In this document: piece after piece, positions 1 to 64,000 of the stretch
Layout: the number at the start of each line of letters is the position of its first letter
Position numbering within the stretch: position 1 is the first letter of the stretch
Origin: Candidatus Omnitrophota bacterium
GTDB taxonomy: Bacteria > Omnitrophota > Gorgyraeia > Gygaellales > Profunditerraquicolaceae
Direction of reading: 5' to 3'
Length of the DNA: 64,000 nt
NCBI GenBank assembly: GCA_026387335.1
Contig: JAPLLX010000004.1
Coordinates: 189,485 to 253,484 of the forward strand
The notes under the pieces: generated by a model
The model's input: the letters and a program-made list of their open reading frames with translations, nothing else
Database searches by the model: none
Told to the model about the DNA's origin: nothing
Made by a program: the position numbers and the translations under genes

Positions 1-3000
1 TTCTATTATATTTAATATTGCCATGTCAAGCGCCTTATTGGCCGAGCTGGAGGAAGATTCTTCTAAAGTTTCTTTAATGGAATTTAATGTCTGAATATAT
101 ATTCCGTCCACCTTCACCGGACTTGTATCTGAATGGAATAACCTTGCAAGCCCTCTATACATTGTCTTGATTGTCTTCTTACTCGCGTCAGGCTCAAGAC
201 CAAGCGCCTTTGATGCTTCAGCCTTTCGGGCTTCTGCTGAGAGCTTAGTTATCCCTAGAAAATCAAACTCCTCTAAATTCTTCTTTATGCGCGCCGTTTC
301 TGCTAATACCTCACTTGCCTGTTTTGTTATAGTAATAACCTCTATACCGTCAATAGTTTCTGTAATAGCTTCTCCGGATGCATACTTAACTAGTCTCCCT
401 TGACTATTATATGTTACATTAACCGAGCTGGAGGCGGCGGGACTGGAAGAAGTCCAGGTAAATTTGATAATTTTCAGCCCTAACGCAACTCTGATATTTT
501 CGATAGTCTCAAGATACTCACCGCCGGCTTGAACAAATATGTCCTGATAAATGCCATTATGGTCTTCTTCGGAAGTATGCTCCTTTAATAAATCCATAAA
601 CTTACCTAAGTATTTCTCTTCGCTTACTTTTTTACCGCGCCTTAATGCCTCGGCCTGGTTCCCGGCCCTTTCAAATATGCCTCTAAATTTATTGTGCTTT
701 TCTTTATGTTCATCCTTAAACACGAGAACTTCATCGGGAGAGACAATAATGCTTTGACGGTTGAGAGTACTGTACAAATCTTCTAAAGAAAGCTCTCCGT
801 TCGAGGTGTGAAAATGCAATAGAATGCTCCCCGGGATATTCTTAATAACAACGCCATCTTCCTCCCCTATAGCCCCAATCTTAAGGTGCCAGCCATCCTT
901 GCCTAAATAACAATAATCAGCGCCTAATTCCAGGTTGCGATTTACCCGGGCAATCTCCATTAAATATTTAACTAACGATTTAAAATCCTTGAAGACTTTA
1001 TCTTCTTTGGTGAATATCGCCGGGTCTGCCTTGCGTAATGCTTCAATAGTAGGCTGGATCCTCTCATGCCTGCCGTGTATGTGATATATGGCAGTAAACG
1101 CACTGATAACAAGCAAAGCGACTACAGTAACAATCTTGAGCCAATAAGTCTTGCTGGACTTTTTAATCGGGCTGGAGAAGACCGGACTGGAGCCAACCGT
1201 AAGGGACGGCTCTCTGACTGAACCGTCCCTGTTCTTAGTTGTGCGTGCCGTTGACTTTGTAGATGGGAACACATCCCCTTGCATCGCTAATCTTGACACG
1301 GATGAGCTCGCTCTTAACGCCGATGATCTCCTCCCAACTATCGGCACGGCCGTTGCGCGTGTAGATAGTTCCCATAACATCGTTAATGAGGAAGATCCTG
1401 AGATGACCGCTGGCGTTCTCACGAGCTGCGGCAAAAGTAGTGTGGTCCTTGGCGAAGTCAACAATGTGATCAATCCTAATATCATCAACATTGATAGGAC
1501 ACATGGTACACCTCCTTCTATTATTGTTGTAATGGCGGCAACAAGAGGGGTCAATCCCTGGAGGAGGGCTCCTGCGCCGCCATTAACAACAACATAGGCC
1601 GCAAGCTCTCCTGCCACGGAAAAAGCTAACGGCCGGGTTAAATTTATAAGATTATTTATATCGGAATTTGTAAAGGATAAGACGAGTAATAAGGAAATAA
1701 CTACTGCGGAATTGAGCAGTATAGCTATTAAGGCTGCACAAGGCGGAGAAAGCCCGTTGTAACCTTTGGCGTGATTACTGACTGGTTTGACGAATCTAGC
1801 TTCTAATAATCTTAATGAGGGAGTTTCGGTTCTATAATGCCCCTGTCCTCTAAGCTCATTTGAATAGCTCTTAAGCGACGAGCGGCTAATTCTTCCCTCA
1901 AATACTCTGATTCGATCCTTTTCATTTCTTCCTGAAATTTCAACATTAGGTTTCCCATTTTTCCCTCCTCCAATTATGACCCTGTACATTTGAATCAAGA
2001 AGTTGCTCACAGATGCAGCAATGCGGGCTAATGGAGGAGCGAGGGAAAGATTGGTGACGCCTACGCCGGTTTCTTTCGGCTGGGCTGTTATTGAAGCTTC
2101 TAACCTGAAATAGCTGCGGCCTTTTTCAAGGATATTCCTTAATGTGCCTAAGAATGAAGTGGTGACTAATTTGTTAATAGGCGAGCTGGATACTGTTACA
2201 GTTTCTATGGGTATGTTGGCAGAGACTGGTAATTCCCTGACCGGAGAAGAACCGCCATTTGCTTTACCAGGATTAATTTGATTGGCAAAGTTCGTTGCTT
2301 CAGATGTAATCTTTGAAGAACATCCAGCTATCTTAACCTCAATTTCGTATAATTTGTTATTCAACTCAAGGGCTTGCTTAATAAGAGCTGCTTTGGATTC
2401 TTCAGAGATTACTGCATTAGTTAATTGATCCTTAACCTCAAGGGAATACTTAATAAGTATGCCTTCAACTTTCTGATATGTGGCGAGCGCCTTAAAATAT
2501 TCTTCAGCGTCATATTCACTATTCCCTAAGATAAGTAAATCGTTAGCGGTAGAGAAAAGATCTTTGCTTGCTGTTGCATTCACAGGATCTTGTTTATTTT
2601 CTGCGGTTACTTCAGCCTGAACCCCTGCGTTATCTTTTGCAGAAACATGGCCTTTTTCATCCACTATCTTCTCATCTTTAATTCCTTCTACATTAGCCTT
2701 ATCCGCAGCTTCCGGAGTTTTCTTGGCATCCTCTGTAACTTTCTTCGTAACTGTTTCTTTTGCTAATCTATCTCTCTCTTCGGCTGCTTTACGTTCAGCT
2801 TCTTGCTGAGTAGCGAGTTTGGCTGCTTCTTCAGCTGCTTTGCGTACTTTTTCTGCCCTATGATTAAGATAAATCTTAACTGCTATGAGGCCGAGAATAA
2901 TAATTGCCACAATAGCAATAGCCCAGATCATCTTGGGGTTGGTAGTAAAATAGTCTAAAATTTTGCTTAAAATTGATTCTTCGCCTTTAGGGGCTTGGGG

Positions 3001-6000
3001 CGCAGGAGGAACGCCAGGAACTGTTAATATCTTAGAAACATCAATCTGCTGGCCGGCATTAATGTGATCCATCGCGCTATAGGACTGATTTGCGCCTTTA
3101 ACCTGTCTCCAAGTTTCAATTGCCCGGCCTTTTTCACCCCATAATTTCATGCCTGATTTGCCAAAATACTCTAATACTATATGGCCCCAGGTATCGCCTT
3201 TTCCTACGGTAAGAATATTATTCGCTGCGGTAGCGGCAAATGACTGGATAGGAAGAACTAGAGAGACAAATAGGAAAATTCCGGCTGTAAGATATGCGTT
3301 GCTTATATTAGAAAGGATGTTTTTAATATTTACTGCAGAGCTCGAGCTAAGAATAACTGTTGGAGGAGCAAGGCCACTGACTCTCTTTCTATCTTCACTA
3401 ATAATATTCAACCAATCTACTATTCCGTAAGCTTCGCTTGCTCCATTTGTGAGGTTAAAATTCGCAGCTTCCGGCCCTTCACCAAAGCCACCCTTACCTT
3501 TACCTGTACCTTTTGGACCAGCAGCTGCTCCGCCATTACCTGCCGCAGCACCAGTTCCAGTTCCACCCTGCGCTGATCCGCCGCCGCTGGAACCATTTAG
3601 CTCTTGAATATAACCAATGACACCAGAAACCTCATCCATTTCTTCTTTCTTAATTTCTCTAATATCTTTGTCATCTAAATTATTTTCTTTCTTATAATTT
3701 TCTACTGCAGAAACGTTGTTCCAATGAATTATGCTCACAATTTTTCCATTGTAAAGAGCTACGCTTTCTATAGAAACCGGTCTTGTCTCGGTAACTTCTC
3801 CTTTATTATTATATTCTGTAACCATCAAATCTCCATTGGCGTATTTCCCTCTAACAAGAAAAGCATGTCCACTTTGAACAACTATAAGATTCAAGTTACC
3901 CAGGGTATTAGAATCCATAGACTCTATAATCTTTGGAGATAATAAATAATACTGCAATCTACCTTTTGCAATCTGGTTTAATTCGTTCAATAATAAACCT
4001 CTTCCTAGCTTTCTTTCCGCCTCTTCTATTTCTGCTGCCAATACAGAATCTACGGTATAAAAACTTCCAGGTAAACAATCGGCTGGTTGAATACCTCTCT
4101 TTCCTTCTGCTATTCTCAAACGGCCATCAAAACCTTGAATAATACCTTCTACTGCGCGAAGAACGCTTTTATCTCCGTCATCGATTGCTTTCCTTAAATT
4201 TACAATTTCCTCCCCCTGGTCATTTACCTTAGTACTTAATCCCCTTACTTCTTCTTTTACTACACCTTGCATCTTAGAGAAAAATCCTGCTAACTCTTCT
4301 TTCGCTTTCTTATGAGTTCTTTCATTATTCTCTTCTAGTTCTTGTATTTCCTTGCGCACAATCTTCTGCACTGCTGCTACTATATTCCCGTTTGCAATTC
4401 CATTAAATAATTCGCGGATTATTTCTTCCGACAGGCCTTCTTGTAATTCCGGATGTAACTGCGCGGTTTTCACATAATTAGCAATAATACTTAAACCTAT
4501 TACGTATCTATTCGTTATATCTTCATCAGTAATGCTGTTCACTGTTGTATCCTCGAAATATGAATCATTAAACCATCTCATTAATACTGCTTTCAAGTGT
4601 GGGATATTATCTTCTACGTTCATAATTCCCTTAACCGCTGACCTTATTAAGCCATACATTTCACTTCTCGCTTTTTCAAAGTCGCGATCCTGTATTGCTC
4701 TAAGAACCGTGCCATAGGCGGTTGGGTCTTTTTGCCTTAAACCTTCCAGCATCATACGGTCATCCTTGTTATTGCGGAAATAATCCTGGCCTAACAAGCG
4801 ATTTAATAACTTAATTGCTTTTTCTAAATCTGTTATTGTACTATTATTTGCGGGAGAAGATGAGGTTTTGGTGGGAATTCCAGAGACAAAAACGCCGCTA
4901 TTGAGCGGACTTGAGGTTGCACGAATCGAACCACTGGTTTCTTTATTTGCACTCTGGGAACCTGCCAAACTCTTAAATTCATTTGCTTCAATTACGCCTA
5001 ATTTATACGCTCTGATGTCCTTGACACCAACAAACTTTGAGTCAGAGTTCGTCGGTGAGCTGGCAGGCGGCGCAACGCCGGTTCCGGTTCCAACAACTGG
5101 ATTAGGAGTAGCAATCGTATTGAATTGTATGACTTTACCGGCATAGAGTAGGCTTGCCGGGCTTAAATCTAAGGCTGTTAAGGCTCTGGTAACCGAACTG
5201 GAAGCGCCTACACCGCTAACCACAGTTCCAGCCACTGGCAAAGGCATTGGTGACCGCCTTTCTAAAGGCGAAGTAGTCTGATCTGGCTTCTGTCCACCCA
5301 ACATTCTTGCTACAGCCCCAAATAATCTATTTACAATCTTACCTATATACTCTAATGCCGCGCCGGTTTCTGCAATCGACGAAGAGACAATCCTTGCGCC
5401 GGTTAAAGCGCTCAATGCGCCGGCTAATATCTGCACTTTGGCATTAGGGCCGCTAATTGAACTTGATCCACCGGTATTATCGTTCACTGCGGCCTTCTCT
5501 TCCACTGGAGCAGCCGTATCCATCTGTTTCTTCATCTTTTCCAATAAATCATTCAGCTTTAAGTCTACTAGTGATTTTTCTTCAGTAACATCAGAATGAA
5601 TCTTGCCCAACAACTCACCTTTCTTAAATAGTTCTGTAATGTCATTTAAAACCTTATCCACTGTCTGCTCTGTCTTTAGAACTTTATTGGCATGCCCGGT
5701 AAATCCACCAAGGGTTGTGGATTCTGTCGCTAATAAATTCTGTCTTTCTGTATCTTCGGCAGAATTTAAAGAATTAATGAGGGCACGCATACTTAAGAAA
5801 CGCGTTAATCCTTCATTAACGCCTAACTCTGAAATGCTAAAGTCTGATTCACTGAGCTCTCTATTTTCAAGGGTGCCCATTTCGGCAAGCAAATTAGCGT
5901 AATTCTGTTGAGCTGTAACAGTGGCTTCCGCATCAATATCCCTACCGTTAGGGCTTAAAATAACGATATTACTGGGATTACTACCAATATTCTTTACGGC

Positions 6001-9000
6001 GATATGGAATGCCTCATGCGCGCCTCTGCCGAAATTATAATGGCCAGCGAGATTCAACCTAATAGAAAGCTTACCTTGGGCATCTTTCGTAATAACAAAA
6101 TTATCTACGCTATCAGCTTTTATTGTGTAATTCTTTTCTCCTACCGAAGGTTCATATACTTGGGCGCTTGTATTCTTAGTTTTATCCGGCCCACGCAAAA
6201 ATCCGGAAGGACCTATTTCAACCTGAACACCTTCATATCCCTTATCCTTGCCGTACCAATTGCTTCCCATTTCTTTTTCTACAGCAGTGCTTCCTTGTGC
6301 CTTAAATTCCTGCTCAGCAATAAAGGTTTGGGCTGGCTGTAATGCCCTAAAAACAAGATAGAGCGAAGCATCGTCAGTTAACCCGTTAAGTATTTTGAGG
6401 GAATTGTCTAAGCGGGCATCATCAGGATTCGCAGATTGAATATTATTAATGAATTCTAAGGCCTGCTGGCGGGTAAACAAGCTTGAACCATTGCCTAAAA
6501 GCCGGCTGGCTATATCCGGGCCTAATAAACGGAAGAATGCATTTTCATGCTCTTGAGGATTGATTAATATATCCTCAAATTTCACATTCTCCTGGCCTTG
6601 GGATGTTCTTTGAGCAACCAAAGCATTTTCAGCATCATTGAACCTTAAGCCGTACTCAAATTGAGGATTAATACCCAACTTTCTAAGCCCTGTATGAATA
6701 TCCTTACTATTAACTAAATTTTTGTTTTTGAGAGTCTCAACGACCAACGCATATTGAACAGTCTTACCTGAAGTACTGTTTAAAAGTTCACGGAAAGCGG
6801 CCGCGACATTTTCTATTTCTTTCGGTGGAAGGCCTAAACGCTGCGCTTCCTGCTGGGGATTATCAACAAAACGTCTTAATACGTCGCGCTTAACAACGCC
6901 CTGAGTCTGCATAAATGTATTCATTAAATCTGCTGCCTGACGGGTTGCCGCGTTTGTAGAGGTGGCAAATAACTGTCCGCGGGCCAAAGGATCAGAATTC
7001 AAGAATAAGTAGTCGGCTATGCTTAATCTCCCTAAAACCTTAGAAGATATCCCTGAAAGATTCAATTGCCTATAAGCTTCAACCTGTGTAGGCCCAAGCG
7101 GTAAAACTAACGGCATTAAATCTATTAAAGACTGCGTTTTGCCCATAGCCACAGCTACCTGCTGAAGGCCGCCCATGGTCCGCTTGTCTTTAAATATACT
7201 GCTATGGCGCTGGGCATTAAATTTAATCAACGCGCTTTCCAAAGAGCTATTGCCTTTTTGCAGATTGCGTGTTAAGAATTCTACGGGATTATCCAAGCCA
7301 AGCTGTAATCTCTCCACCTCTGTGGGTGTAAAAGCTGTGCCGGCTAATTTATCCGCAGCAAGCGAAGTTAATGTAGCAACTCTTACTATAGAATCTACCC
7401 CGCGATAAGGATTAGAAACATCAATATAACCTCTCTGGGCTAAATTTACAGCAAGATCGAATGATTGTTCAGGGGTGATCAATATGTCGGCTTCCGGCAA
7501 TGCTAATTCCGGTAAACCAATGCGATTTAAGAATACATTCACTTCTTTGCGTTCTCTTTCATCCCAAAGCTGCACTGTTTGCATAGCGAGATTAAGACCG
7601 CCTCTTCCAACCATATACCCGCCGCGCACAAACAAGGCTTGTGTCTCAGCAGGAAGATTATTGAACTTTTCCGCTAAAGCAGGCTGCCCCTTGGCAAAAT
7701 TCTCAAAAGTCACAGGGCCAAGTTCTTCGCTGGGTACGGCGGAAGGAACCCCTCTCTTTTCTCCGCGAACAGTAACTCCATACTCCATGTTAGCCGACGT
7801 AAATTTAGGATAATCCTTTCCTGTAAATTCTTTTGCAAAAATAGCTCTAACCTGTTCGGGAGTCAATTGTTTATAGGCTGGTTTACCCTCATATTCATTT
7901 TTTAACTCTGCGCGTAAGGCTTTTTCTATCTTTGAATACGCATCGCGAAAAAGAATAAATTCATCAACAATAGCCTTGGCTTTCATTTCCTGCGCAGTCT
8001 TTGGTTTTTCAGGATACAGTTCCCTTAAATCTCCCTGCCCCCATTGATCACGCAGGAATTTCATACCATGATCTCTTTCGGTATCCAAATGCTCAACAGT
8101 CAAATCTGCCTGTCCGCGGACATTTTGTAACTGGCGCACAGAATCATTGCCTTGTTCTAATCTATTTACTTGGGCAATTTTCTCCATTGCCTTTGGCCCA
8201 AGCAAAGAGCCAAGCAATAAATTAATCTTGAATTTCGCGTCCCTGATTAAATCTCTTTCTTTATGAAGAAGATCTTGTTTATCCGCCTGGTCTTGATTTT
8301 TACCAAAAAGCTTTTCTAATTCTTTTACGCCTTCCAGGCTCTTAACATCTACACCGCTTAAGTCGCGAACAATAAGAACACGGTCAACTGAATCAAAATC
8401 AGAACCGGAAACAGGCCTTAACCTGCGAGAACCCTGAAAAATCGGCAAAAGCTCGCTCTTGGAATCAGCAATAGCAACTAATACAGCCTTATCGGAAACG
8501 CCGTTTATATCAATACCGTATGTATTAGGACGGGATATTAATACTTTAACACCCTTTCCGGACGCAATTTGTTCTGTTACATATTCAATCGGGCTATTGT
8601 TTCTGCCGCTATTTTTAATTACTTCTGAAACTGGCTTTGCGTCCTTTAATTCTCTACCGACTTCTACCATTTGCCAAATTCCGCGCTGATCAAGAATAAA
8701 ACGGGTGTTATCTTTATAAAACGCGCTAAAATCTCCTATGGAAAGCTGAGAATCACCATGCTGCTCGCTCTTCTGCGTATCTACATAGATAGTTACATCT
8801 TTACCTTTATTAGATGTCTCTTTGCTGCCTAACTCAAAAATTGCGTTATTATTAACGTTATTCACCCCGACTACATTTAAATTTGCATCAAGGATTGGCT
8901 TACTCACTTCACCTACTGAATCCATGCCAAAAACTATTCTCATCGTATCCTTCTGCCGATCGGTCATTGCTCCGGCAAAAAGTACAGTAGCTACCGCGCC

Positions 9001-12000
9001 CATTTTTTCTGCTGTATCCAACATCTTCGCGAAAGAAACCATGGCATGGCCAGCTCCCTGAATCTCAACTTGTTCGTAATTAAGAGGAATTTCGACATTC
9101 TCTGGTCTTGATGTATCACGTACCCTGGCATTATGAATCACAACATCGGCAATAGCCTGTAAGCTGTTGGCAACGCGTAAATCATGCGCGCGGCCGCTGG
9201 GATTAAGCGGGATTATAACCCACTTATTACGTTCGGCATCAAAAGCAGTAAGTTTATCTAAGCCGGTAACTTCTGCTCTGGCCACCATAGACGCTTTCAA
9301 CGCAGCTACGAGACGCTCTCCTTCAGGAGTTTTCCTCAGTGCATCTAAATCCAATCTTTCTTGCTCTAATTTTTCTCCCGCGCTATACCTTAAAAATGCT
9401 TCGATTAACGCATCGTTACCGGCAGGATCAACTATAGTTTCTCCGTCTTTATCTCTGCTGCGGGTAATCTCGTATTTATCATCTAAACTTTTTAAGGAAA
9501 GTTCGCCATTAAGTGTTTCTGTTAAGAACTTGTGCGCCCTTTCAACTAAGGCTTTTTGAGAATCAAATTCTTCTTTGCTTATTTTGTCAAATCCATCGCT
9601 AATTTGAAGAGAAGGATTATCCAAATAATCCGTATTGGTAAGCACCGCTTTATCTAATAATTCTGTCAGGGCTTTATCGTGCGCGGATAATTGCTCTCTG
9701 GGCATTTCACGTAAACCCATTAGATACTGTAAATCGTGTTCGGATACAATAACCGCACTTTTATCCGCAAAATTTATAGCCGGTTGGTCGCTATCTTTAA
9801 CTCTCCAGCGGACTATACGGTCTGCATCTACAATTGATTTCGCGAAAGCATTTCCTTTCTCGGCTGCCCTTCTTACATCACCCATAGTTTTATCGTAAAC
9901 CTGATCAGCATGTGTATCGCTTTGCTCAACAACAACTAACATTTTTGCTTTAGGACCATAGGTACCGTTTTGTATAAGCCCTAACTCGGCAATAATACCG
10001 GCGGTACTCTTGCCTGCTGAAGGAGGAGCAAAAATTGATAAGACTAAAGGTTTAACAGAACCAGCGACATAGCGGGCTCCCAAAACCATTTTTTCAAGCA
10101 TATTAGCCTGATCTTTATCCTTAACTCCTCCATATATATTTATTACCGGGTCTGCAGCTACATTATAATAATCTGACTTTATGCGCGTTTCCGCAGCCCG
10201 CTTAATTTCAGGAGTAACTTCAAAACTATTAACCCTTCTGCCCAAGAAACCATCTCTATAAAATACCTTGCTACCTTCTTTAGCATAAGCAACCTGTCCT
10301 ACAATAAGAGAGTCAATCTTCCCTGTAGCTGTAACTTCTGCAGCTTTATCTACCGGAATTATACGCTCTGAGGCGCCTGGTTTCATCCAATCAGGACGAA
10401 CATTTGACTTAGCCTCTTCCGGAGAAATTATAGTAGCGCGGCCGCGCTTAGTGAGCATCTCTGTTATTCCGCCAAAAATAGAACGCTCGTTTTTACTCAT
10501 TACAGGCGCAGCTGCAGGAACCCTAAAGAATCCTGCCCACTGTATAAACTCACTTTCAGGTGTACTGAATACGGCGCGGTCTTTAGGTGTTAAACCATTA
10601 CCATCAATTAAATTGCTTAAGGAGGCTAAAGAATATTTACCTGTATTACCAAAATAATTTACGGATTCTTTTAATCCAGTAACTACGCCGGGCATAAAAA
10701 CGCCTAAAGACCACGCATGATTTAAGGTTTCATTGGAGAACGGCTTTTGAATACTTAACGCTGCATTCTCACTTATCGAAAGTTTTTCAGAAGCCCTTGT
10801 TTGTAGAATACCTATCGCGGGAGCCATCCAGACACCAGAACGCGGGCCATAAACAAAACTGGATAATAATTCTGTCTGTCCTTGCTTAGAAGAGAATAAA
10901 TCTACATACTCACCTTTTACAATATTATTACTCGCATCTCTCTTCTCTATGGCAAACCAGGGCACGGATGGTTTCCCGTCTATGGCATGCTCCATATTAA
11001 CAAGGGCGCCACGCCATAAAGCGCCACTGACAGTAAATGACGGGCTAACATATAACCATGTTAAAGCGCCTCTGACAGAAGAATTAAATAACTTGGTCGG
11101 AACGGAATACAGAGCCTGTAAAGAAAAATCGCGTTCAGCCATATACCCGGCTCTTGAGGTAGGAGAAAATATATTCTTGGTTGTTCCCAGATAAGAAGCA
11201 GCTAACGTGCCAATTGCCGCTCCACCAAAGACACTTGCTACGGCCTGTCCAAAAGTATAATTATTTCCAGACCTATACGCGTCTAAAGAATCATGGGTAA
11301 GCTTAATCCCTGCTCCGGTAATAGCCCCATACTCTGCCCTCGCCAAATTTAAACCTGCTGGCGTAGCAGCGGGAAGACCTTTTATTCCTAACCCGATCAG
11401 GCCTCCGGTAAGCACATTAACCCAAGTATAGCTACTCTGAATATTATCTAAGAGATAACCTTCCCCAGACATTGTTTTTAGCCCAGTGGAAAGTAACGGT
11501 AGGCTGACTGCTCCTAAGGCAAAAGAGGTACCATAACGGACTATACTGCTTTCAGTATTAATTCTAAGCGCTGTACTCAAATTATTAATAGTATTTTTTA
11601 TAATTCCGCCATTAGCTACTAACGCGCCTGCGCCAGTCAAAGCTAAACCAAACGCAGCGCCATCACGCAAACCTTCTCCGTAGATACCAAGCCCTTCTCC
11701 AAAACTTAATGCCCTTGCCGTACCGGTTTCATTTAATCCCACAAGATTACCAATAACAGCAGTAGTTAGATTTATCTGGCCCCATAGAGGAGCTTGAGTT
11801 CCCATCGCATATCCAACCTTGGCTAAAAATGGACTGGCCAAAGTAGCCCCTTCGACAATCAAAGATGAGAGAACCTTTGACGCTACAGGAGTAGCTAATC
11901 CAGCAATGGCAAGCAAAGCATTTGTTTCTCGCGGTAGAAATTCACCAGTTGTGCACAGAGAAACAACGTTTGGTACTACTAAGGTAACTACTTCGGAAAT

Positions 12001-15000
12001 CGTATATGGATTTGCTAATAAATTTATAGCGGCTTTCCCTGCTTGACTCTCAACTCCAAATCTTGCGGCTAAACGCGAACCTAAAGAAGGGGCAATTTCT
12101 TTTGCTGTAGCTACTACACCTCTCCCTAAAGAACCTACTGGATAACCCAACATAGCCCAGAATAATGCATCCTTTGCCAGATCTCCCCCGGATGCCTGTA
12201 TCTCGCCGTTAAGCAACTGGTCTCTTTGTTTAATAAGGTTATCGGCTTTCTCCCATAAACGGTTTCTCCAATAATTTGGTTCTGCCCCTAGCCATTCATT
12301 CGGTTTATCTATAAGATAAGCTAAAGGCGCGCCTAATATATCTATCATTGCAGCATACCCGCTGGAGCCCGCTTTAAGATAATTCTTAATTTTACCCTCA
12401 GAGGTATCCTCTAGGGGAATTGAAATTCCGGCAATACTAAGCTTACCTTTAAATTCTTCTCCTTCAATGGCTTTATTGAGATTGTTGATAGCGGTATTTA
12501 ATTTTTCTCCATTCACACCGGGATCAAACCTGGAATCGCCTGTATCATTATGAATTTTTGTGATTCGTTGTAGCACTGCGCTTCTTTGCGCGTCACTATG
12601 CTGTTGATAAATATCCGCTACCCATTTTTCAAAACCTGCAAAATTAGAAGGTAAGGTAGCTATTTTACCCGAACGATAATCATCAACCCATTGATTCCAA
12701 CCCAATTTTTTAGCATTTTCTTGATAATACTCAGAATAGGATGTAGTATTTTCTTTGTCTGTTTTATTTAAAGCGTCAACGCGGGTTAATAATTCGGCTT
12801 TCTTAATAACTGCCTTTTGTTCATCATTAAGCTTACCCTTAACATAAACTTCTTCAGTTAATCCTGCTTTTTCAGCTTCTGCTTTATTAAACCCCTTAAG
12901 CTGGCTGATATCGTAAAACCCAATTTTCTTAGAATAAGTGCGCATATACTCAGCCAGGCCTGTTTTGCTGTTCAAATCAGCTATATCTGATTTAATTTCA
13001 TCTTCTGTTGCCCATCCTTTATTTACCAGGTCTTGCATAAAGGCTATCCTTACTTTATCATCCTGGGGACGAGCCTTAAAATTAAGGAAGGCGTCAATTG
13101 CAATCGCGCTATTCAAAAGTTTGCTTGTGCCATTAAAATCTTCTTTATCAAGCGATTTCCGCGCTTTCTCTAAAAGGCCTTTAATTTTTTCGTCTTTTTT
13201 AGTCTCGTTTGATTTTTCTAATTCCTTCAGCGGCTTCTCTAAATTCTCCCTCATTTCCTTCTTTGTAACAAATTTCTCTTTGCCATCCTCCTTCGTAAAA
13301 TAAACTTCTTCACTAGTCTTTAACGAATAGTTCTTTTGGCTCATCTCATTCTTAGAAGGCTGGCCGTTAGGAAAATCAATCGTTCCCGAAGCCTTAGTGG
13401 ATTGAAGATAAGTTATACTGGCTACTCCTTTTTTCTCATCCGTGCTTAAAGACCAGGGCATCTTAAATCCCTTAGGAGCGGCATAAGCTAAACCTTCAGC
13501 CTGAGTAATAACCTTGTATTGCACATCGCCGTTAATACCCACGCCCAACATTACCGGAACGGAACTCTCTTCAGAAGGAAGAATAACTGCCCCTAATCTA
13601 TCTTTGACTTTTACCACCTGGGTTTCGCCTTTTTCGCCCAAGACAAAATATTTATCTTTATTCAGCGCGGCATCGGTTTTCTGACCCCAAATGCCATCTG
13701 TTTTTACTTTTAAGTCCGCCTGTAATTTCTCTACCGCTGTTTTATACAGCGGATCTTTATCGCCTTTTATAACAGCGGCTTTATCTAAATAACCTTTCTC
13801 CTTTAAAATACCTACCTTATCCTTAAAGGCTTTATCAGCTGTTGACCCTTCCATACCTTCATTCATAAACGGCAAGGCCTTAATTAAAAGAGCTGGGCGC
13901 GCTATGCCGTCTTCCTTATTCACCAGCAGCTCTTGGCCGATAATCGGCGATGTGCCTACCCCTGCTTTTCCTCCGTCTTTCACATTAGTCAAAGCCCAGA
14001 TAACTTGATGCCTGTCCTGCAATTCAGAATCAAATAAAATCTTATCTTTCGGAGTAACCCAATTCCATACGCCGGCCTTATCCTTTTCCTGAACCGCGTA
14101 ATTAGCGAAAGATGAAACGATATGCAGAACGCCGGCTTTGCTGCCTACTCCATTAATAATAATTCTATCTTTATTCTTGGTATCTATTTTGCTACCCGGC
14201 TCAGAATCTTTCAGGTAAGGTTTGGCGAGAAAAGTTTCGGTGAGTTGGCCAACGCCTTCAATTTCACCATTTGCCTTAAAGGAAATCTCCGCCTCTTTTT
14301 GATTATAGTTAGCGCCTATCCAATGAAGGTTTACATGGCTAATCTTGCCGTCCGGGCCTAAATTTATTGCCACATTACGAAGCAGACTCATACCATCAGG
14401 GAAATCTAAACCCGCGACTATAACTCTCCCCTTAGAAACATCTACATTATCGTAAATGACTACTTTACTTGCAGGGTCAATAAGGTTATATTTCTTGGTT
14501 TTTTGGTCTTGCACTAATTTATAAACGCCTTCATATGTCTCCACAGTCTTATCTTTATTAATCTCATAGGATTTGGAGGTCCTGGCGCCGCTATACTTTA
14601 TCCCCTGCGCTTCGGTAACCAGGTCAAATTTAAATTTATCCTCCTTATCAAAATCCATACCCGTCAATATTCCGCTTTTACTAAAATATACCGGGCCGGT
14701 TGGATTTTGCTGATAACGTTCATGATCTATTTCATAAGTAAAGTCTCTGGATAATTTAGGGAGAGACTCGGAATTATTTTGAACTCTTAGTTCGTTTTTA
14801 CTGTCATCCCAGGGAACAGAAATAATATCTTTTCCCGCCTGATCCTTAGCCACAGTTACTTTAACCTTTTTCTCCTTATCATTATCATTAATAAGGTAGC
14901 TCTCTTTTACTCCGTCTTTAGTTGATTCTTGTAATTTCCAACCTTCTAGAGGACCATTTTTCTCATATAAAGAAGCGCTATTCTCAAGGCCACGGGATAG

Positions 15001-18000
15001 TGAAGGATTAACTGCGCCGGAAAAAACTAAAGGAGCTGGACCGCCCCAATGCTGGATAGGCCTGATATTAAATTCTTTGCTCGTTGCAGCGTCTGTTCCC
15101 TTGAACGCTAACTGGCCGACTAAAGGTGAGTTGCCTTTTAAAACTACTTCGGAGGTATCTTTACCTGTTTGCCTGGCTACTTCCCAATCAAGACTATGCC
15201 CCTTTTGCACAGCATTCCCAAAGATTACCTCATCGGGAATTTCATTTCCGATTCTATACGCAGCCCAAGAACTTATAATATAGCTAACGCCGTTACTGAG
15301 AAACTCTTTAAGTTTTTCGGCTGAGTTTATATTCTTGATTTCCCCTATTAGTTTAGCCTGAAGCCGGGAGTCTTTTATCTTCCCGCCTTTTGCATCAGTA
15401 AACTCTCCTTTTTCTGCTGCTTCTATTAATACAGTCTTACCTGTTTCAAAATCTTTGTCTATCTTCTTTATTAACTCCGGGTTAAAGTATAATCTTTCTG
15501 TTATTTTCTCCTTGAGATATGTTTCCGAAAGCGTACTATCATTTACGCCAATTGTAAGAATACCTTTATTCTCTTTGTCGCCTCCCGGCCTTATGCCTAA
15601 AGAATTAAAAGTAATGCTTCCGTCTTTATGCACAGAGTAAGAAGTAACCAGGCGCGTATTCCTATCTCCTTCTGCAATCGGAGTATTATCGCCTTTTGAG
15701 TTATCTCGGACCATCTCAAATCCGTTTTCTCCCGACCATTTTGCTCCTTTGGCAAAATTAAGGCTGCTTAAATCCAACCCTACAATATTACCATTCTGGT
15801 GATCAATGTTGGCCACCCAGCCGCCAAAACCCCTGGCAGTAGTCATGGGTATTTTGTTAGAATCTTGAAAAGAACCTGCTCTTGTTAACGCTACCATATC
15901 AGTCTGCGGAGATTCTTTCCCCTCGCCGCCGGCTTTGGGCGTTGGTATAATTAAGTCTCCGTTTACAAGCAAAACAGGGTTGCCGCCAAACTCACCTAAG
16001 TCATAAATAGTGCCTTTTGTCTTTGCAACTATTGATTTATTATCAAACAGTGCGCTGAGAACGTCTTGCTTAGGGACTGGAGTCATAAGAGATTCGCCAC
16101 CTAGTTTACTTTCTAGAAAGTTATCAGCAGGCTTAGAAGACATAATTTCCTGTCTATAACGCTGCTCATATTCTCCCCGGGCATAAGAAAGCTTGGCATC
16201 AAAAGTCTGCTTGCCAAGCACATCAAAGGTGTATAGATAATCTAACTGTCTTAATGTAAGGTCGTTCTCAACGCCGTTTACATCTTTAATTTTTTCAAAC
16301 TTCTTGGTGTCGCCGGGATTAATTATTTCTTTTATAAAAGCTCCGTCGCCGTAAAAATTACCGTCGCCAATGGTAATCTCTCCGGATTGTTCTTTTCGAT
16401 GTCCCAGATACGTGCTGCTATCAAAACGCACGCCCGTATATTTGTCGGCGTAATAAGCCTGGCCTTTTATATTGTCTTTACCCCTAATTGCAAATTCCGG
16501 CACTTTCCATTGAGCGCCCTTGGCATAGTTTAAAGAATTAGGATCTAAACTTAACTGGCCGTCTTTATTATGCACCAAAACCCCTACGGTCCCGGTCATC
16601 TTGTTAACTTCGGCTGACGCGGATTCAACATTCACTACCACACCAGACCCAGGCCCATAAAGGCTCTTAGCATAATCTAAGAATGGCGATCCTGCGTTCT
16701 TTACAACCCAAGTTAACCACTTTTCTGTTTCAGTTGCTTCAACACCCGCCGCCGGCCCAGAATTTTGTAGAGATGTTTTAAATTTTTTGGCCCTATCAAG
16801 ATAATCAGCAGCAGGATAGCTATCTTCCGACAGCTTTTTATTTCCTGCTTGATCTCGGGGTTTAGAATTGGCATTAGTATTATAAGCACTAGTCTCTGGA
16901 AGCAGCAGCTTTAAGCTAACGCTCTCATCGATATTAGAGCTAATGGATATATTCTTCTTTATGAAATCCTTATTTGCTTGTGAGTCATATTTATTAGAAA
17001 GCGGGTTACCGTTAAATTCACTGCGATACCCTGAAACATACTCCACAATATCCTTTTCGTTAAAATATTGATATAAGCCTGTATCTCCCCATAAAACTGC
17101 CGGAACCATCTTGATGTTAATAGTAGAAGTAATGCCTGATTCCTTAGCCTTGATTACCGTAGGAAAGAAGGTCGGATAGATTATGTCCCTGCCTAAGCCG
17201 ACCAGGTTATTTACTGAGGCAAAATGCAAGGTAGACTTGGCGTAATTAACTAAAGAATAAGAGGCGGAAGGTAAAAGCGAGCTGAGGTTCCCATCATCAA
17301 TGAACTTACCCCAGTCAGTATAACCTTTTTGTTTCATTAAATAATCGGCATTGGCTTTGAAATCAGAGGTTCCGGCAAGCTGGGCAATCTTTTCTATATA
17401 TTGAATTTCAGACCAGCCGCCTGCGCCTTTGGTGTATACCGGAGAGGTGCCGCCTAAAGAAACATAATTGGTGGCGAATTCTTCAAATCGCTTATTAAAT
17501 AATCTTCCTGCATACCCTGCCCAAGATTTTTCGCCTAATTCTGCAGTTGATTTATTCGCAGCGATAATTGTGCCGGCTGCAGAATAAAGAGTGGCTGTTC
17601 CTAACCAGTTAACCCCCTCCATTTGTAATCGGGTCAGGCCCCATTTATTCTTATCTGTAACTTTATCAAAATCTCCGCCTAAAGCATTCAGCCCGGCTGA
17701 AACGCCGCCGGATAGAAGGCCGTTAAAAGCCGCTTGATCCCAAGTCAGTTTGTTGGCATTTGCTCCGGCTATGCCTCCTAAGGGCTCGCCTAATAAACGG
17801 CTATAATTAGGATGTTTCTTAAGCTCGCTGCCAAACACTCCCTGAGAAGCAGCATATTCAACAGCCAAACCTACGCCCTGAGAGATTAAAGAACCTTTCA
17901 TATCCTGTAGGGCATATAGAGCGCCCTGATAAGCTGTCGAAGGAGCCACGTAGGCGGAAGATTTTCCTCCTTCTTGAATAATATTTCCGGATATATTCTT

Positions 18001-19551
18001 TGTCACATCCATACCACCATCTCTGTAACTACCAAACGCGTAATAATGCGTCTCCGTCTTTATATTACTAATATCGTCAGGCCCGTTTTCATCTATTAAT
18101 GTTGCTACTTCTCTCGGTGTTACTTCAGTCTTGGCTTGATGTCCCATATCGAAAACAGTGCCAGAGGCAGCACCCATTGCGATGCCAAACGCTTCATAAC
18201 CTATAACGTTCCCGGCGAGATTAGCAAACTGCCGGCCAACATAAGGATTATTCTTAAATAAACTGGTATCTTTCAGCGCCTCATAGGCAAATACGCTGGC
18301 GCCGGCTTTGGCAGCGCCTAAAAGTGTTCCTCTTAAGGCACCCATCCCAATTGTAGAAAGAGTACTGTTTGGCTGGTAATAAGCAGTGGTTGCTCCGGAT
18401 AAGGCGGCGATTGTCACAGTACTTAATATTCCGGCGGAAGTAGGATCCATCCCGAAGTTCTGCACTGCTACGTTAGTCGCTGCCTGGGCAATTTGGCTAT
18501 AGAGCATTGCCTGGCCAAAAGAAGTAACTCCTTTACTTAATGCCTCGCCAGCACTAAGAGCAGATGCTGTTCCGGCTACTGAGAAATAGGAGTAGGCGGC
18601 TGGTATGGCGACAGAAGCAACCGTAATCCCTAACCCCAGCCACATATCCCCGTCAGAAGGTTCTTTAAATAAAGCAGAGACATCGGCATAGCCTTGCTTG
18701 TTGGATCTGGCGCCTAAGACTTGTTTGGCTTCGGCATCAGTCAAAGGGACAGTCCCCTGCGGGGACAGTCCCTGTATTAAGGCATAACCGGAAAAATCTT
18801 TAAGGAATTTCTCTATTGGCAGGAATTCTTCTTTATGTTCATCTAAGAAGTAAATTTTTTCACCGCTAATTTTAGTGATTAAAACATAGTGGTCGCCGTT
18901 TAGGTGAGCAATGAAAGGAGTTAAATCTGCGGATAACTCGGATAACTTAACCGGGTAAAGTTTAAGGCCGAAAAACTCTGAAGCTTTGGATAAGGCGTAA
19001 AGGGAATTTTTAATAACTTTGGGATTACCTTCCGGCTTGACTACGTCATTTAAGATATCTATGGTTAAGGCAAAAACCGCGATATCCTGCTCTTCTACCT
19101 TAACCCCTTTATAGCTTAAGTAGTCATAAAGCGACTTGGTACCGCATGGTTTACACACCAGCCAGTTAAACAACTCATCTATCCTCTGATTGGACATTTT
19201 CAGTGGTTTATCCAGGGTTATGGTCAGATTCTCTGAAACTTTTATAGCAGTTATGGGTTTATTGGCTATATCTTTGAGGATACTTTTTACTGCCTGAGGA
19301 ATGTTAAGATTTTGGACATTTTTAAGGTAATTTGGGGCAAATACGTTGTTGGAAGGAAGGCCAATAGCGGGTTTATTCCAGATTACGCGCCAGTCATATT
19401 CTACTGCCTGAGCTGCCTGTTCAGGCAAGAAGACTACGGCAACAACAAAAGCTGCCACGCGGATCCAAGGCTTAAAACTGGAGTGGAACTTTTCCTTGGC
19501 CGCTTCTTTGGTAACTGCCTTGTCTTCTATATTGGCTCTTGGCTTTATCAT
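1..19551 (-). CDS. Giant multi-domain membrane/surface protein, 5' part of the gene in window (start ATG about 19549-19551; ORF continues past position 1; at least 6,516 aa in window). Domains seen: N-terminal signal anchor + C39-like Cys peptidase, multi-TM Gly/Ala block, P-loop kinase-like domain, second papain-like segment, Gly-rich linker, LysM between TM helices, K/E-rich charged region, further TM helices
   Basis: Manual reverse-complement translation in the phase whose + triplets start at positions congruent to 1 mod 3. No TTA/CTA/TCA (minus-strand stops) were found across lines 1-1620 or in spot checks at 7.0, 9.7-10.2, 12.0, 15.0, 17.5 and 18.7-19.55 kb, while in-frame + strand TAA/TGA/TAG are frequent, the signature of antisense. 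The ORF track lists no minus ORF of 60 aa or more between 1505 and 19551, consistent with one ORF lacking an in-window stop. N-terminus reads MIKPRANIEDKAVTKEAAKEKFHSSFKPWIRVAAFVVAVVFLPEQAAQA... then ...NWLVCKPCGTKSLYDYLSYKGV...TPFIAHLNGDHYVLITKISGEKIYFLDE (C39-like Cys/His pattern). Confidence 0.85.
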   Translation of the reverse strand, partial: MIKPRANIEDKAVTKEAAKEKFHSSFKPWIRVAAFVVAVVFLPEQAAQAVEYDWRVIWNKPAIGLPSNNVFAPNYLKNVQNLNIPQAVKSILKDIANKPITAIKVSENLTITLDKPLKMSNQRIDELFNWLVCKPCGTKSLYDYLSYKGVKVEEQDIAVFALTIDILNDVVKPEGNPKVIKNSLYALSKASEFFGLKLYPVKLSELSADLTPFIAHLNGDHYVLITKISGEKIYFLDEHKEEFLPIEKFLKDFSGYALIQGLSPQGTVPLTDAEAKQVLGARSNKQGYADVSALFKEPSDGDMWLGLGITVASVAIPAAYSYFSVAGTASALSAGEALSKGVTSFGQAMLYSQIAQAATNVAVQNFGMDPTSAGILSTVTIAALSGATTAYYQPNSTLSTIGMGALRGTLLGAAKAGASVFAYEALKDTSLFKNNPYVGRQFANLAGNVIGYEAFGIAMGAASGTVFDMGHQAKTEVTPREVATLIDENGPDDISNIKTETHYYAFGSYRDGGMDVTKNISGNIIQEGGKSSAYVAPSTAYQGALYALQDMKGSLISQGVGLAVEYAASQGVFGSELKKHPNYSRLLGEPLGGIAGANANKLTWDQAAFNGLLSGGVSAGLNALGGDFDKVTDKNKWGLTRLQMEGVNWLGTATLYSAAGTIIAANKSTAELGEKSWAGYAGRLFNKRFEEFATNYVSLGGTSPVYTKGAGGWSEIQYIEKIAQLAGTSDFKANADYLMKQKGYTDWGKFIDDGNLSSLLPSASYSLVNYAKSTLHFASVNNLVGLGRDIIYPTFFPTVIKAKESGITSTINIKMVPAVLWGDTGLYQYFNEKDIVEYVSGYRSEFNGNPLSNKYDSQANKDFIKKNISISSNIDESVSLKLLLPETSAYNTNANSKPRDQAGNKKLSEDSYPAADYLDRAKKFKTSLQNSGPAAGVEATETEKWLTWVVKNAGSPFLDYAKSLYGPGSGVVVNVESASAEVNKMTGTVGVLVHNKDGQLSLDPNSLNYAKGAQWKVPEFAIRGKDNIKGQAYYADKYTGVRFDSSTYLGHRKEQSGEITIGDGNFYGDGAFIKEIINPGDTKKFEKIKDVNGVENDLTLRQLDYLYTFDVLGKQTFDAKLSYARGEYEQRYRQEIMSSKPADNFLESKLGGESLMTPVPKQDVLSALFDNKSIVAKTKGTIYDLGEFGGNPVLLVNGDLIIPTPKAGGEGKESPQTDMVALTRAGSFQDSNKIPMTTARGFGGWVANIDHQNGNIVGLDLSSLNFAKGAKWSGENGFEMVRDNSKGDNTPIAEGDRNTRLVTSYSVHKDGSITFNSLGIRPGGDKENKGILTIGVNDSTLSETYLKEKITERLYFNPELIKKIDKDFETGKTVLIEAAEKGEFTDAKGGKIKDSRLQAKLIGEIKNINSAEKLKEFLSNGVSYIISSWAAYRIGNEIPDEVIFGNAVQKGHSLDWEVARQTGKDTSEVVLKGNSPLVGQLAFKGTDAATSKEFNIRPIQHWGGPAPLVFSGAVNPSLSRGLENSASLYEKNGPLEGWKLQESTKDGVKESYLINDNDKEKKVKVTVAKDQAGKDIISVPWDDSKNELRVQNNSESLPKLSRDFTYEIDHERYQQNPTGPVYFSKSGILTGMDFDKEDKFKFDLVTEAQGIKYSGARTSKSYEINKDKTVETYEGVYKLVQDQKTKKYNLIDPASKVVIYDNVDVSKGRVIVAGLDFPDGMSLLRNVAINLGPDGKISHVNLHWIGANYNQKEAEISFKANGEIEGVGQLTETFLAKPYLKDSEPGSKIDTKNKDRIIINGVGSKAGVLHIVSSFANYAVQEKDKAGVWNWVTPKDKILFDSELQDRHQVIWALTNVKDGGKAGVGTSPIIGQELLVNKEDGIARPALLIKALPFMNEGMEGSTADKAFKDKVGILKEKGYLDKAAVIKGDKDPLYKTAVEKLQADLKVKTDGIWGQKTDAALNKDKYFVLGEKGETQVVKVKDRLGAVILPSEESSVPVMLGVGINGDVQYKVITQAEGLAYAAPKGFKMPWSLSTDEKKGVASITYLQSTKASGTIDFPNGQPSKNEMSQKNYSLKTSEEVYFTKEDGKEKFVTKKEMRENLEKPLKELEKSNETKKDEKIKGLLEKARKSLDKEDFNGTSKLLNSAIAIDAFLNFKARPQDDKVRIAFMQDLVNKGWATEDEIKSDIADLNSKTGLAEYMRTYSKKIGFYDISQLKGFNKAEAEKAGLTEEVYVKGKLNDEQKAVIKKAELLTRVDALNKTDKENTTSYSEYYQENAKKLGWNQWVDDYRSGKIATLPSNFAGFEKWVADIYQQHSDAQRSAVLQRITKIHNDTGDSRFDPGVNGEKLNTAINNLNKAIEGEEFKGKLSIAGISIPLEDTSEGKIKNYLKAGSSGYAAMIDILGAPLAYLIDKPNEWLGAEPNYWRNRLWEKADNLIKQRDQLLNGEIQASGGDLAKDALFWAMLGYPVGSLGRGVVATAKEIAPSLGSRLAARFGVESQAGKAAINLLANPYTISEVVTLVVPNVVSLCTTGEFLPRETNALLAIAGLATPVASKVLSSLIVEGATLASPFLAKVGYAMGTQAPLWGQINLTTAVIGNLVGLNETGTARALSFGEGLGIYGEGLRDGAAFGLALTGAGALVANGGIIKNTINNLSTALRINTESSIVRYGTSFALGAVSLPLLSTGLKTMSGEGYLLDNIQSSYTWVNVLTGGLIGLGIKGLPAATPAGLNLARAEYGAITGAGIKLTHDSLDAYRSGNNYTFGQAVASVFGGAAIGTLAASYLGTTKNIFSPTSRAGYMAERDFSLQALYSVPTKLFNSSVRGALTWLYVSPSFTVSGALWRGALVNMEHAIDGKPSVPWFAIEKRDASNNIVKGEYVDLFSSKQGQTELLSSFVYGPRSGVWMAPAIGILQTRASEKLSISENAALSIQKPFSNETLNHAWSLGVFMPGVVTGLKESVNYFGNTGKYSLASLSNLIDGNGLTPKDRAVFSTPESEFIQWAGFFRVPAAAPVMSKNERSIFGGITEMLTKRGRATIISPEEAKSNVRPDWMKPGASERIIPVDKAAEVTATGKIDSLIVGQVAYAKEGSKVFYRDGFLGRRVNSFEVTPEIKRAAETRIKSDYYNVAADPVINIYGGVKDKDQANMLEKMVLGARYVAGSVKPLVLSIFAPPSAGKSTAGIIAELGLIQNGTYGPKAKMLVVVEQSDTHADQVYDKTMGDVRRAAEKGNAFAKSIVDADRIVRWRVKDSDQPAINFADKSAVIVSEHDLQYLMGLREMPREQLSAHDKALTELLDKAVLTNTDYLDNPSLQISDGFDKISKEEFDSQKALVERAHKFLTETLNGELSLKSLDDKYEITRSRDKDGETIVDPAGNDALIEAFLRYSAGEKLEQERLDLDALRKTPEGERLVAALKASMVARAEVTGLDKLTAFDAERNKWVIIPLNPSGRAHDLRVANSLQAIADVVIHNARVRDTSRPENVEIPLNYEQVEIQGAGHAMVSFAKMLDTAEKMGAVATVLFAGAMTDRQKDTMRIVFGMDSVGEVSKPILDANLNVVGVNNVNNNAIFELGSKETSNKGKDVTIYVDTQKSEQHGDSQLSIGDFSAFYKDNTRFILDQRGIWQMVEVGRELKDAKPVSEVIKNSGRNNSPIEYVTEQIASGKGVKVLISRPNTYGIDINGVSDKAVLVAIADSKSELLPIFQGSRRLRPVSGSDFDSVDRVLIVRDLSGVDVKSLEGVKELEKLFGKNQDQADKQDLLHKERDLIRDAKFKINLLLGSLLGPKAMEKIAQVNRLEQGNDSVRQLQNVRGQADLTVEHLDTERDHGMKFLRDQWGQGDLRELYPEKPKTAQEMKAKAIVDEFILFRDAYSKIEKALRAELKNEYEGKPAYKQLTPEQVRAIFAKEFTGKDYPKFTSANMEYGVTVRGEKRGVPSAVPSEELGPVTFENFAKGQPALAEKFNNLPAETQALFVRGGYMVGRGGLNLAMQTVQLWDERERKEVNVFLNRIGLPELALPEADILITPEQSFDLAVNLAQRGYIDVSNPYRGVDSIVRVATLTSLAADKLAGTAFTPTEVERLQLGLDNPVEFLTRNLQKGNSSLESALIKFNAQRHSSIFKDKRTMGGLQQVAVAMGKTQSLIDLMPLVLPLGPTQVEAYRQLNLSGISSKVLGRLSIADYLFLNSDPLARGQLFATSTNAATRQAADLMNTFMQTQGVVKRDVLRRFVDNPQQEAQRLGLPPKEIENVAAAFRELLNSTSGKTVQYALVVETLKNKNLVNSKDIHTGLRKLGINPQFEYGLRFNDAENALVAQRTSQGQENVKFEDILINPQEHENAFFRLLGPDIASRLLGNGSSLFTRQQALEFINNIQSANPDDARLDNSLKILNGLTDDASLYLVFRALQPAQTFIAEQEFKAQGSTAVEKEMGSNWYGKDKGYEGVQVEIGPSGFLRGPDKTKNTSAQVYEPSVGEKNYTIKADSVDNFVITKDAQGKLSIRLNLAGHYNFGRGAHEAFHIAVKNIGSNPSNIVILSPNGRDIDAEATVTAQQNYANLLAEMGTLENRELSESDFSISELGVNEGLTRFLSMRALINSLNSAEDTERQNLLATESTTLGGFTGHANKVLKTEQTVDKVLNDITELFKKGELLGKIHSDVTEEKSLVDLKLNDLLEKMKKQMDTAAPVEEKAAVNDNTGGSSSISGPNAKVQILAGALSALTGARIVSSSIAETGAALEYIGKIVNRLFGAVARMLGGQKPDQTTSPLERRSPMPLPVAGTVVSGVGASSSVTRALTALDLSPASLLYAGKVIQFNTIATPNPVVGTGTGVAPPASSPTNSDSKFVGVKDIRAYKLGVIEANEFKSLAGSQSANKETSGSIRATSSPLNSGVFVSGIPTKTSSSPANNSTITDLEKAIKLLNRLLGQDYFRNNKDDRMMLEGLRQKDPTAYGTVLRAIQDRDFEKARSEMYGLIRSAVKGIMNVEDNIPHLKAVLMRWFNDSYFEDTTVNSITDEDITNRYVIGLSIIANYVKTAQLHPELQEGLSEEIIRELFNGIANGNIVAAVQKIVRKEIQELEENNERTHKKAKEELAGFFSKMQGVVKEEVRGLSTKVNDQGEEIVNLRKAIDDGDKSVLRAVEGIIQGFDGRLRIAEGKRGIQPADCLPGSFYTVDSVLAAEIEEAERKLGRGLLLNELNQIAKGRLQYYLLSPKIIESMDSNTLGNLNLIVVQSGHAFLVRGKYANGDLMVTEYNNKGEVTETRPVSIESVALYNGKIVSIIHWNNVSAVENYKKENNLDDKDIREIKKEEMDEVSGVIGYIQELNGSSGGGSAQGGTGTGAAAGNGGAAAGPKGTGKGKGGFGEGPEAANFNLTNGASEAYGIVDWLNIISEDRKRVSGLAPPTVILSSSSAVNIKNILSNISNAYLTAGIFLFVSLVLPIQSFAATAANNILTVGKGDTWGHIVLEYFGKSGMKLWGEKGRAIETWRQVKGANQSYSAMDHINAGQQIDVSKILTVPGVPPAPQAPKGEESILSKILDYFTTNPKMIWAIAIVAIIILGLIAVKIYLNHRAEKVRKAAEEAAKLATQQEAERKAAEERDRLAKETVTKKVTEDAKKTPEAADKANVEGIKDEKIVDEKGHVSAKDNAGVQAEVTAENKQDPVNATASKDLFSTANDLLILGNSEYDAEEYFKALATYQKVEGILIKYSLEVKDQLTNAVISEESKAALIKQALELNNKLYEIEVKIAGCSSKITSEATNFANQINPGKANGGSSPVRELPVSANIPIETVTVSSSPINKLVTTSFLGTLRNILEKGRSYFRLEASITAQPKETGVGVTNLSLAPPLARIAASVSNFLIQMYRVIIGGGKNGKPNVEISGRNEKDRIRVFEGRISRSSLKSYSNELRGQGHYRTETPSLRLLEARFVKPVSNHAKGYNGLSPPCAALIAILLNSAVVISLLLVLSFTNSDINNLINLTRPLAFSVAGELAAYVVVNGGAGALLQGLTPLVAAITTIIEGGVPCVLSMLMILGLITLLTSPRTTLLLPQLVRTPAVISGSSSLTMLWELSTRATAVPIVGRRSSALRASSSVSRLAMQGDVFPSTKSTARTTKNRDGSVREPSLTVGSSPVFSSPIKKSSKTYWLKIVTVVALLVISAFTAIYHIHGRHERIQPTIEALRKADPAIFTKEDKVFKDFKSLVKYLMEIARVNRNLELGADYCYLGKDGWHLKIGAIGEEDGVVIKNIPGSILLHFHTSNGELSLEDLYSTLNRQSIIVSPDEVLVFKDEHKEKHNKFRGIFERAGNQAEALRRGKKVSEEKYLGKFMDLLKEHTSEEDHNGIYQDIFVQAGGEYLETIENIRVALGLKIIKFTWTSSSPAASSSVNVTYNSQGRLVKYASGEAITETIDGIEVITITKQASEVLAETARIKKNLEEFDFLGITKLSAEARKAEASKALGLEPDASKKTIKTMYRGLARLFHSDTSPVKVDGIYIQTLNSIKETLEESSSSSANKALDMAILNIIE

Positions 19552-19715
19552 TTTATTTTTATATTACTATATACATAAAATGCAAAATAAAAGTTCCCCT
19601 TTACCCCATTACTCTTTTTAGCTTGCGAGTGAGAGTCTTTCATATTTTGTTTTATAAAGCGTTTGTAAAATCCCTTACTAAGCTTCTAAAAAGAAAAACC
19701 GAACTGTCAAATTTC

Positions 19716-19825
19716 CGTCGGTAATTCGGCAGCCCGGCTATCCTTTGATAGGCACTATTTTTGTTTCTTTGGGACCCGCGGCTTTGCGCCCCCGGATTTC
19801 TCCGGGTTTGCCATTTCGTTACTTA
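19716..19825 (-). ncRNA. c-di-GMP-I (GEMM-I) riboswitch aptamer in the 5' leader of the giant gene
   Basis: Minus-strand sequence ...AAAUGGCAAACC-CGGA-GAAA-UCCG-GGGGCGCAAAGCC-GCGGGUCCC...GGAUAGCCGGGCUGCCGAAUUACCGACGG matches the hallmark GEMM-I elements as I recall them from V. cholerae Vc2: GGCAAACC, a P1b hairpin with GAAA tetraloop, GGGACGCAAAGCC, and the 3' ...GUUACCGAUGG closing segment. A U-rich tract (UUUUUCUUUUU, + coords about 19690-19705) follows as a possible expression platform. Confidence 0.7.
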
Positions 19826-19841
19826 CCTCAACTACAAGCAG

Positions 19842-19869
19842 AGTATAACACATAGCTCGTCGCTGTCAA
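19842..19869 (-). promoter_or_regulatory. Sigma70-type promoter for the giant gene and riboswitch (-35 TTGACA, 16-nt spacer, -10 TATACT)
   Basis: Minus-strand read: TTGACAgcgacgagctatgtgtTATACT. + strand tgtcaa at 19864-19869 and agtata at 19842-19847. Predicted TSS about 19834, immediately upstream of the riboswitch. Confidence 0.55.
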
Positions 19870-20056
19870 GCTAAAAAAGGGCTTATTTTGGTACCGCTTT
19901 CAATATCAAAAACCGGCCTAATTATGGTTAAAAAAGTGGGCTAAAATCGCACTTTTTGAAGCGTACTTAATCCCTAAAAACGCGATTATTTTGCCATTTT
20001 AATGGCTCGTAATGACGAAAATGAGTAGTTTGCGCAACGCCACAAATATTAGTAAT

Positions 20057-20121
20057 TAGACTGGACATTTTTAGGTGATTCTCGATATAGAATGGACATT
20101 AGGAAGTACTAGATTGGACAA
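20057..20121 (+). repeat. Three direct repeats of TAGAnTGGACA(T/A)T with 30- and 22-bp spacing; candidate transcription-factor binding sites
   Basis: tagactggacattttt, tagaatggacattagg, tagattggacaatcta seen in sequence. A fourth copy, agattggacattt, lies at about 32896-32908 next to the promoter of the 31003..32883 gene. Confidence 0.5.
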
Positions 20122-20199
20122 TCTAATGAGATATAAATGCTCATTTATTTATGTTAGACTTTATGATTTATAACGTCAATTATAGTAGAAAGTAGATTA

Positions 20200-20567
20200 A
20201 TGACTAATATCCAAGCCCCAATGACGAATAAAATCCCAATGACTCAAATTCCAAGTAAGAAATACGACCTGCGAGAAAGAACTGCTAAGTCGAGAATAGC
20301 CTGACCAGGCCATTAATAAGTCAACTGGTCAGGGCTGGCACAAGCGTAGGAGCTAATTATTGCGAAGCAGATGATTCTACAACAAAGAAAGATTTCGTGT
20401 ACAAGATTGGTACTTGTAGAAGAGAATCTAAAGAATCAAAATACTGGTTAAGAATACTCACGGCAGCAGCACCTTCTCTAGCGGAAGAAACAAAACCATT
20501 GTTATCTGAAGCTCAAGAACTAAATTTAATATTTTCTGCGATTATTAATAGATCTCAAAATAAATAA
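20200..20567 (+). pseudogene. Four-helix-bundle protein (TIGR02436, 23S rRNA intervening-sequence protein family), disrupted by a frameshift and internal deletion
   Basis: ORF1 (20200..20304) reads MTNIQAPMTNKIPMTQIPSKKYDLRERTAKSRIA* and ORF2 (frame -1, ending 20567) reads ...LISQLVRAGTSVGANYCEADDSTTKKDFVYKIGTCRRESKESKYWLRILTAAAPSLAEETKPLLSEAQELNLIFSAIINRSQNK*. ORF2 matches the family core (QLLRSGTSIGAN...SKKDF..K...E..ET.YWLELL...ELVKILTSII). About 12 codons expected between TAKF and ISQL are missing, and all three frames carry stops at 20286-20304. Confidence 0.6.
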
Positions 20568-20628
20568 TTGTAACTTGGAATTTGGAACTTCATTCGTCAT
20601 TGGGATTTGGTGATTGGGATTTTGGGTG
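20211..20628. mobile_element. Mini-element bounded by imperfect terminal inverted repeats of about 45-55 bp (20211-20255 and 20574-20628), carrying the degraded four-helix-bundle gene. IVS-like or MITE-like
   Basis: The left arm ccaagccccaatgacgaataaaatcccaatgactcaaattccaag matches the reverse complement of the right arm (cacccaaaatcccaatcaccaaatcccaatgacgaatgaagttccaaattccaag). Shared blocks are cccaatgacgaat, aaatcccaatgac and caaattccaag. AT-rich relative to flanks. Confidence 0.5.
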
Positions 20629-20634
20629 TATTTA

Positions 20635-21849
20635 TTAAAAGCTAAGTAGGAACCTTAGGCCGCAGACTATCTCAGTGCCTTCTGCCTTATCAACACTGGG
20701 ATGAGTAACTACTTGGAGGTTGGGAGTCAGAGCCATACATCCGTTTAGATAATAGCTGTAATAGGCTTCGTACATAGTTTCAGCGCGCCAGGTTTCATCG
20801 TAGCCATTTGCTTCCCGGTAGTCATCACCAACAATAGATTGGGCTACTCCTATTCCCAGGCAGTCAAATTTACGCCCTGGAAAAGGTTCAGTAACTTGAG
20901 CGCCGCAAGACCAGAAATACTCAATATCCCTGACCTTGGGGTCAGCAACTCCGTAGCGGAAAAAGAGGGTTGCGTTCTTAGTTATTGCCTGGTCAAAACT
21001 CAAAGCAAACCCGGAATCATTCTTTTTGGTTTCGTCAGAATTAAGGTAGTCTAGCTTTTGATGATTAGTATAAAAGATAAAACGGTAATTACCCTGCAAG
21101 GAGCCGAACTTAGGGGTTAAACCGAGCTCATTGATAAAAAACGCGCTGTTGAACGCATCGCTTAAGCCTGTTTTTGTGTAACTGACCTTGGCCGTGCCTG
21201 TGCCGGACTGAAAATAGAGCCATTCGTAGGGTTCAAAATTTACCAACGCGGCTATCCCTATATAAGGAAAAGGAATAGTCGGGTTATTTACCAGCGCGCT
21301 GGATGAAAATTGCGTATCCCCGCAACCCGCGACTTCATTATAATCAAACCAATCGGACAGATTCAGTTTACCGGCGGTAAAAGTTATCTCATCTTTAAAA
21401 AGTTTCTGCTCTATATACAACGCAGGTAAATAAAACCAGGCGCTTTCGCCTGCATTATCACTAAATACTGAATAGGTAGGTAAAAACTTGTCCACGCCCT
21501 TTCCTTTATCCATCTCAAACTCGGCGAAGAGCGCTCCTCCCGGCCAAAGCTTCTGTTCAATTTCAAGATCCCAATACCAGGGGCCGCGGGACTTGCCTTC
21601 ATCGTGTTTACTCTTGATTATCGCCTGTTGAGCGTAGTTAAAAAGGAAAGCGAATCTTGTCCCGTATTTTTCGGCAAAGCTCTCCCTTTGCGCGTCAAAA
21701 TCTTTAAGCCAACTATCTACGGGGGATATTTCGACTTTCTCTTCTTCCTGCTCAGATACCTCTAAAGGTGTACGCGCTGCTTGAGAAGATGGGATGGCAA
21801 CGGATAGGGTTAAGGTGACGAGGAGAATATAAACATTATTTAAGCACAA
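20635..21849 (-). CDS. Outer-membrane beta-barrel porin (carbohydrate-porin/OprB-like); signal peptide, C-terminal ...GLRFLLSF
   Basis: ORF track translation. N-terminal signal peptide, alternating amphipathic beta-strand pattern rich in Y/F/G, C-terminal Phe typical of OMP barrels. Confidence 0.55.
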   Translation of the reverse strand: MCLNNVYILLVTLTLSVAIPSSQAARTPLEVSEQEEEKVEISPVDSWLKDFDAQRESFAEKYGTRFAFLFNYAQQAIIKSKHDEGKSRGPWYWDLEIEQKLWPGGALFAEFEMDKGKGVDKFLPTYSVFSDNAGESAWFYLPALYIEQKLFKDEITFTAGKLNLSDWFDYNEVAGCGDTQFSSSALVNNPTIPFPYIGIAALVNFEPYEWLYFQSGTGTAKVSYTKTGLSDAFNSAFFINELGLTPKFGSLQGNYRFIFYTNHQKLDYLNSDETKKNDSGFALSFDQAITKNATLFFRYGVADPKVRDIEYFWSCGAQVTEPFPGRKFDCLGIGVAQSIVGDDYREANGYDETWRAETMYEAYYSYYLNGCMALTPNLQVVTHPSVDKAEGTEIVCGLRFLLSF

Positions 21850-22255
21850 TTATATTTTCCTTCAAAAATTTCTGTATCGCCCTTAGGATTTCCTTCTTAA
21901 ATTTCGGAGGGCTCTGGGCGATCCACATCGTAAAATTATAAAGTTCCTGCGTGTCAACCTTCAGCCATTTCCTGTTTTTATGCAGGAAAACAAATAGGGC
22001 GGTCATAGCGATTCTTTTGTTCCCGTTTTGAAAAGGATGATTTTTAATCATCAGATAAAACAGAATACCGGCTTTAGCGACAAGACCGGAATAAAGAGAT
22101 TTCCCGGTAAAGGTCTGGAAAGGTGCGGCTAAAGAGCTTTCTAGGACGTTAGGGTAGCGCGTAGAAAATCCGGGTATAGGCTCATTAAAAGATAGTAATT
22201 CCTTGGCCAACCGGAAGGCAATATACTCTACTTCTTTTACATTTAATTTTTTCAT
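21836..22255 (-). CDS. Fic/Doc family toxin
   Basis: Motif HPFQNGNKRIAMTALFVFL = Fic/Doc signature HxFx(D/N)GNKR. 139 aa. Its start overlaps the stop of the upstream HTH gene. Confidence 0.8.
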   Translation of the reverse strand: MKKLNVKEVEYIAFRLAKELLSFNEPIPGFSTRYPNVLESSLAAPFQTFTGKSLYSGLVAKAGILFYLMIKNHPFQNGNKRIAMTALFVFLHKNRKWLKVDTQELYNFTMWIAQSPPKFKKEILRAIQKFLKENIIVLK

Positions 22256-22536
22256 TAATTCTTCCCTAGAAGCTTCAAAGTCTGGCCATACTCAGAGACT
22301 GTCTTTCTTACGGCAGCCTCTATTTCCCTTTTATCTTCCGCATTCAAACTCTTGCCTAGAATAGAGTCAAAATGTTTCCTGGAAATAGCGTAATTCCTAC
22401 CTATCTTTACCGCTTTAATTTCACCGCTCTTAACCTTCTTAAAAATAGCGATCCTACTTAAACCTAAAATTTTAGCCACCTGCGGAATAGTAAGGTGCTC
22501 TCTTTGTCTACTGCCGACCATCATTTTCACCTCCAA
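22255..22536 (-). CDS. HTH (excisionase/MerR-like) DNA-binding antitoxin partner of Fic/Doc
   Basis: 93 aa. LTIPQVAKILGLSRIAIFKKVKSGEIKAVKIGRNYAISRKH is an HTH_17-like motif. Translationally coupled upstream of the Doc gene. Confidence 0.65.
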   Translation of the reverse strand: MEVKMMVGSRQREHLTIPQVAKILGLSRIAIFKKVKSGEIKAVKIGRNYAISRKHFDSILGKSLNAEDKREIEAAVRKTVSEYGQTLKLLGKN

Positions 22537-22542
22537 TTAACC

Positions 22543-22580
22543 TATGTTAACCTGTTAGCATTAAGTTAACATAGAAATAG
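22543..22580 (-). promoter_or_regulatory. Palindromic operator in the TA promoter region (ctatgttaac-N14-gttaacatag)
   Basis: Seen in sequence directly upstream of the antitoxin RBS (ggaggtgaaaatg). A 10-bp perfect inverted repeat. Confidence 0.5.
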
Positions 22581-22613
22581 TTAAAATCAAGTTTTATTTA
22601 TATTGTCTTTTGG

Positions 22614-23480
22614 TTAAAACCCCTGGAACATCTTACCTTGGGTAAACTGCAGGAATATGGGCCCGCCGATAATAATGCCTATGACCGGCAGGATACAAAA
22701 AATCAAAGGAAGGAGAATTTTAATTGGAGCTTTCATGGCAAAACGCTCGCCGCGGTGAAAACGCTGCAGACGGGCATCTTCAGAAAGCGTCGCAAAAGCT
22801 TCGGCAACCGGGGTCCCCATGCGTTCAGCCTGAACCAAAGTCTGGATAAAAGAGTTCACTTCCTGAATATTTAGCCTTTTGGCCATATCTTTTAAGGCCT
22901 GGGTGCGGGATTTTCCCCACTGGATTTCTTCCAAAACAAAGGCCAACTCTTGGATCATCGGGTTAGTCGAAACTCCCTTTTTAATTAACCATTCTATTGC
23001 CGCGACAAAATCTAGCCCTGCGTCCACGCACAAACTCAATAAATCTATTGTTTCGGGAAGCACCCTGGCAATAGCATATTTACGCTGGCCTATTCTTTTG
23101 TTCAGCCATATTTCCGGCAGCAGATACCCTAAGACAAGCGCTACAACAAATCCTATTGGCCCAATCTTGCCCAAGACAAAAGGGACAAGCATAACTAACG
23201 CCGCGGTAAACAATAATTTGAAATTGATAAACTCCGTCGGAGAAAGCCTTAAATGGGCGGCAGTCAATCTCAATTTAATCTTTGCATCTAAGTTTAATTT
23301 ATCCAGAATAACCGCGGTAAAAGGAATGACGCCGGCCAGAAAACTGGTCTTAAAGCTTTTGCTCCTGGTTGTTTCCGGGGTAAAAGCCGGCTTTGCCCCG
23401 CCTACCCGAGGCATAGACCTTATCCCAATCACTATAAGTACAACCGCAGCCACTAAAAATAAGAAAATCAAAAAAAGCAT
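22614..23480 (-). CDS. tadC: Tad pilus inner-membrane platform protein TadC-like (T2SS F domain)
   Basis: 288 aa, 3 TM regions, GspF-type domain (…LPETIDLLSLCVDAGLDFVAAIEW…TLVQAERMGTPVAEAF…). Confidence 0.75.
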   Translation of the reverse strand: MLFLIFLFLVAAVVLIVIGIRSMPRVGGAKPAFTPETTRSKSFKTSFLAGVIPFTAVILDKLNLDAKIKLRLTAAHLRLSPTEFINFKLLFTAALVMLVPFVLGKIGPIGFVVALVLGYLLPEIWLNKRIGQRKYAIARVLPETIDLLSLCVDAGLDFVAAIEWLIKKGVSTNPMIQELAFVLEEIQWGKSRTQALKDMAKRLNIQEVNSFIQTLVQAERMGTPVAEAFATLSEDARLQRFHRGERFAMKAPIKILLPLIFCILPVIGIIIGGPIFLQFTQGKMFQGF

Positions 23481-23490
23481 CTATTCTCCT

Positions 23491-24366
23491 TTAGACATCT
23501 ATTTTGCTGAATTTATAGATTAAAAATATCCCCACTGCCTGCAAACAAACTGCTGTTATTAAGAGTGTCCGGCCTAACTCCGAGTTAAACATAATATCAA
23601 AGTGATTACGGTTAAAACTTAAAACCCAGGCCACAAAGATAAACGGCAAAGCCGACATAATTATCCCCTGAAGTTTGCCCTGGAGAGTAAGGGTTTTAAT
23701 GCTTTCCTTTAATTTCCGGTTGTCCCGCAGGGTAATGGATAGATGGGCTAAAACCTTGGTTAAATCTCCGCCGGTCTCTTTAGACACAAGAATGGAATTA
23801 ATGATTAAATCCAACTCTTCCAGGTGCATCCTATCATGTAAATGCTTAAGGCTCTCTTCCAGAGGAACTCCGATTTTATTTTCTCTTAAGACCAACCCGA
23901 ATTCCTGAGAAAAAGGCGCCGGGACCTCTTCTACTACTACTTCAAGAGCCTGCATTAAAGAAAGCCCTCCTTTGAGCGAAGAAGAAAGGACCATTATCCC
24001 GTCAGGAAGCTGGTTTTGAAAACGCAAGCGGCGTTGGTTTTTTAAATTCTTGATAATTATTGAAGGAATGATAAAACTGACTAGTCCGGCAAGCAGGGAT
24101 AAACCTAAATTTCTTAAGAAAAAAAATGCCAACATACCGATAACCAGAGGCGTAACTGTATACCACAAGACCAATTTCTGGCGGTTGACCTCAATAAACA
24201 TTTTATCCAGCTGCTTCTCTGCTTCCGCTACCTTTTGAGTATGCAAGATGCTAGCCCGCTGCAGAAATGCAGGAAGAAGCTGGCTGCCGATTAATACCAT
24301 TGCGGCGGCGATTAATCCTAAAATAATCAATAGTTGCATAAACAAATCTCCAGGGACGGTTCTCAA
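23491..24366 (-). CDS. tadB: Tad pilus platform protein TadB-like (T2SS F domain); the true start is probably the ATG at about 24339 (MQLLIILG...)
   Basis: GspF-type domain (…GIMVLSSSLKGGLSLMQALEVV…KETGGDLTKVLAHLS…). The track start is a TTG inside an upstream hairpin. Confidence 0.75.
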   Translation of the reverse strand: MRTVPGDLFMQLLIILGLIAAAMVLIGSQLLPAFLQRASILHTQKVAEAEKQLDKMFIEVNRQKLVLWYTVTPLVIGMLAFFFLRNLGLSLLAGLVSFIIPSIIIKNLKNQRRLRFQNQLPDGIMVLSSSLKGGLSLMQALEVVVEEVPAPFSQEFGLVLRENKIGVPLEESLKHLHDRMHLEELDLIINSILVSKETGGDLTKVLAHLSITLRDNRKLKESIKTLTLQGKLQGIIMSALPFIFVAWVLSFNRNHFDIMFNSELGRTLLITAVCLQAVGIFLIYKFSKIDV

Positions 24367-24420
24367 GTTAATCTTAAAGTGTCCCCTAATTAAGGGACAC
24401 TTTTGCTTTGAGTTGAGAAC
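24352..24420 (-). terminator. Nested stem-loop immediately downstream of an flp pilin gene and upstream of tadB; candidate attenuator/terminator
   Basis: Outer inverted repeat agggacggttctcaa / ttgagaaccgtccct with inner inverted repeat aaagtgtccc-ctaattaa-gggacacttt. Confidence 0.5.
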
Positions 24421-24425
24421 CGTCC

Positions 24426-24587
24426 CTATTTACTGTATTGCCGGCCAAAACCAAAATTATCCCCGGCATCCCGCCATTTTCCGCTTAAAGAGCGCTGGAA
24501 ATAAAGCGCCATTCCGATTAATGCCGCTATGACTATCGCTATTAGAAGCGCATATTCCAGGGATAGAAAACCAGTTTTTTTATTCAT
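24426..24587 (-). CDS. flp: Flp-type pilin (53 aa), MNKKTGFLSLEYALLIAIVIAALIGMALYFQRSLSGKWRDAGDNFGFGRQYSK
   Basis: Unlisted (under 60 aa). G/FLSLEY processing motif with E+5/Y+6, then a hydrophobic helix. ATGAATAA overlap with the stop of the upstream gene. Confidence 0.7.
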   Translation of the reverse strand: MNKKTGFLSLEYALLIAIVIAALIGMALYFQRSLSGKWRDAGDNFGFGRQYSK

Positions 24588-25155
24588 TATTCAAAGCGTC
24601 ATTGCGACTACGAGGTGAAACTGAAACAGGAAGTAATTTTGCTTTTAAGGTGATTGCTTCGCCGGACTTCGTCCTTCTCGCAATGACATCTGGATAACTA
24701 CCTTTCCATTGCAAGGAGGTCAATCTCTTTTTTCCCGAGTCTGAGAGGGTAAATAATAAAGTTTTATTGTGGCCTTGATAATCCGCGGCGACAATTGTCT
24801 GGTTATCAACCTTATTGTAAATACGCCAATTAACAAATGCTCTAAATTTCCCTCCTGCTCCTTGAAAACCCCGGGAAAAACTCTGAATAAATGCCTTTTT
24901 ATAACCTACCCTTTGTTTCTCGCCGGTAGACTGTTGATATTCCCGGCTGACATCTACCTGTAAGGCATTGAGGTTTTCCCAATCAATATATTTCTGGACC
25001 CCATAACGGCCATTCACTAAGTCGCTAAAGATAGCCCGGCATAGGTTGACATCCCCGGTTTTTAGCTGGAAGATAAACAAAAGGAAAACAATGATAATTC
25101 CGGCCAGAATTGTGTATTCTAAAATCGGGGTATCTTTTTTGTCTTTATTTATCAC
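24580..25155 (-). CDS. TadE-like pseudopilin/pilus assembly protein
   Basis: N-terminal ...TPILEYTILAGIIIVFLLFIF (TadE-like N-terminal segment), 191 aa. Confidence 0.6.
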   Translation of the reverse strand: MINKDKKDTPILEYTILAGIIIVFLLFIFQLKTGDVNLCRAIFSDLVNGRYGVQKYIDWENLNALQVDVSREYQQSTGEKQRVGYKKAFIQSFSRGFQGAGGKFRAFVNWRIYNKVDNQTIVAADYQGHNKTLLFTLSDSGKKRLTSLQWKGSYPDVIARRTKSGEAITLKAKLLPVSVSPRSRNDALNNE

Positions 25156-27356
25156 TGTGTTAATCCCACTGTATCGTAACTATAATAGGCCTTGCTCTTT
25201 TTAGTAATTATACCACTAAAGAAGGGATTCCACATCCCTAAACTTACTCTTCCGGATTTTAGCTCTTTGTCTTTAGGCTCCTGCTTGGTTATCTGTACCC
25301 AACAATTACCATCATCAGTATAATCTACCATGCGTATACAAATTGTCTTTGACCATCTGCCTCCGCTTTCCGTTTTAATCGTCCTGGCTAACTGGTAAGG
25401 GCCGACTCCGACTTTTATACTGTGGTCGCCCCGGCTATCCGTCCAACTGTAAGTTGCCGGGTTCAGGCCGCCGTAACCGCTTTCTAGCGCGCTATAAGCA
25501 TTCTCCATATCCTTAACGTATTGTTTAATCGCATCCTGAAAACCGCTAATCTTGCTAATCAAACTATCAATGTCATTTAAAGCAGGGGTAACTTCATCAT
25601 CTATATTATAATCCAAGCTGCCTCCCTGAAGAGTAAAGTTCAATTTACAGGGTAGGGGGCTGATTTCCGGCCCGGAACTGACAATACAATCGTTGGCGCA
25701 GTAAGTGCTGTTGCAGGGCTGGCACGTTGGACTTTCATCTCCTATAGAGCCAAAAGTTCCTACTTTGCAGGAAGGGAGCTGGTTTCTTTTTGCTATAATT
25801 TCCGTTTTCCAATCTGAAAGGTACCCCTTTACTTCTCCTAAAGTATAATAATAATCCGTAATTGTATTGCCATCTTCGGTTTTCTTCCCGGTATCTTGAT
25901 TATAGAAAATCTTGATGTAAGTCTGCCACTGGGCGGTTAACTGGTTAATATCTATTTTTTCTATTGCTTCGCTGTCGGCGATAAAGCTTTTAAACCCGCT
26001 GACTATAGCGTCAAAAGAGCCGTCATTTTTAGGATTCCAGAAATCCGGGTTTAAGGCCCGGGCTATTCTGGCAATGGAGCCGTCCTGTGTAATATCCTTT
26101 GTGTCCCCTAACTTGGAAAGCGGACCTTGGATTTCAGTTTGAATATAATCCTCAGAATCTTTTAGGGTTCCGTTAAAAAAGGAACTGGTGATACTCTGTA
26201 AAGTAGGAATAACGCTTTTTAAATATTTCATCCGGCCGTTCCAATAATATAGAAAATGCGATACCTTGTCATCAATTTTGCCATCCCCGCTTAAATCATC
26301 GAAATCTATATCTTTGTTCGGGTCATCCACGGTCTGGGAAAAAACCTGCAATAATATGCTCTCCCGAAAATGGTCATAATCCGGCAAACCGTTTAACATC
26401 CGGACTGCCGCGGAAAAAGCTGCGGCCTGATTCTGCTCAGCAACGTAGGCATTGTAAAGATTTGAACTAGCAGATAATGTCATAGCGGCTGCTGCGCTAA
26501 GACTTGGAGCTATAGCAACACCTCCTGCTATTACGGTTGAACCTGTAGGTATGGCTGTACCTGCAGCCACTGTAGTTATCGGTACATTAGCAGGAACGAT
26601 CGTTACTCCCGCAGCTGTATAACTAGTCCCTGCTTCTAGAGTTAACTGACTATTCGCTGCCATAGTTATTTCCGATCCTCCCACAACTTCTGCTCCTCCA
26701 TTTACTGCTACTACACCTCCTTCGGAACCAGCTACTATAGTTTCCCCTCCTTCAGCTACCAGTGTTCCTTCCGCTACCTCTGTTAATTCTGCACCTTCGA
26801 GAACAATTGCACCGTCCTCCGCGGCCACCGCCGTACCAAAAGAACCATATGCAGCTCCAATTGCTGCGCCAATCATAAAACCAGTAATGGCTCCTGTTGC
26901 AATATTCCCTCCTGTTGCAGCAGCGCCAACAGCGCCTCCAACAAGACCTCCAGCAGCGCCTATAGCGGTGAACGCTGCTAATAAACCTGCAGCGGACCAA
27001 CCTACAGGATTCCAACACATAGCTACGGCAACTACAGCTAAGACTGCTCCGACAATAGCGCCTATAATACCGCCAAACCCCCCAGCGCCGCTTTGGCACT
27101 TGCAAGTAGTATTGCCTAATGATTTGTATAAACCATAAGAACGGGTGGCTAATTGCGAGGCTAAAGAAAGGCTGGCAGAATCCGCGACATTAGAAAGATT
27201 AGTGCTGGAAAGAGAAAGCTGGCCTAAATTTACCGTAGTTAAGATCATAATCAGGATAACCACAATCATTAAAATAAGCAGGGTGGAGATCTGGCCTTGG
27301 GGCTTGTCGTCTTTTAAGTTACCGAGAGAAAATTTTTTATAAAAACTATTGAGCAT
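25152..27356 (-). CDS. Large TadG-like pilus-associated protein with N-terminal TM anchor, long Gly/Ala-rich repeat region and Cys-rich C-terminal region
   Basis: 734 aa. N-terminal ...ISTLLILMIVVILIMILTTVNLGQ. The 26400-27100 region is G/A-rich low-complexity. C-terminal ...CKVGTFGSIGDESPTCQPCNSTYCANDC. Confidence 0.55.
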   Translation of the reverse strand: MLNSFYKKFSLGNLKDDKPQGQISTLLILMIVVILIMILTTVNLGQLSLSSTNLSNVADSASLSLASQLATRSYGLYKSLGNTTCKCQSGAGGFGGIIGAIVGAVLAVVAVAMCWNPVGWSAAGLLAAFTAIGAAGGLVGGAVGAAATGGNIATGAITGFMIGAAIGAAYGSFGTAVAAEDGAIVLEGAELTEVAEGTLVAEGGETIVAGSEGGVVAVNGGAEVVGGSEITMAANSQLTLEAGTSYTAAGVTIVPANVPITTVAAGTAIPTGSTVIAGGVAIAPSLSAAAAMTLSASSNLYNAYVAEQNQAAAFSAAVRMLNGLPDYDHFRESILLQVFSQTVDDPNKDIDFDDLSGDGKIDDKVSHFLYYWNGRMKYLKSVIPTLQSITSSFFNGTLKDSEDYIQTEIQGPLSKLGDTKDITQDGSIARIARALNPDFWNPKNDGSFDAIVSGFKSFIADSEAIEKIDINQLTAQWQTYIKIFYNQDTGKKTEDGNTITDYYYTLGEVKGYLSDWKTEIIAKRNQLPSCKVGTFGSIGDESPTCQPCNSTYCANDCIVSSGPEISPLPCKLNFTLQGGSLDYNIDDEVTPALNDIDSLISKISGFQDAIKQYVKDMENAYSALESGYGGLNPATYSWTDSRGDHSIKVGVGPYQLARTIKTESGGRWSKTICIRMVDYTDDGNCWVQITKQEPKDKELKSGRVSLGMWNPFFSGIITKKSKAYYSYDTVGLTQ

Positions 27357-27370
27357 TATTTATCCCTTAT

Positions 27371-27754
27371 TTATTGCCCGAAAATATTTAATTTCGGATA
27401 TTTGCTTTGGTCAGACTCATCTACCTGGACTTCGCTTCCGCTATTTCCGGCATTCACCCTTTGGGCTTCGTAGTCCTTTTGCCTTTGCACCAGGCTTCTA
27501 TTCATCCAGAGAAATAACTGCAATGCCCCGAATAATAAGATAAAAACCACTACTAAACTGGCAGCTAATTCCAAAGAGACTTGCGCAGCTTTACCACCCA
27601 GAGTTGCGGGAATCAACTTTTTCCTGCGAAACTTCACTAACAACCTCCTCAGTATTGGTAGCGGCGCTGGTTGAACCATAAGGCTTAGTAATAATTTTTC
27701 TTTTGGTCTGCGTCTTCCAGTCAATATTATCCGTCGTGGTAATGCCTGACGCAT
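27371..27754 (-). CDS. Short TadE-like protein; the true start probably lies internal at about 27610 (the track ORF overlaps the upstream gene)
   Basis: ...AAQVSLELAASLVVVFILLFGALQLFLW. The N-terminal 50 aa of the track ORF overlaps 27591..28619 in another frame. Confidence 0.45.
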   Translation of the reverse strand: MRQALPRRIILTGRRRPKEKLLLSLMVQPAPLPILRRLLVKFRRKKLIPATLGGKAAQVSLELAASLVVVFILLFGALQLFLWMNRSLVQRQKDYEAQRVNAGNSGSEVQVDESDQSKYPKLNIFGQ

Positions 27755-28619
27755 CTTCGGTCTTTCTTAAGGTATTATCGGTTAAGGTCTTCTGTTCATA
27801 ATCCTGCTGTAACCCCATAGCTTTTAAGCCGCCAAAACTAAAGAGCTGCTCTAATGCCGGGAAATTATATGTGTGGTTTACGCTATCTGTTTCCTGATAA
27901 TTGGCGCAATACCAGGGAATGTTCATTGGTTGAGCGCAGGCGCTGCAGCTTGCTGAAGGGTCCCGGCTGCATTCTTTTACGCAGGCATCCGAATCCACAA
28001 TCATCCGGCACTGTTTAACCGCGCTGCCATAATCTACGATTTCTCCGGCGCAGGAATCAATGATACGGATATTTTTACTAGGTTGGGAGCAGATGGTGTC
28101 TTCCGGTTCTCCGGTATTAGGATTAATTGACGTATTCTCTTCTCCTAAACACTCTCCGTCACCTGTATTCCAGACATTTCCGCCGCCGTAGATCACTTGA
28201 TACCTGCCTAAGCTGCCTTCCGGGACATTAGTTTCATCCCTAAACCCGGCAGTGGTATAGGTAAATTCCTTGCCGTTGATATTTACCGTTACCCGGGGTA
28301 ATTCGCTCTCCGTATCAGCGGTTTCGCCTAATCTATAGTCGCGGGCAATGCCTCCGGCTGAGCCGGTCATCGGAGTAACCGAACCTACGCCAAAAGTATC
28401 GGAAGGATTAGGGATATGTTTATCGCTGATTACTATATTAGAAATAGAGGTGCCCGGCTGGTTTACTGCGTGGGTTAAAGACTTCCTAAATGCCTGCTGC
28501 ATCATTTTCTGCTGGTAATTATACCTTAAGCCGTAACTAATAAGAACACCTAAAAGCATAATGATTATTGCCCCAAAAATCGCTACTTCTAATAAAGATT
28601 CTCCCTCTTTTTTCATCAT
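27591..28619 (-). CDS. TadE/TadF-like pseudopilin (342 aa)
   Basis: MMKKEGESLLEVAIFGAIIIMLLGVLISYG... N-terminal pilin-like segment followed by a Cys-containing globular domain. Confidence 0.55.
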   Translation of the reverse strand: MMKKEGESLLEVAIFGAIIIMLLGVLISYGLRYNYQQKMMQQAFRKSLTHAVNQPGTSISNIVISDKHIPNPSDTFGVGSVTPMTGSAGGIARDYRLGETADTESELPRVTVNINGKEFTYTTAGFRDETNVPEGSLGRYQVIYGGGNVWNTGDGECLGEENTSINPNTGEPEDTICSQPSKNIRIIDSCAGEIVDYGSAVKQCRMIVDSDACVKECSRDPSASCSACAQPMNIPWYCANYQETDSVNHTYNFPALEQLFSFGGLKAMGLQQDYEQKTLTDNTLRKTEDASGITTTDNIDWKTQTKRKIITKPYGSTSAATNTEEVVSEVSQEKVDSRNSGW

Positions 28620-28927
28620 TCCTCCGGCGAGATATGCTCGGTTCCGGAACGGTGCTCTTCCTGAGAATTAATATCAGTAGTTGTTGTAGTTTTATATCTA
28701 TCGTCCACCTCAACAGTATTAGTCTGCGTAGTTATATCGCTTTTCTGCGTAATGGTAATATCTGAAACCGTATTTTTAGGTTCATAATGCTGCGCGCTTA
28801 ACTCATCCGCGCCCTGGCGCAACCTTCCCTGAAGGCCCCGGCGGATATAAACCTGCATTGCCAATAACGCGGCAATAATAGCAAATATGACTATGGCGTA
28901 TTCCAGGACACTTTGGGCTTTGCGCAT
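28616..28927 (-). CDS. Flp-type pilin paralog with Thr-rich C-terminal extension
   Basis: MRKAQSVLEYAIVIFAIIAALLAM...TTTTDINSQ. Confidence 0.65.
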   Translation of the reverse strand: MRKAQSVLEYAIVIFAIIAALLAMQVYIRRGLQGRLRQGADELSAQHYEPKNTVSDITITQKSDITTQTNTVEVDDRYKTTTTTDINSQEEHRSGTEHISPEE

Positions 28928-28928
28928 T

Positions 28929-29255
28929 TTATTTCTCCCGGGTGGAAACTGAAGCCGAGCTTCCGCTGCCTGTAGTAACCGCGCTGAAATCGCTACTCTG
29001 GCCGCCGCCCTTTTCTATTCTCTTCCTCTGGGTTATCTCTGACTGCCGGCTCACCGCCGAAGAGGTCTTAATCCCTTTAAGCGGGTCTATTTCTTCAGCA
29101 TCTTTTTGGTTGCCTGCTTCATCTGCTGCTATCTTGACCACGGATTGTATCCCCCGGCGAAAATACATGGCCATACCTGCTAAAGCCAGGGCTACCAAAC
29201 CCAATACTATGGCATATTCTAAAATACTCTGGGCTTTGCGCATTTTAATCCGCAT
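28929..29255 (-). CDS. Flp-type pilin paralog
   Basis: MRKAQSILEYAIVLGLVALALAGMAMYF... Confidence 0.65.
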   Translation of the reverse strand: MRIKMRKAQSILEYAIVLGLVALALAGMAMYFRRGIQSVVKIAADEAGNQKDAEEIDPLKGIKTSSAVSRQSEITQRKRIEKGGGQSSDFSAVTTGSGSSASVSTREK

Positions 29256-29592
29256 CCGGCGCTGAGCCGGTCTTTTCCCATCCGCTACGGGTAGTTGTCT
29301 GGTCTATGGATGTATCCGGAAAGCCTGTAGCAGAGGACCCGCTTTTAACCTCAATAGTATCTGACTCCCGGTAATAAGGATCATATTGTTGTTTGATCTT
29401 CGTAAAATTAGGAACACCTTTATCTATAGCAGTATTTTTTATCTCGGAGATCAAATAATCTGCGCCCCCTTTATATCTAGCCTGGAGGCTGCGTTGGATA
29501 TAGATACGCACGGTCATAATTATCGCTACTACCGCAGCCAAACACAAAGCAACTTCCGTTAAACTCTGCCCCCGAGTTTTTACTCTGCGCAT
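29245..29592 (-). CDS. Flp-type pilin paralog
   Basis: ...RGQSLTEVALCLAAVVAIIMTV... Confidence 0.55.
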   Translation of the reverse strand: MRRVKTRGQSLTEVALCLAAVVAIIMTVRIYIQRSLQARYKGGADYLISEIKNTAIDKGVPNFTKIKQQYDPYYRESDTIEVKSGSSATGFPDTSIDQTTTRSGWEKTGSAPDAD

Positions 29593-29598
29593 TTTTTA

Positions 29599-29910
29599 CT
29601 ATTTCGCTTCAGTATTCCAGGTTTCGTTTTCTGACCTGGTCACTGTTTCCCCTTGGGATACCTGGCTGGTAGTGCTTCCGGTAGAGGTATCTCGTGTCTC
29701 AGTAGTTACAGTAGTGCCGCCACCCACTGTCGTACGGGTAGAATTAAAATTTGAAGCATCAAACTGCTTGCCGATCTGGTCGCTAGACTCCCTTAGCCTT
29801 CCCTGGACCCCTCTTTTCATATAAGCATTTATTGCCAATAAGGCGCCGATTACTGCCGCGATAACCAAGGCGTATTCCAAGGTGCTTTGGGCTCTTTTTC
29901 CCCTAAACAT
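29599..29910 (-). CDS. Flp-type pilin paralog with Thr/Ser/Gly-rich C-terminal region
   Basis: MFRGKRAQSTLEYALVIAAVIGALLAINAY...GGGTTVTTETRDTSTGSTTSQ. Confidence 0.65.
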   Translation of the reverse strand: MFRGKRAQSTLEYALVIAAVIGALLAINAYMKRGVQGRLRESSDQIGKQFDASNFNSTRTTVGGGTTVTTETRDTSTGSTTSQVSQGETVTRSENETWNTEAK

Positions 29911-29934
29911 TGTTCACCCCCTGCTCGCTAAATT

Positions 29935-30321
29935 TTATTTACTTGGGCTTATGTCCTCTTCCGCGCCGGTGATCTGCTGGGTGCCGGTGCGCTTAATGGT
30001 TGCGCCGCTGACTTCTTTTTTACCGCCGGTGCTGGAAGCTGTTTCTGTTTCTGTCCCTTCGCTGGACTCAGTATTAAATTGATATTCGCCTTTTCTGATA
30101 TAGTATGGCTCATATTGTTTTTCCGTGCCGAATAAAGTCGCGGTTTTAGCTTCGGCCTCTGTTCCCTGCAAGGCTACAGTAGCCGCATTGTCTGAGCCGG
30201 ACTTTATCTTAGCCTGCATGGACCTGCGCATATAAATCTGCATGGCGCTGAAAACACCGATAACCACCGCGATTAAAAGCGCGTATTCCATAGTACTCTG
30301 GGCTCTTTTCCCCCTTAACAT
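29935..30321 (-). CDS. Flp-type pilin paralog
   Basis: MLRGKRAQSTMEYALLIAVVIGVFSAMQIYMRR... Confidence 0.65.
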   Translation of the reverse strand: MLRGKRAQSTMEYALLIAVVIGVFSAMQIYMRRSMQAKIKSGSDNAATVALQGTEAEAKTATLFGTEKQYEPYYIRKGEYQFNTESSEGTETETASSTGGKKEVSGATIKRTGTQQITGAEEDISPSK

Positions 30322-30343
30322 CTTTCACCTCCCTTAAAAACTA

Positions 30344-30580
30344 TCACTTCGCTTGGGTAAAATTACTGCTGGCGTCGGTGATCTTGGTCGCCGAAGAATC
30401 CATCACCTTTTCTACCGCCGGTTTTAATTTAGCGTAAGCGAAAACAATGATTGCCCCGACAATAGCCGCAAATACCGCGATATATTCTAATGTGCTTTGG
30501 GCCTTATTTCTCCGCGACATCTTTCTACCTCCTTGATTATTTATTGGTAACAACCGGTTGAGCATTGATCTGGTCTTCAA
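30344..30580 (-). CDS. Flp-type pilin paralog; the true start is probably the internal M (MSRRNKAQSTLEY...) at about 30520, which follows a GGAGG
   Basis: ...NKAQSTLEYIAVFAAIVGAIIVFAY... The track ORF overlaps the next pilin gene. Confidence 0.6.
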   Translation of the reverse strand: MKTRSMLNRLLPINNQGGRKMSRRNKAQSTLEYIAVFAAIVGAIIVFAYAKLKPAVEKVMDSSATKITDASSNFTQAK

Positions 30581-30695
30581 TTATTTTAAGGTTGGCCTGG
30601 GCCGAGCGCTGCACATAGATGCTCATCGCCGCCAGTGCCGCCACCACTACGGAAATAATCAATGCGTATTCTAAAATACTCTGCGCCTTTTTCAT
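30537..30695 (-). CDS. flp: Flp-type pilin (52 aa), MKKAQSILEYALIISVVVAALAAMSIYVQRSAQANLKIIEDQINAQPVVTNK; candidate major pilin
   Basis: Unlisted small ORF found by manual translation. Canonical short Flp architecture. Confidence 0.7.
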   Translation of the reverse strand: MKKAQSILEYALIISVVVAALAAMSIYVQRSAQANLKIIEDQINAQPVVTNK

Positions 30696-30711
30696 CTCTA
30701 TACCTTCTCGC

Positions 30712-30885
30712 TTATTTAGTTATCTGCGTCGCTGCTTTCTGGAAAAGGCCTTCTTTTTCACTTGAGCCCTGGATCGCCTCTTTAACCTTAGGCAAAAAAG
30801 TGCTGAAAGATAAAATCGTTAAACACGCTATTATGGCGAATAAAATGAAGTATTCTACCGCAGCCTGCCCCGTAGCCATACGCAT
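30712..30885 (-). CDS. flp: Flp-type pilin (57 aa), MRMATGQAAVEYFILFAIIACLTILSFSTFLPKVKEAIQGSSEKEGLFQKAATQITK
   Basis: Unlisted. G/QAAVEY motif. RBS ggaggtatcaggATG, partly within a cctgata/tatcagg hairpin. Confidence 0.6.
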   Translation of the reverse strand: MRMATGQAAVEYFILFAIIACLTILSFSTFLPKVKEAIQGSSEKEGLFQKAATQITK

Positions 30886-31002
30886 CCTGATACCTCCATA
30901 TCAGGGTTAACCCCTGCCGTCATTATTTAAGCGTTATATTTAAATAATATCACCTTGCCCAACAAGCGTCAAGACTATTAAAACCTGCACGGAAAACGCT
31001 TT

Positions 31003-32883
31003 CTATTCAGTAGTCAGATATAACTTGTGCCCGCTGGATAAAACAACCTCTTTCTCGTTTATCCGGCGGCATAAATAGCTTAAGTCTTTGTCAAAAGCAT
31101 ACGCCGGAGGTAGGACAAATTTCATTAAACAGCTTCTTTTCTTTCGGGTTGGTTCCGCGATCAAATTATAGAACCGTTCTCTGGTGGCTGTAAACTCCTT
31201 ATCTTCATATCCTGAGGGCAATAGATGCCAGCGCACATAGGCATCTATTGCCGCCAGGTAGCTGGCGAACAAGTCTTTAACCGTTGAAACCTGAGCCAGC
31301 CCTAAGTTTATATTTTCCGCGCTAAAATAACGCTGGGAATTGGCAGTATAAGTAAAAAGCTCTATTTTACGGCTGTAATCCTGAAAGGCCTCTTCCAGAT
31401 TAGGCCAATGATTAAAATATAGAGCAACCAGCTCTTCGGCCTTTTTAGTCCCGACGCTAAAATTGCTTAATAAGACCAAGCGGGTTTTTTCAGTAAGGCT
31501 TGTTTTTAGAACGCAGCCGTTAAGGACTATCTGTTTAGCTTTAGTGGGTTGCCTTAACTCCATCTCTATATCGGCGATATAAAGATCTTTATTCTGCTCC
31601 TCCAGGCGAAAGAGTCTAAACTCGCCTAGATTCTTGACTCTGCGGCATTCGGTAAATTGCCAGGGCCAGACGCCGAAAACAAAAAAACGTTTTTTAGCCT
31701 GATTTACCGGCAAAACCTCTAACTCTTCAAATTTGTTTCCCGAAATCACCAGGTTAGTGATCGCATTCCCTCGACCATCCAGCGCTTCCAAAAGATTAAA
31801 GAATTCCTGCGAAGGCATATCATATCCGGGGGCGTTAAAAATTACCAGAGGATAATCTTCGTTGAAATATTGGTTGATATACTTTTTTAGGTTATGGATA
31901 GGAGAGGCAAAATCATACGGGATGTGCGGGGAAGACCAGACCGAATACATTGAGGCATCCAGATAGAGATTGGCTCCGTCGGAGAGGATGACCTTGACGC
32001 ATCTGGCCTCTTGTAAGCTTGAGGCGATGATCCGGGAAATATCCAGATTAATGACTTTGATATTCTCTATCTTTTCTAAATAACCGGATAATTTATCTAT
32101 AAATGCTTTTTCGGCTTTTTCCTGAAACAAGGGCAGATAAATGAGGTTTTCCACTAAATCTTCCAGATTGCCTGGCGCATCAGGAAGCCGGCTTTTAATT
32201 GCTGCGGCAATGAGTTTGCTTGCGCCTATAATATAGTCTGCCGCCTCCAGCAATATAATTCCGCTGTCTTCTATTTGATGAAATTTTTCAACATTGGCTA
32301 CTGGATGGGCTGTTGCTTCTACTTGCGCTTTCCTCTCTTCCTCTTCCCGAGCCTTGCTTAATTCTTCTTCTTTAGCTTTTCGCTCTGCTTCTTCCCGGGA
32401 TTCTTTAGCTAATCTTTCCTCTTCAGCAATCCTCGCCCATTTCTCTTCTTCAATCTTTCTGGCTACTTCTTCCTCGGATTTGAGTTTTTCTTCTTGCGCC
32501 AAAAGCTCTTCTTGTTCTTTTTTGACTACTTCCTCTCTAGCCTTTTTTTCAGTTTCTTCTTTTACTTTCCTCTCTTCTTCTTCCCGAGCTTTTTCCTCTT
32601 CTTCCTGGCCTGTTCTCTCTACTTGCCGGACAGATGCATCCTCAAGCAGAATAGGTAAATTAGGCATAGCAATATGGCGCCTCTTCTTTTTAGGAGTCCT
32701 ACCTACGGGCGCGCTTAACCCGGCTTCTTTTATAATCATATTGATGCTGGATTTAGATAGTTCTATCTTGAAATTATCCAAAACAAGCGCGGTCAACTTA
32801 CGGCAGCTTAAGGAAGGGCTATTGTTCTTTTGCTCTAGAATAAAATCTCTTACTTCCGGTTTAATTTTGTAAATTACACCCAT
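31003..32883 (-). CDS. Hypothetical protein: N-terminal transposase-like HTH, long E/K/R-rich coiled-coil segment, large C-terminal domain of unknown function
   Basis: MGVIYKIKPEVRDFILEQKNNSPSLSCRKLTALVLDNFKIELSKSSINMIIKEAGL (HTH), then about 120 aa of EEERKAKEE repeats, then roughly 400 aa with no family recognisable by eye. Confidence 0.5.
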   Translation of the reverse strand: MGVIYKIKPEVRDFILEQKNNSPSLSCRKLTALVLDNFKIELSKSSINMIIKEAGLSAPVGRTPKKKRRHIAMPNLPILLEDASVRQVERTGQEEEEKAREEEERKVKEETEKKAREEVVKKEQEELLAQEEKLKSEEEVARKIEEEKWARIAEEERLAKESREEAERKAKEEELSKAREEEERKAQVEATAHPVANVEKFHQIEDSGIILLEAADYIIGASKLIAAAIKSRLPDAPGNLEDLVENLIYLPLFQEKAEKAFIDKLSGYLEKIENIKVINLDISRIIASSLQEARCVKVILSDGANLYLDASMYSVWSSPHIPYDFASPIHNLKKYINQYFNEDYPLVIFNAPGYDMPSQEFFNLLEALDGRGNAITNLVISGNKFEELEVLPVNQAKKRFFVFGVWPWQFTECRRVKNLGEFRLFRLEEQNKDLYIADIEMELRQPTKAKQIVLNGCVLKTSLTEKTRLVLLSNFSVGTKKAEELVALYFNHWPNLEEAFQDYSRKIELFTYTANSQRYFSAENINLGLAQVSTVKDLFASYLAAIDAYVRWHLLPSGYEDKEFTATRERFYNLIAEPTRKKRSCLMKFVLPPAYAFDKDLSYLCRRINEKEVVLSSGHKLYLTTE

Positions 32884-32888
32884 ACAAC

Positions 32889-32945
32889 CCCCAGATTGGA
32901 CATTTCCCTATACGAATAATATAGTTTATGAACCAGATTATGTCA
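32889..32945 (-). promoter_or_regulatory. Sigma70-like promoter (TTGACA-17-TATATT) for the 31003..32883 gene, with a TGGACA motif copy between -10 and the RBS
   Basis: Minus-strand read: TTGACAtaatctggttcataaacTATATTattcgtatagggaaatgtccaatctgggggttgtATG. Confidence 0.5.
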
Positions 32946-32950
32946 AGTTA

Positions 32951-32997
32951 AATAGGGACAGCGACCGTTTTTTAAACGGTCGCTGTCCCTATTAAAG
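32951..32997. repeat. Hairpin repeat family copy 1 (AATAGGGACAGCGACCGTTT-loop-AAACGGTCGCTGTCCCTATT); terminator-like, downstream of the DUF192 gene
   Basis: Perfect 20-bp stem seen in sequence. Copies 2 (33345-33410) and 3 (43186-43248) share the same stem sequence. Confidence 0.7.
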
Positions 32998-32998
32998 G

Positions 32999-33340
32999 TT
33001 ACTTTAAAATTAGTTGGTCGCCGAGGCCGGTGGAAGTGAATTTTATTGTGCCAAGGGGAAGCTCGATAACAAACCTGCTTTGCGCAGAGATAGGGCTTAA
33101 ACGAAACGGCATAAGCTTAGGAATCGCCTTAATTACTGTATTGTTTTTACTTACAAACAGGAGATCGATCGGAAAACGCATAAAACAGGTGTGCACTGAA
33201 TTACAGGGGTTCAGCACAAGGGCCTGGCCATAATGAAATTCTCTCTTGCCCAATAAACCCTTAGCCCGTTTTAAGAAAGTATCAGCCATAATGGCGTTGT
33301 CAGCCAATAGGGTTTTGCGCGTCGCGTTAAATATTTTCAT
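32999..33340 (-). CDS. DUF192 (COG1430) family protein
   Basis: ...GLLGKREFHYGQALVLNPCNSVHTCFMRFPIDLLFV..., characteristic of DUF192. Confidence 0.65.
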   Translation of the reverse strand: MKIFNATRKTLLADNAIMADTFLKRAKGLLGKREFHYGQALVLNPCNSVHTCFMRFPIDLLFVSKNNTVIKAIPKLMPFRLSPISAQSRFVIELPLGTIKFTSTGLGDQLILK

Positions 33341-33344
33341 TTTT

Positions 33345-33410
33345 ATTAGGGACAGCGACCATTTTTCCCAGTTAACCTTAGAAGAAAAATGGTCGCTGTC
33401 CCTATTTATC
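33345..33410. repeat. Hairpin repeat family copy 2 (TAGGGACAGCGACCATTTTT...AAAAATGGTCGCTGTCCCTATT, loop about 27 nt)
   Basis: Seen in sequence between the cpaEF stop and the DUF192 start. Its translation yields the DSDHF...EKWSLSLFI artefact ORFs. Confidence 0.7.
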
Positions 33411-35570
33411 CTAAGGAGCCTGGAAAATATTATCTGAAAGCTTGATGCCTTTTATTTTGATTTCTTCAATTACGGAAGGTTTATATCCGCTAGCCTGGAA
33501 GTTACCTAATACATTGCCTTGGGAGTCAATACCGGTCTGCTTAAAAACAAAGATGTCGCTTAAATTTATATGCAGTTCGTCCTTCATCCCGGTTACCTCG
33601 GTTACCTGTATAACTTTTCTTGAGCCGTCGGATAATCTGGCAGTATGAATAATCAGGTCTATTGCCGAAGCGATCATCTCCCGTATCGCTCGCATCGGCA
33701 GCTCTACCCCACCCATTAGAATCATCGAATCAAGCCGGGATAAGACATCTTGCGTGGAATTAGAGTGGATTGTGGTCATTGAACCGTCATGCCCGGTATT
33801 CATCGCCTGAAGCATATCCAGCGCTTCAATGCCGCGGCATTCGCCTATGATTATACGGTCAGGCCGCATCCTGAGCGTATTCCTGAAAAGGTCTCTTATG
33901 CTTACGCCTCCCCTGCCTTCAATATTGGGAGAACGGGACTCCAGCCTGATCCAATGGCGCTGGTCAAGTTTTAATTCCGCCGCGTCTTCTATCGTGATAA
34001 TGCGTTCGCTCTCGGGGATAAACCCGGAAAGGACGTTTAATACCGTAGTTTTTCCACTTCCTGTCCCGCCGGAGACAATTATATTTTTTCTGCAAAGGAC
34101 GCAGGCCCGGATAAATTCCGCCATATCGGAACTTAAGGCCTTAAGCTGGATTAAATCTTCAATCTTAAATTTTTCTTTCCGGAATTTCCTTATTGTCAGG
34201 CTTGGGCCGGTTAAGGCCAAAGGCGGGATTATGGCGTTGACGCGGGAACCGTCGGGAAGGCGGGCGTCCACCATCGGCACAGATTCATCTACCCTTTTAC
34301 CGATGGGAGCGATGATTCTTTCAATAATGGTTTTGACCTGATCATTGGAAATAAACTTTTTACTGGTTAACTCTATCTTACCCTTTCTCTCAATATATAT
34401 TTCATCTTTATTATTGACCATGATATCGGTAATATCCGGCATCATTAACAGGTCTTCCAACGGGCCAAACCCCAAGGCTTCATCCAGGATCTCCTTCACC
34501 AGTTTTCTGCGCACCTCCGGGGAAGAAATGAAACTTCCTGCTTCTTCTACTAAAAAGCGGCTGACCATAGCCTCGGCCCTGCTCCTTAATCCTTGCGCTT
34601 TTTTAGTATCGCTAAAAACTTTTAAATCCAGCCTCTTAATGTTCAGTTCATCTATAAGCCGGCTATGTATTTTGCTCTTAAGAATTATTATATCGTCTGC
34701 GCGCTCATCTTTGGCGGCCAGCTCTTCAATCAAAGGCTCGGTTAAGCCTTGCTCTTCCCATAATTTTGCCGGTTTTTCCAAGGCCAGCTGCTGCACGCGT
34801 AACTGGTCTATCTCCTGATTTTGGGTAAAGATATTCTTATCCTTGACCAACTGTTCGCTAAGTTTATTTATTGCCTGGCTAAATCTTGAGCGGGGAGCAT
34901 CGACTATCACGGGTATACCCCGGTTTACGGCTAGCCCGACGGCTTTGCCTTCGGAAGGGATCTGATAAAGAATATCGCAAGCTAAGTTTACCCTTATCTC
35001 CTGCCAGCTGATACTAGAGATAGATTCTGCCCTATTCAGGATTATCTTCACCATAGACAAAGGAAATTGCAGAAACTGCAGCGTATCTATGGTCCATTCG
35101 GCCTGGTATATGGAAAGTATGTCGGGGGTGACTACTAAAATAATGAGGTTGGCCTGGTTTAAGGTAGCGATGAGGACATCGCTAAAACTCTTTCCGGCAT
35201 CAACAACTATATAATCATAATCTTTTTCCAGTAAGCTAAACGCCTCTTTGACATTCTCTGGCTTAAGGTGTGGGGCCTGGGGCGGCTTGGTTATTCCGCA
35301 TAATAAATCAACCCCCGCATAACTGTGGCTCAAAAAATCATTCTTATTTGCTCCCGACGGATCTTTCCTATAAGACTGGATAAGGTCAACCATATTCTTA
35401 TCCGGTTTAATATCCAGCATGCGCGCCATATCGCCGACGGCCTGCAGATCCAAATCCACCAAGCAAACTTTTTGCGCCTGTTCTTTGGCTAAAGAAACAG
35501 CGAGGTTAGTGGCGATCAGGGTCTTGCCTACTCCGCCTTTAGTGCTGAATATTACTATTTTCCTGGACAT
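33411..35570 (-). CDS. cpaF: Fused CpaE/TadZ-like (ParA/MinD-type) domain and CpaF/TadA secretion ATPase
   Basis: N-terminal KIVIFSTKGGVGKTLIATNLAVSLA (deviant Walker A of the ParA/CpaE family). C-terminal ...IVSGGTGSGKTTVLNVL...GECRGIEALDMLQAMNTGHDGSMTTIHSNS (VirB11/CpaF ATPase). Confidence 0.8.
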   Translation of the reverse strand: MSRKIVIFSTKGGVGKTLIATNLAVSLAKEQAQKVCLVDLDLQAVGDMARMLDIKPDKNMVDLIQSYRKDPSGANKNDFLSHSYAGVDLLCGITKPPQAPHLKPENVKEAFSLLEKDYDYIVVDAGKSFSDVLIATLNQANLIILVVTPDILSIYQAEWTIDTLQFLQFPLSMVKIILNRAESISSISWQEIRVNLACDILYQIPSEGKAVGLAVNRGIPVIVDAPRSRFSQAINKLSEQLVKDKNIFTQNQEIDQLRVQQLALEKPAKLWEEQGLTEPLIEELAAKDERADDIIILKSKIHSRLIDELNIKRLDLKVFSDTKKAQGLRSRAEAMVSRFLVEEAGSFISSPEVRRKLVKEILDEALGFGPLEDLLMMPDITDIMVNNKDEIYIERKGKIELTSKKFISNDQVKTIIERIIAPIGKRVDESVPMVDARLPDGSRVNAIIPPLALTGPSLTIRKFRKEKFKIEDLIQLKALSSDMAEFIRACVLCRKNIIVSGGTGSGKTTVLNVLSGFIPESERIITIEDAAELKLDQRHWIRLESRSPNIEGRGGVSIRDLFRNTLRMRPDRIIIGECRGIEALDMLQAMNTGHDGSMTTIHSNSTQDVLSRLDSMILMGGVELPMRAIREMIASAIDLIIHTARLSDGSRKVIQVTEVTGMKDELHINLSDIFVFKQTGIDSQGNVLGNFQASGYKPSVIEEIKIKGIKLSDNIFQAP

Positions 35571-35574
35571 TTTT

Positions 35575-37233
35575 TTATTTTAACTGAAAGGTTACCGGAA
35601 CATCGATCCAAAGCTCCCTCTCTTCTATAGAGGCAGGGAAGGGAGGGTAAGAACTTATCTCCTTGGCCATAGCAACTGCCTGGTCATTCAGAAGCTGATA
35701 ATCCGAAGGCTCTTTGATAGCGACATCCAAAAGTTCACCGGTATATAAAACATGCAGCCTTAATTTTACTGTCCCCTGATAACCGCTATCTTTGATCTCC
35801 TGAGGATAAGTAAAATTGGCCAATATGCGTTCTTGGATAATCTTAGCGTATTGCGTGGTGGGATCAACCGGCTGTTCTTCCTGCGCAGGGGCTTTGGTTG
35901 TTTCCTGCGGAATATTTTGGGGCTGCGTTTTAGGCGCCTTATCCTTTTCCAGAGAGGCTATCGTCGGTGTAAGGATAATAAAGAGTTCGGTATCCACTTT
36001 TTGGCCCGTACCTCCGCCTGTTTTAGTAACTTTTTGCCTAAAGAAAGCGCCTAAAATAGGGACATCGCTTAAGAAGGGGGTCCGGGTGACTGTTTCTTCT
36101 TTCTTTTTCCGGATTAAACCTCCGATAACCATACTTTGTCCGCTATCCAGAAAAAGTTCGGTGGAAGCGCTGCGCTTGGACAAAGGATAAGCCTGGGCAG
36201 TAGTAGTGGTAGTGCTAGCGCTGGTTGTCCCGATTGTCTGGACTGTCCCTATATCGCTGACTTCTACATTCACGCCCAATTTTATCCGTTTATCGTCGGT
36301 TAAGACGGGTTTTATCTTCAGTTTAATCCCATACTCTTTATATTCAACGCTGGTTCCCTGATTACCTGTAGTCGCGGCTATTTGAGTAGTAAATATCGGC
36401 TGTTCTCCTCCGACGATCAATTCCGCTTCTTTGCCGCTCTGGCAGGCGATACGCGGACGGGAAAGAAGCTGGGCCTTACCTTCCTGAATCAAAGCATCCA
36501 GCTTAAGCGTAAAAGGCGTGGCTGTTCCGCCTGAGGAGCGCATAATATCAGCTACCTTAAATACCTTGCCCCAGGTTGTCCCGGCTGCGGCAAGCGCGGG
36601 AGAGCCGATTTCCGTAAAAGTAATTGAGCCGGGCCAGGTAAAGCCTAAGGTATTGGTCGCGTCTTTGTTTAGTTCCATGATCTGCACATCTATATCTAAT
36701 AATGCTTCTTCCTCTTTGACCTGGACTAAATCTACCAGCTTGTCTTTTAAACCGGCTAAAACAGTAAAGATCCTTTCCCTATCCTGTGATGTCTTAACCC
36801 TGCCTAAAATAAGGATCTTCCCTTCATCTTCTTCCGCCTGAGAATAAACCTCAGGGAGATCGAGTTTCCCCAACAGATTATCTGCCCGCATTTTTAACGC
36901 GTTAACATCTTCGGCTAATACTTTTATCTTATATGACTGTTCGCCAAAATTATCCCAATATACCAAAGTAGTGGTCCCCGGAGATTTAGGAGTTAAGGTT
37001 ATACCTTGTTTAGTTACATTAGCAACGTCAACTATGGCGGGGTTACCGATAACAATACGGCTGGGGTTGTTTGTAGACATAGTTCTAAATCCGCCCATAT
37101 ATATTCTGATGGTTTCGGAGGTATTATCTACAGCAGTATCTAAAGTATAAATATTCCCCGGCTGAATAACGCAAGCCGCGCCGGCTAAAAAAAGGAACAA
37201 AAATATCTTCTTCATTATCCTTCCTTCTCTCAT
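35575..37233 (-). CDS. cpaC: Secretin (RcpA/CpaC-like) with C-terminal TonB-C-like domain
   Basis: Secretin core ...SGQSMVIGGLIRKKKEETVTRTPFLSDVPILGAFFRQK...ELFIILTP... C-terminal 90 aa ...GYQGTVKLRLHVLYTGELLDVAIKEPSDYQLLNDQAVAMAKEISSYPPFP... resembles the TonB C-terminal fold. Confidence 0.7.
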   Translation of the reverse strand: MREGRIMKKIFLFLFLAGAACVIQPGNIYTLDTAVDNTSETIRIYMGGFRTMSTNNPSRIVIGNPAIVDVANVTKQGITLTPKSPGTTTLVYWDNFGEQSYKIKVLAEDVNALKMRADNLLGKLDLPEVYSQAEEDEGKILILGRVKTSQDRERIFTVLAGLKDKLVDLVQVKEEEALLDIDVQIMELNKDATNTLGFTWPGSITFTEIGSPALAAAGTTWGKVFKVADIMRSSGGTATPFTLKLDALIQEGKAQLLSRPRIACQSGKEAELIVGGEQPIFTTQIAATTGNQGTSVEYKEYGIKLKIKPVLTDDKRIKLGVNVEVSDIGTVQTIGTTSASTTTTTAQAYPLSKRSASTELFLDSGQSMVIGGLIRKKKEETVTRTPFLSDVPILGAFFRQKVTKTGGGTGQKVDTELFIILTPTIASLEKDKAPKTQPQNIPQETTKAPAQEEQPVDPTTQYAKIIQERILANFTYPQEIKDSGYQGTVKLRLHVLYTGELLDVAIKEPSDYQLLNDQAVAMAKEISSYPPFPASIEERELWIDVPVTFQLK

Positions 37234-38132
37234 TTAGATAAAGGCATCTTTTCTTTGCTTAAGCCTCTGTATATTTCAACATACTCTGTAGCCGGTGCGT
37301 CTTTGTCCTGGAACTTAGCTAATTCATTCTGGGCCGGCATAACATATCTGAATAATGTCTCCCAACTGGCGGGTTGGGTTGCCTGCATTTGAGAATCCGC
37401 CGGTGAACGCAGGGTGAGCCTCAACTTACCCTGTTCCTGGACAAAAGCAATGAGATTGGCTTCTTGAGGACCAAGGGCAAGGGTGATCAGCGGAGAATTT
37501 TCGCTTCTTCTCTCCGTCTCTTTCTTCCCGGCGCTGGCTGCGGAGATCGAACCTGTATCCTGTCCGACGGCCAAAACCAGGACATTCTGGAATAAAGGCA
37601 TCACCGCCATCTGACTTACCTGTTTACCGTCGGCAGTCTGCACCGGCACAGGGACAAGCGCCATTACATCAACATAATCTCCGGGTTTGATCATTCCGCC
37701 CAGTGCCGAAATATTATCTACTGATATGGTGATCGCCCTTTTGCCGACTGGCGTGCCTTCGGCTAAACCGCCTAATTGCCTGGGTTGGACTAATTTGCTT
37801 AAAGATATCTGTTCGCCTTTGGATATGGCTACAACCGCGACCATCCCTAAAATCCTATCTGCCGAAGAAACTGCCTGCGGCTGGAGATATTGGTCGGGGA
37901 TAATAATTGTCTCCAGGCTTTCCGCCGCGATAGCTGCGCCGCGGGGGATGTCTTTATTGGCTATCAATACCTTGACTTCGTGCTTGGATATATTTTTTTC
38001 CAGGCTGGCTATCTTTTTTTTGGACTCATCAATCACCTGCTGGCGCTGCTGGTCAATATAGGCCTTAGTCATAAATACGGCCATTAAAGCCAGGACAACA
38101 CCGATTATTATGATGATCTTTTGCCTTTGCAT
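37230..38132 (-). CDS. cpaB: Flp pilus assembly protein CpaB/RcpC-like (SAF domain)
   Basis: N-terminal TM anchor; ...VKVLIANKDIPRGAAIAAESLETIIIPDQY...; positioned next to the secretin. Confidence 0.65.
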   Translation of the reverse strand: MQRQKIIIIIGVVLALMAVFMTKAYIDQQRQQVIDESKKKIASLEKNISKHEVKVLIANKDIPRGAAIAAESLETIIIPDQYLQPQAVSSADRILGMVAVVAISKGEQISLSKLVQPRQLGGLAEGTPVGKRAITISVDNISALGGMIKPGDYVDVMALVPVPVQTADGKQVSQMAVMPLFQNVLVLAVGQDTGSISAASAGKKETERRSENSPLITLALGPQEANLIAFVQEQGKLRLTLRSPADSQMQATQPASWETLFRYVMPAQNELAKFQDKDAPATEYVEIYRGLSKEKMPLSK

Positions 38133-39038
38133 TTACTTTATCTCTCCCTCGTAAAATTCCAATTTTGAGTCGCGGGAAAGTTTCCCCAGCAGATCTTCAA
38201 TTTTTTTCTGTTGCTTTAAAAACGTCAGGCCTCTTTTGATATCATCCCACATTTCATTAAGGGATTTTTGTTTTCCGCCGCGCTTGACTTCCAGCTTGAC
38301 GATACAATAACCTTCAGGGCTTTTAAAAATACTGCTGATTTTACCTGTCTCCAACGAATCGGAAAAAGCTACGGCATCAAATTGAGCGGACTTTTGGCCC
38401 TTTTTAATAAACCCTAAATCCCCCGCGTCTTTGGCGCTGGCGGATTTAGAGCGATCTTTGGCTAAAGTAGCAAAATCTGTTCCCTGTAAAAGCAGGATCA
38501 GGATATCTTTGGCATCCTGCTCAGAACTAACCACTATTTCGCGTAACTGCCTCTCTTCGGGCTCCTTAAGCTGATCTTTATAATTATTATAATAATCCTC
38601 TATTTCTTTGGAACTTACCTCTACTTTTTCCGCTTCCTTACGGACCAGTTCCATCACTAAAAGATCCTGTTTGGTTTTTTCCAGCGCCTGAACAATTTCT
38701 TCGTTGCGTTCCAGGCCCCTGTTTAAAGCTTCCTGATAAAGAAGTGTGCGGCGGACCATTTCATTCTTAAGGTATTCTATTTTTTTATCCCGGGTGGTGA
38801 TCTTGGCTTCCGGCTTATCGTCGGGAACCACGGAATTGTAAGCTTCTATTTCCTTATTTAAATCATCCAAGGTTATAGGTTGATTATTGACTTTGGCTAC
38901 CACTGTCCCCTTAACCGAGGCGGTAGGAATAAAGGCCTCTTTAAGTTTAGGCTTAGCGAGACCGATTTTATCGCAGCCTATTAAAAGCGCTAAAATAAAA
39001 ATGCAGATTGACGGCAGAACTATCCGGTATTTCATCAC
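38133..39038 (-). CDS. SurA-like periplasmic chaperone / parvulin-type peptidyl-prolyl isomerase
   Basis: Lipoprotein-like N-terminus (LLIGCDK). PpiC domain ...DLGFIKKGQKSAQFDAVAFSDSLETGKISSIFKSPEGYCIVKLE... Confidence 0.65.
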   Translation of the reverse strand: MMKYRIVLPSICIFILALLIGCDKIGLAKPKLKEAFIPTASVKGTVVAKVNNQPITLDDLNKEIEAYNSVVPDDKPEAKITTRDKKIEYLKNEMVRRTLLYQEALNRGLERNEEIVQALEKTKQDLLVMELVRKEAEKVEVSSKEIEDYYNNYKDQLKEPEERQLREIVVSSEQDAKDILILLLQGTDFATLAKDRSKSASAKDAGDLGFIKKGQKSAQFDAVAFSDSLETGKISSIFKSPEGYCIVKLEVKRGGKQKSLNEMWDDIKRGLTFLKQQKKIEDLLGKLSRDSKLEFYEGEIK

Positions 39039-39045
39039 CCCTCCT

Positions 39046-39288
39046 CTATTCTTTTTTTATTTCGTTAATTATACGGATCAATAAATCAGCGATCTTAGCA
39101 ATAAGGAAAAGAAAAAAGAAGAAAAAGGTGTACACTACCAAGACTATAGCGCCCATCCAACGGGAACTGCCGGGTGCCGCGCCAAAAATAATGGACAAAC
39201 CCCCTAAAATTCCGAAAAATAAAAAAATCCAGGCAGCGACTTTCACCACTGTACTGGAAGCTTTCAAAAAACCTAAATGTTCACGCAT
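39046..39288 (-). CDS. Small two-TM membrane protein (80 aa)
   Basis: Hydrophobic ORF, first gene of the Tad-locus transcription unit. Confidence 0.4.
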   Translation of the reverse strand: MREHLGFLKASSTVVKVAAWIFLFFGILGGLSIIFGAAPGSSRWMGAIVLVVYTFFFFFLFLIAKIADLLIRIINEIKKE

Positions 39289-39399
39289 TGACCCTCCTGG
39301 TTATATAATTTTTTATCATAAACGCCGGGAAATAGCAAGAGAAATCTTCATTTTATAGCCCCAACCATGCCCCCTGCGGGGGCCGGTTGAGAATTTCTA

Positions 39400-39474
39400 T
39401 AGCCCCAACCGGATTTGAACCGGTGTTTACAGCCTGAGAAGCTGACGTCCTAGACCAGGCTAGACGATGGGGCC
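39400..39474 (-). tRNA. tRNA-Glu (anticodon CUC)
   Basis: Minus-strand read GGCCCCATCGTCTAGCCTGGTCTAGGACGTCAGCTTCTCAGGCTGTAAACACCGGTTCAAATCCGGTTGGGGCTA. Cloverleaf with anticodon loop uuCUCag; CCA not encoded. Confidence 0.7.
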
Positions 39475-39527
39475 ATTCTAAAATATAAGGTATTCTACTA
39501 TAGCCAAGGATTTAGTCAATAATTTTA

Positions 39528-40751
39528 TTGACCCTGGATTTAAAAGCGCTTATAATACAAAACATGCAAGCAGGAGTTGGCGTAAGCACGCAACAGGACC
39601 ACCTAAAAGCTGTTCGGGAAGCTGTCGGAAAAGCCAGGCTGAGCTTGAATGCGGGAAAGGTGGATTTTGCGCTTCTGTTTACTACGGGAGAATTTAGCCA
39701 CCCCCTGGTATTACAGACAATCGCCGGCATAATCGGGCCTGTCCCGCTGCTGGGCGCAAGCAGCCCAACAATAATATCTAGTCAGGGCCCCTTAAAACAT
39801 GGGCTGGTTATTATCCTGTTTAGCGTTACCGAGGGCGTTTATTTTAACGCTGGCTTAGTCAAGGATATCGCCGCAAAAAGCACCTTAACCGCAGGGATTG
39901 AACTGGGAGAAAAACTTCTTTACGGCTGCAAAAATGTCCGCCGTAACCTAAGCGTTATATTTTCGAATACTGAAGCGGCCCAGAGTTCAGGACTTATCAC
40001 GGGGCTACAGGAAAAATTGGGAAAAAGTTTTCCTTTAATCGGGGCGTCTATACCCAGAAATGTCGACCATCAAGAAAACTCGCTTTATTTTAATTCGGAA
40101 ATATTAAATAACGCCTCCTGCGGCATACTCTGGGGAGGAAAACTCAACTTTAATTTAGGTATTGAGCATGGCTGGCAACCGCTGGGTAAACCCCGTTATG
40201 TCACCAAGGCAACGGCAGACGTTGTGCATGAAATAGACGGCCAGGCAGCGGTCGATTTATATAAAGAATATTTTGCCAAAGAAATCCCCGAGTTAAAAAG
40301 AGAACTAAAGCGCATTTCAGTATTTTATCCGCTGGGTATAAGTATTTCCGAGAAAAAAGAGTACCTCTTAAGAAGCGTTGTAGCAATAAGAAACGACGGT
40401 TCCCTGGTTTTTCAGGGAGAAGTCCCACAGGGGAGCGCGGTAAGGCTAATGATCAGCTCCAAGGAATCCTGTTTAGCCAGCGCGCGCAAAGCGGCTGAAG
40501 CAGCGGTAAAGAATATGGAGGGCAAAAAAATAAAATTTGCGCTTGTATTAGACTCTTTATCCAGGTACACTCTCTTGGGCAGACAGGCAACTCAAGAGAT
40601 TAAAATTGTCCGGGAGATTCTTGGAGAGAATGTGCCGATGGCCGGCCTATACACCTCTGCGGAAGAGGCGCCCCTGGGCTTTATTAGTTACTCTTTGGGG
40701 AAAACCTATTTTCATAATAATTCCATTGCTGTATTAACTATCGCCAACTAA
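39528..40751 (+). CDS. FIST-domain sensory protein (FIST_N + FIST_C)
   Basis: ...VDFALLFTTGEFS... and ...MAGLYTSAEEAPLGF..., characteristic of FIST. The true start is probably the MQAGVG... at about 39564. Confidence 0.65.
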   Translation: MTLDLKALIIQNMQAGVGVSTQQDHLKAVREAVGKARLSLNAGKVDFALLFTTGEFSHPLVLQTIAGIIGPVPLLGASSPTIISSQGPLKHGLVIILFSVTEGVYFNAGLVKDIAAKSTLTAGIELGEKLLYGCKNVRRNLSVIFSNTEAAQSSGLITGLQEKLGKSFPLIGASIPRNVDHQENSLYFNSEILNNASCGILWGGKLNFNLGIEHGWQPLGKPRYVTKATADVVHEIDGQAAVDLYKEYFAKEIPELKRELKRISVFYPLGISISEKKEYLLRSVVAIRNDGSLVFQGEVPQGSAVRLMISSKESCLASARKAAEAAVKNMEGKKIKFALVLDSLSRYTLLGRQATQEIKIVREILGENVPMAGLYTSAEEAPLGFISYSLGKTYFHNNSIAVLTIAN

Positions 40752-40771
40752 GGAATTTTATTTTAATAAAT

Positions 40772-42244
40772 ATGCTTATGCTCTTGATCTACGCCTTAAC
40801 CGTCATACCTCTATCCCTCCTGCTGATTTATAAGGCCCAGGGCCTAAACCAGTTACAATCGCAGGTCAACTCTTTAAAGAAATCCCTGGATGATATGGAT
40901 GAACAGGCCAAGCTTATTGTGCGCACGGATATGGAACTAAATAAGCTGCAGGAAGAGCTGGATAAGAAAATAGTCGGCCTCTACGCGCTGCAAAGATTAT
41001 CCCGCATAATCAGTATGACCCTGGAAGAAGAACAGATCTTTAAAAGGATACAGCCGGAGTATTTAAGCGACTTAGGGTTTGAAAAGGCATTCGGTTTTCT
41101 CTGGGATGATACAAAGAAACAATTTATCCTGCATTTTTGCCTAGGCTATTCTGATGACGAAACCAAAGAGATACAACTGTTCATTAATAATAACAAGGAG
41201 CGCTGCCTTAATTTTATAACCAGCGAGAAAACCCTCTCTTCGATATCGGAATCCAATAATTTAATTACCCCCCAACAGTTAAGCGATATTTTTAAGGCGC
41301 ACGCGTTTATTGTCTCCCCTCTTGCGCCTCAGAAAGATAACCGAGGATTGATTTTTGTCGGAACAAAAAATGTTGAGATGCTGGTCACTGAAGGAGACGA
41401 GGAATTAATCAAAATACTGGCTACGCAGCTGGCGCAGGCCCTGGAAAATGCCCGTTTATTTGAAAAAACCTGGAGGGCGCAGCAGGAGTTAGAGAAAAAG
41501 GTAACCGAAAGGACCCACGAACTGACCGTAGCCATGGAAGAAGTCAAAAAGATAAGCGCCCGTAAAACAAACTTTGTCTCCAGTGTCTCCCATGAATTAA
41601 GGACTCCCCTTACTTCCGTAAAGGGCTACGCCGCGATATTACTTACCGGGAAATTAGGCGAACTCCCTAAAGAGGTGCGGGAGCGCCTGGAGAAAATAAA
41701 CCGGCACAGCGATGAGCTGGTACACATGGTTAATGACCTGCTGGACATATCCCGTATTGAATCGGGAAAAGTAACCATGAAAACAGAGATCTGTAACCTA
41801 CGGGAAATCACGAGCAAAGCAGAAGACTTATTAAGCGGGCAATTAAAAGAAAGAAAACTATCTTTAAATATAGAGATCCCTCCCGAAGCCAACCTGGTTA
41901 TGGCTGACCGGACACAAATAGAGCGCGTATTTATTAACCTTATCGGCAACGCGATGAAATTCACTCCTGCCGAAGGTAAAATAACTATTCATGCCCGTAA
42001 AACGGAGAAAATGGCAGAAGTAAATGTTTCCGATACGGGCTGCGGTATACCCGAAGAAGCCCAGGAAGCTATATTTGAGGAATTCTACCGGGTGGATAAC
42101 GCGATAAACCAGGAAGTAAAAGGCACGGGTCTGGGGCTGTCTCTAGTAAAATATATAGTTGAAGCTCACGGAGGAAAAATTTGGGTCAAGAGTAAGGTCA
42201 GCTTAGGGTCAACCTTTAGTTTCACCTTACCCCAAACATCATAA
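40772..42244 (+). CDS. Sensor histidine kinase (N-terminal TM, coiled coil, GAF-like, HisKA, HATPase_c)
   Basis: H-box SHELRTPLTSVKGYAAILL; G-boxes ...GTGLGLSLVKYIVEAHGGKIWV... Confidence 0.85.
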   Translation: MLMLLIYALTVIPLSLLLIYKAQGLNQLQSQVNSLKKSLDDMDEQAKLIVRTDMELNKLQEELDKKIVGLYALQRLSRIISMTLEEEQIFKRIQPEYLSDLGFEKAFGFLWDDTKKQFILHFCLGYSDDETKEIQLFINNNKERCLNFITSEKTLSSISESNNLITPQQLSDIFKAHAFIVSPLAPQKDNRGLIFVGTKNVEMLVTEGDEELIKILATQLAQALENARLFEKTWRAQQELEKKVTERTHELTVAMEEVKKISARKTNFVSSVSHELRTPLTSVKGYAAILLTGKLGELPKEVRERLEKINRHSDELVHMVNDLLDISRIESGKVTMKTEICNLREITSKAEDLLSGQLKERKLSLNIEIPPEANLVMADRTQIERVFINLIGNAMKFTPAEGKITIHARKTEKMAEVNVSDTGCGIPEEAQEAIFEEFYRVDNAINQEVKGTGLGLSLVKYIVEAHGGKIWVKSKVSLGSTFSFTLPQTS

Positions 42245-42248
42245 ATAT

Positions 42249-43184
42249 ATGGCGATAAAAATACTTATTGTTGACGATGACCCGGATATCCGGGATGTAT
42301 TAAAACTGACCCTCTCCGAAGAGAATTACGAAATACTTGAGGCGGCTGACGGAGAAGAAGCCCTGAAGATTATCCACGCTAACCAGCCGGACCTGATATT
42401 ACTGGATTATAAAATACCCAAGATCGACGGCCGGGAAGTCTGCCGCAGAATAAAGAAAGATTTACTCCTTAGGCACCTGCCTATAATTATGGTAACCGGC
42501 AAAGGCGATATAAGCGATAAAGTTGACGGGATTGACGCCGGCGCGGATGATTATGTAGTCAAACCCTTTGAGCCTAAGGAATTACTGGCGCGCATACGCA
42601 TGATCTTAAGGCATACTGAACGCGACCTTGAGGCCAATCCCTTGACCCGGCTGCCCGGAAACATCTCTATCTTAAAGGAACTATCCAAATACATAGAAAA
42701 TAAATCTTCGCTAGCCGTATGCTACCTGGATTTAGATAAATTTAAGTCTTATAATGATAAGTACGGGTTTGAACACGGGGATGAAGTAATCCGGGAGACT
42801 GCCCGCCTTCTTATACGCGCGACCCAGGAGTACGGCAACCACGGCGATTTTGTCGGCCATATCGGCGGGGATGATTTTGTGATTATCACTACCCCTGATA
42901 AAACCGACACTCTCTGCCAAAAGGTAATCCTGGATTTTGAAAACCTGGCCCCCTCTTTCTATAATGAAAAAGACAGGAAAAACGGCTATATAGTCGGCAA
43001 AGACCGGCAGGGGCAAGAGCAGAAAATTCCGCTTTTATCTATATCCATAGGTATAGTGACTAATCAATACCGGACAATAACCCACGTGGCTCAAATCGGC
43101 GAGATAGGCGCAGAATTAAAATCCTACGCCAAGAGCCTGGAAAGAAGCAATTACGTAAAGGACAGGCGCGTAGAGGATAGATAA
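42249..43184 (+). CDS. Response regulator: REC domain + GGDEF-family domain with variant GGDDF motif
   Basis: MAIKILIVDDDPDIRDVL...DLILLDYKIP (REC). ...LDLDKFKSYNDKYGFEHGDEVI...HIGGDDFVIIT (GGDEF fold, RxGGDEF replaced by HIGGDDF). Confidence 0.75.
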   Translation: MAIKILIVDDDPDIRDVLKLTLSEENYEILEAADGEEALKIIHANQPDLILLDYKIPKIDGREVCRRIKKDLLLRHLPIIMVTGKGDISDKVDGIDAGADDYVVKPFEPKELLARIRMILRHTERDLEANPLTRLPGNISILKELSKYIENKSSLAVCYLDLDKFKSYNDKYGFEHGDEVIRETARLLIRATQEYGNHGDFVGHIGGDDFVIITTPDKTDTLCQKVILDFENLAPSFYNEKDRKNGYIVGKDRQGQEQKIPLLSISIGIVTNQYRTITHVAQIGEIGAELKSYAKSLERSNYVKDRRVEDR

Positions 43185-43185
43185 A

Positions 43186-43248
43186 TAGGGACAGCGACCA
43201 TTTTTCAATCAGGTGACGATTAAAAAAATGGTCGCTGTCCCTATTTAT
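43186..43248. repeat. Hairpin repeat family copy 3; terminator-like after the RR-GGDEF gene
   Basis: aatagggacagcgaccattttt-caatcaggtgacgatt-aaaaaaatggtcgctgtccctattt. Confidence 0.7.
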
Positions 43249-43332
43249 TGGTGCGCGAGGGGGGAGTTGAACCCCCAAGCCTTGCGGCGCAAGCCCCTCA
43301 TGCTTGTGCGTCTGCCATTCCGCCACCCGCGC
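43249..43332 (-). tRNA. tRNA-Leu (anticodon GAG), long variable arm, CCA encoded
   Basis: Minus-strand read GCGCGGGTGGCGGAATGGCAGACGCACAAGCATGAGGGGCTTGCGCCGCAAGGCTTGGGGGTTCAACTCCCCCTCGCGCACCA. Confidence 0.7.
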
Positions 43333-43388
43333 GTAATTTAATATATCAAGGAGTGATTATACAATAGCCGCCTAAATTATCAAGGACA

Positions 43389-44525
43389 TTACAGGTGTTT
43401 CCTGCTTAGTTGTAAAAAGGAGTTGAACGCGTTTCTTTTTTGGAAGTTTTTTATCAACCTTAGGGTTTCAATCAGGGACCAGGCGCCATAAACCCAAATA
43501 ATTCCTCCGCGTGTCCCGGGGATAAGGAACTGTACCAGCCATAATAAAAATAAAGCCGCGGCTTCAAATAATTGAAAATCCATACTTACCAGGAATAAAA
43601 ACCCTAAATAAGACTGAATGATAGTCAGGAGTATCTCTACTTTCTGGTGCCCGTCAAAGACAACGCAGGAAACCTTACCCATGCCGAAAGAATAAATAAA
43701 CGGGATGAGCGCCACAAGTATGGTCCACTGGTTAATTGAAGAAGAGACAAAATTAACCAACGCCATAGACGCTTTATTCACTTTTCTCGCCCAATAAAAA
43801 GCCGAAAGCTTCTCGGGGAATTCGCTTAAGAACGGCGCTACCCACTGCACAAAAACAAACTGGGAAACCCCCAGGGATATAGCTATAGCCAGCATGGAAT
43901 TAAGGAACGGATGCGCTGAAAAATAGAGGATTAGCGCGCCTAAAATGAAAAACCCCGCAATCCAGGCTATATTCAAAGGATATTTATTACGCATTACGTA
44001 TTTCGATATCCTACCTAAGTCCTCTATCTCTTCGGCGTCATGAGGAGGCATTTTTGACAAAATATAAAGGTAACCGAAATAAATAACGCTTAAAACTACC
44101 CCGTCAAAAATATTCAAAGTGCCTTTAAAATAAATGATTAGGAAATATAACAGCGCGGGCAATAACGAAAGGACAGCTACGGAATGCTCGTCTTCCAGCT
44201 CTATACTCCAGGGCTCCTTACTGCCGTCCTTAAGCCTCCTGGAGAAATAGGATACAAAATAAACCATCGGCCAGCCTAAGCCGACAAATAATCTTAAAGA
44301 ACCTGTGTAGTTAGCGGTAATAAGATGTAACTTGGACGGGTCTTTGGCAGCGGTTAAAGCGATTACCCCTTCAACGGCAAATTCCGGAAGGGTCTGCACC
44401 CAGGCGAGCACAGCCAGAGCCAGGCCTTGCGAAATAAAAAACTGGCCGCATTCCGCCCCCCAGGAGATTAGCAGGGCAGCTAAGATTATTGCCGGAAATG
44501 TCCATAACGCGCTTAAAGCTTCCAT
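43389..44525 (-). CDS. Ca2+/cation antiporter (CaCA family) membrane protein
   Basis: Two alpha-repeat-like segments (...QTLPEFAVEG..., ...APFLSEFPEKL...) and about 10 TM helices. Confidence 0.55.
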   Translation of the reverse strand: MEALSALWTFPAIILAALLISWGAECGQFFISQGLALAVLAWVQTLPEFAVEGVIALTAAKDPSKLHLITANYTGSLRLFVGLGWPMVYFVSYFSRRLKDGSKEPWSIELEDEHSVAVLSLLPALLYFLIIYFKGTLNIFDGVVLSVIYFGYLYILSKMPPHDAEEIEDLGRISKYVMRNKYPLNIAWIAGFFILGALILYFSAHPFLNSMLAIAISLGVSQFVFVQWVAPFLSEFPEKLSAFYWARKVNKASMALVNFVSSSINQWTILVALIPFIYSFGMGKVSCVVFDGHQKVEILLTIIQSYLGFLFLVSMDFQLFEAAALFLLWLVQFLIPGTRGGIIWVYGAWSLIETLRLIKNFQKRNAFNSFLQLSRKHL

Positions 44526-44545
44526 ATAATCAGGTAGGACAAAAG

Positions 44546-44881
44546 CTACTCATTCGCATCGTTTAAATCCGAAAGGTGCCTAATCTTCAAACCGCTTAAA
44601 TCATCGCGGTAATAGGTAACCGTAACCGGATCGCTCTGTTCAATGTCGCCTAGAGAGATGGATTCACTGCCTCTGGAAAGTTCAGAATCGCTGGTAACCC
44701 TAAGACTAAGCTCATCCGTATTTCCGGTGTAAGGGATAGAGCAACGAACAATTACCACTGATTTTACCCAATCCACAGAAGATACTGTTCCGGAAATATT
44801 CTTTTCATCGCCATCTTCGGCTGATGCCGGGACAACCGCAGCAAAAGCTAAAATCAGGAAAGCTAGGACTACTCTATGCAT
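44546..44881 (-). CDS. Small secreted hypothetical protein
   Basis: Signal peptide MHRVVLAFLILAFAAVVPASA; no recognisable domain. Confidence 0.4.
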   Translation of the reverse strand: MHRVVLAFLILAFAAVVPASAEDGDEKNISGTVSSVDWVKSVVIVRCSIPYTGNTDELSLRVTSDSELSRGSESISLGDIEQSDPVTVTYYRDDLSGLKIRHLSDLNDANE

Positions 44882-44988
44882 TCTTTTTCCTTTCTAAAAT
44901 AAATGCTTGCTTAAAGAACTCAACTTTTCTAATCATTATAATACAATAAACGAAATGGATATCAAGAGATTATATATCCTATTAATTC

Positions 44989-46095
44989 CTAATATGCGGT
45001 TTTCTCTTCCAAAATATTAACCAAGCTGGGATTTTCAAGCAAACTATTGTAATGAAAGACTGTATAGCTGCCAGCACCGGCAGACCTGGCAATTTGGAGC
45101 TCATCTCTAAAAACTTTAGCTGCGTGCACCAATTTATAAGCTGGTAACCCGATATATACATTCTTAAAATCTCTTACCTTCTCTTTCGCCTCCTGAATGT
45201 TTTTGTTGAATTCCGCGGCATCTTTAGGATAGCTCATCAGCAGAACAAAATCAACCCGTCCCTCATTTACCCATACCGGCCAATTCTGATAGGCTTCATA
45301 ATACGCCCGGACAAATGGAACGCAGCCGGTTGAGCCTATCCGCATATCCGGGCGCATTGAGCGCACCTTATTCACAAGCAAAGTAAGCAACTCATCTACC
45401 TGCGTTCTTTTCCAATCATTCCAAATTGACAGGCTCTTACTGATATCCTTAACTCCTGTTGCCTTTTTAAAACGCTCAATGTTTGTTTTTGTATAACCAT
45501 AATCAGGGTCTTTATCCGGATAACGTATATAATCAAATAATATCCCGTCTAATCCGGGATAAGCGCTGATCAATTCTTGCGTTATAGAGCAAAGCTCCTG
45601 CCGAACGCGCGTATCTCCCGGCTCAAGAAAAAACTGATCATCTATTTTATAATCATCCAGGCTCTTCTTTTCTTTAAGATTCCTGGTTAAAACATCAACC
45701 CCATACTTCTGCAAAATAAATGCACTCTTATTATCGCTAAGGCTAAGCAGGTTAAGCCACGCGTATACCTTTATGCCTTTGCTGTGGGCTTGTTTAATGA
45801 GAAGATTGAGCGGGTCCTCCCGTAGTTTATCCAAACAGGCTGTATAAGGTTTGGAATCGGCAAACCTTGAATAAAACCAGGCTTTGTTGGCGCGATAAAC
45901 CTGGACAAAAAGAATTCTTGCCTCTACTTTACCGGATAAATCAACTAATTTTGATATTTCATCCCGGGTGGAAAGCGGACCGGGTTCCTGTAATTGAGCT
46001 ACTAAAATTGAAATCGGGGATGCTTCCTGGCAATGGGCGGGTAATTGAATAAAAGAGAGTACACACAGAACGCAGAAAATTATTCTCTTCTTCAT
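44989..46095 (-). CDS. YddW/UPF0748 family glycoside-hydrolase-like lipoprotein (GH10-like TIM barrel)
   Basis: ...GIKVYAWLNLLSL...ILFDYIRYPD..., characteristic of COG1649. Confidence 0.55.
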   Translation of the reverse strand: MKKRIIFCVLCVLSFIQLPAHCQEASPISILVAQLQEPGPLSTRDEISKLVDLSGKVEARILFVQVYRANKAWFYSRFADSKPYTACLDKLREDPLNLLIKQAHSKGIKVYAWLNLLSLSDNKSAFILQKYGVDVLTRNLKEKKSLDDYKIDDQFFLEPGDTRVRQELCSITQELISAYPGLDGILFDYIRYPDKDPDYGYTKTNIERFKKATGVKDISKSLSIWNDWKRTQVDELLTLLVNKVRSMRPDMRIGSTGCVPFVRAYYEAYQNWPVWVNEGRVDFVLLMSYPKDAAEFNKNIQEAKEKVRDFKNVYIGLPAYKLVHAAKVFRDELQIARSAGAGSYTVFHYNSLLENPSLVNILEEKTAY

Positions 46096-46127
46096 AAATA
46101 AACTGCCGGCTTTGGACGATTAGAGAA

Positions 46128-46874
46128 TTATCTACCAGTAACGTTGAGCAATTTTGTTTTCTTTTTTAAGATATAAAATGTTAAATATATACCTAAACTT
46201 ATAATAAAGAATATTATCCAAGAACTATTTACCGTAAATCTTTTTTTGGTTAAGAAATTAGTTGAAATTTCTAAGAAAAAGAACGTTGTCACAATGGAAA
46301 AATAGGTAGAAAACTCTCTCCTAAGAACGGTTTTGAATGAAAACCCTAACTCCGGTTTTTTCCAATTTTTAAAACAAGGAATTACGATAGGCGTTTTTGC
46401 AGCCCATTGCAAGAACTGATCTTTAAATTTACTTCTTAAAAATTCTTCTTCGGTAAAAATAATCCGTTCATAATAGAGCCAAAATCCAAACCAAACTAAT
46501 AAAGCTAACCACCATACTTGAATAAATAAGGTAATGCCTAAAACAATGATAAAATTACCCAAGTAAAGCGGATTCCTCGAGATAGAATACATGCCGGTTG
46601 TATTAAGCATTTCTGCTACTTGCGACTTTGTATTTCTCCCTGATGTACCACGGGGAGCATACCCTGCAGTAATACAACGGACAATAAGGCCTAAAAATGA
46701 TACTATAATTGCACAAGCCCCCCAAGAATCACCTACAGCATCGCCAAATCTTCTTTCCAGCGCTCCTGACTGTCTTAAAGCAATAATAAAAATCGGAATG
46801 CCTAAAAGCGGCAAATAACTTCTCCACCTAAAAAGCCAACTACCTTGTTTTTCCATATCTTCTCGTAGCGCCAT
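46128..46874 (-). CDS. Membrane methyltransferase (isoprenylcysteine carboxyl methyltransferase / phospholipid MT family)
   Basis: ...SISRNPLYLGNFIIVLGITLF..., multi-TM. Confidence 0.5.
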   Translation of the reverse strand: MALREDMEKQGSWLFRWRSYLPLLGIPIFIIALRQSGALERRFGDAVGDSWGACAIIVSFLGLIVRCITAGYAPRGTSGRNTKSQVAEMLNTTGMYSISRNPLYLGNFIIVLGITLFIQVWWLALLVWFGFWLYYERIIFTEEEFLRSKFKDQFLQWAAKTPIVIPCFKNWKKPELGFSFKTVLRREFSTYFSIVTTFFFLEISTNFLTKKRFTVNSSWIIFFIISLGIYLTFYILKKKTKLLNVTGR

Positions 46875-46927
46875 TTTTGCTTTTTAATTCTCCTTATCTT
46901 ATAAAATCAACTGATTTATAAAAATAA

Positions 46928-46999
46928 CTGCCCCGCATGGAATCGAACCATGATAGTCAGATCCAGAATCTGAAGTCCTACCGATTAGACGACAGGGCA
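46928..46999 (-). tRNA. tRNA-Gln (anticodon CUG)
   Basis: Minus-strand read TGCCCTGTCGTCTAATCGGTAGGACTTCAGATTCTGGATCTGACTATCATGGTTCGATTCCATGCGGGGCAG. U1-A72; anticodon loop uuCUGga. Confidence 0.7.
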
Positions 47000-47085
47000 A
47001 ATGATTCCCAGGAATGGATTAGCCGGGAGTAAACCCGGCTTTAATTAATTGAGGAAGAACCGACGTTAATTTATTCTTTTAGGGG

Positions 47086-47250
47086 CTACCAAAGATTATC
47101 CTTGAACCAGCCATCGGATTTCTTTAGCCACGCCCAATCTTCTTTAGCTCCCTCTTTCATCCCTTGAGCGCCTTTATACAATGTCCCGCAGCCGCTGCTC
47201 AAGAAAACAAAAACTAGAAGAACAGCCGACAAAAATGCTTTTTTAAGCAT
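47086..47250 (-). CDS. Small putative lipoprotein (54 aa), MLKKAFLSAVLLVFVFLSSGCGTLYKGAQGMKEGAKEDWAWLKKSDGWFKDNLW
   Basis: Unlisted. Lipobox LSSGC. ATGCTTAA overlap with the gltX stop; GGAGG 6 nt upstream. Confidence 0.4.
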   Translation of the reverse strand: MLKKAFLSAVLLVFVFLSSGCGTLYKGAQGMKEGAKEDWAWLKKSDGWFKDNLW

Positions 47251-48553
47251 TGCTTCCTCCATTTATCCAACGGCCTAATCTCTTCTGGGTGAGTTCTTTC
47301 CCTAAATAATATATCACTTCAAAGAGCCCCGGGCCTATGGTCTTTCCGGTAAGGGCCACCCTTATCGGGTGAATTAACGCTTTAGACTCAATATTCAATT
47401 CCTTAACTACTTCCCGGAATCCTGCTTCTATGTTAAGAATATCAAATTTTTCCAATTTATCAAGCTTTTCTATAAAAAGCCGGAATTCCCGCGACAGATC
47501 ACCACCCAAAAACTTCTTCTCTGCTTCTTCTTCAATTTTAAGTTCCTTAACAAAGAAAAAATCCGCCCAATCGCAAAAATCGTTTAGCGTGGTCAGGCGC
47601 GGCTGGAATAGCTTTACTAAAGAAACCAGGTAATCCCTGTCAAAACCATCCGCACTGATATAATTTTTCTCAATAAGCAAGGGGATCAATACATCCGTAA
47701 GTTTTTCGGAATCCCCGTTTTTAAGATACTGATTGTTCATCCAGTTAAGTTTCTTCAGGTCAAATGTAGCCGAGGTTTTATTTACCTGCGTAACATCAAA
47801 TAATTTTAGCGCTTGGTTAATATCAATAAGTTCAACATTGCCTCCCGGAGCCCAGCTTAAGAGCAACAGATAGTTTACTAATGCCGAAGCCAGATAACCC
47901 ATTTTACGGTAATCGCTTATAGCGGTAGCCCCGGTCCTCTTAGAAAGCCTACCCCCTTCCATCCCCATAATCAAGGGCAGATGCGCAAACTTAGGGACAC
48001 TAAAACCCAACGCCTCATATAAAAGCGCCTGCTTAGGCGTATTGGATATATGGTCATCTCCTCTTATCACATGGGTGATCTTCATATCCGCGTCATCAAC
48101 CACGCAGGCAAAATTATAAGTCGGCGTTCCGTCGGATTTTATTAAAACCTGGTCCTTAATCACGGCGGTGTCAAATTCAATCTCGCCGCGGATTAAATCC
48201 TGGATTTTGATTTTTTGCGGCGGGACCTTAAAGATTATTGCTTCTCGGGGTTTATCTATTGCCTTTTCCTTATAAGCTTTACCTTCTTTAAGCAATTTTT
48301 GAGCGTATTCATTATAAATATCCAACCTCTTGCTCTGATAATAAATCTCATCCCAATTAAAACCCAGCCAGCTCAAGCTGTTTAAAATCTCATCCACGAA
48401 TTCCTGTTTTGAGCGGGCGCTATCCGTATCTTCTATCCTTAAAATAAATTTTCCGGACTTGGCCCGGGCATAAAGCCAATTGAATAAAGCTGTGCGCGCT
48501 CCGCCGATATGCAGATTCCCGGTCGGGCTAGGAGCAAATCTGACTCTAACCAT
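47243..48553 (-). CDS. gltX: Glutamyl-tRNA synthetase
   Basis: HIGH motif (PSPTGNLHIGGARTALFNW) and the KMSKS motif in its RLSKR form. Confidence 0.9.
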   Translation of the reverse strand: MVRVRFAPSPTGNLHIGGARTALFNWLYARAKSGKFILRIEDTDSARSKQEFVDEILNSLSWLGFNWDEIYYQSKRLDIYNEYAQKLLKEGKAYKEKAIDKPREAIIFKVPPQKIKIQDLIRGEIEFDTAVIKDQVLIKSDGTPTYNFACVVDDADMKITHVIRGDDHISNTPKQALLYEALGFSVPKFAHLPLIMGMEGGRLSKRTGATAISDYRKMGYLASALVNYLLLLSWAPGGNVELIDINQALKLFDVTQVNKTSATFDLKKLNWMNNQYLKNGDSEKLTDVLIPLLIEKNYISADGFDRDYLVSLVKLFQPRLTTLNDFCDWADFFFVKELKIEEEAEKKFLGGDLSREFRLFIEKLDKLEKFDILNIEAGFREVVKELNIESKALIHPIRVALTGKTIGPGLFEVIYYLGKELTQKRLGRWINGGSNA

Positions 48554-48555
48554 TT

Positions 48556-49083
48556 TTATAATTCCCGACCTTTCTTTAGGGCTTCAATGTTCACTTTAAG
48601 TAATTCAGGTTTGTCTTTAGGCGCCATTTTCTTCATAACCCTTAATATATTTTCCTTAGAAACGGTTTTTTTCATAGCCAGGTAGCTGCCTAAAGCTATC
48701 ATATTCGCTACTTTAATATTGCCTAAATCTATTGCTATATCCGTGAATTTTCCCGCCACAGTTTTAGCTTTAATATTATTATCCGGTTTTGTAAGAGAAC
48801 TGTTAACCAGCATAAGCCCGGTATTTTTCAGGCGGTCTTTGAACTTATCCAGCGACATTTGGTTCATCGCGATCAGGGTATCGGCTTTATGGATATGCGG
48901 AGAGCCGATTTCATCGTCTGATATCGTTACCATGCAATGCGCAGCTCCCCCTCGGACCTCCGGCCCGTAAGCAGGAAGCCAGGTGACAAATTTATTCTCC
49001 AGCAGCGCGCCTTCAGCCAAAACCTTTCCCAGTAGCATTATGCCCTGCCCGCCGCTGCCAGCTATGATAACCCGCTCGGTCAT
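48556..49083 (-). CDS. porG: 2-oxoacid:ferredoxin oxidoreductase, gamma subunit
   Basis: Family similarity from the track translation; operon position after the alpha and beta subunits. Confidence 0.75.
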
Positions 49084-49808
49084 TTAATTACTCCTAGAGG
49101 AAATTCTTTGGCCATAGTGTTTTGAATCCAATCCAGCGACTCTTTAGGGGATAAGCCCCAATAAGTCGGGCAAGGAGAAAGCATTTCAACTAAGGAAAAA
49201 CCGACTCCTTCCATCTGATTTACCAACGCCTTCTTTATTGCCTTTTTCGCTTTTATAATATCCGGCGCGGAACCCAGCGAAACGCGCTCTATATATTTAA
49301 CTCCGGGTAGCAAAGCTAACATCTCGGAAATCTTTAAAGGGTAACCTTGAGATTGCGCGCATCTTCCGGAAGGAGTAGTGGAGGTTTTTTGGTTTAATAA
49401 AGTTGTGGGGGCCATCTGGCCGCCGGTCATCCCGTAAACAGCGTTATTGATGAAGAAAACCGTGAGATTTTCTCCGCGGTTAGCCGCATGGATTGTTTCG
49501 TTAGTCCCGATAGCCGCTAAATCCCCATCGCCCTGATAAGTAAAAACAATATTTTGCGGCCTGACTCTTTTTATCGCGGTTGCGACTGCCAGTGCCCGGC
49601 CATGCGCGGCTTCCGAACAATCAAAATCCCAATAGTCGTAGGCGATTACCGCGCAGCCAACCGGAGCCACCGCGATGACCCGCTCTCTTATTTTTAATTC
49701 ATCTACTACTTCAGCGATAAGCCTGTGGGCCAGGCCATGGCCGCAACCCGGGCAATAGTGCGTAGAGACATCTCTTAATGATTGAGGATGCGAATATATT
49801 TTATCCAT
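49080..49808 (-). CDS. porB: 2-oxoacid:ferredoxin oxidoreductase, beta (TPP-binding) subunit
   Basis: ...[11 protein letters not shown]...[14 protein letters not shown]... TPP motif. Confidence 0.8.
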
Positions 49809-50859
49809 TGTATATTTTATTTACCTTCAAGATTATCTCTTCTTCCGAAGGCACTCCTCCACCGGAACGGCCTAAAAAATCAACCTTCGCCCTGCCGCCA
49901 AGAGTCAACTGCACATCTTCCAGCATCTGGCCGTAAGACATTTCAATTACCAGGTATTTATTTTTTGGCCTGGCGAACGCTTTTTTCGGAAACGGCCAAA
50001 GCGAAATCGGACGGATCAATCCAACGCGCTTACCCTTACCTCTTAAGACTTTTAGCGCAGCCCGGGCAATCCGGCTCATGCTTCCGTAAGCGACTAAAAC
50101 AACCTTGGCGTCATCTAAAAATAATTCTTCCCAGCGCTGCTCTTTCGCGGCTATCTCTTTATATTTTTTCTGTAATTTAAGGTTTAACTTTTCTAAATCT
50201 CCTTCTCCTAAATAAAATGATTTTACAACATTGGCTTTTCTTCCTTTACAGCCGGTCAGGGCCCAGGGCTTGGCTTTAAGCTTAGGGCCTTGAGTTGTAA
50301 GTTTAAGAGGTTCCATCATTTGCCCAAGCATTCCATCCCCGAGGATTATAGCCGGCGCGCGGTATTTATCCGCCAGATTAAACGCCAGGTAAGTTAAATC
50401 ATAACTCTCCTGCACGCTGGAAGGCGCCAAAACTATACAGTGATAATCGCCGTGGCCTCCTGAACGCGTGGCCTGAAAATAATCCGCCTGGGAAGGAGCA
50501 ATATTCCCTAATCCCGGGCCGCCGCGCATAACATTTACAATGACTGCCGGTAACTCTGCTCCGGCTATATAAGAGATCCCTTCCTGTTTCAGGCTTATCC
50601 CGGGACTGGAAGAGGAAGTCATTGCCCGGGCTCCCGCAGCCGAAGCTCCGAAGACCATATTTATCGCGGCCACCTCTGCTTCTGCCTGGATAAATACTCC
50701 GCCTCTTTTTTCCATATTATTAGCCATGTAAGCCGTGAGTTCGTTTTGCGGAGTAATCGGATATCCGGCGTAAAAAGAACATCCTGCCTGGATTGCTCCT
50801 TCAGCAATGGCGTCATTCCCGCTCATTAATATTTTTGGCATTTTATTTATACACCTCAA
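49801..50859 (-). CDS. porA: 2-oxoacid:ferredoxin oxidoreductase, alpha subunit
   Basis: [34 protein letters not shown]... Confidence 0.8.
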
Positions 50860-51046
50860 TACAGCAATCCGGACAAATCAGGGCGCACAGCGCGCAGCCT
50901 ACGCATTTACCTTCGGATTTAAATTTCACCGGTTTTATCCCGCGTAAATTAAGCTCTTCGTTAATAACGATTGCCCCTTGCGGGCAAACGCTAACGCATA
51001 AAAGGCAACCTTTACATTTATCTTTATCAATGGTTATCTTGGGCAT
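50843..51046 (-). CDS. porD: 2-oxoacid:ferredoxin oxidoreductase, delta subunit (2x[4Fe-4S] ferredoxin)
   Basis: Two CxxCxxCxxxCP motifs. Confidence 0.8.
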   Translation of the reverse strand: MPKITIDKDKCKGCLLCVSVCPQGAIVINEELNLRGIKPVKFKSEGKCVGCALCALICPDCCIEVYK

Positions 51047-52890
51047 ACTATTCCTTTAATCTTATCCGCAATTCTGGCCGCGGTCAATCCGTATTTTTCC
51101 AGTAATAGATCTCTCTTCCCGTGGCTGATAAAACTGCACGGTAACCCAATTTTTACTACCGGCTTGCCTAACGCATCTTCGACCGAGCTTCCAAAACCGC
51201 CAGCAGTAATTCCTTCTTCAAGCGTAAAAATATGTTTTTGCTTCGCGCATATCTCCAGGAATAATTCCCTATCTAAAGGCTTGGCAAAGCGGCTGTTTAT
51301 TATCGTCCCGGATAAACCCTCTTTTTTAAGCAACTCCAGCGCTTCCCAGGCAGGCGCGACCATGCTTCCTAAAGATAAAATAATAAAATCTTTTCCCTGC
51401 GCTAAAATCTCGGATTTGCCCAATTCAATTTTCTGGATCTTATTCCCCAAATTCTCTGCCTTGCCCTTAGGATATCTTATTGCCACAGGTTTATTTAACC
51501 CGAGGGAAAACTCCAGCATCATCTCCAGTTCTTGCGCATCCTTGGGGGCCATAATCACCAGGTTCGGGACCGTATTCAGGAAACTTATATCAAATATGCC
51601 CTGATGCGTCGCGCCATCCTCTCCGACGATCCCGGCGCGGTCAATGCAAAAGATGACCGGCAAGTTTTGTAAAGCCACGTCTTCGATGATCTGATCATAG
51701 GCTCTCTGTAAAAAAGTAGAATATACCGCGATCACCGGTTTGAAACCACCCCTGGCTAATCCGGCAGCAAAGCAGGTAGCGTGAGCCTCAGCAATGCCGC
51801 AATCAAAAAATCTGTCCGCAAAGACGTTACGAAATTTCTCCAGTCCTGTCCCTTCAGGCATCGCCGCGGTTATGGCAACAATCCGCTTGTCCTTAGCCGC
51901 TAATTCTACCAATTTATCGCCGAAGGTTTCGGTATAAGTCTTAGCTCCCGAAGATTTAGCTAAATCTCCTCCGGTCTGGATATCAAAAGGGCCCGTGCCG
52001 TGAAACCTTACCGGTTCATTCTCAGCCGCGAAATAACCTTTGCCTTTTTTAGTAACCACGTGCACAATCCGCGGTCCCTTCATGCCAATAATGTTTTTCA
52101 GGGCGGGAATTAACAGTTCAATATTGTGGCCGTCCAAAGGCCCAAAATAACGAAAACCCAATTCTTCAAATAAGACCCCCGGAATAAATAAACCCTTAAG
52201 CCCTTCTTCAAACTTATTTACCAGGTTAAATAGCCGGTTGGCGCGCGGGCCGCGCGAAGTAAGAAAATTTGCCAGGGATTCTTTAAAACGGTTATAGACA
52301 GGTAAGGATATTATTTTATTCAAATAGTTGCTTATGGCTCCGACATTGGGAGAAATACTTAACTCATTGGTATTTAAAATCACCAAAATGTCTCTCTTTA
52401 AGTGCCCGGCATTATTCAAACCTTCAAAACATAATCCCCCGCTTAAAGACCCGTCGCCGATTACCGCCACGACTTTAAAATGTTCAGATGAGGCCAGCTG
52501 GTCGCGGGCACAAGCCAACCCTAAAGCTAAAGATACCGCGCTGGAAGAGTGGCCTGTAGTAAAACAATCAAAAACTGATTCATCTTTGGACGGAAATCCG
52601 GAGAGGCCCTGGTATCTCCTAAGAGTCGAGAATTCTTTGTTTCTGCCGGTCAGTATTTTATGGGCGTAAGCCTGATGCCCGACATCAAAGATAATTTTAT
52701 CCGCAGGCAGGTTTAAACAGTAATGCAGGGCAATAATCAATTCTACCGCGCCCAGGCTTGAGGCAAGATGCCCGCCGTTAACCGCCACGACTTCGGTCAT
52801 CCTCTGCCTTACTTCTAGAGCAAGCTTCGGCAGTTCCTCTATTTTAAGCTTCTTTAAATCCTGCGGCGAATTAATCCCATCCAATAGCAT
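51034..52890 (-). CDS. dxs: 1-deoxy-D-xylulose-5-phosphate synthase
   Basis: ...GGHLASSLGAVELIIALHY...GDGSLSGG... transketolase-like TPP enzyme, 618 aa. Confidence 0.9.
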   Translation of the reverse strand: MLLDGINSPQDLKKLKIEELPKLALEVRQRMTEVVAVNGGHLASSLGAVELIIALHYCLNLPADKIIFDVGHQAYAHKILTGRNKEFSTLRRYQGLSGFPSKDESVFDCFTTGHSSSAVSLALGLACARDQLASSEHFKVVAVIGDGSLSGGLCFEGLNNAGHLKRDILVILNTNELSISPNVGAISNYLNKIISLPVYNRFKESLANFLTSRGPRANRLFNLVNKFEEGLKGLFIPGVLFEELGFRYFGPLDGHNIELLIPALKNIIGMKGPRIVHVVTKKGKGYFAAENEPVRFHGTGPFDIQTGGDLAKSSGAKTYTETFGDKLVELAAKDKRIVAITAAMPEGTGLEKFRNVFADRFFDCGIAEAHATCFAAGLARGGFKPVIAVYSTFLQRAYDQIIEDVALQNLPVIFCIDRAGIVGEDGATHQGIFDISFLNTVPNLVIMAPKDAQELEMMLEFSLGLNKPVAIRYPKGKAENLGNKIQKIELGKSEILAQGKDFIILSLGSMVAPAWEALELLKKEGLSGTIINSRFAKPLDRELFLEICAKQKHIFTLEEGITAGGFGSSVEDALGKPVVKIGLPCSFISHGKRDLLLEKYGLTAARIADKIKGIVCPR

Positions 52891-52892
52891 TG

Positions 52893-53135
52893 CTAATCTT
52901 TCCCTTCCGCGTTTTCTGCAAATTCTTTTAAAGAAAGCTTCCCGTCCTTTTTCATTAATGACTCTACTCTACGCTCTGCCTCTTGCAAGACCCGGGAGCA
53001 GCTTTCGGCGAGCTTAATCCCTTCCTCATATTTTTTAAGCGACTCTCCGAGGGTAAGCTTTCCCGCGGATAATTCTTCCACGATCTTTTGTAATTTTTTT
53101 ACGTCATCTTCAAACGGCTGTCTTTCTTTTGTCAT
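52893..53135 (-). CDS. xseB: Exodeoxyribonuclease VII small subunit
   Basis: 80 aa coiled-coil protein; overlaps the xseA stop. Confidence 0.7.
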   Translation of the reverse strand: MTKERQPFEDDVKKLQKIVEELSAGKLTLGESLKKYEEGIKLAESCSRVLQEAERRVESLMKKDGKLSLKEFAENAEGKD

Positions 53136-54336
53136 TTATGACCTCCTCGACTGAACTGATAAAACCGCCGGCGCCTAAAATTGTTTTAACCTTATCGCTT
53201 TTTTTAATCTGGGCCGCATTTTTAATCACCGAAGAATCGGTCATCAGCAGGCTTAAGCTGTAGCCGCGGGATAAAACCGCTAACGGGCTAAGCGCCTGTA
53301 ATCTCTGGATAAGCGAAGAGAACCTTTCGCGGGTAAGATTAACCAACTGGCGCATATTCTGGCTTAACCCCGAAGATAAATCGTCAAGCATCTGCGCCTT
53401 CTCCTGCAGCCGGTCAAGCGGACTCTTAAGCGCATGAGCTAAACCGGTGAGATTATTTTTAAGCGCGCTGATAAAATCTAGAAGAATAAAACCGGACTCT
53501 CTCTTCAGACTGCCAAGTTCAGCCAATAAAGCGGCTCTTTTATCCGCGATTATTTTAGCTGCTGCCGTGGGAGTCTCCACAAAGACATCCGCGACTAAAT
53601 CACAGAGGCTGGTATTGATCTGGTGGCCGACTGCTGAAATGATCGGAATCCGGGAATTATAGACTGCCCTGGCCACAATTTCTTCATTAAAAGACCAGAG
53701 ATCCTCGGTACTTCCGCCGCCGCGACTTACAATAATCAGGTCAACTTTATTAAATTGGTTGAGCTCTTCAATACCCAGAGCTATCTCTTGGGAAGCGCCT
53801 TCTCCCTGCACGCGCGCTGAACGGATCACTACATCCACGCAAGGAGCGCCTTTTTCCAGTATTCCCAGGATATCGCGCAATGCCGCTCCCGCGCTGGAAG
53901 TAACTATCCCTACCCTAAAAGGCATAAACGGTAGCTGGCGTTTATGAGCCGCGTCAAATAACCCTTCTTTAAGTAATTTTCCCTTTAACTGCTCAAAGGC
54001 CAGCGCTCGAGCGCCAATACCTTTGGGCTCCATCTTCTCAACGATCATTTGGTATTGCCCGCGCGGGCCGTAAACATCAATTTTACCGAAACAAATTACT
54101 TTAATCCCGTCCTCAAGCTTAAATTTTAATTCCCGGTTCGCCCGGACAAACATCGCGGCAGCCAAAACAGCGCTGCTATCTTTAAGCGAAAAATAAAAAT
54201 GCCCCGAAGTTGCCGCCTTAAAATTGGATACCTCTCCTTCGACCCAGACTCCGTTGCCAAAAGTATTCTCAAAGATTACCCCGATCTCTTGAGTTATCTG
54301 AGAAACGGTATAAATATGCTTAAGTTCTTGCGGCAT
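53110..54336 (-). CDS. xseA: Exodeoxyribonuclease VII large subunit
   Basis: N-terminal OB fold ...VWVEGEVSNFKAATSGHFYFSLKD... Confidence 0.85.
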   Translation of the reverse strand: MPQELKHIYTVSQITQEIGVIFENTFGNGVWVEGEVSNFKAATSGHFYFSLKDSSAVLAAAMFVRANRELKFKLEDGIKVICFGKIDVYGPRGQYQMIVEKMEPKGIGARALAFEQLKGKLLKEGLFDAAHKRQLPFMPFRVGIVTSSAGAALRDILGILEKGAPCVDVVIRSARVQGEGASQEIALGIEELNQFNKVDLIIVSRGGGSTEDLWSFNEEIVARAVYNSRIPIISAVGHQINTSLCDLVADVFVETPTAAAKIIADKRAALLAELGSLKRESGFILLDFISALKNNLTGLAHALKSPLDRLQEKAQMLDDLSSGLSQNMRQLVNLTRERFSSLIQRLQALSPLAVLSRGYSLSLLMTDSSVIKNAAQIKKSDKVKTILGAGGFISSVEEVINDKRKTAV

Positions 54337-56071
54337 CCGGCTCCTTAGGAGGTTCTTCCTTGGGTAAATCTGGTTTAGGCGGTTCCGGTTTCTTCTTTAA
54401 GATTATAAGGTTAACCGAATATGGGCTTAAAAGAAATTCTTCCTGATAAGACTCTTGAGCGGTTATTTCTTTTTCCGCGCTCGCCTTGAATTCGCAATTC
54501 AGGCTGCAGGTTGAATCCACCGCAAAAAGGCTGTAAAGATATTCCCCTTTTAAGTTCTTTAAGCTAATCTTTATTTTTCTCTTTTCCTGCTCCCAACGTT
54601 TAGCTTGAATACTGAGCTCCTGCGCATTCTTTAATAAAGACTTTACCCTGTTAGTGGTAGGCAACTTGCCCATCTCTTCAGGCTGCGCGATAATCTTAAA
54701 CAGCTCGTCAGAGCGGATAATGCCCAGCAAGAATTTTGTCTCCGCGGGAGTCAACCCGGCAATATTTTCTGAGAGGGAATTCCTTACTATCTCAGGGTCA
54801 ATGTAATTATAAATTAAAATGGTTATCTTGTCTTCGGATTTGCCCGCGATTACCCCTACAAATTCATCATTAAATTTAACCGGGAAGGTATCCGCGCCTA
54901 AACTTTTAAGCATCTTAAAAACATTATAGGCTGCTTTCGGGCCGCCCTTACCCTGGGCATGATTAGCGCCAAAATAAAAAACTCCGACATTGCGGGTCAC
55001 CCCTTCTTTATTATTCTGGAAATCCTCTAAACAAAAATATACCTGGTTATCTATCCCGGCTTCATACATATTTTTTATGCGGCTGGGTATGTAGCTGGCT
55101 GAAATGTAAGATTTATCTTTACGTTCCGGCAGAAGATTGGCGTGGCGATCGTAATTCCATTCATCAATAATCAGGGGCGTGTTTTTGTCAAAGCTAAAAT
55201 AGGACAACCAATCGCGCACTAAATCCACCGCGCTTTTGTTATAGACGGTCATCTCTTTCTCCGCCTTAGGATCAGTAGAGAAACCGTGCCAGGTTATAAA
55301 ATCCAGGCTTAAGCGGTTACGATAACAAAATTTGATTAACCCGTAAATAAGGCTGTCCTCGGGGGTAAGTAGGGTATTCCCCTCAATATTATGGAACCAC
55401 CAACTGGCGCCCGGTGCGCCAACGGGTAGGCGCACTTTATGCTGGGATTCCAGCTCTTTTGCGCTTTCGCTCACCGCGCGGTAAAGATTAAAATACTCCT
55501 GCTGGCCCCCTAAAAAGAAACCCTCTAAATCCGGGGCATTCCACACTTCATACCATATATTATATTTCTTATCGCAGCTTAGATCTTTCATTGTATTCTT
55601 GATCAGCTCTTTAAATGCCGGAATGTTCACCGGCGCGCTTTTTTTGTCTAAAATCTTACCCATTCCCGCGGGTGTGCCGAATATATTCAAAATCACCGTT
55701 CCGCCGGAATCACTGATGTTTTTAATCACGCTTTCGTAATTAGCCAGGATTTTTTCTTTGGCCCCTTTCTCTTTTTCCAACTGAGTAATATCCCAAAGGT
55801 TAAACTGGAGGCGGTAAAAACCGTCAAAGCCAATATCTTTTTTCCAGGTTTCCAGGGTTTCTCTAGAAGCCAGGGCTTGGGGCCAGGCGCTTTCGTGGTG
55901 AAAACCCCGGCCGCTTAAATCCAGGTTGGGTTTAAAGATCTTAGGGGTAGGAATGGTGTTGGAAGCGACATCCAATGTAAATTCTAAATCGTCGGTTTGC
56001 TGGCAGGAGCCGCGATCGGCTAATGCGCATACGCTTAAACCCAGAACTACGGCTAAAATAAATTTATTCAT
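54320..56071 (-). CDS. Secreted glycoside-hydrolase-like protein (GH5/GH39-type TIM barrel)
   Basis: Signal peptide; ...YNIWYEVWNAPDLEGFF..., reminiscent of the GH clan-A W-E-V-W-N-E-P acid/base motif. Confidence 0.5.
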   Translation of the reverse strand: MNKFILAVVLGLSVCALADRGSCQQTDDLEFTLDVASNTIPTPKIFKPNLDLSGRGFHHESAWPQALASRETLETWKKDIGFDGFYRLQFNLWDITQLEKEKGAKEKILANYESVIKNISDSGGTVILNIFGTPAGMGKILDKKSAPVNIPAFKELIKNTMKDLSCDKKYNIWYEVWNAPDLEGFFLGGQQEYFNLYRAVSESAKELESQHKVRLPVGAPGASWWFHNIEGNTLLTPEDSLIYGLIKFCYRNRLSLDFITWHGFSTDPKAEKEMTVYNKSAVDLVRDWLSYFSFDKNTPLIIDEWNYDRHANLLPERKDKSYISASYIPSRIKNMYEAGIDNQVYFCLEDFQNNKEGVTRNVGVFYFGANHAQGKGGPKAAYNVFKMLKSLGADTFPVKFNDEFVGVIAGKSEDKITILIYNYIDPEIVRNSLSENIAGLTPAETKFLLGIIRSDELFKIIAQPEEMGKLPTTNRVKSLLKNAQELSIQAKRWEQEKRKIKISLKNLKGEYLYSLFAVDSTCSLNCEFKASAEKEITAQESYQEEFLLSPYSVNLIILKKKPEPPKPDLPKEEPPKEPDAART

Positions 56072-56852
56072 CTAAAAGGCTCTTCTGAATCCTGGTGATT
56101 GCATTAGCCCGGCCTGTTTTTTCATCTATATCCACTACCACGGCGCAGAGCTTAATATTCTTATCCGCTACTTCAAACCTGACCGGCAAACCGGTTAAAA
56201 ACCTCTCTAAGACATTATCTACGTTCCTACCGATAACTGAATCGTAGGGCCCGCACATACCTACATCGGTCAGATAGGCTGTGCCCTGCGGGAGGATCCT
56301 TTCATCCGCGGTCTGAATATGGGTGTGCGTACCTAAGACTGCCGAAACCTTGCCATCAAGATACCAACCCAAGGCTACCTTTTCAGAAGTAGCTTCGGCA
56401 TGGATATCCACAATAATTATCTTTGTTTCCTGAATAATCTCCTGTTGGGCGGCCAGCGTTGTTTTGAAGGGGCACTCCAGGGCATCCATAAAAACCCGGC
56501 CATTAACATTGATTACTCCGACCGGCTTAGCGCCTTTAGTTTTAAAAACTCCGCTACCCCGTCCGGGGGCTAAAGCCGGAAAGTTTAAAGGCCTTAATAT
56601 TCTTTTTTCATGGCTGATTAATTCATATATTTCTTTTCTCTTCCAGATATGGTCCCCGGAAGTAAGCACATCGACTCCGGAATCAAATAATTCATCCGCT
56701 ACCTTAGGGATGATCCCGGAACCGCCGGAAGCATTTTCAGCGTTAGCAATAACAAAATCCAGCGCATATTCCTCTTTTAGGCCCGGGAGGAGTTTATTAA
56801 TCGCCCTTCTTCCGGGGCTACCCACTATGTCGCCGATAAATAATATTTTCAT
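56064..56852 (-). CDS. ymdB: YmdB-like metallophosphoesterase (TIGR00282)
   Basis: [47 protein letters not shown]... Confidence 0.85.
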
Positions 56853-58405
56853 TTTGCGTACTCTATCGCCCTGGTTTCACGGATAACCGTGACTTTGATC
56901 TGTCCCGGATATTCCATGCCCTCTTCTATTTTTTTACGGATCTCTCTGGACATATTAATAGCTTCGGCGTCAGTAATCTTTTCCGGTTGGACTATCACGC
57001 GTATTTCGCGTCCAGCCTGGATGGCAAAAGATTTTTCTACTCCCTTAAAAAGATTAGCGATAGACTCCAGCTTTTCTAAACGCTTAATATAAGTTTCTAA
57101 GGTTTCCCGCCGGGCTCCGGGACGGGCAGCGCTGATAGCGTCTGCGGCTATTGCTAACACCGCATATAAGCTCTGGGGAGCCGTCTCTTCATGATGCGCT
57201 TCAATAGCCATAACTACATCCGGGGATTCCCCGTATTTCCTGGCTAAATCCGCTCCCAACTTAGCGTGCGTGCCTTCAACCTGATGATCAACCGCCTTAC
57301 CTATGTCATGCAGGAGGCCGATTCTACGGGATAACTTAAAATCCAAACCCATCTCAGAAGCCATGGCTCCCAATAAGAATGACGCTTCCTTGGAGTGTTG
57401 CAAGGCGTTCTGCCCAAAGCTGGTGCGGTATTTCAGACGGCCAAGTAATTTAATCAACTCCGGATGCAAACCGTGCACACCTGCCTCAAATGCCGCGCGT
57501 TCTCCTTCTTCGCGGATCTTCTCATCCATTTCCTTTTTTGTTTTTTCCACAATTTCTTCGATTCTTCCCGGATGTATCCTGCCGTCGGCAAGAAGTTTCT
57601 CCAGGCTTAAGCGCGCGATCTCGCGGCGCACAGCGTCAAAAGCAGAAATAGTTACCGCTTCCGGGGTATCGTCAATGATCACATCTACACCCGTGGCCAT
57701 TTCCAGGGCGCGGATATTCCTTCCTTCGCGGCCAATGACCCGGCCCTTCATCTCATCGTTCGGTAAAGTCACTACACTCACCGTAGATTCCACGGTATGC
57801 TCTGCCGCGCACTTTTGTATGGCCAAGCTTAATATCTCCCTGGCTTTTTTATCAGAGAGGCTGCGCACCTCTTCCTCCTGCTTCTTAATCAAAGCTGCCT
57901 TTTCGTTATTTAATTCTTCGCTGACCCGGTTTAGTAAGATCTGCTTTGCCTCATCCGCCGATAAAGAAGAAATCTTCTGCAGCCTTTCTTTTTCCTCGCC
58001 AATGAGCGCGTGCAATTGCGCGTCTTTTGCTTTTAGCGCTTCGTCCTGCTTCCGGATATTCTCATGCTTGGACTCCAGCTCTTTTTCTTTTTTCTCCAAA
58101 AGATCCAGTCTGCGGTCAATGTTTTCTTCTTTTTGGGCCAACCTTTTCTCCATATTGGAGATTTCCTGGCGCCTATCTTTTGTTTCGCGCTCAAAATCCT
58201 GACGCACGCGATAAAGCAGGTCTTTGGCTTCCAGCTCTACTTCCCGGCGCTTATCCTGAGCTTCTTTTCTAGCCTGCTCCAGGATATGCTGGGCCTTAGA
58301 CTCGGCATCCTGAATTTTTTTCTCAGCTACATGCTTTCTAAAAACATAGCCCGCAAAAATAGAAGCGCAGGCGACAACTAAAACTATCAATATGGTTAAT
58401 AACAT
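56849..58405 (-). CDS. rny: Ribonuclease Y
   Basis: N-terminal TM, coiled coil, KH domain (...[22 protein letters not shown]...), HD domain (...[11 protein letters not shown]...). Confidence 0.9.
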
Positions 58406-58545
58406 AGACTACCTCCTTAAACGGCTGTCATTACGAGGAGGGCTTTAGCCCGACGAAGTAATCTCTTTTTTCAGGGATTGCTTCGCCACCGCCTCCGGCG
58501 GGGCTCGCAATGACTATGAACGATTTGAAAACTGAACTTTTGTTT

Positions 58546-59091
58546 TTAAGCGAAGAGTACTTTTTTAACGCTCACATCGTGGAGTGAAGTGGGGATAACG
58601 CGCAAGATCTGAAGATTAAATGCCAAACCGATAGAAGGAGTGTCTTTAGGGATTTTGCTTAAGAAACGGTCATAATAACCTTTTCCTCTGCCCAGGCGGT
58701 TGCCTTTTTTATCAAAAGCGACTCCCGGTGTAATCACTAGATCCAAATCCTCGGGCCTGATAAATCTGCTGATCACAGGCTCAGGCACTCCATAAGGGCC
58801 TTTTTTCAAGTGGGCATGACTATCTAATATAGCTGGCCTTAATGACGCTCTATTTTTCACACAAACTGGCACGGCAATAATCTTACCTAATCTTTTCGCT
58901 CTCTCTATCATTTCGCGCGTATCCACCTCGCCCTTCATGGCGATGTAAAACATTATCTTCTTCGCTTTTCTAAATTCCGTTTGTCTTAAAAGTTTACCTT
59001 TAATTAACCTGCTTTTTTGTTTACGGTCCTCCTCCTTCTGTGTTTGAAGCTTATGTAGAATTTTACTACGTAATGCTCGCTTTGTCAACAT
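58546..59091 (-). CDS. 5-formyltetrahydrofolate cyclo-ligase
   Basis: ...MFYIAMKGEVDT...GNRLGRGKGYYDRFL... Confidence 0.8.
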   Translation of the reverse strand: MLTKRALRSKILHKLQTQKEEDRKQKSRLIKGKLLRQTEFRKAKKIMFYIAMKGEVDTREMIERAKRLGKIIAVPVCVKNRASLRPAILDSHAHLKKGPYGVPEPVISRFIRPEDLDLVITPGVAFDKKGNRLGRGKGYYDRFLSKIPKDTPSIGLAFNLQILRVIPTSLHDVSVKKVLFA

Positions 59092-59100
59092 ACCTAAATC

Positions 59101-59553
59101 CTATAAACAGGTTTCGCTTTCATGCTTATGCTCCTTAGAATCAAAAGGAATAGGCAATCCCCGCTTAGTATAATAATCTTTTAATGCCGAACGTAAGGCT
59201 TCTTCCGCTAAAACCGAACAATGCATTTTAATCGCCGGTAAACCCCCTAACGCCTCAGCTACCGCCTTATTGGTAATCTTTAATGCTTCCGCAATCGGTT
59301 TTCCTTTGACCATCTCGGTGACCATGGAACTCGTGGCGACCGCCGCTCCGCAGCCGAAGGTCTTAAACTTGATATCTATAATTATATTGTCTTTTATTTT
59401 AAGGTACATTTTCATAACATCACCACAGATTGCGTTGCCGACTGTTCCAATGCCATCTGCATCGGGAATCTCCCCACAATTTCTTGGATTCAGGAAATGC
59501 TCCATAACCTTTTCTGAATATGGGCCGCGGAATTTATCTTTCTCTTCTGACAT
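59101..59553 (-). CDS. iscU: Fe-S cluster assembly scaffold NifU/IscU
   Basis: ...NPRNCGEIPDADGIGTVGNAICGDVMKMYLKI... Confidence 0.85.
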   Translation of the reverse strand: MSEEKDKFRGPYSEKVMEHFLNPRNCGEIPDADGIGTVGNAICGDVMKMYLKIKDNIIIDIKFKTFGCGAAVATSSMVTEMVKGKPIAEALKITNKAVAEALGGLPAIKMHCSVLAEEALRSALKDYYTKRGLPIPFDSKEHKHESETCL

Positions 59554-60588
59554 TTAACCCATCCTTAGATTATCAAACCTATTATTTCTCTCAACGATAT
59601 TCTTTTCTGCTTTCTTTAATGCTATCTTTAGTCTTTGATGTTTGATATAAGGAGCGATACATTTGAATAAACTTAATAGGTCTTTTTTTCTATACACTGC
59701 GATCCGCCAAAAATCATGTTTTGTTTTATATGTTTTCTTAATCCCTCTCTGCCTATCCCTTAGGGATAAGTTAACTTTTGCTCCTTTTGGTTGATCCAAA
59801 TTAAATTTTGATTTTATCCCATATTTTTCTAATTCATTCTTGATTTGGATTAAAATATTTTTGTCATAAGTACCAACTCTTAAATAAGCAAAACCACCGG
59901 AATGGATATTTATCTCTCCTTCGGCATCAAGATAGCCTGCAAAAAACGCAAAAAATAGCTTACGATTTCGTAAGATCCACTTTTTAATCAAATCTTGCTT
60001 GGGTAGTAAAAAATTAAACGAAGGATTCAACGCGCATTGAATCCTAATAATATCTGTCTTATCAGATTTTGTTATACGTACGTACCCATATTTAATAAAT
60101 AAACCGCGGATTAAATTAATCTGCTCTAGGTGAGTAGATGCGCACTCAACGGAAAGTATCTTTCCGTTTTTCTCATATTTTCTTACATGTAAATCCCCCA
60201 AGCGAAACCCAATAAGATAAGATTTCTCAATTAGATCTTCGCTAAAATCATATTTAGGGTATCTTATATGTGATGCGGAAAAATCTCGGATCTTTATATC
60301 ATATTCTTTCAATCTATTTAAGATCGTACCTGACGTGCATGAATACATTTTAGCTATTTGTACACTGGACTTTCCATCATCCACATATAAACAATTTAAC
60401 CTGTCTTTTGGAATTCTAATTTTTACTGACATGGAAAGCCGAACATGAACGCCATATTTATGTAAACTTCTCTGGATAGTCGTCTTACCGCAAGTAAAAA
60501 ACTTTGCTAATTCTCCTATAGAAAACCTCTTTTTCTCATAAAAATATCTTAATTGACCTTTGGGTATTCCAACTTTACTCTTTCCCAT
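59554..60588 (-). CDS. Free-standing LAGLIDADG homing endonuclease with N-terminal HTH modules
   Basis: Two LAGLIDADG-type motifs: ...SYLIGFRLGDLHV... and ...FFAFFAGYLDAEGEI... AT-rich compared with the flanking genes. Wedged with zero spacing between iscU and the MTHFR-C-like gene. Confidence 0.7.
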   Translation of the reverse strand: MGKSKVGIPKGQLRYFYEKKRFSIGELAKFFTCGKTTIQRSLHKYGVHVRLSMSVKIRIPKDRLNCLYVDDGKSSVQIAKMYSCTSGTILNRLKEYDIKIRDFSASHIRYPKYDFSEDLIEKSYLIGFRLGDLHVRKYEKNGKILSVECASTHLEQINLIRGLFIKYGYVRITKSDKTDIIRIQCALNPSFNFLLPKQDLIKKWILRNRKLFFAFFAGYLDAEGEINIHSGGFAYLRVGTYDKNILIQIKNELEKYGIKSKFNLDQPKGAKVNLSLRDRQRGIKKTYKTKHDFWRIAVYRKKDLLSLFKCIAPYIKHQRLKIALKKAEKNIVERNNRFDNLRMG

Positions 60589-60600
60589 CTTAACCTCAAT

Positions 60601-61257
60601 CTATATTTTATTTAAAATTAACTTATGCGGTTTGCCGGATTTCTTAAAATCTTTTGGGCCGCGGATTTCTTTTAAGGATTCTAATTTATTCTTTTTCTCT
60701 AATTCCTTATAGATTAAAACCCAGGCGCAATCTCTATCCTTATCTACTTCGCATTTGCCTTTATTCATCCCACCACAAGGCCCGTTAAGCAGGCCTTTGG
60801 CGCAAAGCGTAATCGGACAGATGCCGCCGGTCACCTGCAAAACACACTCGGCGCACAAAGAGCACTTTTCGTAAAAATCGCCTTTTGCGTCCATTACCGC
60901 GCCGAAAATACTATTACAGGCAGGATAAACCGCTAAGCCCAACCGGTCATTATCTTTAACTGATTGCGCTCCCAGGCCGCAAGATAAAACTAAAATAGCT
61001 TCTGCCTCCCGCAAAACAGACATATTTTTAGCCAGTTCTGTTTTAAGTTTAGCGGCTACGCAGGGCGCGGATGGTATGCAAAAACCTACAACAATCTTGC
61101 CTTGAGCCTCTAAATCCTGCTTCATCTTCAGGATTTCCGGCTCTCCTCCTGTTTTACAGGTGGTCGCGCACTCGCCGCAGCCAACTAGAAAGATTTTGGT
61201 ATAACCTTTTAAGCTATCTATAATATCCTGAATGGGTTTTAGCTCTGTTATAATCAT
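60601..61257 (-). CDS. Cys-rich protein resembling the methylene-tetrahydrofolate reductase C-terminal domain (MTHFR_C, MetV-like)
   Basis: Multiple CxxC / CGxC motifs (VGCGECATTC, CSLCAEC, CPITLCAKGLLNGPCGG). Confidence 0.5.
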   Translation of the reverse strand: MIITELKPIQDIIDSLKGYTKIFLVGCGECATTCKTGGEPEILKMKQDLEAQGKIVVGFCIPSAPCVAAKLKTELAKNMSVLREAEAILVLSCGLGAQSVKDNDRLGLAVYPACNSIFGAVMDAKGDFYEKCSLCAECVLQVTGGICPITLCAKGLLNGPCGGMNKGKCEVDKDRDCAWVLIYKELEKKNKLESLKEIRGPKDFKKSGKPHKLILNKI

Positions 61258-61272
61258 GTAAAAATTTTACCA

Positions 61273-63204
61273 CTATTTATAGGCCAGGGCAAGGACAAAC
61301 TTATCCATAATCCCGCCTTCATCCAGGAAACGCGAGAGCTGCGTAAAGACTGTGCCCCCTCCATCCATAAAACTTCTGGGTGAACGGTCAATATGCGGTT
61401 TAAGCAAAAACAGGTTTTCTTTTGCCCGGGTCGCCGCAACATAAAAAAGCCGGCGCTCTTCTTCAATACTCTCTTCATCCTCTAAAGATAAATATGAAGG
61501 CAGGTGTCCTTCGGCAACATAGATAAGAAATACCGTATGCCACTCTAAGCCCTTGGCAGAGTGAATTGTTGAAAGTGTAAGTGAAGAGTCGCCTTTATCT
61601 TTTAAACCCGCCTCAAAAATACTGCGCTCCGGAGGCTCTAAAGCCATATCCGTTAAAAACTGCTCTAAAGATTTATACCGCGATGAAATACGCAATAATG
61701 AATCCAGGTCATTTATCCTTTTGTGAAAATCATCGTATTTATGTTTAAGCAACGGCTGATAATATTCCAAGAATTTTTCAATGATTTTAGCGGGACCTTG
61801 CTGGATAGGATCAATTTGTTTTAATATCTCAAAAAGCTTGTTTAACTCATCCCTGTTTTTTATGATGCCACCCTGACCAGCCTTATTTTTGTCTATAGCG
61901 AGACTGTTTATTATTTTCTCTGCGCTTTTAGGCCCTATCCCGGGGATTAATAACAGCGCGCGCAGCCAGCTTACCTGATCAGAAACATTATAGACGATGC
62001 GTAAATATGAGATAATATCCTTAATGTGCGCAGCCTCCACAAATTTTTGCCCGCCGTATTTAACAAACGGGATATTGCGGCCGGCTAATTCTACTTCCAA
62101 GTCATTTGAATGCCAGCCTGAACGGAATAATACCGCCATATCTTTTAAATCAACCCCTTCTTCCCTCAACTCCAATATTTTATCCGCGATATAACGGGAT
62201 TGGGCGTTTTCATCATCGGCGTCAATGAAAACCGGCTGTTCTCCTCCTTTTTTTCTGGTATAAAGGTTCTTCTCAAATTTTTCTTTTGCTCTTCCAATCA
62301 CCTCATTCGTCAGGTTTAGAATGGCTTGAGTTGAGCGATAATTCTCTTCCAGAGTTATGACCTTAGTATTCTTAAAGAGCCGGGGGAAATCCATTATATT
62401 CCTGAAGTTTGCGCCCCTGAAAGAATAAATACTCTGCGCATCGTCGCCGACAACCATGATGTTTTTATGGACCGCGGCCAGAAGACAGGTAATCTGCGCC
62501 TGAAGTTTATTGGTATCCTGATATTCATCAACCATGATATATTTGTATTTGCGGGAAAGGTAGAAACGGACATCTTCGTGATCACTTAAAAGGTTTTTTA
62601 AATAAACCAGGAGGTCATCATAATCTAAAAGTGATTTTGCGGCCTTATATTTGCGGTATTCTGCGCGGATTTTCTTAATCTCATCGCCAAATTCCAGAAA
62701 CTGCGGGTATTCATCGTACAAGACATCTTCCAGCTTTTCGGATTTATTGATACTCTTAGAAATCACCTCTAAAATGGCTCTTTTTCTGGGAAAGCGCTTT
62801 TCAGTTTTATTAAAACCCAATTGGGTGCGGATTAAATTTATTGTATCTTCGGCGTCAGATTCATCCAGAATAGAAAAACTGCTTGAGAGGCCCAATACTC
62901 TGGCGTGCCTTCTCAAGGTAGCGTTGGCAAATGAATGAAAGGTGCCTCCTGAAACCCGCGAGCAGCGCTCATCCAAAAGCAGAGTCGCCCGGCGCAACAT
63001 CTCTTCGGCTGCCCGGCGGGTAAAGGTCAGCAGCAGGATCTCATCCGGCTTCACCCCTTTTTCCACCAGATGCGCCACCCGGTGCACCAATACACGCGTC
63101 TTTCCGCTGCCTGCTCCGGCAATCACCAGGTATGAGCCGTCAATTGATTCCACGGCTTCCAGCTGCGCCGGATTCAGTTCGTTTTTATAGTCTATTTTTT
63201 TCAC
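61273..63204 (-). CDS. pcrA: UvrD/PcrA-family ATP-dependent DNA helicase
   Basis: Walker A AGAGSGKTRVLVHRVAHL; helicase motifs throughout. Confidence 0.9.
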   Translation of the reverse strand: MKKIDYKNELNPAQLEAVESIDGSYLVIAGAGSGKTRVLVHRVAHLVEKGVKPDEILLLTFTRRAAEEMLRRATLLLDERCSRVSGGTFHSFANATLRRHARVLGLSSSFSILDESDAEDTINLIRTQLGFNKTEKRFPRKRAILEVISKSINKSEKLEDVLYDEYPQFLEFGDEIKKIRAEYRKYKAAKSLLDYDDLLVYLKNLLSDHEDVRFYLSRKYKYIMVDEYQDTNKLQAQITCLLAAVHKNIMVVGDDAQSIYSFRGANFRNIMDFPRLFKNTKVITLEENYRSTQAILNLTNEVIGRAKEKFEKNLYTRKKGGEQPVFIDADDENAQSRYIADKILELREEGVDLKDMAVLFRSGWHSNDLEVELAGRNIPFVKYGGQKFVEAAHIKDIISYLRIVYNVSDQVSWLRALLLIPGIGPKSAEKIINSLAIDKNKAGQGGIIKNRDELNKLFEILKQIDPIQQGPAKIIEKFLEYYQPLLKHKYDDFHKRINDLDSLLRISSRYKSLEQFLTDMALEPPERSIFEAGLKDKGDSSLTLSTIHSAKGLEWHTVFLIYVAEGHLPSYLSLEDEESIEEERRLFYVAATRAKENLFLLKPHIDRSPRSFMDGGGTVFTQLSRFLDEGGIMDKFVLALAYK

Positions 63205-64000
63205 GAATCTTTCTTTTGCTTCTGCTTTTCTTCAAGAAGTTTCTGGGTGATCTCCTGCGGGACTTGCTGGTATTTAGAAAACTCCATCGTGGCATTGGCC
63301 CGGCCGCTGGATAGAGAGCGGAAAGCCGTGGCGTAACCAAACATCTCGGATAAAGGGGCTTCGGCGCTTATAACTTCCTGTTTGCCTTTGGCAGTCATAC
63401 CCAGGATCTTGCCGCGGCGCGAACAGATATAGCCGATACAGGCGTTAAGATATTCTTCGGGGGTCACAACTTCCAGGGACATATACGGCTCAAGCAATAT
63501 CGGGGACGCCTTCATAAACGCCTCTTTAAAACCAAAGATGCCGGCCATTTTAAAAGCCAGCTCCGAGGAATCTACTTCATGGAACGAGCCGTCATACAAC
63601 TCTACTTTCACATCTACCACCGGGAATCCTACATACACGCCATTTTGCATAGCTTCAATCACGCCTTTTTCTACTGCCGGGATAAATGAACGGGGTATCG
63701 CCCCTCCTTTTATATTATCAATAAACTCAAAACCCTCACCTGTTTGAGCGGGAATCAATCTTAATAGAACATGGCCGTATTGGCCGCGGCCGCCGGATTG
63801 CTTAATATACTTACCCTCGCCTTCGGATTTTTCGAGTATGGTCTCCCTGTACGCGACTTTAGGCTGGCCAACAATCGCTTCCACTCCGAATTCGGTTTTT
63901 AACCTGTCCACGACAATCTCTAAGTGCAGTTCGCCCATTCCGGTAAGGACAACTTCTTTAGTTTCAGCGTCGGTATTCACTAAAAATGTCGGGTCCTCTT
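63201..64000 (-). CDS. fusA: Elongation factor G, C-terminal part (gene continues beyond the window end)
   Basis: ...GELHLEIVVDRLKTEFGVEAIVGQPKVAYRETI... Confidence 0.9.
   Translation of the reverse strand, partial: EDPTFLVNTDAETKEVVLTGMGELHLEIVVDRLKTEFGVEAIVGQPKVAYRETILEKSEGEGKYIKQSGGRGQYGHVLLRLIPAQTGEGFEFIDNIKGGAIPRSFIPAVEKGVIEAMQNGVYVGFPVVDVKVELYDGSFHEVDSSELAFKMAGIFGFKEAFMKASPILLEPYMSLEVVTPEEYLNACIGYICSRRGKILGMTAKGKQEVISAEAPLSEMFGYATAFRSLSSGRANATMEFSKYQQVPQEITQKLLEEKQKQKKDS

What the first reader, a model, noticed from the sequence alone, without database searches (positions are those of the whole stretch)
31003..32883. Transposase-like HTH + E/K-rich coiled coil + large unknown domain protein embedded between the pilin array and the assembly genes
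The N-terminal 55 aa resemble the HTH of IS-element transposases, followed by about 120 aa of EEERKAKEE-type repeats and a roughly 400-aa C-terminal domain of no obvious family. The gene has its own strong promoter containing a TGGACA motif. It is bracketed by the genome's hairpin-repeat element. It may be a domesticated transposase acting as locus regulator or a structural, ruler-like component.
Basis: inference. Interest (0 to 1): 0.5.

Follow-up and report, generated by a model that had tools for sequence, protein, structure and literature searches.

The report
Transposase-derived regulator of pilus/giant-gene locus
This gene is not a jumping element but a fixed, phylum-wide Omnitrophota protein built from an old Tn5-like transposase; it most likely acts as a DNA-binding switch, through a conserved 12-base box, for its own gene and for the neighbouring giant gene of these putatively predatory nanobacteria.

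Summary
The 626-aa ORF (31003-32883, minus strand) is real. It has three parts: a transposase-type HTH (aa 1-66), a 98-aa E/K-rich single helix, and a 427-aa C-domain with no sequence family.

It is not an IS. No terminal inverted repeats flank the gene in 78 loci. It occurs once per Tad locus, and dN/dS is about 0.1. It holds one syntenic position (RcpC-secretin-CpaE/F-DUF192-gene-pilins-TadG-TadB/C) in at least 103 species genomes, nearly all labelled Omnitrophota.

The linker varies from 0 to 597 aa and is usually Pro-rich, so a conserved ruler role is unlikely.

- It lies 21 bp before the ATG in 72 of 79 loci.
- A second copy often sits about 63 bp upstream, beside the -35.
- Helically phased clusters (21/31/42 bp) lie upstream of the giant gene, including in this window (20058-20122).

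Best reading (confidence about 0.55): a domesticated transposase that binds these boxes, autoregulates, and controls the giant gene. Binding and catalytic status are untested. The hairpin repeats bracket DUF192, not this gene.

The parts
31003..32883 (-). Target ORF, 626 aa: HTH + spacer + Tn5-like domain. Identical to the NCBI MAG protein NTW18_04230 [Candidatus Omnitrophica].
32686..32883 (-). N-terminal three-helix HTH (aa 1-66), nearly invariant across the family (SKSSIN..IKEAGLS.P.GR).
32314..32607 (-). E/K-rich single long helix (aa 93-190), part of a linker (aa 67-199) that varies in length and composition.
31006..32286 (-). Conserved C-domain (aa 200-626): helical subdomain, RNase-H-like beta/alpha core with a beta-rich insertion, then a helical C-terminus. 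Closest fold is Tn5 transposase. Candidate motif residues are D309, A351-P-G-Y-D355 and Y489..W493..E498..K506.
32918..32946 (-). Sigma-70-type promoter of the target (TTGACA-17-TATATT).
32893..32904 (-). Proximal box AATGTCCAATCT, starting 21 nt before the ATG and downstream of the -10. This is the putative operator.
20058..20122 (-). Three direct box copies, one mismatch each, spaced 22 and 31 bp. They lie 189-253 bp upstream of the giant gene's -35.
19842..19869 (-). Promoter-like site of the giant gene (TTGACA-16-TATACT, with extended TG).
19724..19821 (-). c-di-GMP-I-GGC riboswitch aptamer in the giant gene's leader.
1..19551 (-). Giant ORF (at least 6517 aa, runs off the window) with an N-terminal Peptidase_C39 domain. 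Putative second target of the box regulon.
30944..30972 (-). Separate promoter-like site of the pilin array (TTGACG-17-TATTAT). It has no box.
28616..30885 (-). Array of about 8 small Flp/class-III-signal pilin-like genes immediately downstream of the target.
32948..32996 (.). REP-like hairpin (GGGACAGCGACC stem) between DUF192 and the target's promoter. It occupies the place where related loci carry the distal box.

Best explanation
The gene encodes a domesticated, Tn5/IS4-like transposase-derived DNA-binding protein. It is a fixed, vertically inherited part of the Omnitrophota Tad-like pilus/secretion locus.

**Proposed mechanism (inferred)**
1. The near-invariant N-terminal HTH recognises the 12-bp box AATGTCCAWWCT. 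The Tn5-like module may contribute to binding.
2. At its own promoter, one box abuts the -35 and one lies between the -10 and the ribosome-binding site. They are about 63 bp apart (six helical turns), which would give autorepression by a dimer or oligomer held together through the Tn5-like domain.
3. Clusters of 2-3 helically phased boxes lie about 200 bp upstream of the giant gene's promoter. Through them the same protein would control the giant gene, and so couple it to the pilus locus.
4. The variable linker (here an ER/K single helix of about 14 nm) is a spacer between the HTH and the Tn5-like module, not a conserved functional domain.

**Shown:** the anatomy, the family, the synteny, the absence of IS features, the fold resemblance, and the box with its distribution and phasing.

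**Inferred:** that this protein is what binds the box, the sign of regulation, and the loss of catalysis.
For: **A conserved host gene**
- The C-domain profile finds 561 50%-identity cluster representatives.
- The family is found in at least 103 GTDB species genomes; of the 80 loci kept, nearly all are labelled Omnitrophota, with a few labelled otherwise.
- In 86 loci the order RcpC-secretin-CpaE/F-DUF192-(Y1_Tnp)-gene-...-TadG-TadB/C is nearly universal; small pilin-like genes directly follow the gene wherever gene calls were available.
- dN/dS against a 93%-identical orthologue is 0.07 (HTH), 0.09 (C-domain) and 0.135 (linker).

**Not an IS**
- The best 16-nt inverted match between the flanks averages 11.8, against 11.5 in shuffles, over 78 loci. 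None reaches 14/16.
- Only two MAGs among the 80 fetched loci carry two copies, on separate contigs.

**Transposase ancestry**
- The HTH hits HTH_32, HTH_33 and HTH_Tnp_Tc3_2 below threshold.
- With the full AF2 model (pLDDT 83), the top five Foldseek PDB hits are all Tn5 transposase or its inhibitor (best E 6.5e-5, probability 0.99).
- A YREK-like motif, Y489-x2-[H/R]-W493-x4-E498-x7-K506, is 95-100% conserved at its Y, W, E and K positions (position 492 is H or R).

**The box**
- There are 139 exact matches in 1.27 Mb of related loci, against about 0.6 expected from base composition (my estimate).
- 72 of 79 loci have a copy (at most one mismatch) at -44..-12 from the ATG. 48 sit exactly at -21.
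- 32 loci have further upstream copies, peaking 61-65 bp from the proximal box.
- 18 of 35 loci with sequence beyond TadC carry at least two boxes there.
31 carry Tad genes or the target, and about 29 show ORFs of at least 400 aa (up to 3978 aa), many running off the contig, starting mostly about 470-700 bp downstream.
- Box spacings peak at 21, 31 and 40-42 bp (Rayleigh R 0.42 at period 10.5-11, p < 2e-4). This points to protein binding on one face of the DNA.
- In this window there are 6 matches, against 0.68 expected, all at these two places.
Against: - No experiment or computation links this protein to the box. Another regulator could bind it.
- The pilin promoter next to the gene carries no box in this window, so a role as regulator of the pilins is not supported here.
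- D309 (99.6%), D/E355 (93%) and E/D498 (97.5%) stay acidic, so a catalytic role cannot be excluded.
- About half of the loci with sequence beyond TadC show fewer than two boxes there.
Confidence: 0.55

Rival explanations
1. A still-active, domesticated Tn5-like recombinase. It would use the AATGTCCAWWCT boxes as recombination or cleavage sites to invert, excise or otherwise rearrange DNA of the pilus/giant-gene locus. This would be programmed variation, analogous to Piv-type pilin inversion.
For: - Acidic residues D309, D/E355 and E/D498, plus Y489, W493 and K506, are highly conserved in a YREK-like context.
- The gene is inverted relative to the Tad genes in 8 related loci: L005, L032, L035, L039, L043, L045, L058 and L066.
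- Boxes occur at both ends of the gene-pilin-TadB/C block.
- Inverted box copies exist in L015, L017, L035 and L066.
Against: - Boxes are overwhelmingly direct repeats and sit at promoters.
- The boxes in L035 cluster upstream of the inverted gene, and DUF192 abuts its other end.
- The locus is collinear between the window and a 93%-identical relative.
- The position expected for the second catalytic Asp, read against the IS4 N3 motif D-x-G-Y (from memory), is Ala351 in 217 of 238 members and never D or E among the residues listed. D355 itself is only 93% acidic.
Confidence: 0.12
2. The protein binds DNA, but the boxes belong to another regulator. This protein would have a different DNA-related role, for example tethering or organising the locus, or acting on sites not yet identified.
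For: - The protein-box link rests only on position and co-occurrence.
- The locus neighbourhood encodes other regulators: a FIST-HisK-RR/GGDEF operon and a c-di-GMP-type riboswitch.
Against: - The box sits at a fixed distance from this gene's ATG in 72 of 79 loci across the whole family, which is the classic signature of autoregulation.
- This is the only HTH protein found at a fixed position across the related loci examined.
- Extreme conservation of the HTH parallels extreme conservation of the box.
Confidence: 0.2
3. A structural, scaffold or ruler component of the Tad machine that uses the long helix as a spacer. The HTH-like fold would not bind DNA.
For: - The gene is embedded among structural genes.
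- It has a 94-residue helix.
Against: - The linker is 0-597 aa and of unrelated composition across the family, and in the shortest members the C-domain directly follows the HTH.
- It has its own promoter-like site and no Pfam match to any Tad or membrane-protein family.
- Both of its folds (HTH and transposase-like) are those of nucleic-acid-binding proteins.
Confidence: 0.05
4. A simple insertion of an active IS (IS4 family) into the Tad locus.
For: - Transposase-type HTH and Tn5-like fold.
- IS200-like Y1_Tnp genes and REP-like hairpins occur nearby.
Against: - No TIRs in 78 loci.
- The same syntenic position is held in genomes only 37-47% identical.
- Strong purifying selection.
- The gene sits on long contigs (up to 646 kb), with 1-5 contigs per protein cluster. 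True Tn5 relatives sit mostly on 1.5-2 kb contigs with many members per cluster.
Confidence: 0.01

Closest known systems
Tn5 (IS50) transposase and the IS4 family of DDE transposases
   Same: - Shared layout: N-terminal helical DNA-binding part, RNase-H-like core with a beta-rich insertion, then a helical C-terminus.
- A YREK-like motif with identical spacing from the preceding strand (LLLTS / LVLLSN, then 15 residues, then Y..[R/H]W).
- Like Tn5 transposase and its inhibitor Inh, it may regulate its own promoter (established knowledge for Tn5; inferred here).
   Different: - No detectable sequence homology: hhalign probability 0.5% and no PF01609 hit.
- No TIRs, and fixed synteny with one copy per Tad locus.
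- An extra N-terminal HTH of a different (HTH_32/33/Tc3-like) type, plus a variable spacer.
- Ala at the position expected for the second catalytic Asp. That motif reading is from memory and is a lead only.
Transposase-derived transcription factors (eukaryotic FHY3/FAR1, CENP-B and others; bacterial TnpB-derived TldR repressors) - from general knowledge
   Same: A transposase DNA-binding module re-used by the host to bind fixed cis-elements and control host genes. The binding sites are plausibly descended from the element's ends.
   Different: - This one derives from a prokaryotic DDE (Tn5-like) transposase.
- It is conserved across a bacterial phylum.
- It is tied to a pilus/secretion and giant-gene locus.
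- I found no described bacterial DDE example of this kind in the searched library.
Piv recombinase of Moraxella (an IS110-related enzyme that inverts a pilin segment) - from general knowledge
   Same: A transposase-related protein encoded next to pilin genes.
   Different: - Different catalytic family (DEDD versus DDE).
- Piv acts on inverted sites flanking an invertible pilin segment. Here the boxes are mostly direct repeats at promoters, and no invertible segment was found.
The conserved T2SS/Tad-like locus upstream of Omnitrophota giant genes (West-Roberts et al. 2023, doi 10.1101/2023.11.21.568195; Seymour et al. 2023, PMC10066038)
   Same: It is the same locus: Rotamase_2 PPIase, RcpC, GspD-like secretin, GspE-like ATPase, GspF-like TadB/C, many small class-III signal peptide genes, and the giant gene downstream.
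   Different: Term searches of those papers ('transposase', 'helix-turn-helix') returned nothing on this HTH/Tn5-like gene, and the passages read mention neither the box nor the riboswitch.

Membership tests
IS4/Tn5-family insertion sequence (active mobile element) | Terminal inverted repeats flanking the transposase gene | tested here: not met
   Best 16-nt inverted match between the 150-nt flanks averages 11.8 against 11.5 in shuffles over 78 loci, and none reaches 14/16. No credible IR pair surrounds the window gene.
IS4/Tn5-family insertion sequence (active mobile element) | Multiple or variable genomic locations (mobility) | tested here: not met
   Same syntenic slot in 86 loci. One copy per Tad locus. 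Found on contigs up to 646 kb.
IS4/Tn5-family DDE transposase (protein family) | Sequence match to DDE_Tnp_1 (PF01609) or to a Tn5-family profile | tested here: not met
   No Pfam transposase domain hits any of 48 members at E <= 0.1. hhalign against a 101-sequence Tn5-family alignment gives probability 0.5%.
IS4/Tn5-family DDE transposase (protein family) | RNase-H-like catalytic fold with a beta insertion domain, similar to Tn5 | tested here: met
   [not shown]
IS4/Tn5-family DDE transposase (protein family) | Intact D-D-E triad | tested here: inconclusive
   D309 is 237/238. Position 351, where a D-x-G-Y motif would place Asp, is Ala in 217/238 and never acidic among the residues listed. 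D/E355 is 222/238 and E/D498 is 232/238.
IS4/Tn5-family DDE transposase (protein family) | Y-(2)-R-(3)-E-(6)-K signature | tested here: inconclusive
   The family shows Y489-(2)-[H 116 / R 78]-W493-(4)-E498-(7)-K506. This is similar, but has 1-2 residue shifts and a variable R position. The alignment is manual.
Canonical Tad/Flp pilus components (TadZ/CpaE, TadA/CpaF, RcpA/CpaC, RcpC/CpaB, TadB/C, Flp, TadE/F/G) | Homology to one of the known components | tested here: not met
   No Pfam or NCBIfam hit to any Tad family. All canonical components are encoded by other genes of the locus.
HTH transcription regulator with autoregulation | DNA-binding HTH domain | tested here: inconclusive
   Sub-threshold hits to HTH_32, HTH_33 and HTH_Tnp_Tc3_2. 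A confident three-helix bundle in AF2.
HTH transcription regulator with autoregulation | Conserved operator at its own promoter | tested here: met
   A box with at most one mismatch lies at -44..-12 in 72 of 79 loci. A second copy beside the -35 is seen in the close relatives inspected, and the two are about 63 bp apart.
HTH transcription regulator with autoregulation | Demonstrated binding of the protein to the operator, and an effect on transcription | not testable with these tools
   Needs EMSA, footprinting, a reporter assay or ChIP/DAP-seq.
ER/K single alpha-helix (SAH) spacer | Long helix with alternating E and K/R runs and no hydrophobic heptad seam | tested here: met
   aa 93-190 are 40% E, 27% K+R and 13% hydrophobic, with a best a/d hydrophobic fraction of 0.32. 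AF2 gives a single helix 95-188. It is not conserved in the family.

The most novel reading that the evidence does not exclude
The protein is a still-active, host-captured Tn5-like recombinase. Its recognition sites are the AATGTCCAWWCT boxes, and it carries out programmed DNA cleavage or rearrangement at the Tad/giant-gene locus, switching the predation apparatus on or off or varying it. The inverted gene orientation in 8 lineages would be a fossil of that activity.
Probability: 0.12. Interest if true: 0.85.

Novelty: new variant of a known kind. Interest (0 to 1): 0.62.

Why it matters
Omnitrophota are widespread, uncultivated, ultra-small bacteria thought to be predators or parasites. Their Tad-like locus and adjacent giant genes (here at least 6,500 aa, elsewhere over 30,000 aa) are the main candidates for the attack machinery, and nothing is known about how they are controlled.

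This analysis provides three things:
1. An undescribed, apparently Omnitrophota-restricted protein family that appears to be a bacterial DDE-transposase domestication. I found no described bacterial example in the literature searched.
2. A precise 12-bp cis-element with helical phasing. It links that gene to the giant gene and can be tested directly by EMSA, by reporters in E. coli, or by a box census in complete genomes.
3. A second regulatory layer on the same giant gene: a c-di-GMP-type riboswitch, with a neighbouring GGDEF operon.

Together these make regulation of the giant genes experimentally approachable without cultivating the organism.

Tried and rejected
**Sequence searches that found nothing useful**
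- Pfam, NCBIfam, PHROGs, PADLOC and PDB-sequence searches of the protein gave only low-complexity artefacts such as TolA and MAP7.
- hhalign of the family against the Tn5 sequence and against a Tn5-family alignment was not significant, so no residue-level mapping of the DDE triad was possible.
- The exhaustive profile search lists only the top 150 hits, all family members. Any remote transposase relatives among the 561 hits could not be seen.

**Structure searches with problems**
- The afdb50 fold library was unavailable.

**Hypotheses tested and rejected**
- TIR search around the gene was negative, both in the window and in 78 loci.
- Comparison with a 93%-identical relative showed a collinear pilin array, with differences only as linker indels. 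This gives no support for shuffling.
- The idea that the hairpin repeat brackets the gene is rejected. It brackets DUF192.
- Coiled coil is rejected in favour of an ER/K single helix.

**Left unresolved**
- Some paired-box metagenome loci lie inside ordinary ORFs or in gut and other non-Omnitrophota-like contigs (L101, L139, L160, and the satellite-like L113). These were not explained and are treated as unrelated or chance.

**Literature**
- Searches found no description of this gene.
Full report

The ORF at 31003..32883 on the minus strand encodes 626 aa. It lies inside a Tad-like locus that reads, on the minus strand:
- SurA/PpiC-like PPIase (38133-39038)
- RcpC/CpaB (37230-38132)
- secretin fused to TonB_C (35575-37233)
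- a ParA/CpaE-like ATPase fused to CpaF/TadA (33411-35570)
- DUF192 (32999-33340)
- the target gene
- about 8 small pilin-like genes (28616-30885)
- unknown genes, then a TadG-like gene (25152-27356)
- TadB and TadC (23491-24366 and 22614-23480)
- Fic, then an OprB porin
- a giant ORF that runs off the window

- AF2 (pLDDT 83) predicts a three-helix N-terminal bundle (aa 9-53).
- A disordered stretch follows, then one uninterrupted helix (aa 95-188).
- The C-domain is confidently folded.

The whole protein matches no Pfam, NCBIfam or PDB sequence family. The only hits are compositional ones to TolA and MAP7.

The N-terminal 70 aa alone give sub-threshold hits to three transposase-type HTH families: HTH_32 (E 0.006), HTH_33 (0.017) and HTH_Tnp_Tc3_2 (0.02). 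The same three families recur in 24, 21 and 6 of 48 relatives.

Three details needed correction.
- The E/K segment has no hydrophobic heptad seam and looks like an ER/K single alpha-helix.
- The hairpin repeats bracket DUF192, not this gene.
- TGGACA is not part of the promoter. It is the reverse complement of a conserved box (section 4).

**2. The family and where it lives**

The protein is identical to a hypothetical protein of a Candidatus Omnitrophica MAG. At least 250 word-indexed homologues exist, and the best 120 all have E < 1e-133 at 36-93% identity.

An exhaustive profile search with the C-domain finds 561 50%-identity cluster representatives, 287 of them below 1e-30.

A scan of GTDB species genomes finds 103 loci; of the 80 kept, nearly all are labelled Omnitrophota. 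A few are labelled Planctomycetales, and two short contigs, labelled Margulisiibacteriota and Eubacteriales, are probably mis-binned.

I ran tblastn with the window's Tad proteins on 86 loci. The order RcpC-secretin-CpaE/F-DUF192-gene-...-TadG-TadB/C is nearly universal, down to members only 37% identical (gene tables). In the loci with gene calls, small pilin-like genes directly follow the gene.

There are three variations on this order:
- An IS200-like Y1_Tnp gene sits between DUF192 and the target in about 24 loci.
- The target alone is inverted in 8 loci.
- In four loci (L051, L076, L077, L084) the gene lies directly upstream of RcpC-secretin-CpaE/F. L076 is a second copy in the MAG that also carries L007.

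The flanks contain no terminal inverted repeats in 78 loci.

Against a 93%-identical orthologue, dN/dS is 0.07 (HTH), 0.09 (C-domain) and 0.135 (linker). The only length differences are indels in the E/K repeats.

True Tn5 relatives in the same database sit mostly on 1.5-2 kb contigs with many members per cluster, as repeated elements do. This family sits on contigs up to 646 kb, with 1-5 contigs per cluster.

**3. What the C-domain is**

With the full model, Foldseek against the PDB gives five top hits, and all are Tn5 transposase or its N-terminally truncated inhibitor (E 6.5e-5 to 3.5e-2; about 430-450 aligned columns for the full-length chains, 323 for the inhibitor).

Two independent methods thus point to a DDE-transposase fold closest to Tn5/IS4, but the relationship is remote. 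hhalign against Tn5 alone, or against a 101-sequence Tn5-family alignment, is not significant.

By eye, the region TRLVLLSN-(15 residues)-Y489-x-x-[H/R]-W493-P-N-L-E-E498-...-K506 parallels Tn5's KWLLLTS-(15 residues)-Y319-T-H-R-W323-R-I-E326-...-K333. In this region Y489, W493, E498 and K506 are 95-100% conserved.

D309 is 237/238 conserved, in a hydrophobic-Y-L-D-G-Q context.

After the next strand the sequence reads L-F-M-A351-P-G-Y-D355. From my memory of IS4 motifs (a lead, not a test), the second catalytic Asp sits in a D-x-G-Y/F motif. Read that way, it has become Ala in this family (217/238, never acidic among the residues listed), while D355 is only 93% acidic.

I could not inspect model coordinates, so the state of the DDE triad is unresolved. 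I lean towards an inactive enzyme.

**4. The conserved box: the main new result**

I aligned the upstream regions of close relatives. This revealed AATGTCCA(A/T)(A/T)CT just before the ribosome-binding site of the target gene, with a second copy abutting the -35 of a conserved TTGACA-17-TAnnnT promoter.

Across all fetched loci the box is exact in 75 of 88. Further counts:
- In 80 protein-anchored loci (1.27 Mb) there are 139 exact matches. I estimate about 0.6 expected from base composition.
- 72 of 79 loci carry a copy with at most one mismatch at -44..-12 from the ATG, and 48 sit exactly at -21.
- The second copy peaks 61-65 bp upstream, which is six helical turns.

Further copies cluster just beyond TadC, upstream of the giant gene. 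This holds in 18 of 35 loci with enough sequence. Examples are L001 (20022, 20053, 20115) and L003, where the giant gene lies on the other side and the box lies close to its upstream region.

In this window the exact proximal copy is at 32893-32904 (-).
- Three one-mismatch copies at 20058-20122 (-) lie 189-253 bp upstream of a TTGACA-16-TATACT promoter-like site (19869..19842).
- That promoter is followed by a c-di-GMP-type riboswitch and then the giant ORF's start at 19551.
- The window holds 6 matches against 0.68 expected, and 0 of 100 shuffles reach 6.

A scan of metagenome contigs for two boxes 6-36 nt apart used no protein information.
- 31 contain Tad genes or the target within the short stretches fetched.
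- About 29 have ORFs of at least 400 aa (up to 3978 aa), many running off the contig, starting mostly about 470-700 bp downstream.
- Some hits lie in unrelated contexts and remain unexplained.

Box-to-box spacings peak at 21, 31 and 40-42 bp, with empty valleys between (Rayleigh R 0.42 at period 10.5-11; p < 2e-4 against uniform). Phasing of this kind is the signature of a protein bound to one face of the DNA.

**5. The mechanism I commit to**

The protein is a transposase-derived regulator.
1. Its HTH is almost invariant across the family, like the box, and recognises the box.
2. At its own promoter, two boxes flank the RNA-polymerase site. A dimer or oligomer, assembled through the Tn5-like domain as Tn5 transposase itself dimerises, would repress transcription.
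3. The phased box arrays upstream of the giant gene's promoter bring that gene under the same control, in series with the riboswitch.
4. The linker is only a spacer. Across 217 members it is 0-597 aa (median 88). It is Pro-rich in 107 of 172 long linkers and E/K/R-rich in 26.

What is shown and what is inferred:
- Shown: the anatomy, distribution, synteny, selection, lack of IS features, the fold match, and the box with its placement and phasing.
- Inferred: that this protein binds the box, that it represses itself, and the direction of its effect on the giant gene.

Overall confidence is about 0.55. I put about 0.95 on 'fixed host gene, not an IS', about 0.7 on 'DDE-transposase ancestry', and about 0.6 on 'binds the box'.

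**6. Rivals**

- An active recombinase acting at the boxes (0.12). It is supported by the conserved acidic residues and by the gene's inversion in eight lineages. It is weakened by the direct-repeat, promoter-centred arrangement of boxes, the collinearity of close relatives and the Ala at the expected second Asp.
- The boxes belong to another regulator and this protein does something else with DNA (0.2).
- A structural or ruler component (0.05), contradicted by the linker's variability.
- A simple IS insertion (0.01), refuted.

**7. Comparison with what is known, and novelty**

The locus is the conserved T2SS/Tad-like cluster already reported upstream of Omnitrophota giant genes (West-Roberts et al. 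2023; Seymour et al. 2023). Term searches of those papers ('transposase', 'helix-turn-helix') returned nothing on this gene, and the passages read mention neither the box nor the riboswitch.

Transposase domestication into DNA-binding regulators is a known kind, mostly in eukaryotes. In bacteria the cases I recall are TnpB-derived and HUH-derived. The searched literature holds no bacterial DDE (Tn5-like) case tied to a pilus or secretion locus.

I therefore rate this a new variant of a known kind, with interest 0.62. It gives a concrete and testable handle on how the giant genes of these uncultivated bacteria are regulated.

Noticed in passing
window 1-19551 (-): A giant ORF of at least 6517 aa runs off the left end of the window. 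It has an N-terminal hydrophobic segment and a Peptidase_C39 domain (E 6e-8). It matches the 'giant genes' reported downstream of this locus in Omnitrophota. In L001 the called product is 30,621 aa.
   Followed up: partly
window 19724-19821 (-): A c-di-GMP-I-GGC riboswitch aptamer (RF03167, 66.9 bits, E 1e-13) lies in the leader of the giant ORF. It sits between a TTGACA-16-TATACT promoter-like site (19869..19842) and the start codon.
   Followed up: partly
window 39528-43184 (+); also L005 and L087: A FIST sensor, a histidine kinase and a response regulator with a GGDEF domain form an operon divergent from the Tad locus. The arrangement is conserved in related genomes. Together with the riboswitch it suggests c-di-GMP control of the giant gene.
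   Followed up: no
window 32948-32996, 33342-33408, 43188-43241: Three copies of a REP-like hairpin (stem GGGACAGCGACC; 6 stem matches against 0.11 expected). Two bracket the DUF192 gene. The first occupies the place where related loci carry the distal box.
   Followed up: partly
L001 9305-9787, L006 9321-9809, L005 11780-12262 and about 20 other loci: An IS200-like Y1_Tnp gene of about 160 aa (possibly RAYT-like) sits at the same position, between DUF192 and the target, in about 24 of 80 related loci. It is absent from the window. This may relate to the REP-like hairpins there.
   Followed up: no
L005, L032, L035, L039, L043, L045, L058, L066: The target gene is inverted relative to the flanking Tad genes while keeping its position. 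In L035 and L066 an extra inverted box lies between the two direct boxes in the now-divergent intergenic region.
   Followed up: partly
window 33411-35570 (-) and 35575-37233 (-): Two unusual fusions in the Tad machinery. A ParA/CpaE-like ATPase is fused to the CpaF/TadA secretion ATPase (719 aa). The secretin carries a C-terminal TonB_C domain. Both are conserved in related loci.
   Followed up: no
window 19187-19198 and 19309-19320 (-): Two further one-mismatch box copies lie inside the first 370 nt of the giant ORF. I did not determine whether they are functional or chance.
   Followed up: no
L001 20040-20200: Palindromes GGGACTGTCCC lie next to the boxes upstream of the giant gene. They share a TGTCC core with the box and resemble the window's REP stem. 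The significance is unknown.
   Followed up: no
window 24352-24427: A 38-nt-arm perfect-junction palindrome (82% complementary) overlaps the first codons of TadB (23491-24366, minus strand) and extends into the gap towards the upstream 191-aa gene (24580-25155). It is a different sequence from the REP-like hairpin.
   Followed up: no
window 20635-22255 (-); L087 20408-21959: A Fic/DOC protein (with a small HTH_17 gene in L087) and an OprB-family porin are inserted between TadC and the giant gene in this lineage. Many relatives lack this insertion.
   Followed up: no
L101, L139, L160, L113 (metagenome paired-box hits): Some paired-box matches lie inside ordinary ORFs of gut and other contigs (L101, L139, L160) or, in L113, in a satellite-like tandem array. 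They appear unrelated to the Omnitrophota loci and are unexplained.
   Followed up: partly

Follow-up and report, generated by a model that had tools for sequence, protein, structure and literature searches.

The 64,000-nucleotide stretch of Omnitrophota DNA analysed here, hereafter the window, encodes the Tad (Flp, type IVc) pilus machine in its Omnitrophota form. Here, two neighboring genes each combine functions on a single polypeptide: a TadZ::TadA (CpaE::CpaF) fusion ATPase and a secretin that ends in a TonB-like arm. Both fusions are real and are the rule in Omnitrophota. The reading that we favor, with a probability of about 55%, is that of a Tad machine with two accessory functions hard-wired into it, the TadZ domain on the motor and an anchoring, TonB-like arm on the secretin.

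The Tad locus

The two fusion genes are exactly two adjacent minus-strand open reading frames (ORFs; 33411-35570 and 35575-37233), to which a first-pass annotation had drawn attention. They lie in a locus that possesses the Tad hallmarks, namely a TadA/CpaF-type motor, two T2SSF platform proteins, an RcpA/CpaC secretin and CpaB/RcpC (Table 1).

Table 1. Features of the Tad locus, with positions in the window
Feature	Position	Strand	Evidence
Start of the conserved operon: protein of 80 aa, two hydrophobic stretches	39046..39288	-	ORF sequence
PpiC-type peptidyl-prolyl isomerase with SurA-like N-domain	38133..39038	-	Pfam Rotamase_2, Rotamase, SurA_N_3
CpaB/RcpC periplasmic alignment protein	37230..38132	-	TIGR03177, Pfam RcpC + SAF
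Tad secretin (RcpA/CpaC type) with C-terminal TonB-like arm, 552 aa	35575..37233	-	Pfam, NCBIfam
Secretin N-terminal domain T2SS-T3SS_pil_N, residues 39-105	36919..37119	-	Pfam, E 2.5e-13
Secretin pore domain, residues 247-425	35959..36495	-	Pfam Secretin, E 1.1e-39
Hypervariable linker, residues 426-472	35818..35958	-	Alignment
TonB C-terminal domain, residues 473-552, extreme C-terminus	35578..35817	-	Pfam, AlphaFold2, Foldseek
TadZ::TadA (CpaE::CpaF) fusion ATPase, 719 aa	33411..35570	-	Pfam, NCBIfam, AlphaFold2, conservation
TadZ/CpaE-type ParA/MinD ATPase domain, residues 1-251	34818..35570	-	Pfam AAA_31, CbiA, ParA
Disordered linker, residues 252-292, conserved motif around W271	34695..34817	-	AlphaFold2, alignment
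TadA/CpaF motor	33414..34694	-	T2SSE, TIGR03819, AlphaFold2 secondary structure
DUF192 protein, directly after the fusion ATPase	32999..33340	-	Pfam DUF192, E 3e-14
626-aa conserved protein with Glu/Lys-rich central stretch	31003..32883	-	Homologue counts
Six tandem small genes, candidate Flp-like pilins	28616..30580	-	N-terminal motif
TadG-like large pilin-like protein, 734 aa	25152..27356	-	Pfam Tad (TadE/G-like), E 2.6e-7, residues 21-64
TadB and TadC inner-membrane platform proteins	22614..24366	-	Pfam T2SSF

The CpaB ORF scores 177 bits with TIGR03177 (cutoff 71) and has homologues in 76 of 80 related loci, while the T2SSF matches of the platform proteins have E values of 4e-18 (ORF 23491-24366) and 4e-16 (ORF 22614-23480). 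Directly upstream of cpaB, in 73 of the 80 loci, lies the gene for the PpiC-type isomerase, which is predicted from its sequence to be a lipoprotein and a PrsA/SurA-like foldase. Every inspected homologue displays a cysteine in an xxGC[D/E] context after the signal sequence; a regular expression, which misses variants such as LFGC, counts a lipobox-like cysteine in 50 of the 73. The 80-aa protein gave no significant match in a Pfam scan; 52 of the 80 loci have a homologue of it upstream on the same strand. On the other side of the fusion ATPase, the DUF192 gene is kept in 60 of the 80 loci and also in the related locus L084, and the 626-aa protein, for which the Pfam scan gave nothing, has homologues in 55, in 50 cases at the same relative position. 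In the six pilin-like ORFs (78-128 aa), a hydrophobic helix comes after the N-terminal motif [KR]x[AG]QSxLEYA; in Pfam they produce sub-threshold Class_IIIsignal matches only and no Flp_Fap match, and homologues occur in 19-47 of the 80 loci. No prepilin peptidase TadV/CpaA (peptidase A24) was detected among the scanned ORFs of the Tad locus, and its gene could be located outside it.

Conservation of the fusions

The related loci come from 80 species-level genomes, nearly all labelled Omnitrophota, and were compared over about 10 kb on each side of the secretin gene. In all 74 loci where the contig continues, secretin::TonB_C is followed by TadZ::TadA. The first-pass annotation had called both arrangements uncommon; this holds relative to model Tad systems but not within Omnitrophota, where the two fusions are conserved together. 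When the secretin relatives are clustered at 50% identity, 144 of the best 150 representatives, whose identity to the query is 28-65%, have a C-terminal TonB_C domain, and each fusion protein keeps its fused length and domains in at least 120 clusters at 90% identity. L084 and L085, which are relatives at 30-31% identity, have the same core genes. Conservation of the fused domains is close to that of the core domains, and the linkers are hypervariable.

An origin of the fusions in assembly errors, frameshifts or gene calling is refuted by this conservation over independent assemblies, and we assign the idea a negligible probability: 80 independent genome assemblies have the uninterrupted secretin ORF and 74 the uninterrupted ATPase ORF, and both are also found in hundreds of metagenomic protein clusters.

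The fusion ATPase

The domain scan bears out the earlier proposal of a single CpaE(TadZ)-CpaF(TadA) polypeptide with a ParA-like N-terminal part: the 719 residues comprise a ParA/MinD-type domain and a TadA motor. Residues 2-260 match AAA_31, CbiA and ParA in Pfam with E values of about 1e-14, all above the gathering score. The deviant Walker A motif KGGVGKT spans residues 11-17 (35520-35540), and the motifs of the ParA fold are conserved, with K11, G12, G13, G15, D39 and D124 invariant and K16 and T17 present in at least 90% of the sequences. The polypeptide begins directly with the first P-loop strand and is devoid of an N-terminal receiver-like domain. In the PDB, the domain is matched best by the ParA family ATPase 3ea0 (E 1e-19), which outranks MinD. 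Plasmid relatives that were inspected align to this domain over their C-terminal ~240 aa, which is their ATPase domain, and the plasmid matches H1, H5 and H26 are AAA ATPase genes immediately upstream of cpaF in Tad loci. A separate tadZ gene was not found in the operon. Judged by these sequence comparisons, the N-terminal part is assigned as a TadZ/CpaE-type domain.

One might instead regard this domain as being of the MinD/ParA type rather than TadZ/CpaE, as in NCBIfam it matches MinD models best, at 87 and 78 bits, which is below their cutoffs, many homologues have been named MinD by JGI, and the TadZ of E. rectale is not among the PDB matches at E <= 0.001. We consider this very improbable in view of the position of H1, H5 and H26 next to cpaF, their match over the C-terminal ATPase domain and the missing separate tadZ. 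In the plasmid survey, tadZ and tadA are separate genes at every annotated place that covers both domains. Because the nearest plasmid relatives lie directly upstream of cpaF, the loss of a stop codon between neighboring genes would explain the fusion.

The linker of about 40 aa between TadZ and TadA is modeled by AlphaFold2 with a pLDDT of about 30 and a short helix at residues 268-272. Its mean pairwise identity is 0.44, and it carries a motif with the consensus FWQxQGLxEPL, in which W271 is invariant and G275 and E278 are kept in at least 90% of the sequences. CpaE of Caulobacter is reported to have a C-terminal amphipathic membrane-binding helix; in the Omnitrophota protein, the short conserved helix around W271 is located within the disordered linker. 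According to the AlphaFold2 secondary structure, the motor itself opens with a helical bundle (293-366), continues with an N-terminal domain and closes with a C-terminal ATPase domain, which has the Walker A motif GGTGSGKTT at residues 501-509. Residues 366-647 match Pfam T2SSE with an E value of 2.4e-64, and the NCBIfam TadA model TIGR03819 gives 339 bits, just below its strict cutoff of 373. Pairwise identities of the TadA motor are 0.73-0.88.

The secretin and its arm

The secretin begins with a signal peptide, which is followed by secretin domains; an N-terminal membrane anchor of the TonB type is absent. Translation possibly starts at Met7, where the closest homologue begins, which leaves the finding unchanged. 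Among 28 homologues, the mean pairwise identity of the T2SS-T3SS_pil_N domain is 0.56; it is 0.71 for the pore domain, 0.20 for the linker (residues 426-461) and 0.58 for the TonB_C domain, whose YPPFP-type motif is invariant. In the 144 cluster representatives, the length of the linker ranges from 4 to 346 aa with a median of 30, and its composition is rich in E, A, K and P.

A TonB-like domain at the C-terminus of the secretin, as claimed in the first-pass annotation, is found by both profile and structure searches. Residues 473-551 match Pfam TonB_C with an E value of 9.7e-14 and 52 bits (gathering cutoff 24.6), and TIGR01352, tonB_Cterm, gives 40.7 bits (cutoff 27.1). The last 101 residues are modeled by AlphaFold2 with a pLDDT of 85 and an alpha-alpha-beta-beta-alpha-beta topology. 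When this model was compared with the PDB using Foldseek, the best match was the TonB-CTD of H. pylori (6sly; TM 0.74, E 3e-5), and the top 27 matches were C-terminal domains of TonB, TolA, HasB or FusB, except for rank 26 (DUF5043). The arm is thus predicted to have a TonB/TolA-type fold. In about 12 of the 150 cluster representatives, two TonB_C domains stand in tandem.

NCBI labels these secretins "TonB family protein". Since the TonB anchor is absent and exbB and exbD were not found among the scanned ORFs of the window, the secretin should not be filed as a TonB protein, and the present analysis corrects this label.

The role of the arm

The arm is probably a built-in periplasmic anchoring or assembly adaptor, putatively one that anchors the pore rather than powers it. 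It occupies the secretin C-terminus, which is the site where RcpA of Pseudomonas binds its pilotin. At this locus, in L084 and in L085, Pfam revealed no TadD-, CpaD- or CpaI-like gene, with the proviso that a CpaI-like protein could escape such a scan, and no TPR protein was found in these three loci. tadD and other accessory genes could be encoded farther away in these genomes, more than about 10 kb from the secretin gene, and the conserved upstream lipoprotein foldase alone might cover the pilotin role.

The first-pass annotation had suggested a distinct mode of assembly or of energisation; assembly and anchoring is the better-supported half, and energisation finds no support. For the arms to energise or gate the pore, they would connect the secretin to a proton-motive-force motor of the ExbBD/TolQR type or to TonB-dependent receptors. 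The bona fide TonB/TolA-type fold would suit such a connection, as would the linker rich in E, K and P, to which the spacer of TonB is somewhat similar in composition. The secretin, however, has a signal peptide and secretin domains in place of the anchor that contacts ExbBD, the arm sits on an outer-membrane protein, and the pilus has an ATPase of its own. Moreover, exbB, exbD, tonB, tolQ and tolR are all missing from the scanned ORFs of the window, and exbB, exbD, tolQ and tolR from the annotated genes of L084 and L085, so that we regard energisation as very unlikely. A somewhat less unlikely, though still doubtful, alternative is that the arms act as staples within the ring, pairing mutually or with the barrel of a neighbor and thereby stabilising the multimer with no need of an external partner. 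Isolated C-terminal fragments of TonB form domain-swapped dimers, and the tandem TonB_C pairs point in the same direction. The arm is also located at the extreme C-terminus, as are the S-domains in other secretins (PMC10499894), and the proposed staple would resemble the S-domain of type II secretins. Yet a hypervariable linker of between 4 and 346 residues would be more expected of a tether that reaches out than of a fixed staple.

Comparison with known systems

The TadZ::TadA fusion is already known in kind, whereas the secretin::TonB_C architecture was found described in no paper. A TadZ-TadA fusion, TadZA, has been described in Bdellovibrio bacteriovorus and called "atypical" (bioRxiv 10.64898/2026.07.08.737194). 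Like TadZA, the Omnitrophota protein is a single polypeptide in which a flexible linker joins a ParA/MinD-like TadZ to a TadA motor, and the atypical receiver domain is absent; the tad loci of both lack a prepilin peptidase gene, and the hosts are predatory or host-dependent, presumably so in the case of Omnitrophota. The same preprint, which makes no mention of TonB, gives the TadZ consensus as K/RGGXGXS/T and shows that TadZA binds the polarity hub RomR via its TadZ-plus-linker region. In Omnitrophota, by contrast, the motif is KGGVGKT, and at least 90% of the sequences retain its second lysine. TadB and TadC of Omnitrophota are reported to cluster with their Bdellovibrionales counterparts (Seymour et al., PMC10066038), an indirect hint of a possible common descent of the two fusions.

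Canonical CpaE/TadZ and CpaF/TadA correspond in domain type to the two halves of the fusion, and in their order too: tadZ is directly upstream of tadA. In Caulobacter, Aggregatibacter and plasmid Tad loci, however, they are separate proteins, and canonical TadZ begins with a receiver-like domain of about 130 aa that is absent from the fusion, while fusion would fix the ratio at 1:1. CpaE dimers in Caulobacter surround and contact the CpaF hexamer in situ, with six dimers per hexamer; these 12 CpaE compare with a probable 6 TadZ in Omnitrophota.

The secretin resembles RcpA of P. aeruginosa (PMC10499894) in its N-terminal beta-sandwich domain, its secretin barrel and the use, probable in Omnitrophota, of its C-terminus as an accessory interaction site. 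The last four residues of RcpA bind the TPR lipoprotein TadD, its pilotin (PMC10499894); in place of this four-residue tail, the Omnitrophota secretin ends in a linker and a folded TonB_C domain, and its operon has no TadD-like gene. In Caulobacter, CpaD, an OmpA-like belt, anchors the secretin CpaC, and CpaI bridges to the wall and to CpaB (PMC13170226). Both secretins would share the need for anchoring to the wall and the alignment complex, which is the role proposed for the TonB_C arm, but in Caulobacter crescentus this is met by separate proteins of different folds and in Omnitrophota by a TonB-type domain on the secretin itself. With the C-terminal domains of TonB and TolA the arm has in common the fold, the hallmark YP motif and the location at the extreme C-terminus after a flexible spacer. 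It differs from them in lacking an N-terminal inner-membrane anchor and in being tethered to the outer-membrane pore; it would therefore hang from the opposite membrane, without a link to ExbBD or TolQR.

Proposed mechanism

By analogy with other systems, the motor hexamer would carry six TadZ domains in a fixed 1:1 ratio, and these would pair beside the ring by ATP-dependent dimerisation. Where the machine is placed, or how it is regulated, may thereby be coupled directly to the motor, as proposed for TadZA of Bdellovibrio. Each of the about 13-14 subunits of the secretin ring would hang one TonB-like arm into the periplasm, and the arms would tie the pore to the cell wall, or to a strand of a partner, via the beta-strand pairing that is typical of TonB and TolA domains. 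In this way they would substitute for the pilotin TadD, or for CpaD and CpaI, which see to anchoring or assembly in other systems; the arm would not transduce energy.

More tentatively, the handshake between TonB and the TonB box may have been repurposed as a structural connector, in which 13-28 arms capture a short strand on a specific envelope protein. If true, this structural handshake would permit pilotin-independent assembly and would brace the pilus pore under retraction forces.

Implications

The phylum-wide signature architecture provides a precise marker for finding the Omnitrophota Tad machine, as well as two testable hypotheses. The TonB-like arm suggests a new answer to the problem of secretin anchoring and assembly. 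The fused TadZ::TadA architecture ties Omnitrophota to Bdellovibrio, where the fusion is essential for prey invasion and joins the motor to the polarity hub (bioRxiv 10.64898/2026.07.08.737194). Omnitrophota are uncultured, mostly ultra-small and inferred to be predators or parasites, and the Tad pilus is a main genomic argument for that lifestyle (PMC10066038). If the structural handshake is real, the braced pore would serve a tiny predatory or parasitic cell in holding its host.

Domain composition of the two fusion proteins

The first-pass annotation had described two unusual fusions in the Tad machinery, a TadZ–TadA (CpaE–CpaF) ATPase and a secretin ending in a TonB-like domain, and its coordinates correspond exactly to two adjoining minus-strand ORFs (see table). 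In the 719-aa product of the ATPase gene, the Pfam families AAA_31, CbiA, and ParA cover residues 2–260 (E ~1e-14, all above the gathering score), as expected for the ParA/MinD-like N-terminal part that had been claimed, and T2SSE matches residues 366–647 (E 2.4e-64); the protein scores 339 bits with the NCBIfam TadA model. The 552-aa secretin displays T2SS-T3SS_pil_N at residues 39–105, Secretin at 247–425 (E 1e-39), and TonB_C at 473–551 (E 9.7e-14, 52 bits versus a cutoff of 24.6; all Pfam). An AlphaFold2 model of its last 101 residues, calculated with 26 homologues as input, has a pLDDT of 85 and an alpha-alpha-beta-beta-alpha-beta topology. When this model was compared to the PDB using Foldseek, the top 27 matches were, bar one, the C-terminal domains of TonB, TolA, HasB, and FusB, the closest being the H. 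pylori TonB-CTD (TM 0.74); the fold proposed for this part of the secretin is thus borne out. The domain occupies the extreme C-terminus, behind a variable linker rich in E, A, K, and P. The secretin is not a lipoprotein, a possibility ruled out by the lack of conservation of the signal-peptide Cys among homologues.

[quoted passage not shown] Three of the best plasmid tblastn matches, from Paraburkholderia, Pseudarthrobacter, and Sinorhizobium, were inspected; in each case the matching gene is an "AAA family ATPase" that immediately precedes cpaF in a Tad locus, and its C-terminal ~240 residues align to the N-terminal domain. Because of this position and range of alignment, the N-terminal domain is, judged from sequence, a TadZ/CpaE ATPase domain that lacks the receiver-like N-domain. 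The origin of the fusion is explained by two adjacent genes losing the stop codon that separated them. Within the plasmid collection, places covering both domains are two annotated genes wherever annotation is present. With the full fusion as the tblastn query, some canonical tadZ–tadA pairs yield single high-scoring pieces; in one such canonical pair that was checked, both genes share one reading frame interrupted by a stop codon, so coverage alone is not diagnostic of a fusion, and fusion status on plasmids was judged by annotation instead.

The catalytic residues of the ParA fold are retained, K11, G12, G13, G15, D39, and D124 being invariant and K16 and T17 at least 90% conserved. In the model of the full-length ATPase, residues 1–251 are folded, residues 252–292 are disordered apart from a short helix at the invariant W271, and the CpaF helical bundle and two motor domains follow. 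The conserved linker motif around this Trp, with the consensus FWQxQGLxEPL, could serve to bind the membrane or a partner.

Conservation and distribution

Fused length and domain set are retained in the best 120 clusters (90% identity) for each protein, with identities to the query of 67–99% for the ATPase and 51–96% for the secretin. With the secretin as the query, a full set of 1.84 billion cluster representatives was scanned by HMMER; of the best 150 matches (28–65% identity), 144 carry a C-terminal TonB_C-like domain, about twelve carry two, and the six that carry none are mostly fragments. We then compared 80 species-level genomes, 66 of which are labelled Omnitrophota or Omnitrophica. 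The first-pass annotation had left it to a comparison with related MAGs whether the fusions are conserved; both are, as in all 74 loci with a continuing contig the secretin gene is followed, usually within a few bases, by a TadZ-linker-TadA ORF, of 704–744 aa where complete. Gene order is also conserved further upstream and downstream of the pair, and two very divergent relatives (30–31% identity; 797 and 1045 aa) retain the order rotamase, RcpC, secretin with TonB_C, TadZA. Tandem TonB_C domains or long linkers (up to 346 residues) follow the secretin in some relatives, which reach 1,091 aa.

Mean pairwise identities are 0.58 for TonB_C and 0.64 for TadZ versus 0.56–0.71 for the secretin domains, and the linkers are much more variable (0.20 and 0.44). 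Such fused domains, conserved about as well as the core, with variable linkers between, are the pattern that would be expected for functional domains on flexible tethers.

Named homologues of both proteins are Candidatus Omnitrophota MAGs. Source names were also sought for 20 divergent cluster representatives of the secretin; few are named, and the informative names are Omnitrophota, including Candidatus Aceula lacicola. One representative is labelled archaeon; its contig carries the same bacterial operon and is therefore probably mis-binned. Operon contigs with the labels "uncultured Planctomycetales", "Patescibacteria group", "Margulisiibacteriota", and archaeon (loci L008, L009, L076, and L077 and the protein P0389) are probably placeholders or mis-binned. 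The secretin with TonB_C is likely restricted to Omnitrophota.

The Tad locus and its surroundings

The minus-strand locus encodes, in order, a small membrane protein, a PpiC/SurA-like protein, CpaB, the secretin, the fusion ATPase, a DUF192 protein, a 626-aa protein without assigned function, six Flp-like pilins, larger pilin-like proteins including a TadG-like one, TadB, and TadC. No prepilin peptidase was detected within it, as has also been reported for the Bdellovibrio tad loci. The PpiC/SurA-like isomerase, encoded upstream of cpaB in 73/80 loci, may serve specifically to fold the secretin; every homologous sequence read has a lipoprotein-type signal with a GC end followed by Asp or Glu. 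Genes for a FIST-domain protein, a histidine kinase, and a GGDEF-domain response regulator are transcribed divergently from the operon. These three occupy the same place in 34–37 of the 80 loci, which suggests c-di-GMP control of the pilus. Outside the Tad locus, the window comprises housekeeping genes and one giant ORF resembling those reported for Omnitrophota, in which Tad loci and giant ORFs were described with no mention of either fusion (PMC10066038).

Features of the Tad locus, its surroundings, and single related loci
Feature	Position	Strand	Remarks
Giant ORF	1-19551	-	at least 6,517 aa; Met start at 19551; continues past the first base
Fic/DOC-family and small helix-turn-helix ORFs	21836-22536	-	between tadC and OprB-type porin gene; resemble a toxin-antitoxin pair; absent from related loci
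Tad locus	22614-39288	-	
626-aa protein	31003-32883	-	between DUF192 and pilin genes; long Glu/Lys-rich stretch; no Pfam match; homologues in 55/80 loci
DUF192 gene	32999-33340	-	directly 3' of the fusion ATPase in 60/80 loci and in L084
Fusion ATPase	33411-35570	-	
ATPase linker	34695-34817	-	residues 252–292
Secretin with TonB_C	35575-37233	-	
PpiC/SurA-like isomerase	38133-39038	-	
FIST, histidine kinase, GGDEF regulator	39528-43184	+	
LAGLIDADG-like ORF	59554-60588	-	flanked by a NifU-like gene and a methylene-tetrahydrofolate-reductase-type gene, the latter matching only that enzyme's C-terminal domain family
L069 (related locus), secretin	1592-3520		tandem TonB_C or long linker
L084 (divergent related locus), secretin	8001-10394		tandem TonB_C or long linker
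L085 (divergent related locus), secretin	2584-5721		tandem TonB_C or long linker
L085, type IVa pilus genes	9627-12721		PilM, PilO, second secretin with STN domain; a few genes downstream of the Tad core

Comparison with known Tad systems and possible roles

An "atypical TadZA fusion ATPase" with exactly the same arrangement, the receiver domain being absent, has been described for Bdellovibrio bacteriovorus in a July 2026 preprint (bioRxiv 10.64898/2026.07.08.737194), and this type of motor fusion is therefore already known. TadZA could not be deleted there, depletion of TadZA together with TadB blocked prey invasion, and the TadZ-plus-linker region was found to bind the polarity hub RomR (same preprint). 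For a secretin with TonB_C, our literature search returned unrelated papers only; what is new here is mainly the arm of the secretin.

In Caulobacter in situ, the CpaF hexamer is ringed by six CpaE dimers; the fused TadZ domains would likewise pair beside the hexamer, coupling positioning or regulation to the motor. Two described Tad secretins rely on separate proteins: the last four residues of P. aeruginosa RcpA bind the pilotin TadD (PMC10499894), and in Caulobacter the OmpA-like CpaD braces the secretin CpaC, which CpaI connects to the wall and to CpaB (PMC13170226). Pfam detected no TadD-, CpaD-, or CpaI-like genes in the operon, nor in L084 and L085, the divergent loci inspected. The neighbouring OprB porin was ruled out as a partner of the arm, being present in 1/80 loci.

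The fusions themselves stand, and the initial suggestion that they could reflect a distinct assembly or energisation mode has partial support. Energisation, in which the arm would couple the secretin to a proton-motive-force motor, is unlikely, as the secretin lacks the membrane anchor typical of TonB and neither ExbB nor ExbD turned up among the nearby ORFs scanned. It is possible that the arms act as staples inside the secretin ring. We favor anchoring or assembly: each subunit would hang a TonB-like arm into the periplasm, where binding to a partner strand or the wall would anchor the pore or aid its assembly, replacing separate accessory proteins. The two fusions are not peculiar to the window; together, they are a signature of the Omnitrophota Tad machine.

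What the first reader, a model, noticed from the sequence alone, without database searches (positions are those of the whole stretch)
59554..60588. AT-rich free-standing LAGLIDADG homing endonuclease inserted with zero spacing between iscU and an MTHFR-C-like gene
Two LAGLIDADG motifs (LIGFRLGDLHV, FFAGYLDAEGEI) plus N-terminal HTH modules. The composition is markedly more AT-rich than its neighbours. The stop abuts the iscU start codon and the start abuts the upstream gene's stop. Free-standing LAGLIDADG genes are rare in bacterial chromosomes. This one looks like a recent selfish insertion into a housekeeping operon without disrupting it.
Basis: partly seen in the sequence, partly recalled or inferred. 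Interest (0 to 1): 0.6.

Follow-up and report, generated by a model that had tools for sequence, protein, structure and literature searches.

The report
Mobile homing-endonuclease gene beside iscU
A selfish DNA-cutting-enzyme gene has recently copied itself into the gap in front of an essential iron-sulfur gene of an uncultivated Omnitrophota bacterium without breaking the operon, and it belongs to a large, apparently undescribed family that does the same next to other housekeeping genes in bacteria and archaea.

Summary
The ORF at 59554..60588 (-) is real. It encodes a 344-aa protein with two N-terminal helix-turn-helix (HTH) modules and a complete two-domain LAGLIDADG nuclease. Both catalytic acids, D132 and E223, are invariant in 111 homologues. 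Its GC is 0.32 against 0.42-0.48 in the flanks. Its stop codon touches the iscU ATG, but the upstream side has a 12-nt spacer, not zero spacing.

A relative that is 91-96% identical in flanking DNA (L094) has an empty site, where 40 nt stand in place of 1104 nt. All 80 closest DUF5981 loci in metagenomes also lack the gene. The first ~190 nt of iscU in the window are foreign, which looks like a co-conversion tract. The gene is itself recombinant: its last 144 codons are about 92% identical to copies in genomes whose flanks are only 63-73% identical. Carriers are scattered among non-carriers at the same site.

The family contains at least 186 clusters at 50% identity, mostly from CPR bacteria, DPANN archaea and Omnitrophota. 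Each clade sits against one conserved gene (metG, iscU, lepA, yebC, leuD, groEL or uvrA).

The best reading is a free-standing LAGLIDADG homing endonuclease that spreads by intronless homing. Cleavage activity and the target site are inferred, not shown. I rate it a new variant of a known kind, interest 0.6.

The parts
59554..60588 (-). Free-standing homing endonuclease gene (344 aa): two HTH modules plus a two-domain LAGLIDADG nuclease
   Evidence: ORF. Pfam LAGLIDADG_3. AlphaFold model with pLDDT 90.4. Foldseek matches to PI-PfuI and I-DmoI. dN/dS of 0.07-0.43 in all segments.
60457..60561 (-). HTH module 1 (aa 10-44)
   Evidence: Three-helix bundle in the model. Weak Pfam UPF0175 and HTH_7 hits. 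PHROG 8446 match. PDB 2lvs match to the family profile.
60304..60408 (-). HTH module 2 (aa 61-95)
   Evidence: Three-helix bundle in the model. Weak HTH_50 and CENP-B_N hits. PHROG 7545 match. The number of such modules varies from 1 to 4 or more across the family.
60184..60216 (-). LAGLIDADG motif 1 (LIGFRLGDLHV), with predicted catalytic D132
   Evidence: G127, F128, G131 and D132 are invariant in 111 sequences.
59911..59946 (-). LAGLIDADG motif 2 (FFAGYLDAEGEI), with predicted catalytic E223
   Evidence: D221, A222, E223 and G224 are invariant in 111 sequences. This stretch aligns to the second domain of PI-PfuI.
59554..59988 (-). Recently exchanged 3' segment of the gene (aa 201-344: second LAGLIDADG domain and C-terminus)
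   Evidence: It is 92% identical in DNA to L001 with dS 0.28, whereas aa 1-200 are 61-71% identical with dS of 2 or more. At protein level it is 90-94% identical to P0002-P0005 in aa 201-270, while the N-terminal 110 aa are only 45-63% identical to anything in the database.
60589..60600 (-). 12-nt spacer ATTGAGGTTAAG, carrying the gene's own ribosome-binding site (GAGG)
   Evidence: Read directly from the sequence.
59554..59571 (-). Last codons of the gene (..NLRMG*), reading CTAAGGATGGGTTAA. They contain a Shine-Dalgarno-like AAGGA about 9 nt upstream of the iscU ATG (window 59551..59553, which directly follows the stop).
   Evidence: The same nucleotides occur in L001, L003 and L006. Other clades have their own purine-rich 3' ends 8-12 nt before the adjacent gene's start.
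59515..60618 (-). Block that is present here and absent in the near-identical relative L094: 1104 nt here in place of 40 nt there
   Evidence: blastn of the window against L094. The block comprises the last 18 nt of DUF5981, the spacer, the endonuclease gene, and the first 39 nt of iscU.
59359..59553 (-). Foreign 5' part of iscU (putative co-conversion tract)
   Evidence: It is 67-72% identical to L094, against 92-98% for the rest of iscU. Nucleotides 1-60 are 93% identical to the carrier allele L001. Nucleotides 120-180 are 100% identical to the non-carrier L156.
59101..59553 (-). iscU / nifU-type Fe-S scaffold gene (150 aa), the adjacent conserved gene and presumed target
   Evidence: Pfam NifU_N, 163 bits. 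TIGR03419, 206 bits against a cut-off of 188.
60601..61257 (-). Upstream gene encoding DUF5981 (MTHFR C-terminal-like, Cys-rich). Its C-terminus reads ILNKI in place of LMSK.
   Evidence: Pfam PF12225, 112 bits. Comparison with L094.

Best explanation
The ORF is a free-standing LAGLIDADG homing endonuclease gene. It is not inside an intron or an intein. It entered this Omnitrophota lineage recently, at the boundary between DUF5981 and iscU.

Proposed mechanism:
1. The protein binds a long site in the conserved 5' part of iscU alleles that lack the gene. The two LAGLIDADG domains make the double-strand cut, and the tandem HTH modules extend or anchor recognition.
2. The break is repaired by homologous recombination from a carrier allele. 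This copies the gene together with flanking iscU sequence (co-conversion).
3. Carrier alleles escape cutting because they carry a 15-nt insertion after the start codon and a fixed set of mostly synonymous changes in the most conserved stretch (..YSEKVM[D>E]HF..PRN[V>C]GE..).
4. The host tolerates the insertion because the gene lies exactly between the two ORFs. It has its own ribosome-binding site, and it supplies an AAGGA ribosome-binding site and a TAAATG junction for iscU, so the operon stays translationally coupled.

Shown here: the architecture and fold; the conserved catalytic residues; purifying selection; the empty site in a near-identical genome; the foreign iscU tract; the recombinant structure of the gene; the scattered occurrence at one site; and the link between family clades and adjacent genes.

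Inferred: nuclease activity, the location of the cut site, the basis of immunity, and the route of DNA transfer between cells.
For: Nuclease identity. Pfam LAGLIDADG_3 scores above its cut-off. D132 and E223 are invariant, and Q156 and K243 nearly invariant, in 111 homologues. The model has pLDDT 90.4, and its best structural matches are PI-PfuI (E 2.7e-9) and I-DmoI (target-normalised TM 0.66-0.69).

Selection. dN/dS is 0.07-0.43 in every segment.

Empty site. L094 is 91-96% identical in flanking DNA but has 40 nt where the window has 1104 nt. None of the 80 closest DUF5981 loci carries the gene, and about 55 of them have iscU directly after DUF5981. No remnants were found.

Co-conversion. 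The window's iscU is 67-72% identical to L094 over nucleotides 1-180 and 92-98% beyond that. Its first 60 nt are 93% identical to the carrier L001.

Horizontal exchange. L001 and L003 are 88-93% identical across the endonuclease gene, with identity decaying into both flanks (0.5-0.75). dS is 0.41 in the gene against 1.6-3.8 or saturated in the flanks. The 3' 430 nt of the window's copy are 92% identical to L001, against 63-73% in the flanks.

Independent gains. Each carrier's nearest relatives by DUF5981 are non-carriers (66-96% identity), whereas carriers are only 62-75% identical to one another.

Composition. The gene stays at GC3 0.27-0.35 while host GC3 ranges from 0.32 to 0.59.

Family pattern. 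The iscU-linked clade also sits directly upstream of iscU in an unrelated bacterium (L009) and in an archaeon (L010). In both the upstream gene is iscS rather than DUF5981. Other clades abut metG, lepA, yebC, leuD, groEL or uvrA.

Allele association. All 4 carriers have Cys in PRN[C]GE, against 3 of 53 non-carriers (Fisher p = 9e-5, not corrected for relatedness).

Precedent. Intronless homing with co-conversion is established for free-standing T4 seg and mob genes (PMC2988022).
Against: No biochemical evidence of cleavage exists, and no target site has been mapped.

The shared substitutions in carrier iscU alleles could be pure hitch-hiking with the donor tract rather than immunity.

Ordinary homologous recombination of a fragment flanked by homologous DNA could insert the gene without any cut.

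All the data come from metagenome assemblies. Fine-scale mosaics such as the 100%-identical ~100-nt tract shared with L156 could in principle be affected by strain mixing. The main junctions, however, were assembled independently.

How DNA passes between cells of these uncultivated organisms is unknown. Only one weak relative (31% identity) was found in 2.9 million viral contigs, so phage carriage is not supported.

dS values in an AT-biased gene are underestimated to some degree.
Confidence: 0.75

Rival explanations
1. The gene is a relic that no longer cuts DNA, or never needed to. It spreads or persists only by ordinary homologous recombination and hitch-hiking with iscU alleles.
For: The mosaic tracts show recombination, but they do not prove that a site-specific break started it. 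Homologous flanks on both sides would allow RecA-mediated integration of a transformed fragment.
Against: The catalytic D and E are invariant in 111 homologues, and dN/dS is 0.07-0.43 across the whole protein including the nuclease core. No degenerate copies or remnants were seen. The gene occupies the identical site in five divergent lineages, and upstream of iscU in a different bacterium and in an archaeon. That is hard to explain without site-specific targeting.
Confidence: 0.1
2. The protein is domesticated and does a host job, for example as an HTH regulator of iscU/Fe-S assembly in the way WhiA is a LAGLIDADG-derived regulator. On this reading it is inherited vertically.
For: It has HTH modules and tight translational coupling to iscU. 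Its amino-acid divergence between carriers (74/74/60%) is similar to that of neighbouring genes. It is under purifying selection. Homing endonucleases are known to moonlight, for example I-TevI as an autorepressor (PMC3384342).
Against: It is absent from a near-identical relative and from all 80 closest loci, so it is dispensable. Sister clades sit beside unrelated genes (metG, lepA, groEL and others). The catalytic residues that WhiA has lost are retained here. There are no WhiA Pfam domains. Its composition does not drift toward that of the host.
Confidence: 0.06
3. The gene is an old resident of this site. The polymorphism reflects repeated precise losses in relatives rather than a recent gain here.
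For: Three non-carrier alleles (L109, L138, L156) carry carrier-like iscU 5' features (PRNCGE). L109 also has the 5-codon N-terminal extension, and L156 shares a 100%-identical tract with the window. This suggests that losses, or conversions that did not include the gene, do occur.
Against: All of the 80 closest loci are empty, including those that bracket the window and L094. The window's iscU 5' end is foreign to its own genomic background while the rest of the gene matches L094 at 97-98%. That pattern indicates import, not retention.
Confidence: 0.07
4. The arrangement is a metagenome assembly chimera that joins DNA of different organisms at an AT-rich stretch.
For: The window comes from a metagenome-assembled genome (MAG). 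Several short contigs break about 60 nt upstream of the gene.
Against: An independent assembly (L174) reproduces 3808 nt across both junctions at 99.97% identity. The same gene order is seen in at least 8 other contigs from ENA, JGI, NCBI and Logan. Contig breaks at that point are what mixed carrier and non-carrier strains would produce.
Confidence: 0.02

Closest known systems
Free-standing homing endonucleases of T4-like phages (seg, GIY-YIG; mob, HNH) and 'intronless homing'
   Same: The gene lies between conserved genes rather than inside an intron or intein. It is variably present among relatives. Flanking sequence is co-converted. The likely target is in the adjacent conserved gene. Its expression is integrated into the host operon (PMC2988022).
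   Different: The nuclease family is different: LAGLIDADG rather than GIY-YIG or HNH. The host is a cellular chromosome of bacteria and archaea, not a phage. The gene sits exactly at the start codon, or for some clades the stop codon, of the adjacent gene. The converted tract is short (about 190 nt), which suggests a cut close to the insertion point, whereas phage enzymes cut hundreds to thousands of bp away.
Monomeric LAGLIDADG endonucleases I-DmoI (archaeal intron) and PI-PfuI (archaeal intein)
   Same: [quoted passage not shown] The PI-PfuI endonuclease domain is the best match by both sequence and structure.
   Different: It is not embedded in an intron or an intein (no Hint domain). It carries N-terminal tandem HTH modules that those enzymes lack.
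HO endonuclease of yeast (F-SceII)
   Same: It is a free-standing LAGLIDADG enzyme of the intein-type (LAGLIDADG_3) lineage with an added DNA-binding domain (and my own knowledge).
   Different: HO is domesticated for mating-type switching, retains relic intein domains, and uses a C-terminal zinc-finger region. This protein is mobile, has no intein relics, and uses N-terminal HTH repeats.
WhiA/DUF199 bacterial regulators
   Same: They combine a LAGLIDADG fold with an HTH domain in a bacterial chromosome. 3hyi appears among the fold matches.
   Different: WhiA has lost the catalytic acids and basic residues, its HTH is C-terminal, and it is universally present in Gram-positive bacteria. Here the acids are invariant, the HTH is N-terminal, the gene is sporadic, and no WhiA Pfam domains match.
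Free-standing LAGLIDADG ORFs of fungal mitochondria
   Same: They belong to the same nuclease family and occur as independent ORFs between genes (about 7% of LAGLIDADG genes in that survey; PMC7487136).
   Different: They are in organellar genomes and belong to the LAGLIDADG_1/2 types. They have no HTH arrays, and no systematic placement at start codons of housekeeping genes has been reported for them.
Modular HTH DNA-binding domains of phage HNH homing endonucleases (PHROG 8446 and 7545)
   Same: The N-terminal 100 aa match these profiles (E 1e-10 and 1.5e-7). The same kind of HTH module is therefore reused by unrelated homing nucleases.
   Different: The nuclease domain attached to it is LAGLIDADG, not HNH.

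Membership tests
LAGLIDADG homing endonuclease (monomeric, two-domain) | Two LAGLIDADG helices, each ending in a metal-binding acidic residue | tested here: met
   LIGFRLGD132 and FFAGYLDAE223G. G131-D132 and D221-A222-E223-G224 are invariant in 111 homologues.
LAGLIDADG homing endonuclease (monomeric, two-domain) | Curated profile match | tested here: met
   Pfam PF14528 LAGLIDADG_3, 33 bits against a cut-off of 22.5. Only the second domain passes the profile.
LAGLIDADG homing endonuclease (monomeric, two-domain) | [quoted passage not shown] | tested here: met
   AlphaFold model with pLDDT 90.4. Foldseek matches: PI-PfuI at E 2.7e-9, I-DmoI at target TM 0.66-0.69, plus I-Tsp061I and I-AniI.
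LAGLIDADG homing endonuclease (monomeric, two-domain) | Site-specific cleavage of a 14-40 bp target, leaving 4-nt 3' overhangs | not testable with these tools
   This needs purified protein and empty-site DNA.
Mobile homing element | Presence/absence polymorphism at one precise site in close relatives | tested here: met
   L094 has an empty site, with flanks 91-96% identical in DNA. None of the 80 closest loci carries the gene. Carriers are polyphyletic.
Mobile homing element | Co-conversion of flanking sequence with the element | tested here: met
   iscU nucleotides 1-180 are 67-72% identical to L094, and nucleotides 180 onward are 92-98% identical. Identity between L001 and L003 declines away from the gene on both sides.
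Free-standing (intronless) homing endonuclease gene | [quoted passage not shown] | tested here: met
   No Rfam intron family matches. No Hint/intein domain is present. The gene has its own GAGG-spacer-ATG and a TAA stop. iscU and DUF5981 are intact.
Free-standing (intronless) homing endonuclease gene | Cleavage site lies in a neighbouring conserved gene, and the carrier allele is resistant through sequence differences | tested here: inconclusive
   Carrier alleles share a 15-nt insertion and fixed substitutions in the most conserved 22-mer of iscU. This could equally be hitch-hiking.
Intein-encoded endonuclease | In-frame insertion in a host protein, flanked by Hint splicing blocks, with a C/S/T residue at the +1 position | tested here: not met
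   The ORF is separate, with its own start and stop, and Pfam finds no Hint domain. A true iscU intein does exist in relatives (L103, L164), but its endonuclease is unrelated (E = 1).
WhiA/DUF199 | WhiA_N + LAGLIDADG_WhiA + C-terminal HTH_WhiA, with the catalytic residues lost | tested here: not met
   No WhiA Pfam families match. The catalytic acids are retained. The HTH is N-terminal.
Anti-phage defence system component | Match to a PADLOC model, or a defence-island context | tested here: not met
   The only match is a 21-bit hit to the HTH region. The neighbours are housekeeping genes.

The most novel reading that the evidence does not exclude
The window's gene is one member of an apparently undescribed, cross-domain family of modular free-standing homing endonucleases that combine 1 to 4 or more HTH repeats with a LAGLIDADG core. 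The family has at least 186 clusters at 50% identity and relatives in 192 species genomes, mostly CPR bacteria, DPANN archaea and Omnitrophota.

Each clade is specialised on the boundary of one conserved housekeeping gene. Clades linked to metG, iscU, lepA, yebC and leuD sit at that gene's start codon. Clades linked to groEL and uvrA sit at its stop codon. The elements encode the adjacent gene's ribosome-binding site in their own 3' end, and they are still moving between species, and historically between domains.

This would be a chromosomal, cellular counterpart of the intronless homing known from phages. It would also be a natural library of meganucleases aimed at universally conserved genes.
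Probability: 0.5. Interest if true: 0.7.

Novelty: new variant of a known kind. Interest (0 to 1): 0.6.

Why it matters
Homing endonucleases are normally thought to need an intron or intein to invade conserved cellular genes. Free-standing ones are known mainly from phages (GIY-YIG and HNH types) and from organelles.

This locus is a natural snapshot of a free-standing LAGLIDADG gene invading a bacterial housekeeping operon. It shows the filled site, the empty site, the co-converted tract, a domain-level recombinant of the enzyme, and alleles that look like lost or immune states. That is the whole proposed life cycle of such an element, visible in environmental genomes.

The family-wide pattern suggests a general strategy: settle exactly at a gene boundary and supply the neighbour's ribosome-binding site. 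This lets a selfish nuclease use conserved coding sequence as a target without needing splicing.

The strategy occurs mostly in ultra-small, host-dependent lineages (CPR, DPANN, Omnitrophota), where gene exchange is poorly understood. Practically, these enzymes are candidate meganucleases with long targets in universally conserved genes, and the variable HTH arrays are a natural example of modular specificity extension.

Tried and rejected
- Vertical inheritance. Similar amino-acid divergence of the gene and its flanks at first suggested an old, vertically inherited resident. I rejected this after the sliding-window DNA identity, the segment-wise dS and the empty sites.
- Degraded copies. I looked in the 80 empty loci and in the longer spacers of L102 and L104 and found none.
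- Origin from the iscU intein. I tested whether the free-standing gene derives from the intein found in relatives. There is no significant similarity (E = 1).
- Intron. I looked for a group I/II intron around the gene and found none.
- Phage vector. Only one relative, at 31% identity, turned up in the viral collection.
- Curated families. I checked NCBIfam, PHROGs and PADLOC. There is no NCBIfam model, PHROG hits cover only the HTH region, and there is no defence-system match.
- Flanking repeat. I tested whether the 11-nt direct repeat TCCGCGGCCCA that brackets the gene is a conserved feature of carriers. It is specific to this window.
- Conserved C-terminal arginine. I tested whether this Arg is preferentially encoded by AGG, which would favour a Shine-Dalgarno role. 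The count was 4 AGG against 5 AGA, too few to tell.
- Promoter and terminator scans. They gave nothing above shuffled expectation.
- Literature. Searches found no description of free-standing LAGLIDADG genes in Omnitrophota or next to metG. This is absence of evidence in an open-access subset only.
Full report
**1. The observation**

The minus-strand ORF at 59554..60588 encodes 344 aa. Pfam LAGLIDADG_3 matches aa 213-272 at 33 bits, above the 22.5-bit cut-off. Several HTH families match weakly at aa 16-49 and 66-98.

The gene has GC 0.32 and GC3 0.28. Its seven neighbours have GC 0.42-0.48 and GC3 0.42-0.51. Its TAA stop is followed directly by the iscU ATG (TAAATG). On the other side a 12-nt spacer, ATTGAGGTTAAG, containing a GAGG ribosome-binding site, separates it from the stop of the DUF5981 (MTHFR-C-like) gene. 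So 'zero spacing' applies to the iscU side only.

The exact protein is already in NCBI as 'LAGLIDADG family homing endonuclease' from a Candidatus Omnitrophica MAG. An independent Logan assembly (L174) reproduces 3808 nt across both junctions at 99.97% identity.

**2. What the protein is**

An AlphaFold model built on 111 homologues is confident (pLDDT 90.4, pTM 0.74). It shows two three-helix HTH bundles (aa 10-44 and 61-95), followed by two alpha/beta LAGLIDADG domains and C-terminal helices.

Foldseek against the PDB returns the intein endonuclease PI-PfuI (E 2.7e-9). It is followed by dozens of I-DmoI chains (target-normalised TM 0.66-0.69), then I-Tsp061I and I-AniI. The domesticated regulator WhiA ranks lower. 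A family profile also finds PI-PfuI by sequence (E 1e-6), and it finds a two-HTH-repeat protein, 2lvs.

Across 111 homologues, G131-D132 and D221-A222-E223-G224 are invariant, and Q156 and K243 are nearly so. The D/E pair corresponds to the metal-binding D20/E117 of I-DmoI, which WhiA has lost (PMC3384342).

The HTH region matches PHROG families annotated as phage HNH endonucleases. The same kind of DNA-binding module is therefore shared with unrelated homing nucleases. There is no Hint/intein domain and no group I/II intron, so the gene is free-standing.

**3. Is it mobile?**

*First look.* Homologues at 74% and 60% identity sit in exactly the same slot (DUF5981, the endonuclease gene, iscU, the 5-formyl-THF cyclo-ligase gene, RNase Y, YmdB) in other Omnitrophota contigs. 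Their amino-acid divergence is close to that of the flanking genes. Three further results reverse that reading.

*(a) Empty sites.* A metagenome scan with the upstream DUF5981 protein returned its 80 closest loci (71-96% identity). None carries the endonuclease gene. In about 55 of them iscU follows DUF5981 directly.

The closest locus, L094, has flank proteins 93-99% identical and flank DNA 91-96% identical to the window. It has 40 nt where the window has 1104 nt (window 59515..60618). In L094, 1 nt separates the DUF5981 stop codon from the iscU ATG.

*(b) A co-conversion tract.* The window's iscU is 67-72% identical to L094 over its first 180 nt, 92% over the next 60 nt, and 97-98% beyond that. 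The first 60 nt are 93% identical to the carrier allele of L001. Nucleotides 120-180 are 100% identical to L156, a non-carrier whose iscU is otherwise about 70% identical.

*(c) The gene is younger than its hosts, and recombinant.* Between L001 and L003 the endonuclease gene is 88-93% identical in DNA. Identity decays through the DUF5981 3' end and the iscU 5' end to 0.5-0.75. dS is 0.41 in the gene against 1.6-3.8 or saturated in the flanks.

Codons 201-344 of the window's copy are 92% identical to L001 (dS 0.28), while codons 1-200 have dS of 2 or more. The N-terminal 110 aa have no close relative anywhere in the database. The breakpoint falls between the two LAGLIDADG domains.

*Selection, distribution and composition.* All segments show dN/dS of 0.07-0.43. 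Each carrier's nearest neighbours by DUF5981 are non-carriers, so carriers are polyphyletic. The gene keeps GC3 at 0.27-0.35 while host GC3 ranges from 0.32 to 0.59. It therefore belongs to a gene pool separate from any single host. No degraded copies were found in the empty sites.

**4. Where it probably cuts (inference)**

The iscU-linked clade also lies directly upstream of iscU in an unrelated bacterium (L009) and in an archaeon (L010). In both the upstream gene is iscS rather than DUF5981. The only shared neighbour is iscU, so recognition should lie in iscU.

Among 53 empty alleles, the most conserved 22-mer is CGAAAAAGTAATGGATCATTTT, which encodes EKVMDHF. The carrier alleles share a 15-nt insertion just after the start codon in WIN, L001 and L003; L006 has a shorter extension. 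They also share the substitutions AGC>TCA, GTA>GTT, GAT>GAG (D>E), TTT>TTC and GTC>TGT (V>C) in and next to that block.

Cys in PRN[C]GE occurs in all 4 carriers and in 3 of 53 non-carriers (p = 9e-5, not corrected for relatedness). The three exceptions (L109, L138, L156) look like alleles that lost the gene or were converted without acquiring it.

These facts fit a target in the first ~60 nt of iscU with immunity through sequence change. They are equally what hitch-hiking with a donor tract would produce. Only a cleavage assay can decide between the two.

**5. Why the operon survives (sequence-based inference)**

The element lies exactly between the two ORFs and carries its own GAGG site. Its last codons (..NLRMG*, CTAAGGATGGGTTAAATG) place an AAGGA about 9 nt before the iscU ATG. 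The same nucleotides are kept in L001, L003 and L006.

The lepA and yebC clades have their own conserved purine-rich 3' ends 8-12 nt before the adjacent gene's start, often with an ATGA overlap. iscU remains a full-length NifU-type scaffold. DUF5981 changes only its last four or five residues.

**6. The wider family**

A phmmer search of 1.84 billion cluster representatives gives 1857 hits at E <= 1e-3, 659 at E <= 1e-10 and 186 at E <= 1e-30. Relatives occur in 192 of 185,579 species genomes. They are mostly CPR/Patescibacteria and DPANN archaea, plus Omnitrophota, Margulisbacteria, Chloroflexi and Bipolaricaulota.

In the 93 loci analysed (80 from that genome scan plus the 13 fetched), the gene almost always ends within a few nucleotides (-4, -1, 0 or +2) of a conserved gene. 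The adjacent genes, counted over those loci plus the window's own, are:

| Adjacent gene | Loci | Arrangement |
|---|---|---|
| Methionyl-tRNA synthetase (metG) | 51 | Upstream, co-directional; at least 3 are in-frame fusions |
| iscU | 13 | Upstream, co-directional |
| lepA | 7 | Upstream, co-directional |
| yebC | 5 | Upstream, co-directional |
| leuD | 3 | Between leuC and leuD |
| A tetrapyrrole-type methylase | 1 | Upstream, co-directional |
| groEL | 5 | Convergent, at the 3' end |
| uvrA | 3 | Convergent, at the 3' end |

The counts include duplicate contigs of the same locus. In a neighbour-joining tree the iscU, lepA, yebC, groEL and uvrA sets are each monophyletic. That tree is rough and has no support values.

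Only one weak relative was found in 2.9 million viral contigs.

**7. Comparison with what is known**

In mechanism, the closest analogue is the intronless homing of T4 seg and mob genes. Those are free-standing GIY-YIG or HNH genes that lie between conserved genes, cut a neighbouring gene, and are inherited with co-converted flanks (PMC2988022). A 2026 review-level statement still describes free-standing genes as limited to intergenic targets (PMC13619312).

Free-standing LAGLIDADG genes are documented in fungal mitochondria (PMC7487136), and the domesticated HO endonuclease is another example. Known LAGLIDADG genes of CPR bacteria are those in rRNA insertions (PMC11270868).

I found no paper describing free-standing LAGLIDADG genes in Omnitrophota, or next to metG or iscU. 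That search covers open-access text only.

The protein passes every testable criterion for a LAGLIDADG homing endonuclease and for a mobile, free-standing element. It fails the criteria for WhiA, for an intein-encoded enzyme, and for a defence-system component.

**8. Verdict**

The gene is best described as a free-standing HTH-LAGLIDADG homing endonuclease that entered this lineage recently by gene conversion at the start of iscU (confidence 0.75).

It is a new variant of a known kind. The nuclease family and the idea of intronless homing are both known. The combination seen here appears undescribed: a LAGLIDADG core, an HTH array, precise placement at the boundaries of housekeeping genes in cellular chromosomes, and clades specific to the adjacent gene across two domains of life. 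Interest is 0.6.

Noticed in passing
L103:4151-5659, L164:4164-5654 (and probably L113): In some Omnitrophota relatives that lack the free-standing gene, iscU itself carries an intein of about 350 aa. It is inserted at KFKTFG|C...VHN|CGAAIATSS, directly before the conserved cluster-ligand Cys. The intein has its own LAGLIDADG motifs (LMRLIGYYLSEGYI and TYLFGDGD). Its endonuclease is unrelated to the free-standing one (E = 1). So iscU in this clade is hit by two different selfish elements. I know of no described IscU intein.
   Followed up: partly
L020:3995-6415, L029:4001-7045, L073:1651-4665 (also L053, L067): In several DPANN archaea the homologous endonuclease ORF runs in frame into the downstream methionyl-tRNA synthetase, giving an ORF of 800-1000 aa. 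This could be a real fusion protein, a lost stop codon, or an assembly or frameshift artefact.
   Followed up: no
L027, L041, L074, L075, L082 (groEL); L052, L056, L089 (uvrA): Two clades of the family are oriented convergently. Their 3' ends overlap or abut the 3' end of groEL or uvrA, rather than the 5' end of a co-directional gene.
   Followed up: partly
L012/L013/L026:6001-7095 (Margulisbacteria): A 40%-identical homologue sits between leuC and leuD, the large and small aconitase-type subunits. The junctions are 1 nt and -4 nt, so it splits a two-subunit enzyme operon.
   Followed up: partly
window 59521-59531 and 60655-60665 (minus strand): An exact 11-nt direct repeat, TCCGCGGCCCA (contains a SacII site), brackets the endonuclease gene 1134 nt apart. 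The chance expectation is 0.02 matches. One copy is in the DUF5981 3' end (codons for RGP) and the other is in the iscU 5' extension (also RGP). It is absent from the other carrier loci. Unexplained.
   Followed up: yes
L156:4156-4593, L138, L109: Three iscU alleles without the endonuclease gene carry carrier-type features. L156 is 100% identical to the window over about 100 nt of an otherwise ~70%-identical gene. L109 has the 5-codon N-terminal extension. They are candidates for loss of the element, or for conversion without acquisition.
   Followed up: partly
L117, L120, L129, L134, L143, L148, L149, L151, L155, L158: In a subset of relatives DUF5981 is followed directly by the 5-formyl-THF cyclo-ligase gene, with no iscU at this position. 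The iscU slot itself is therefore variable in this clade.
   Followed up: no
window 61258-61272 region vs L094:3307-3463: L094 has about 157 nt between the uvrD-like helicase gene and DUF5981 that the window lacks. This is another small indel between the two near-identical genomes.
   Followed up: no
window 46001-47000: This is the second-lowest GC kilobase of the window (0.352). It holds a 248-aa multi-pass membrane protein ORF (46128..46874, minus strand) and a 368-nt intergenic gap before gltX. There is no similarity to the endonuclease.
   Followed up: partly
L175, L176 (Logan contigs; L176 seen in 11 samples): Short contigs carrying the identical gene begin about 60 nt upstream of its ATG, close to the left edge of the inserted block. 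This is the pattern expected if carrier and non-carrier strains coexist and fork the assembly graph.
   Followed up: no
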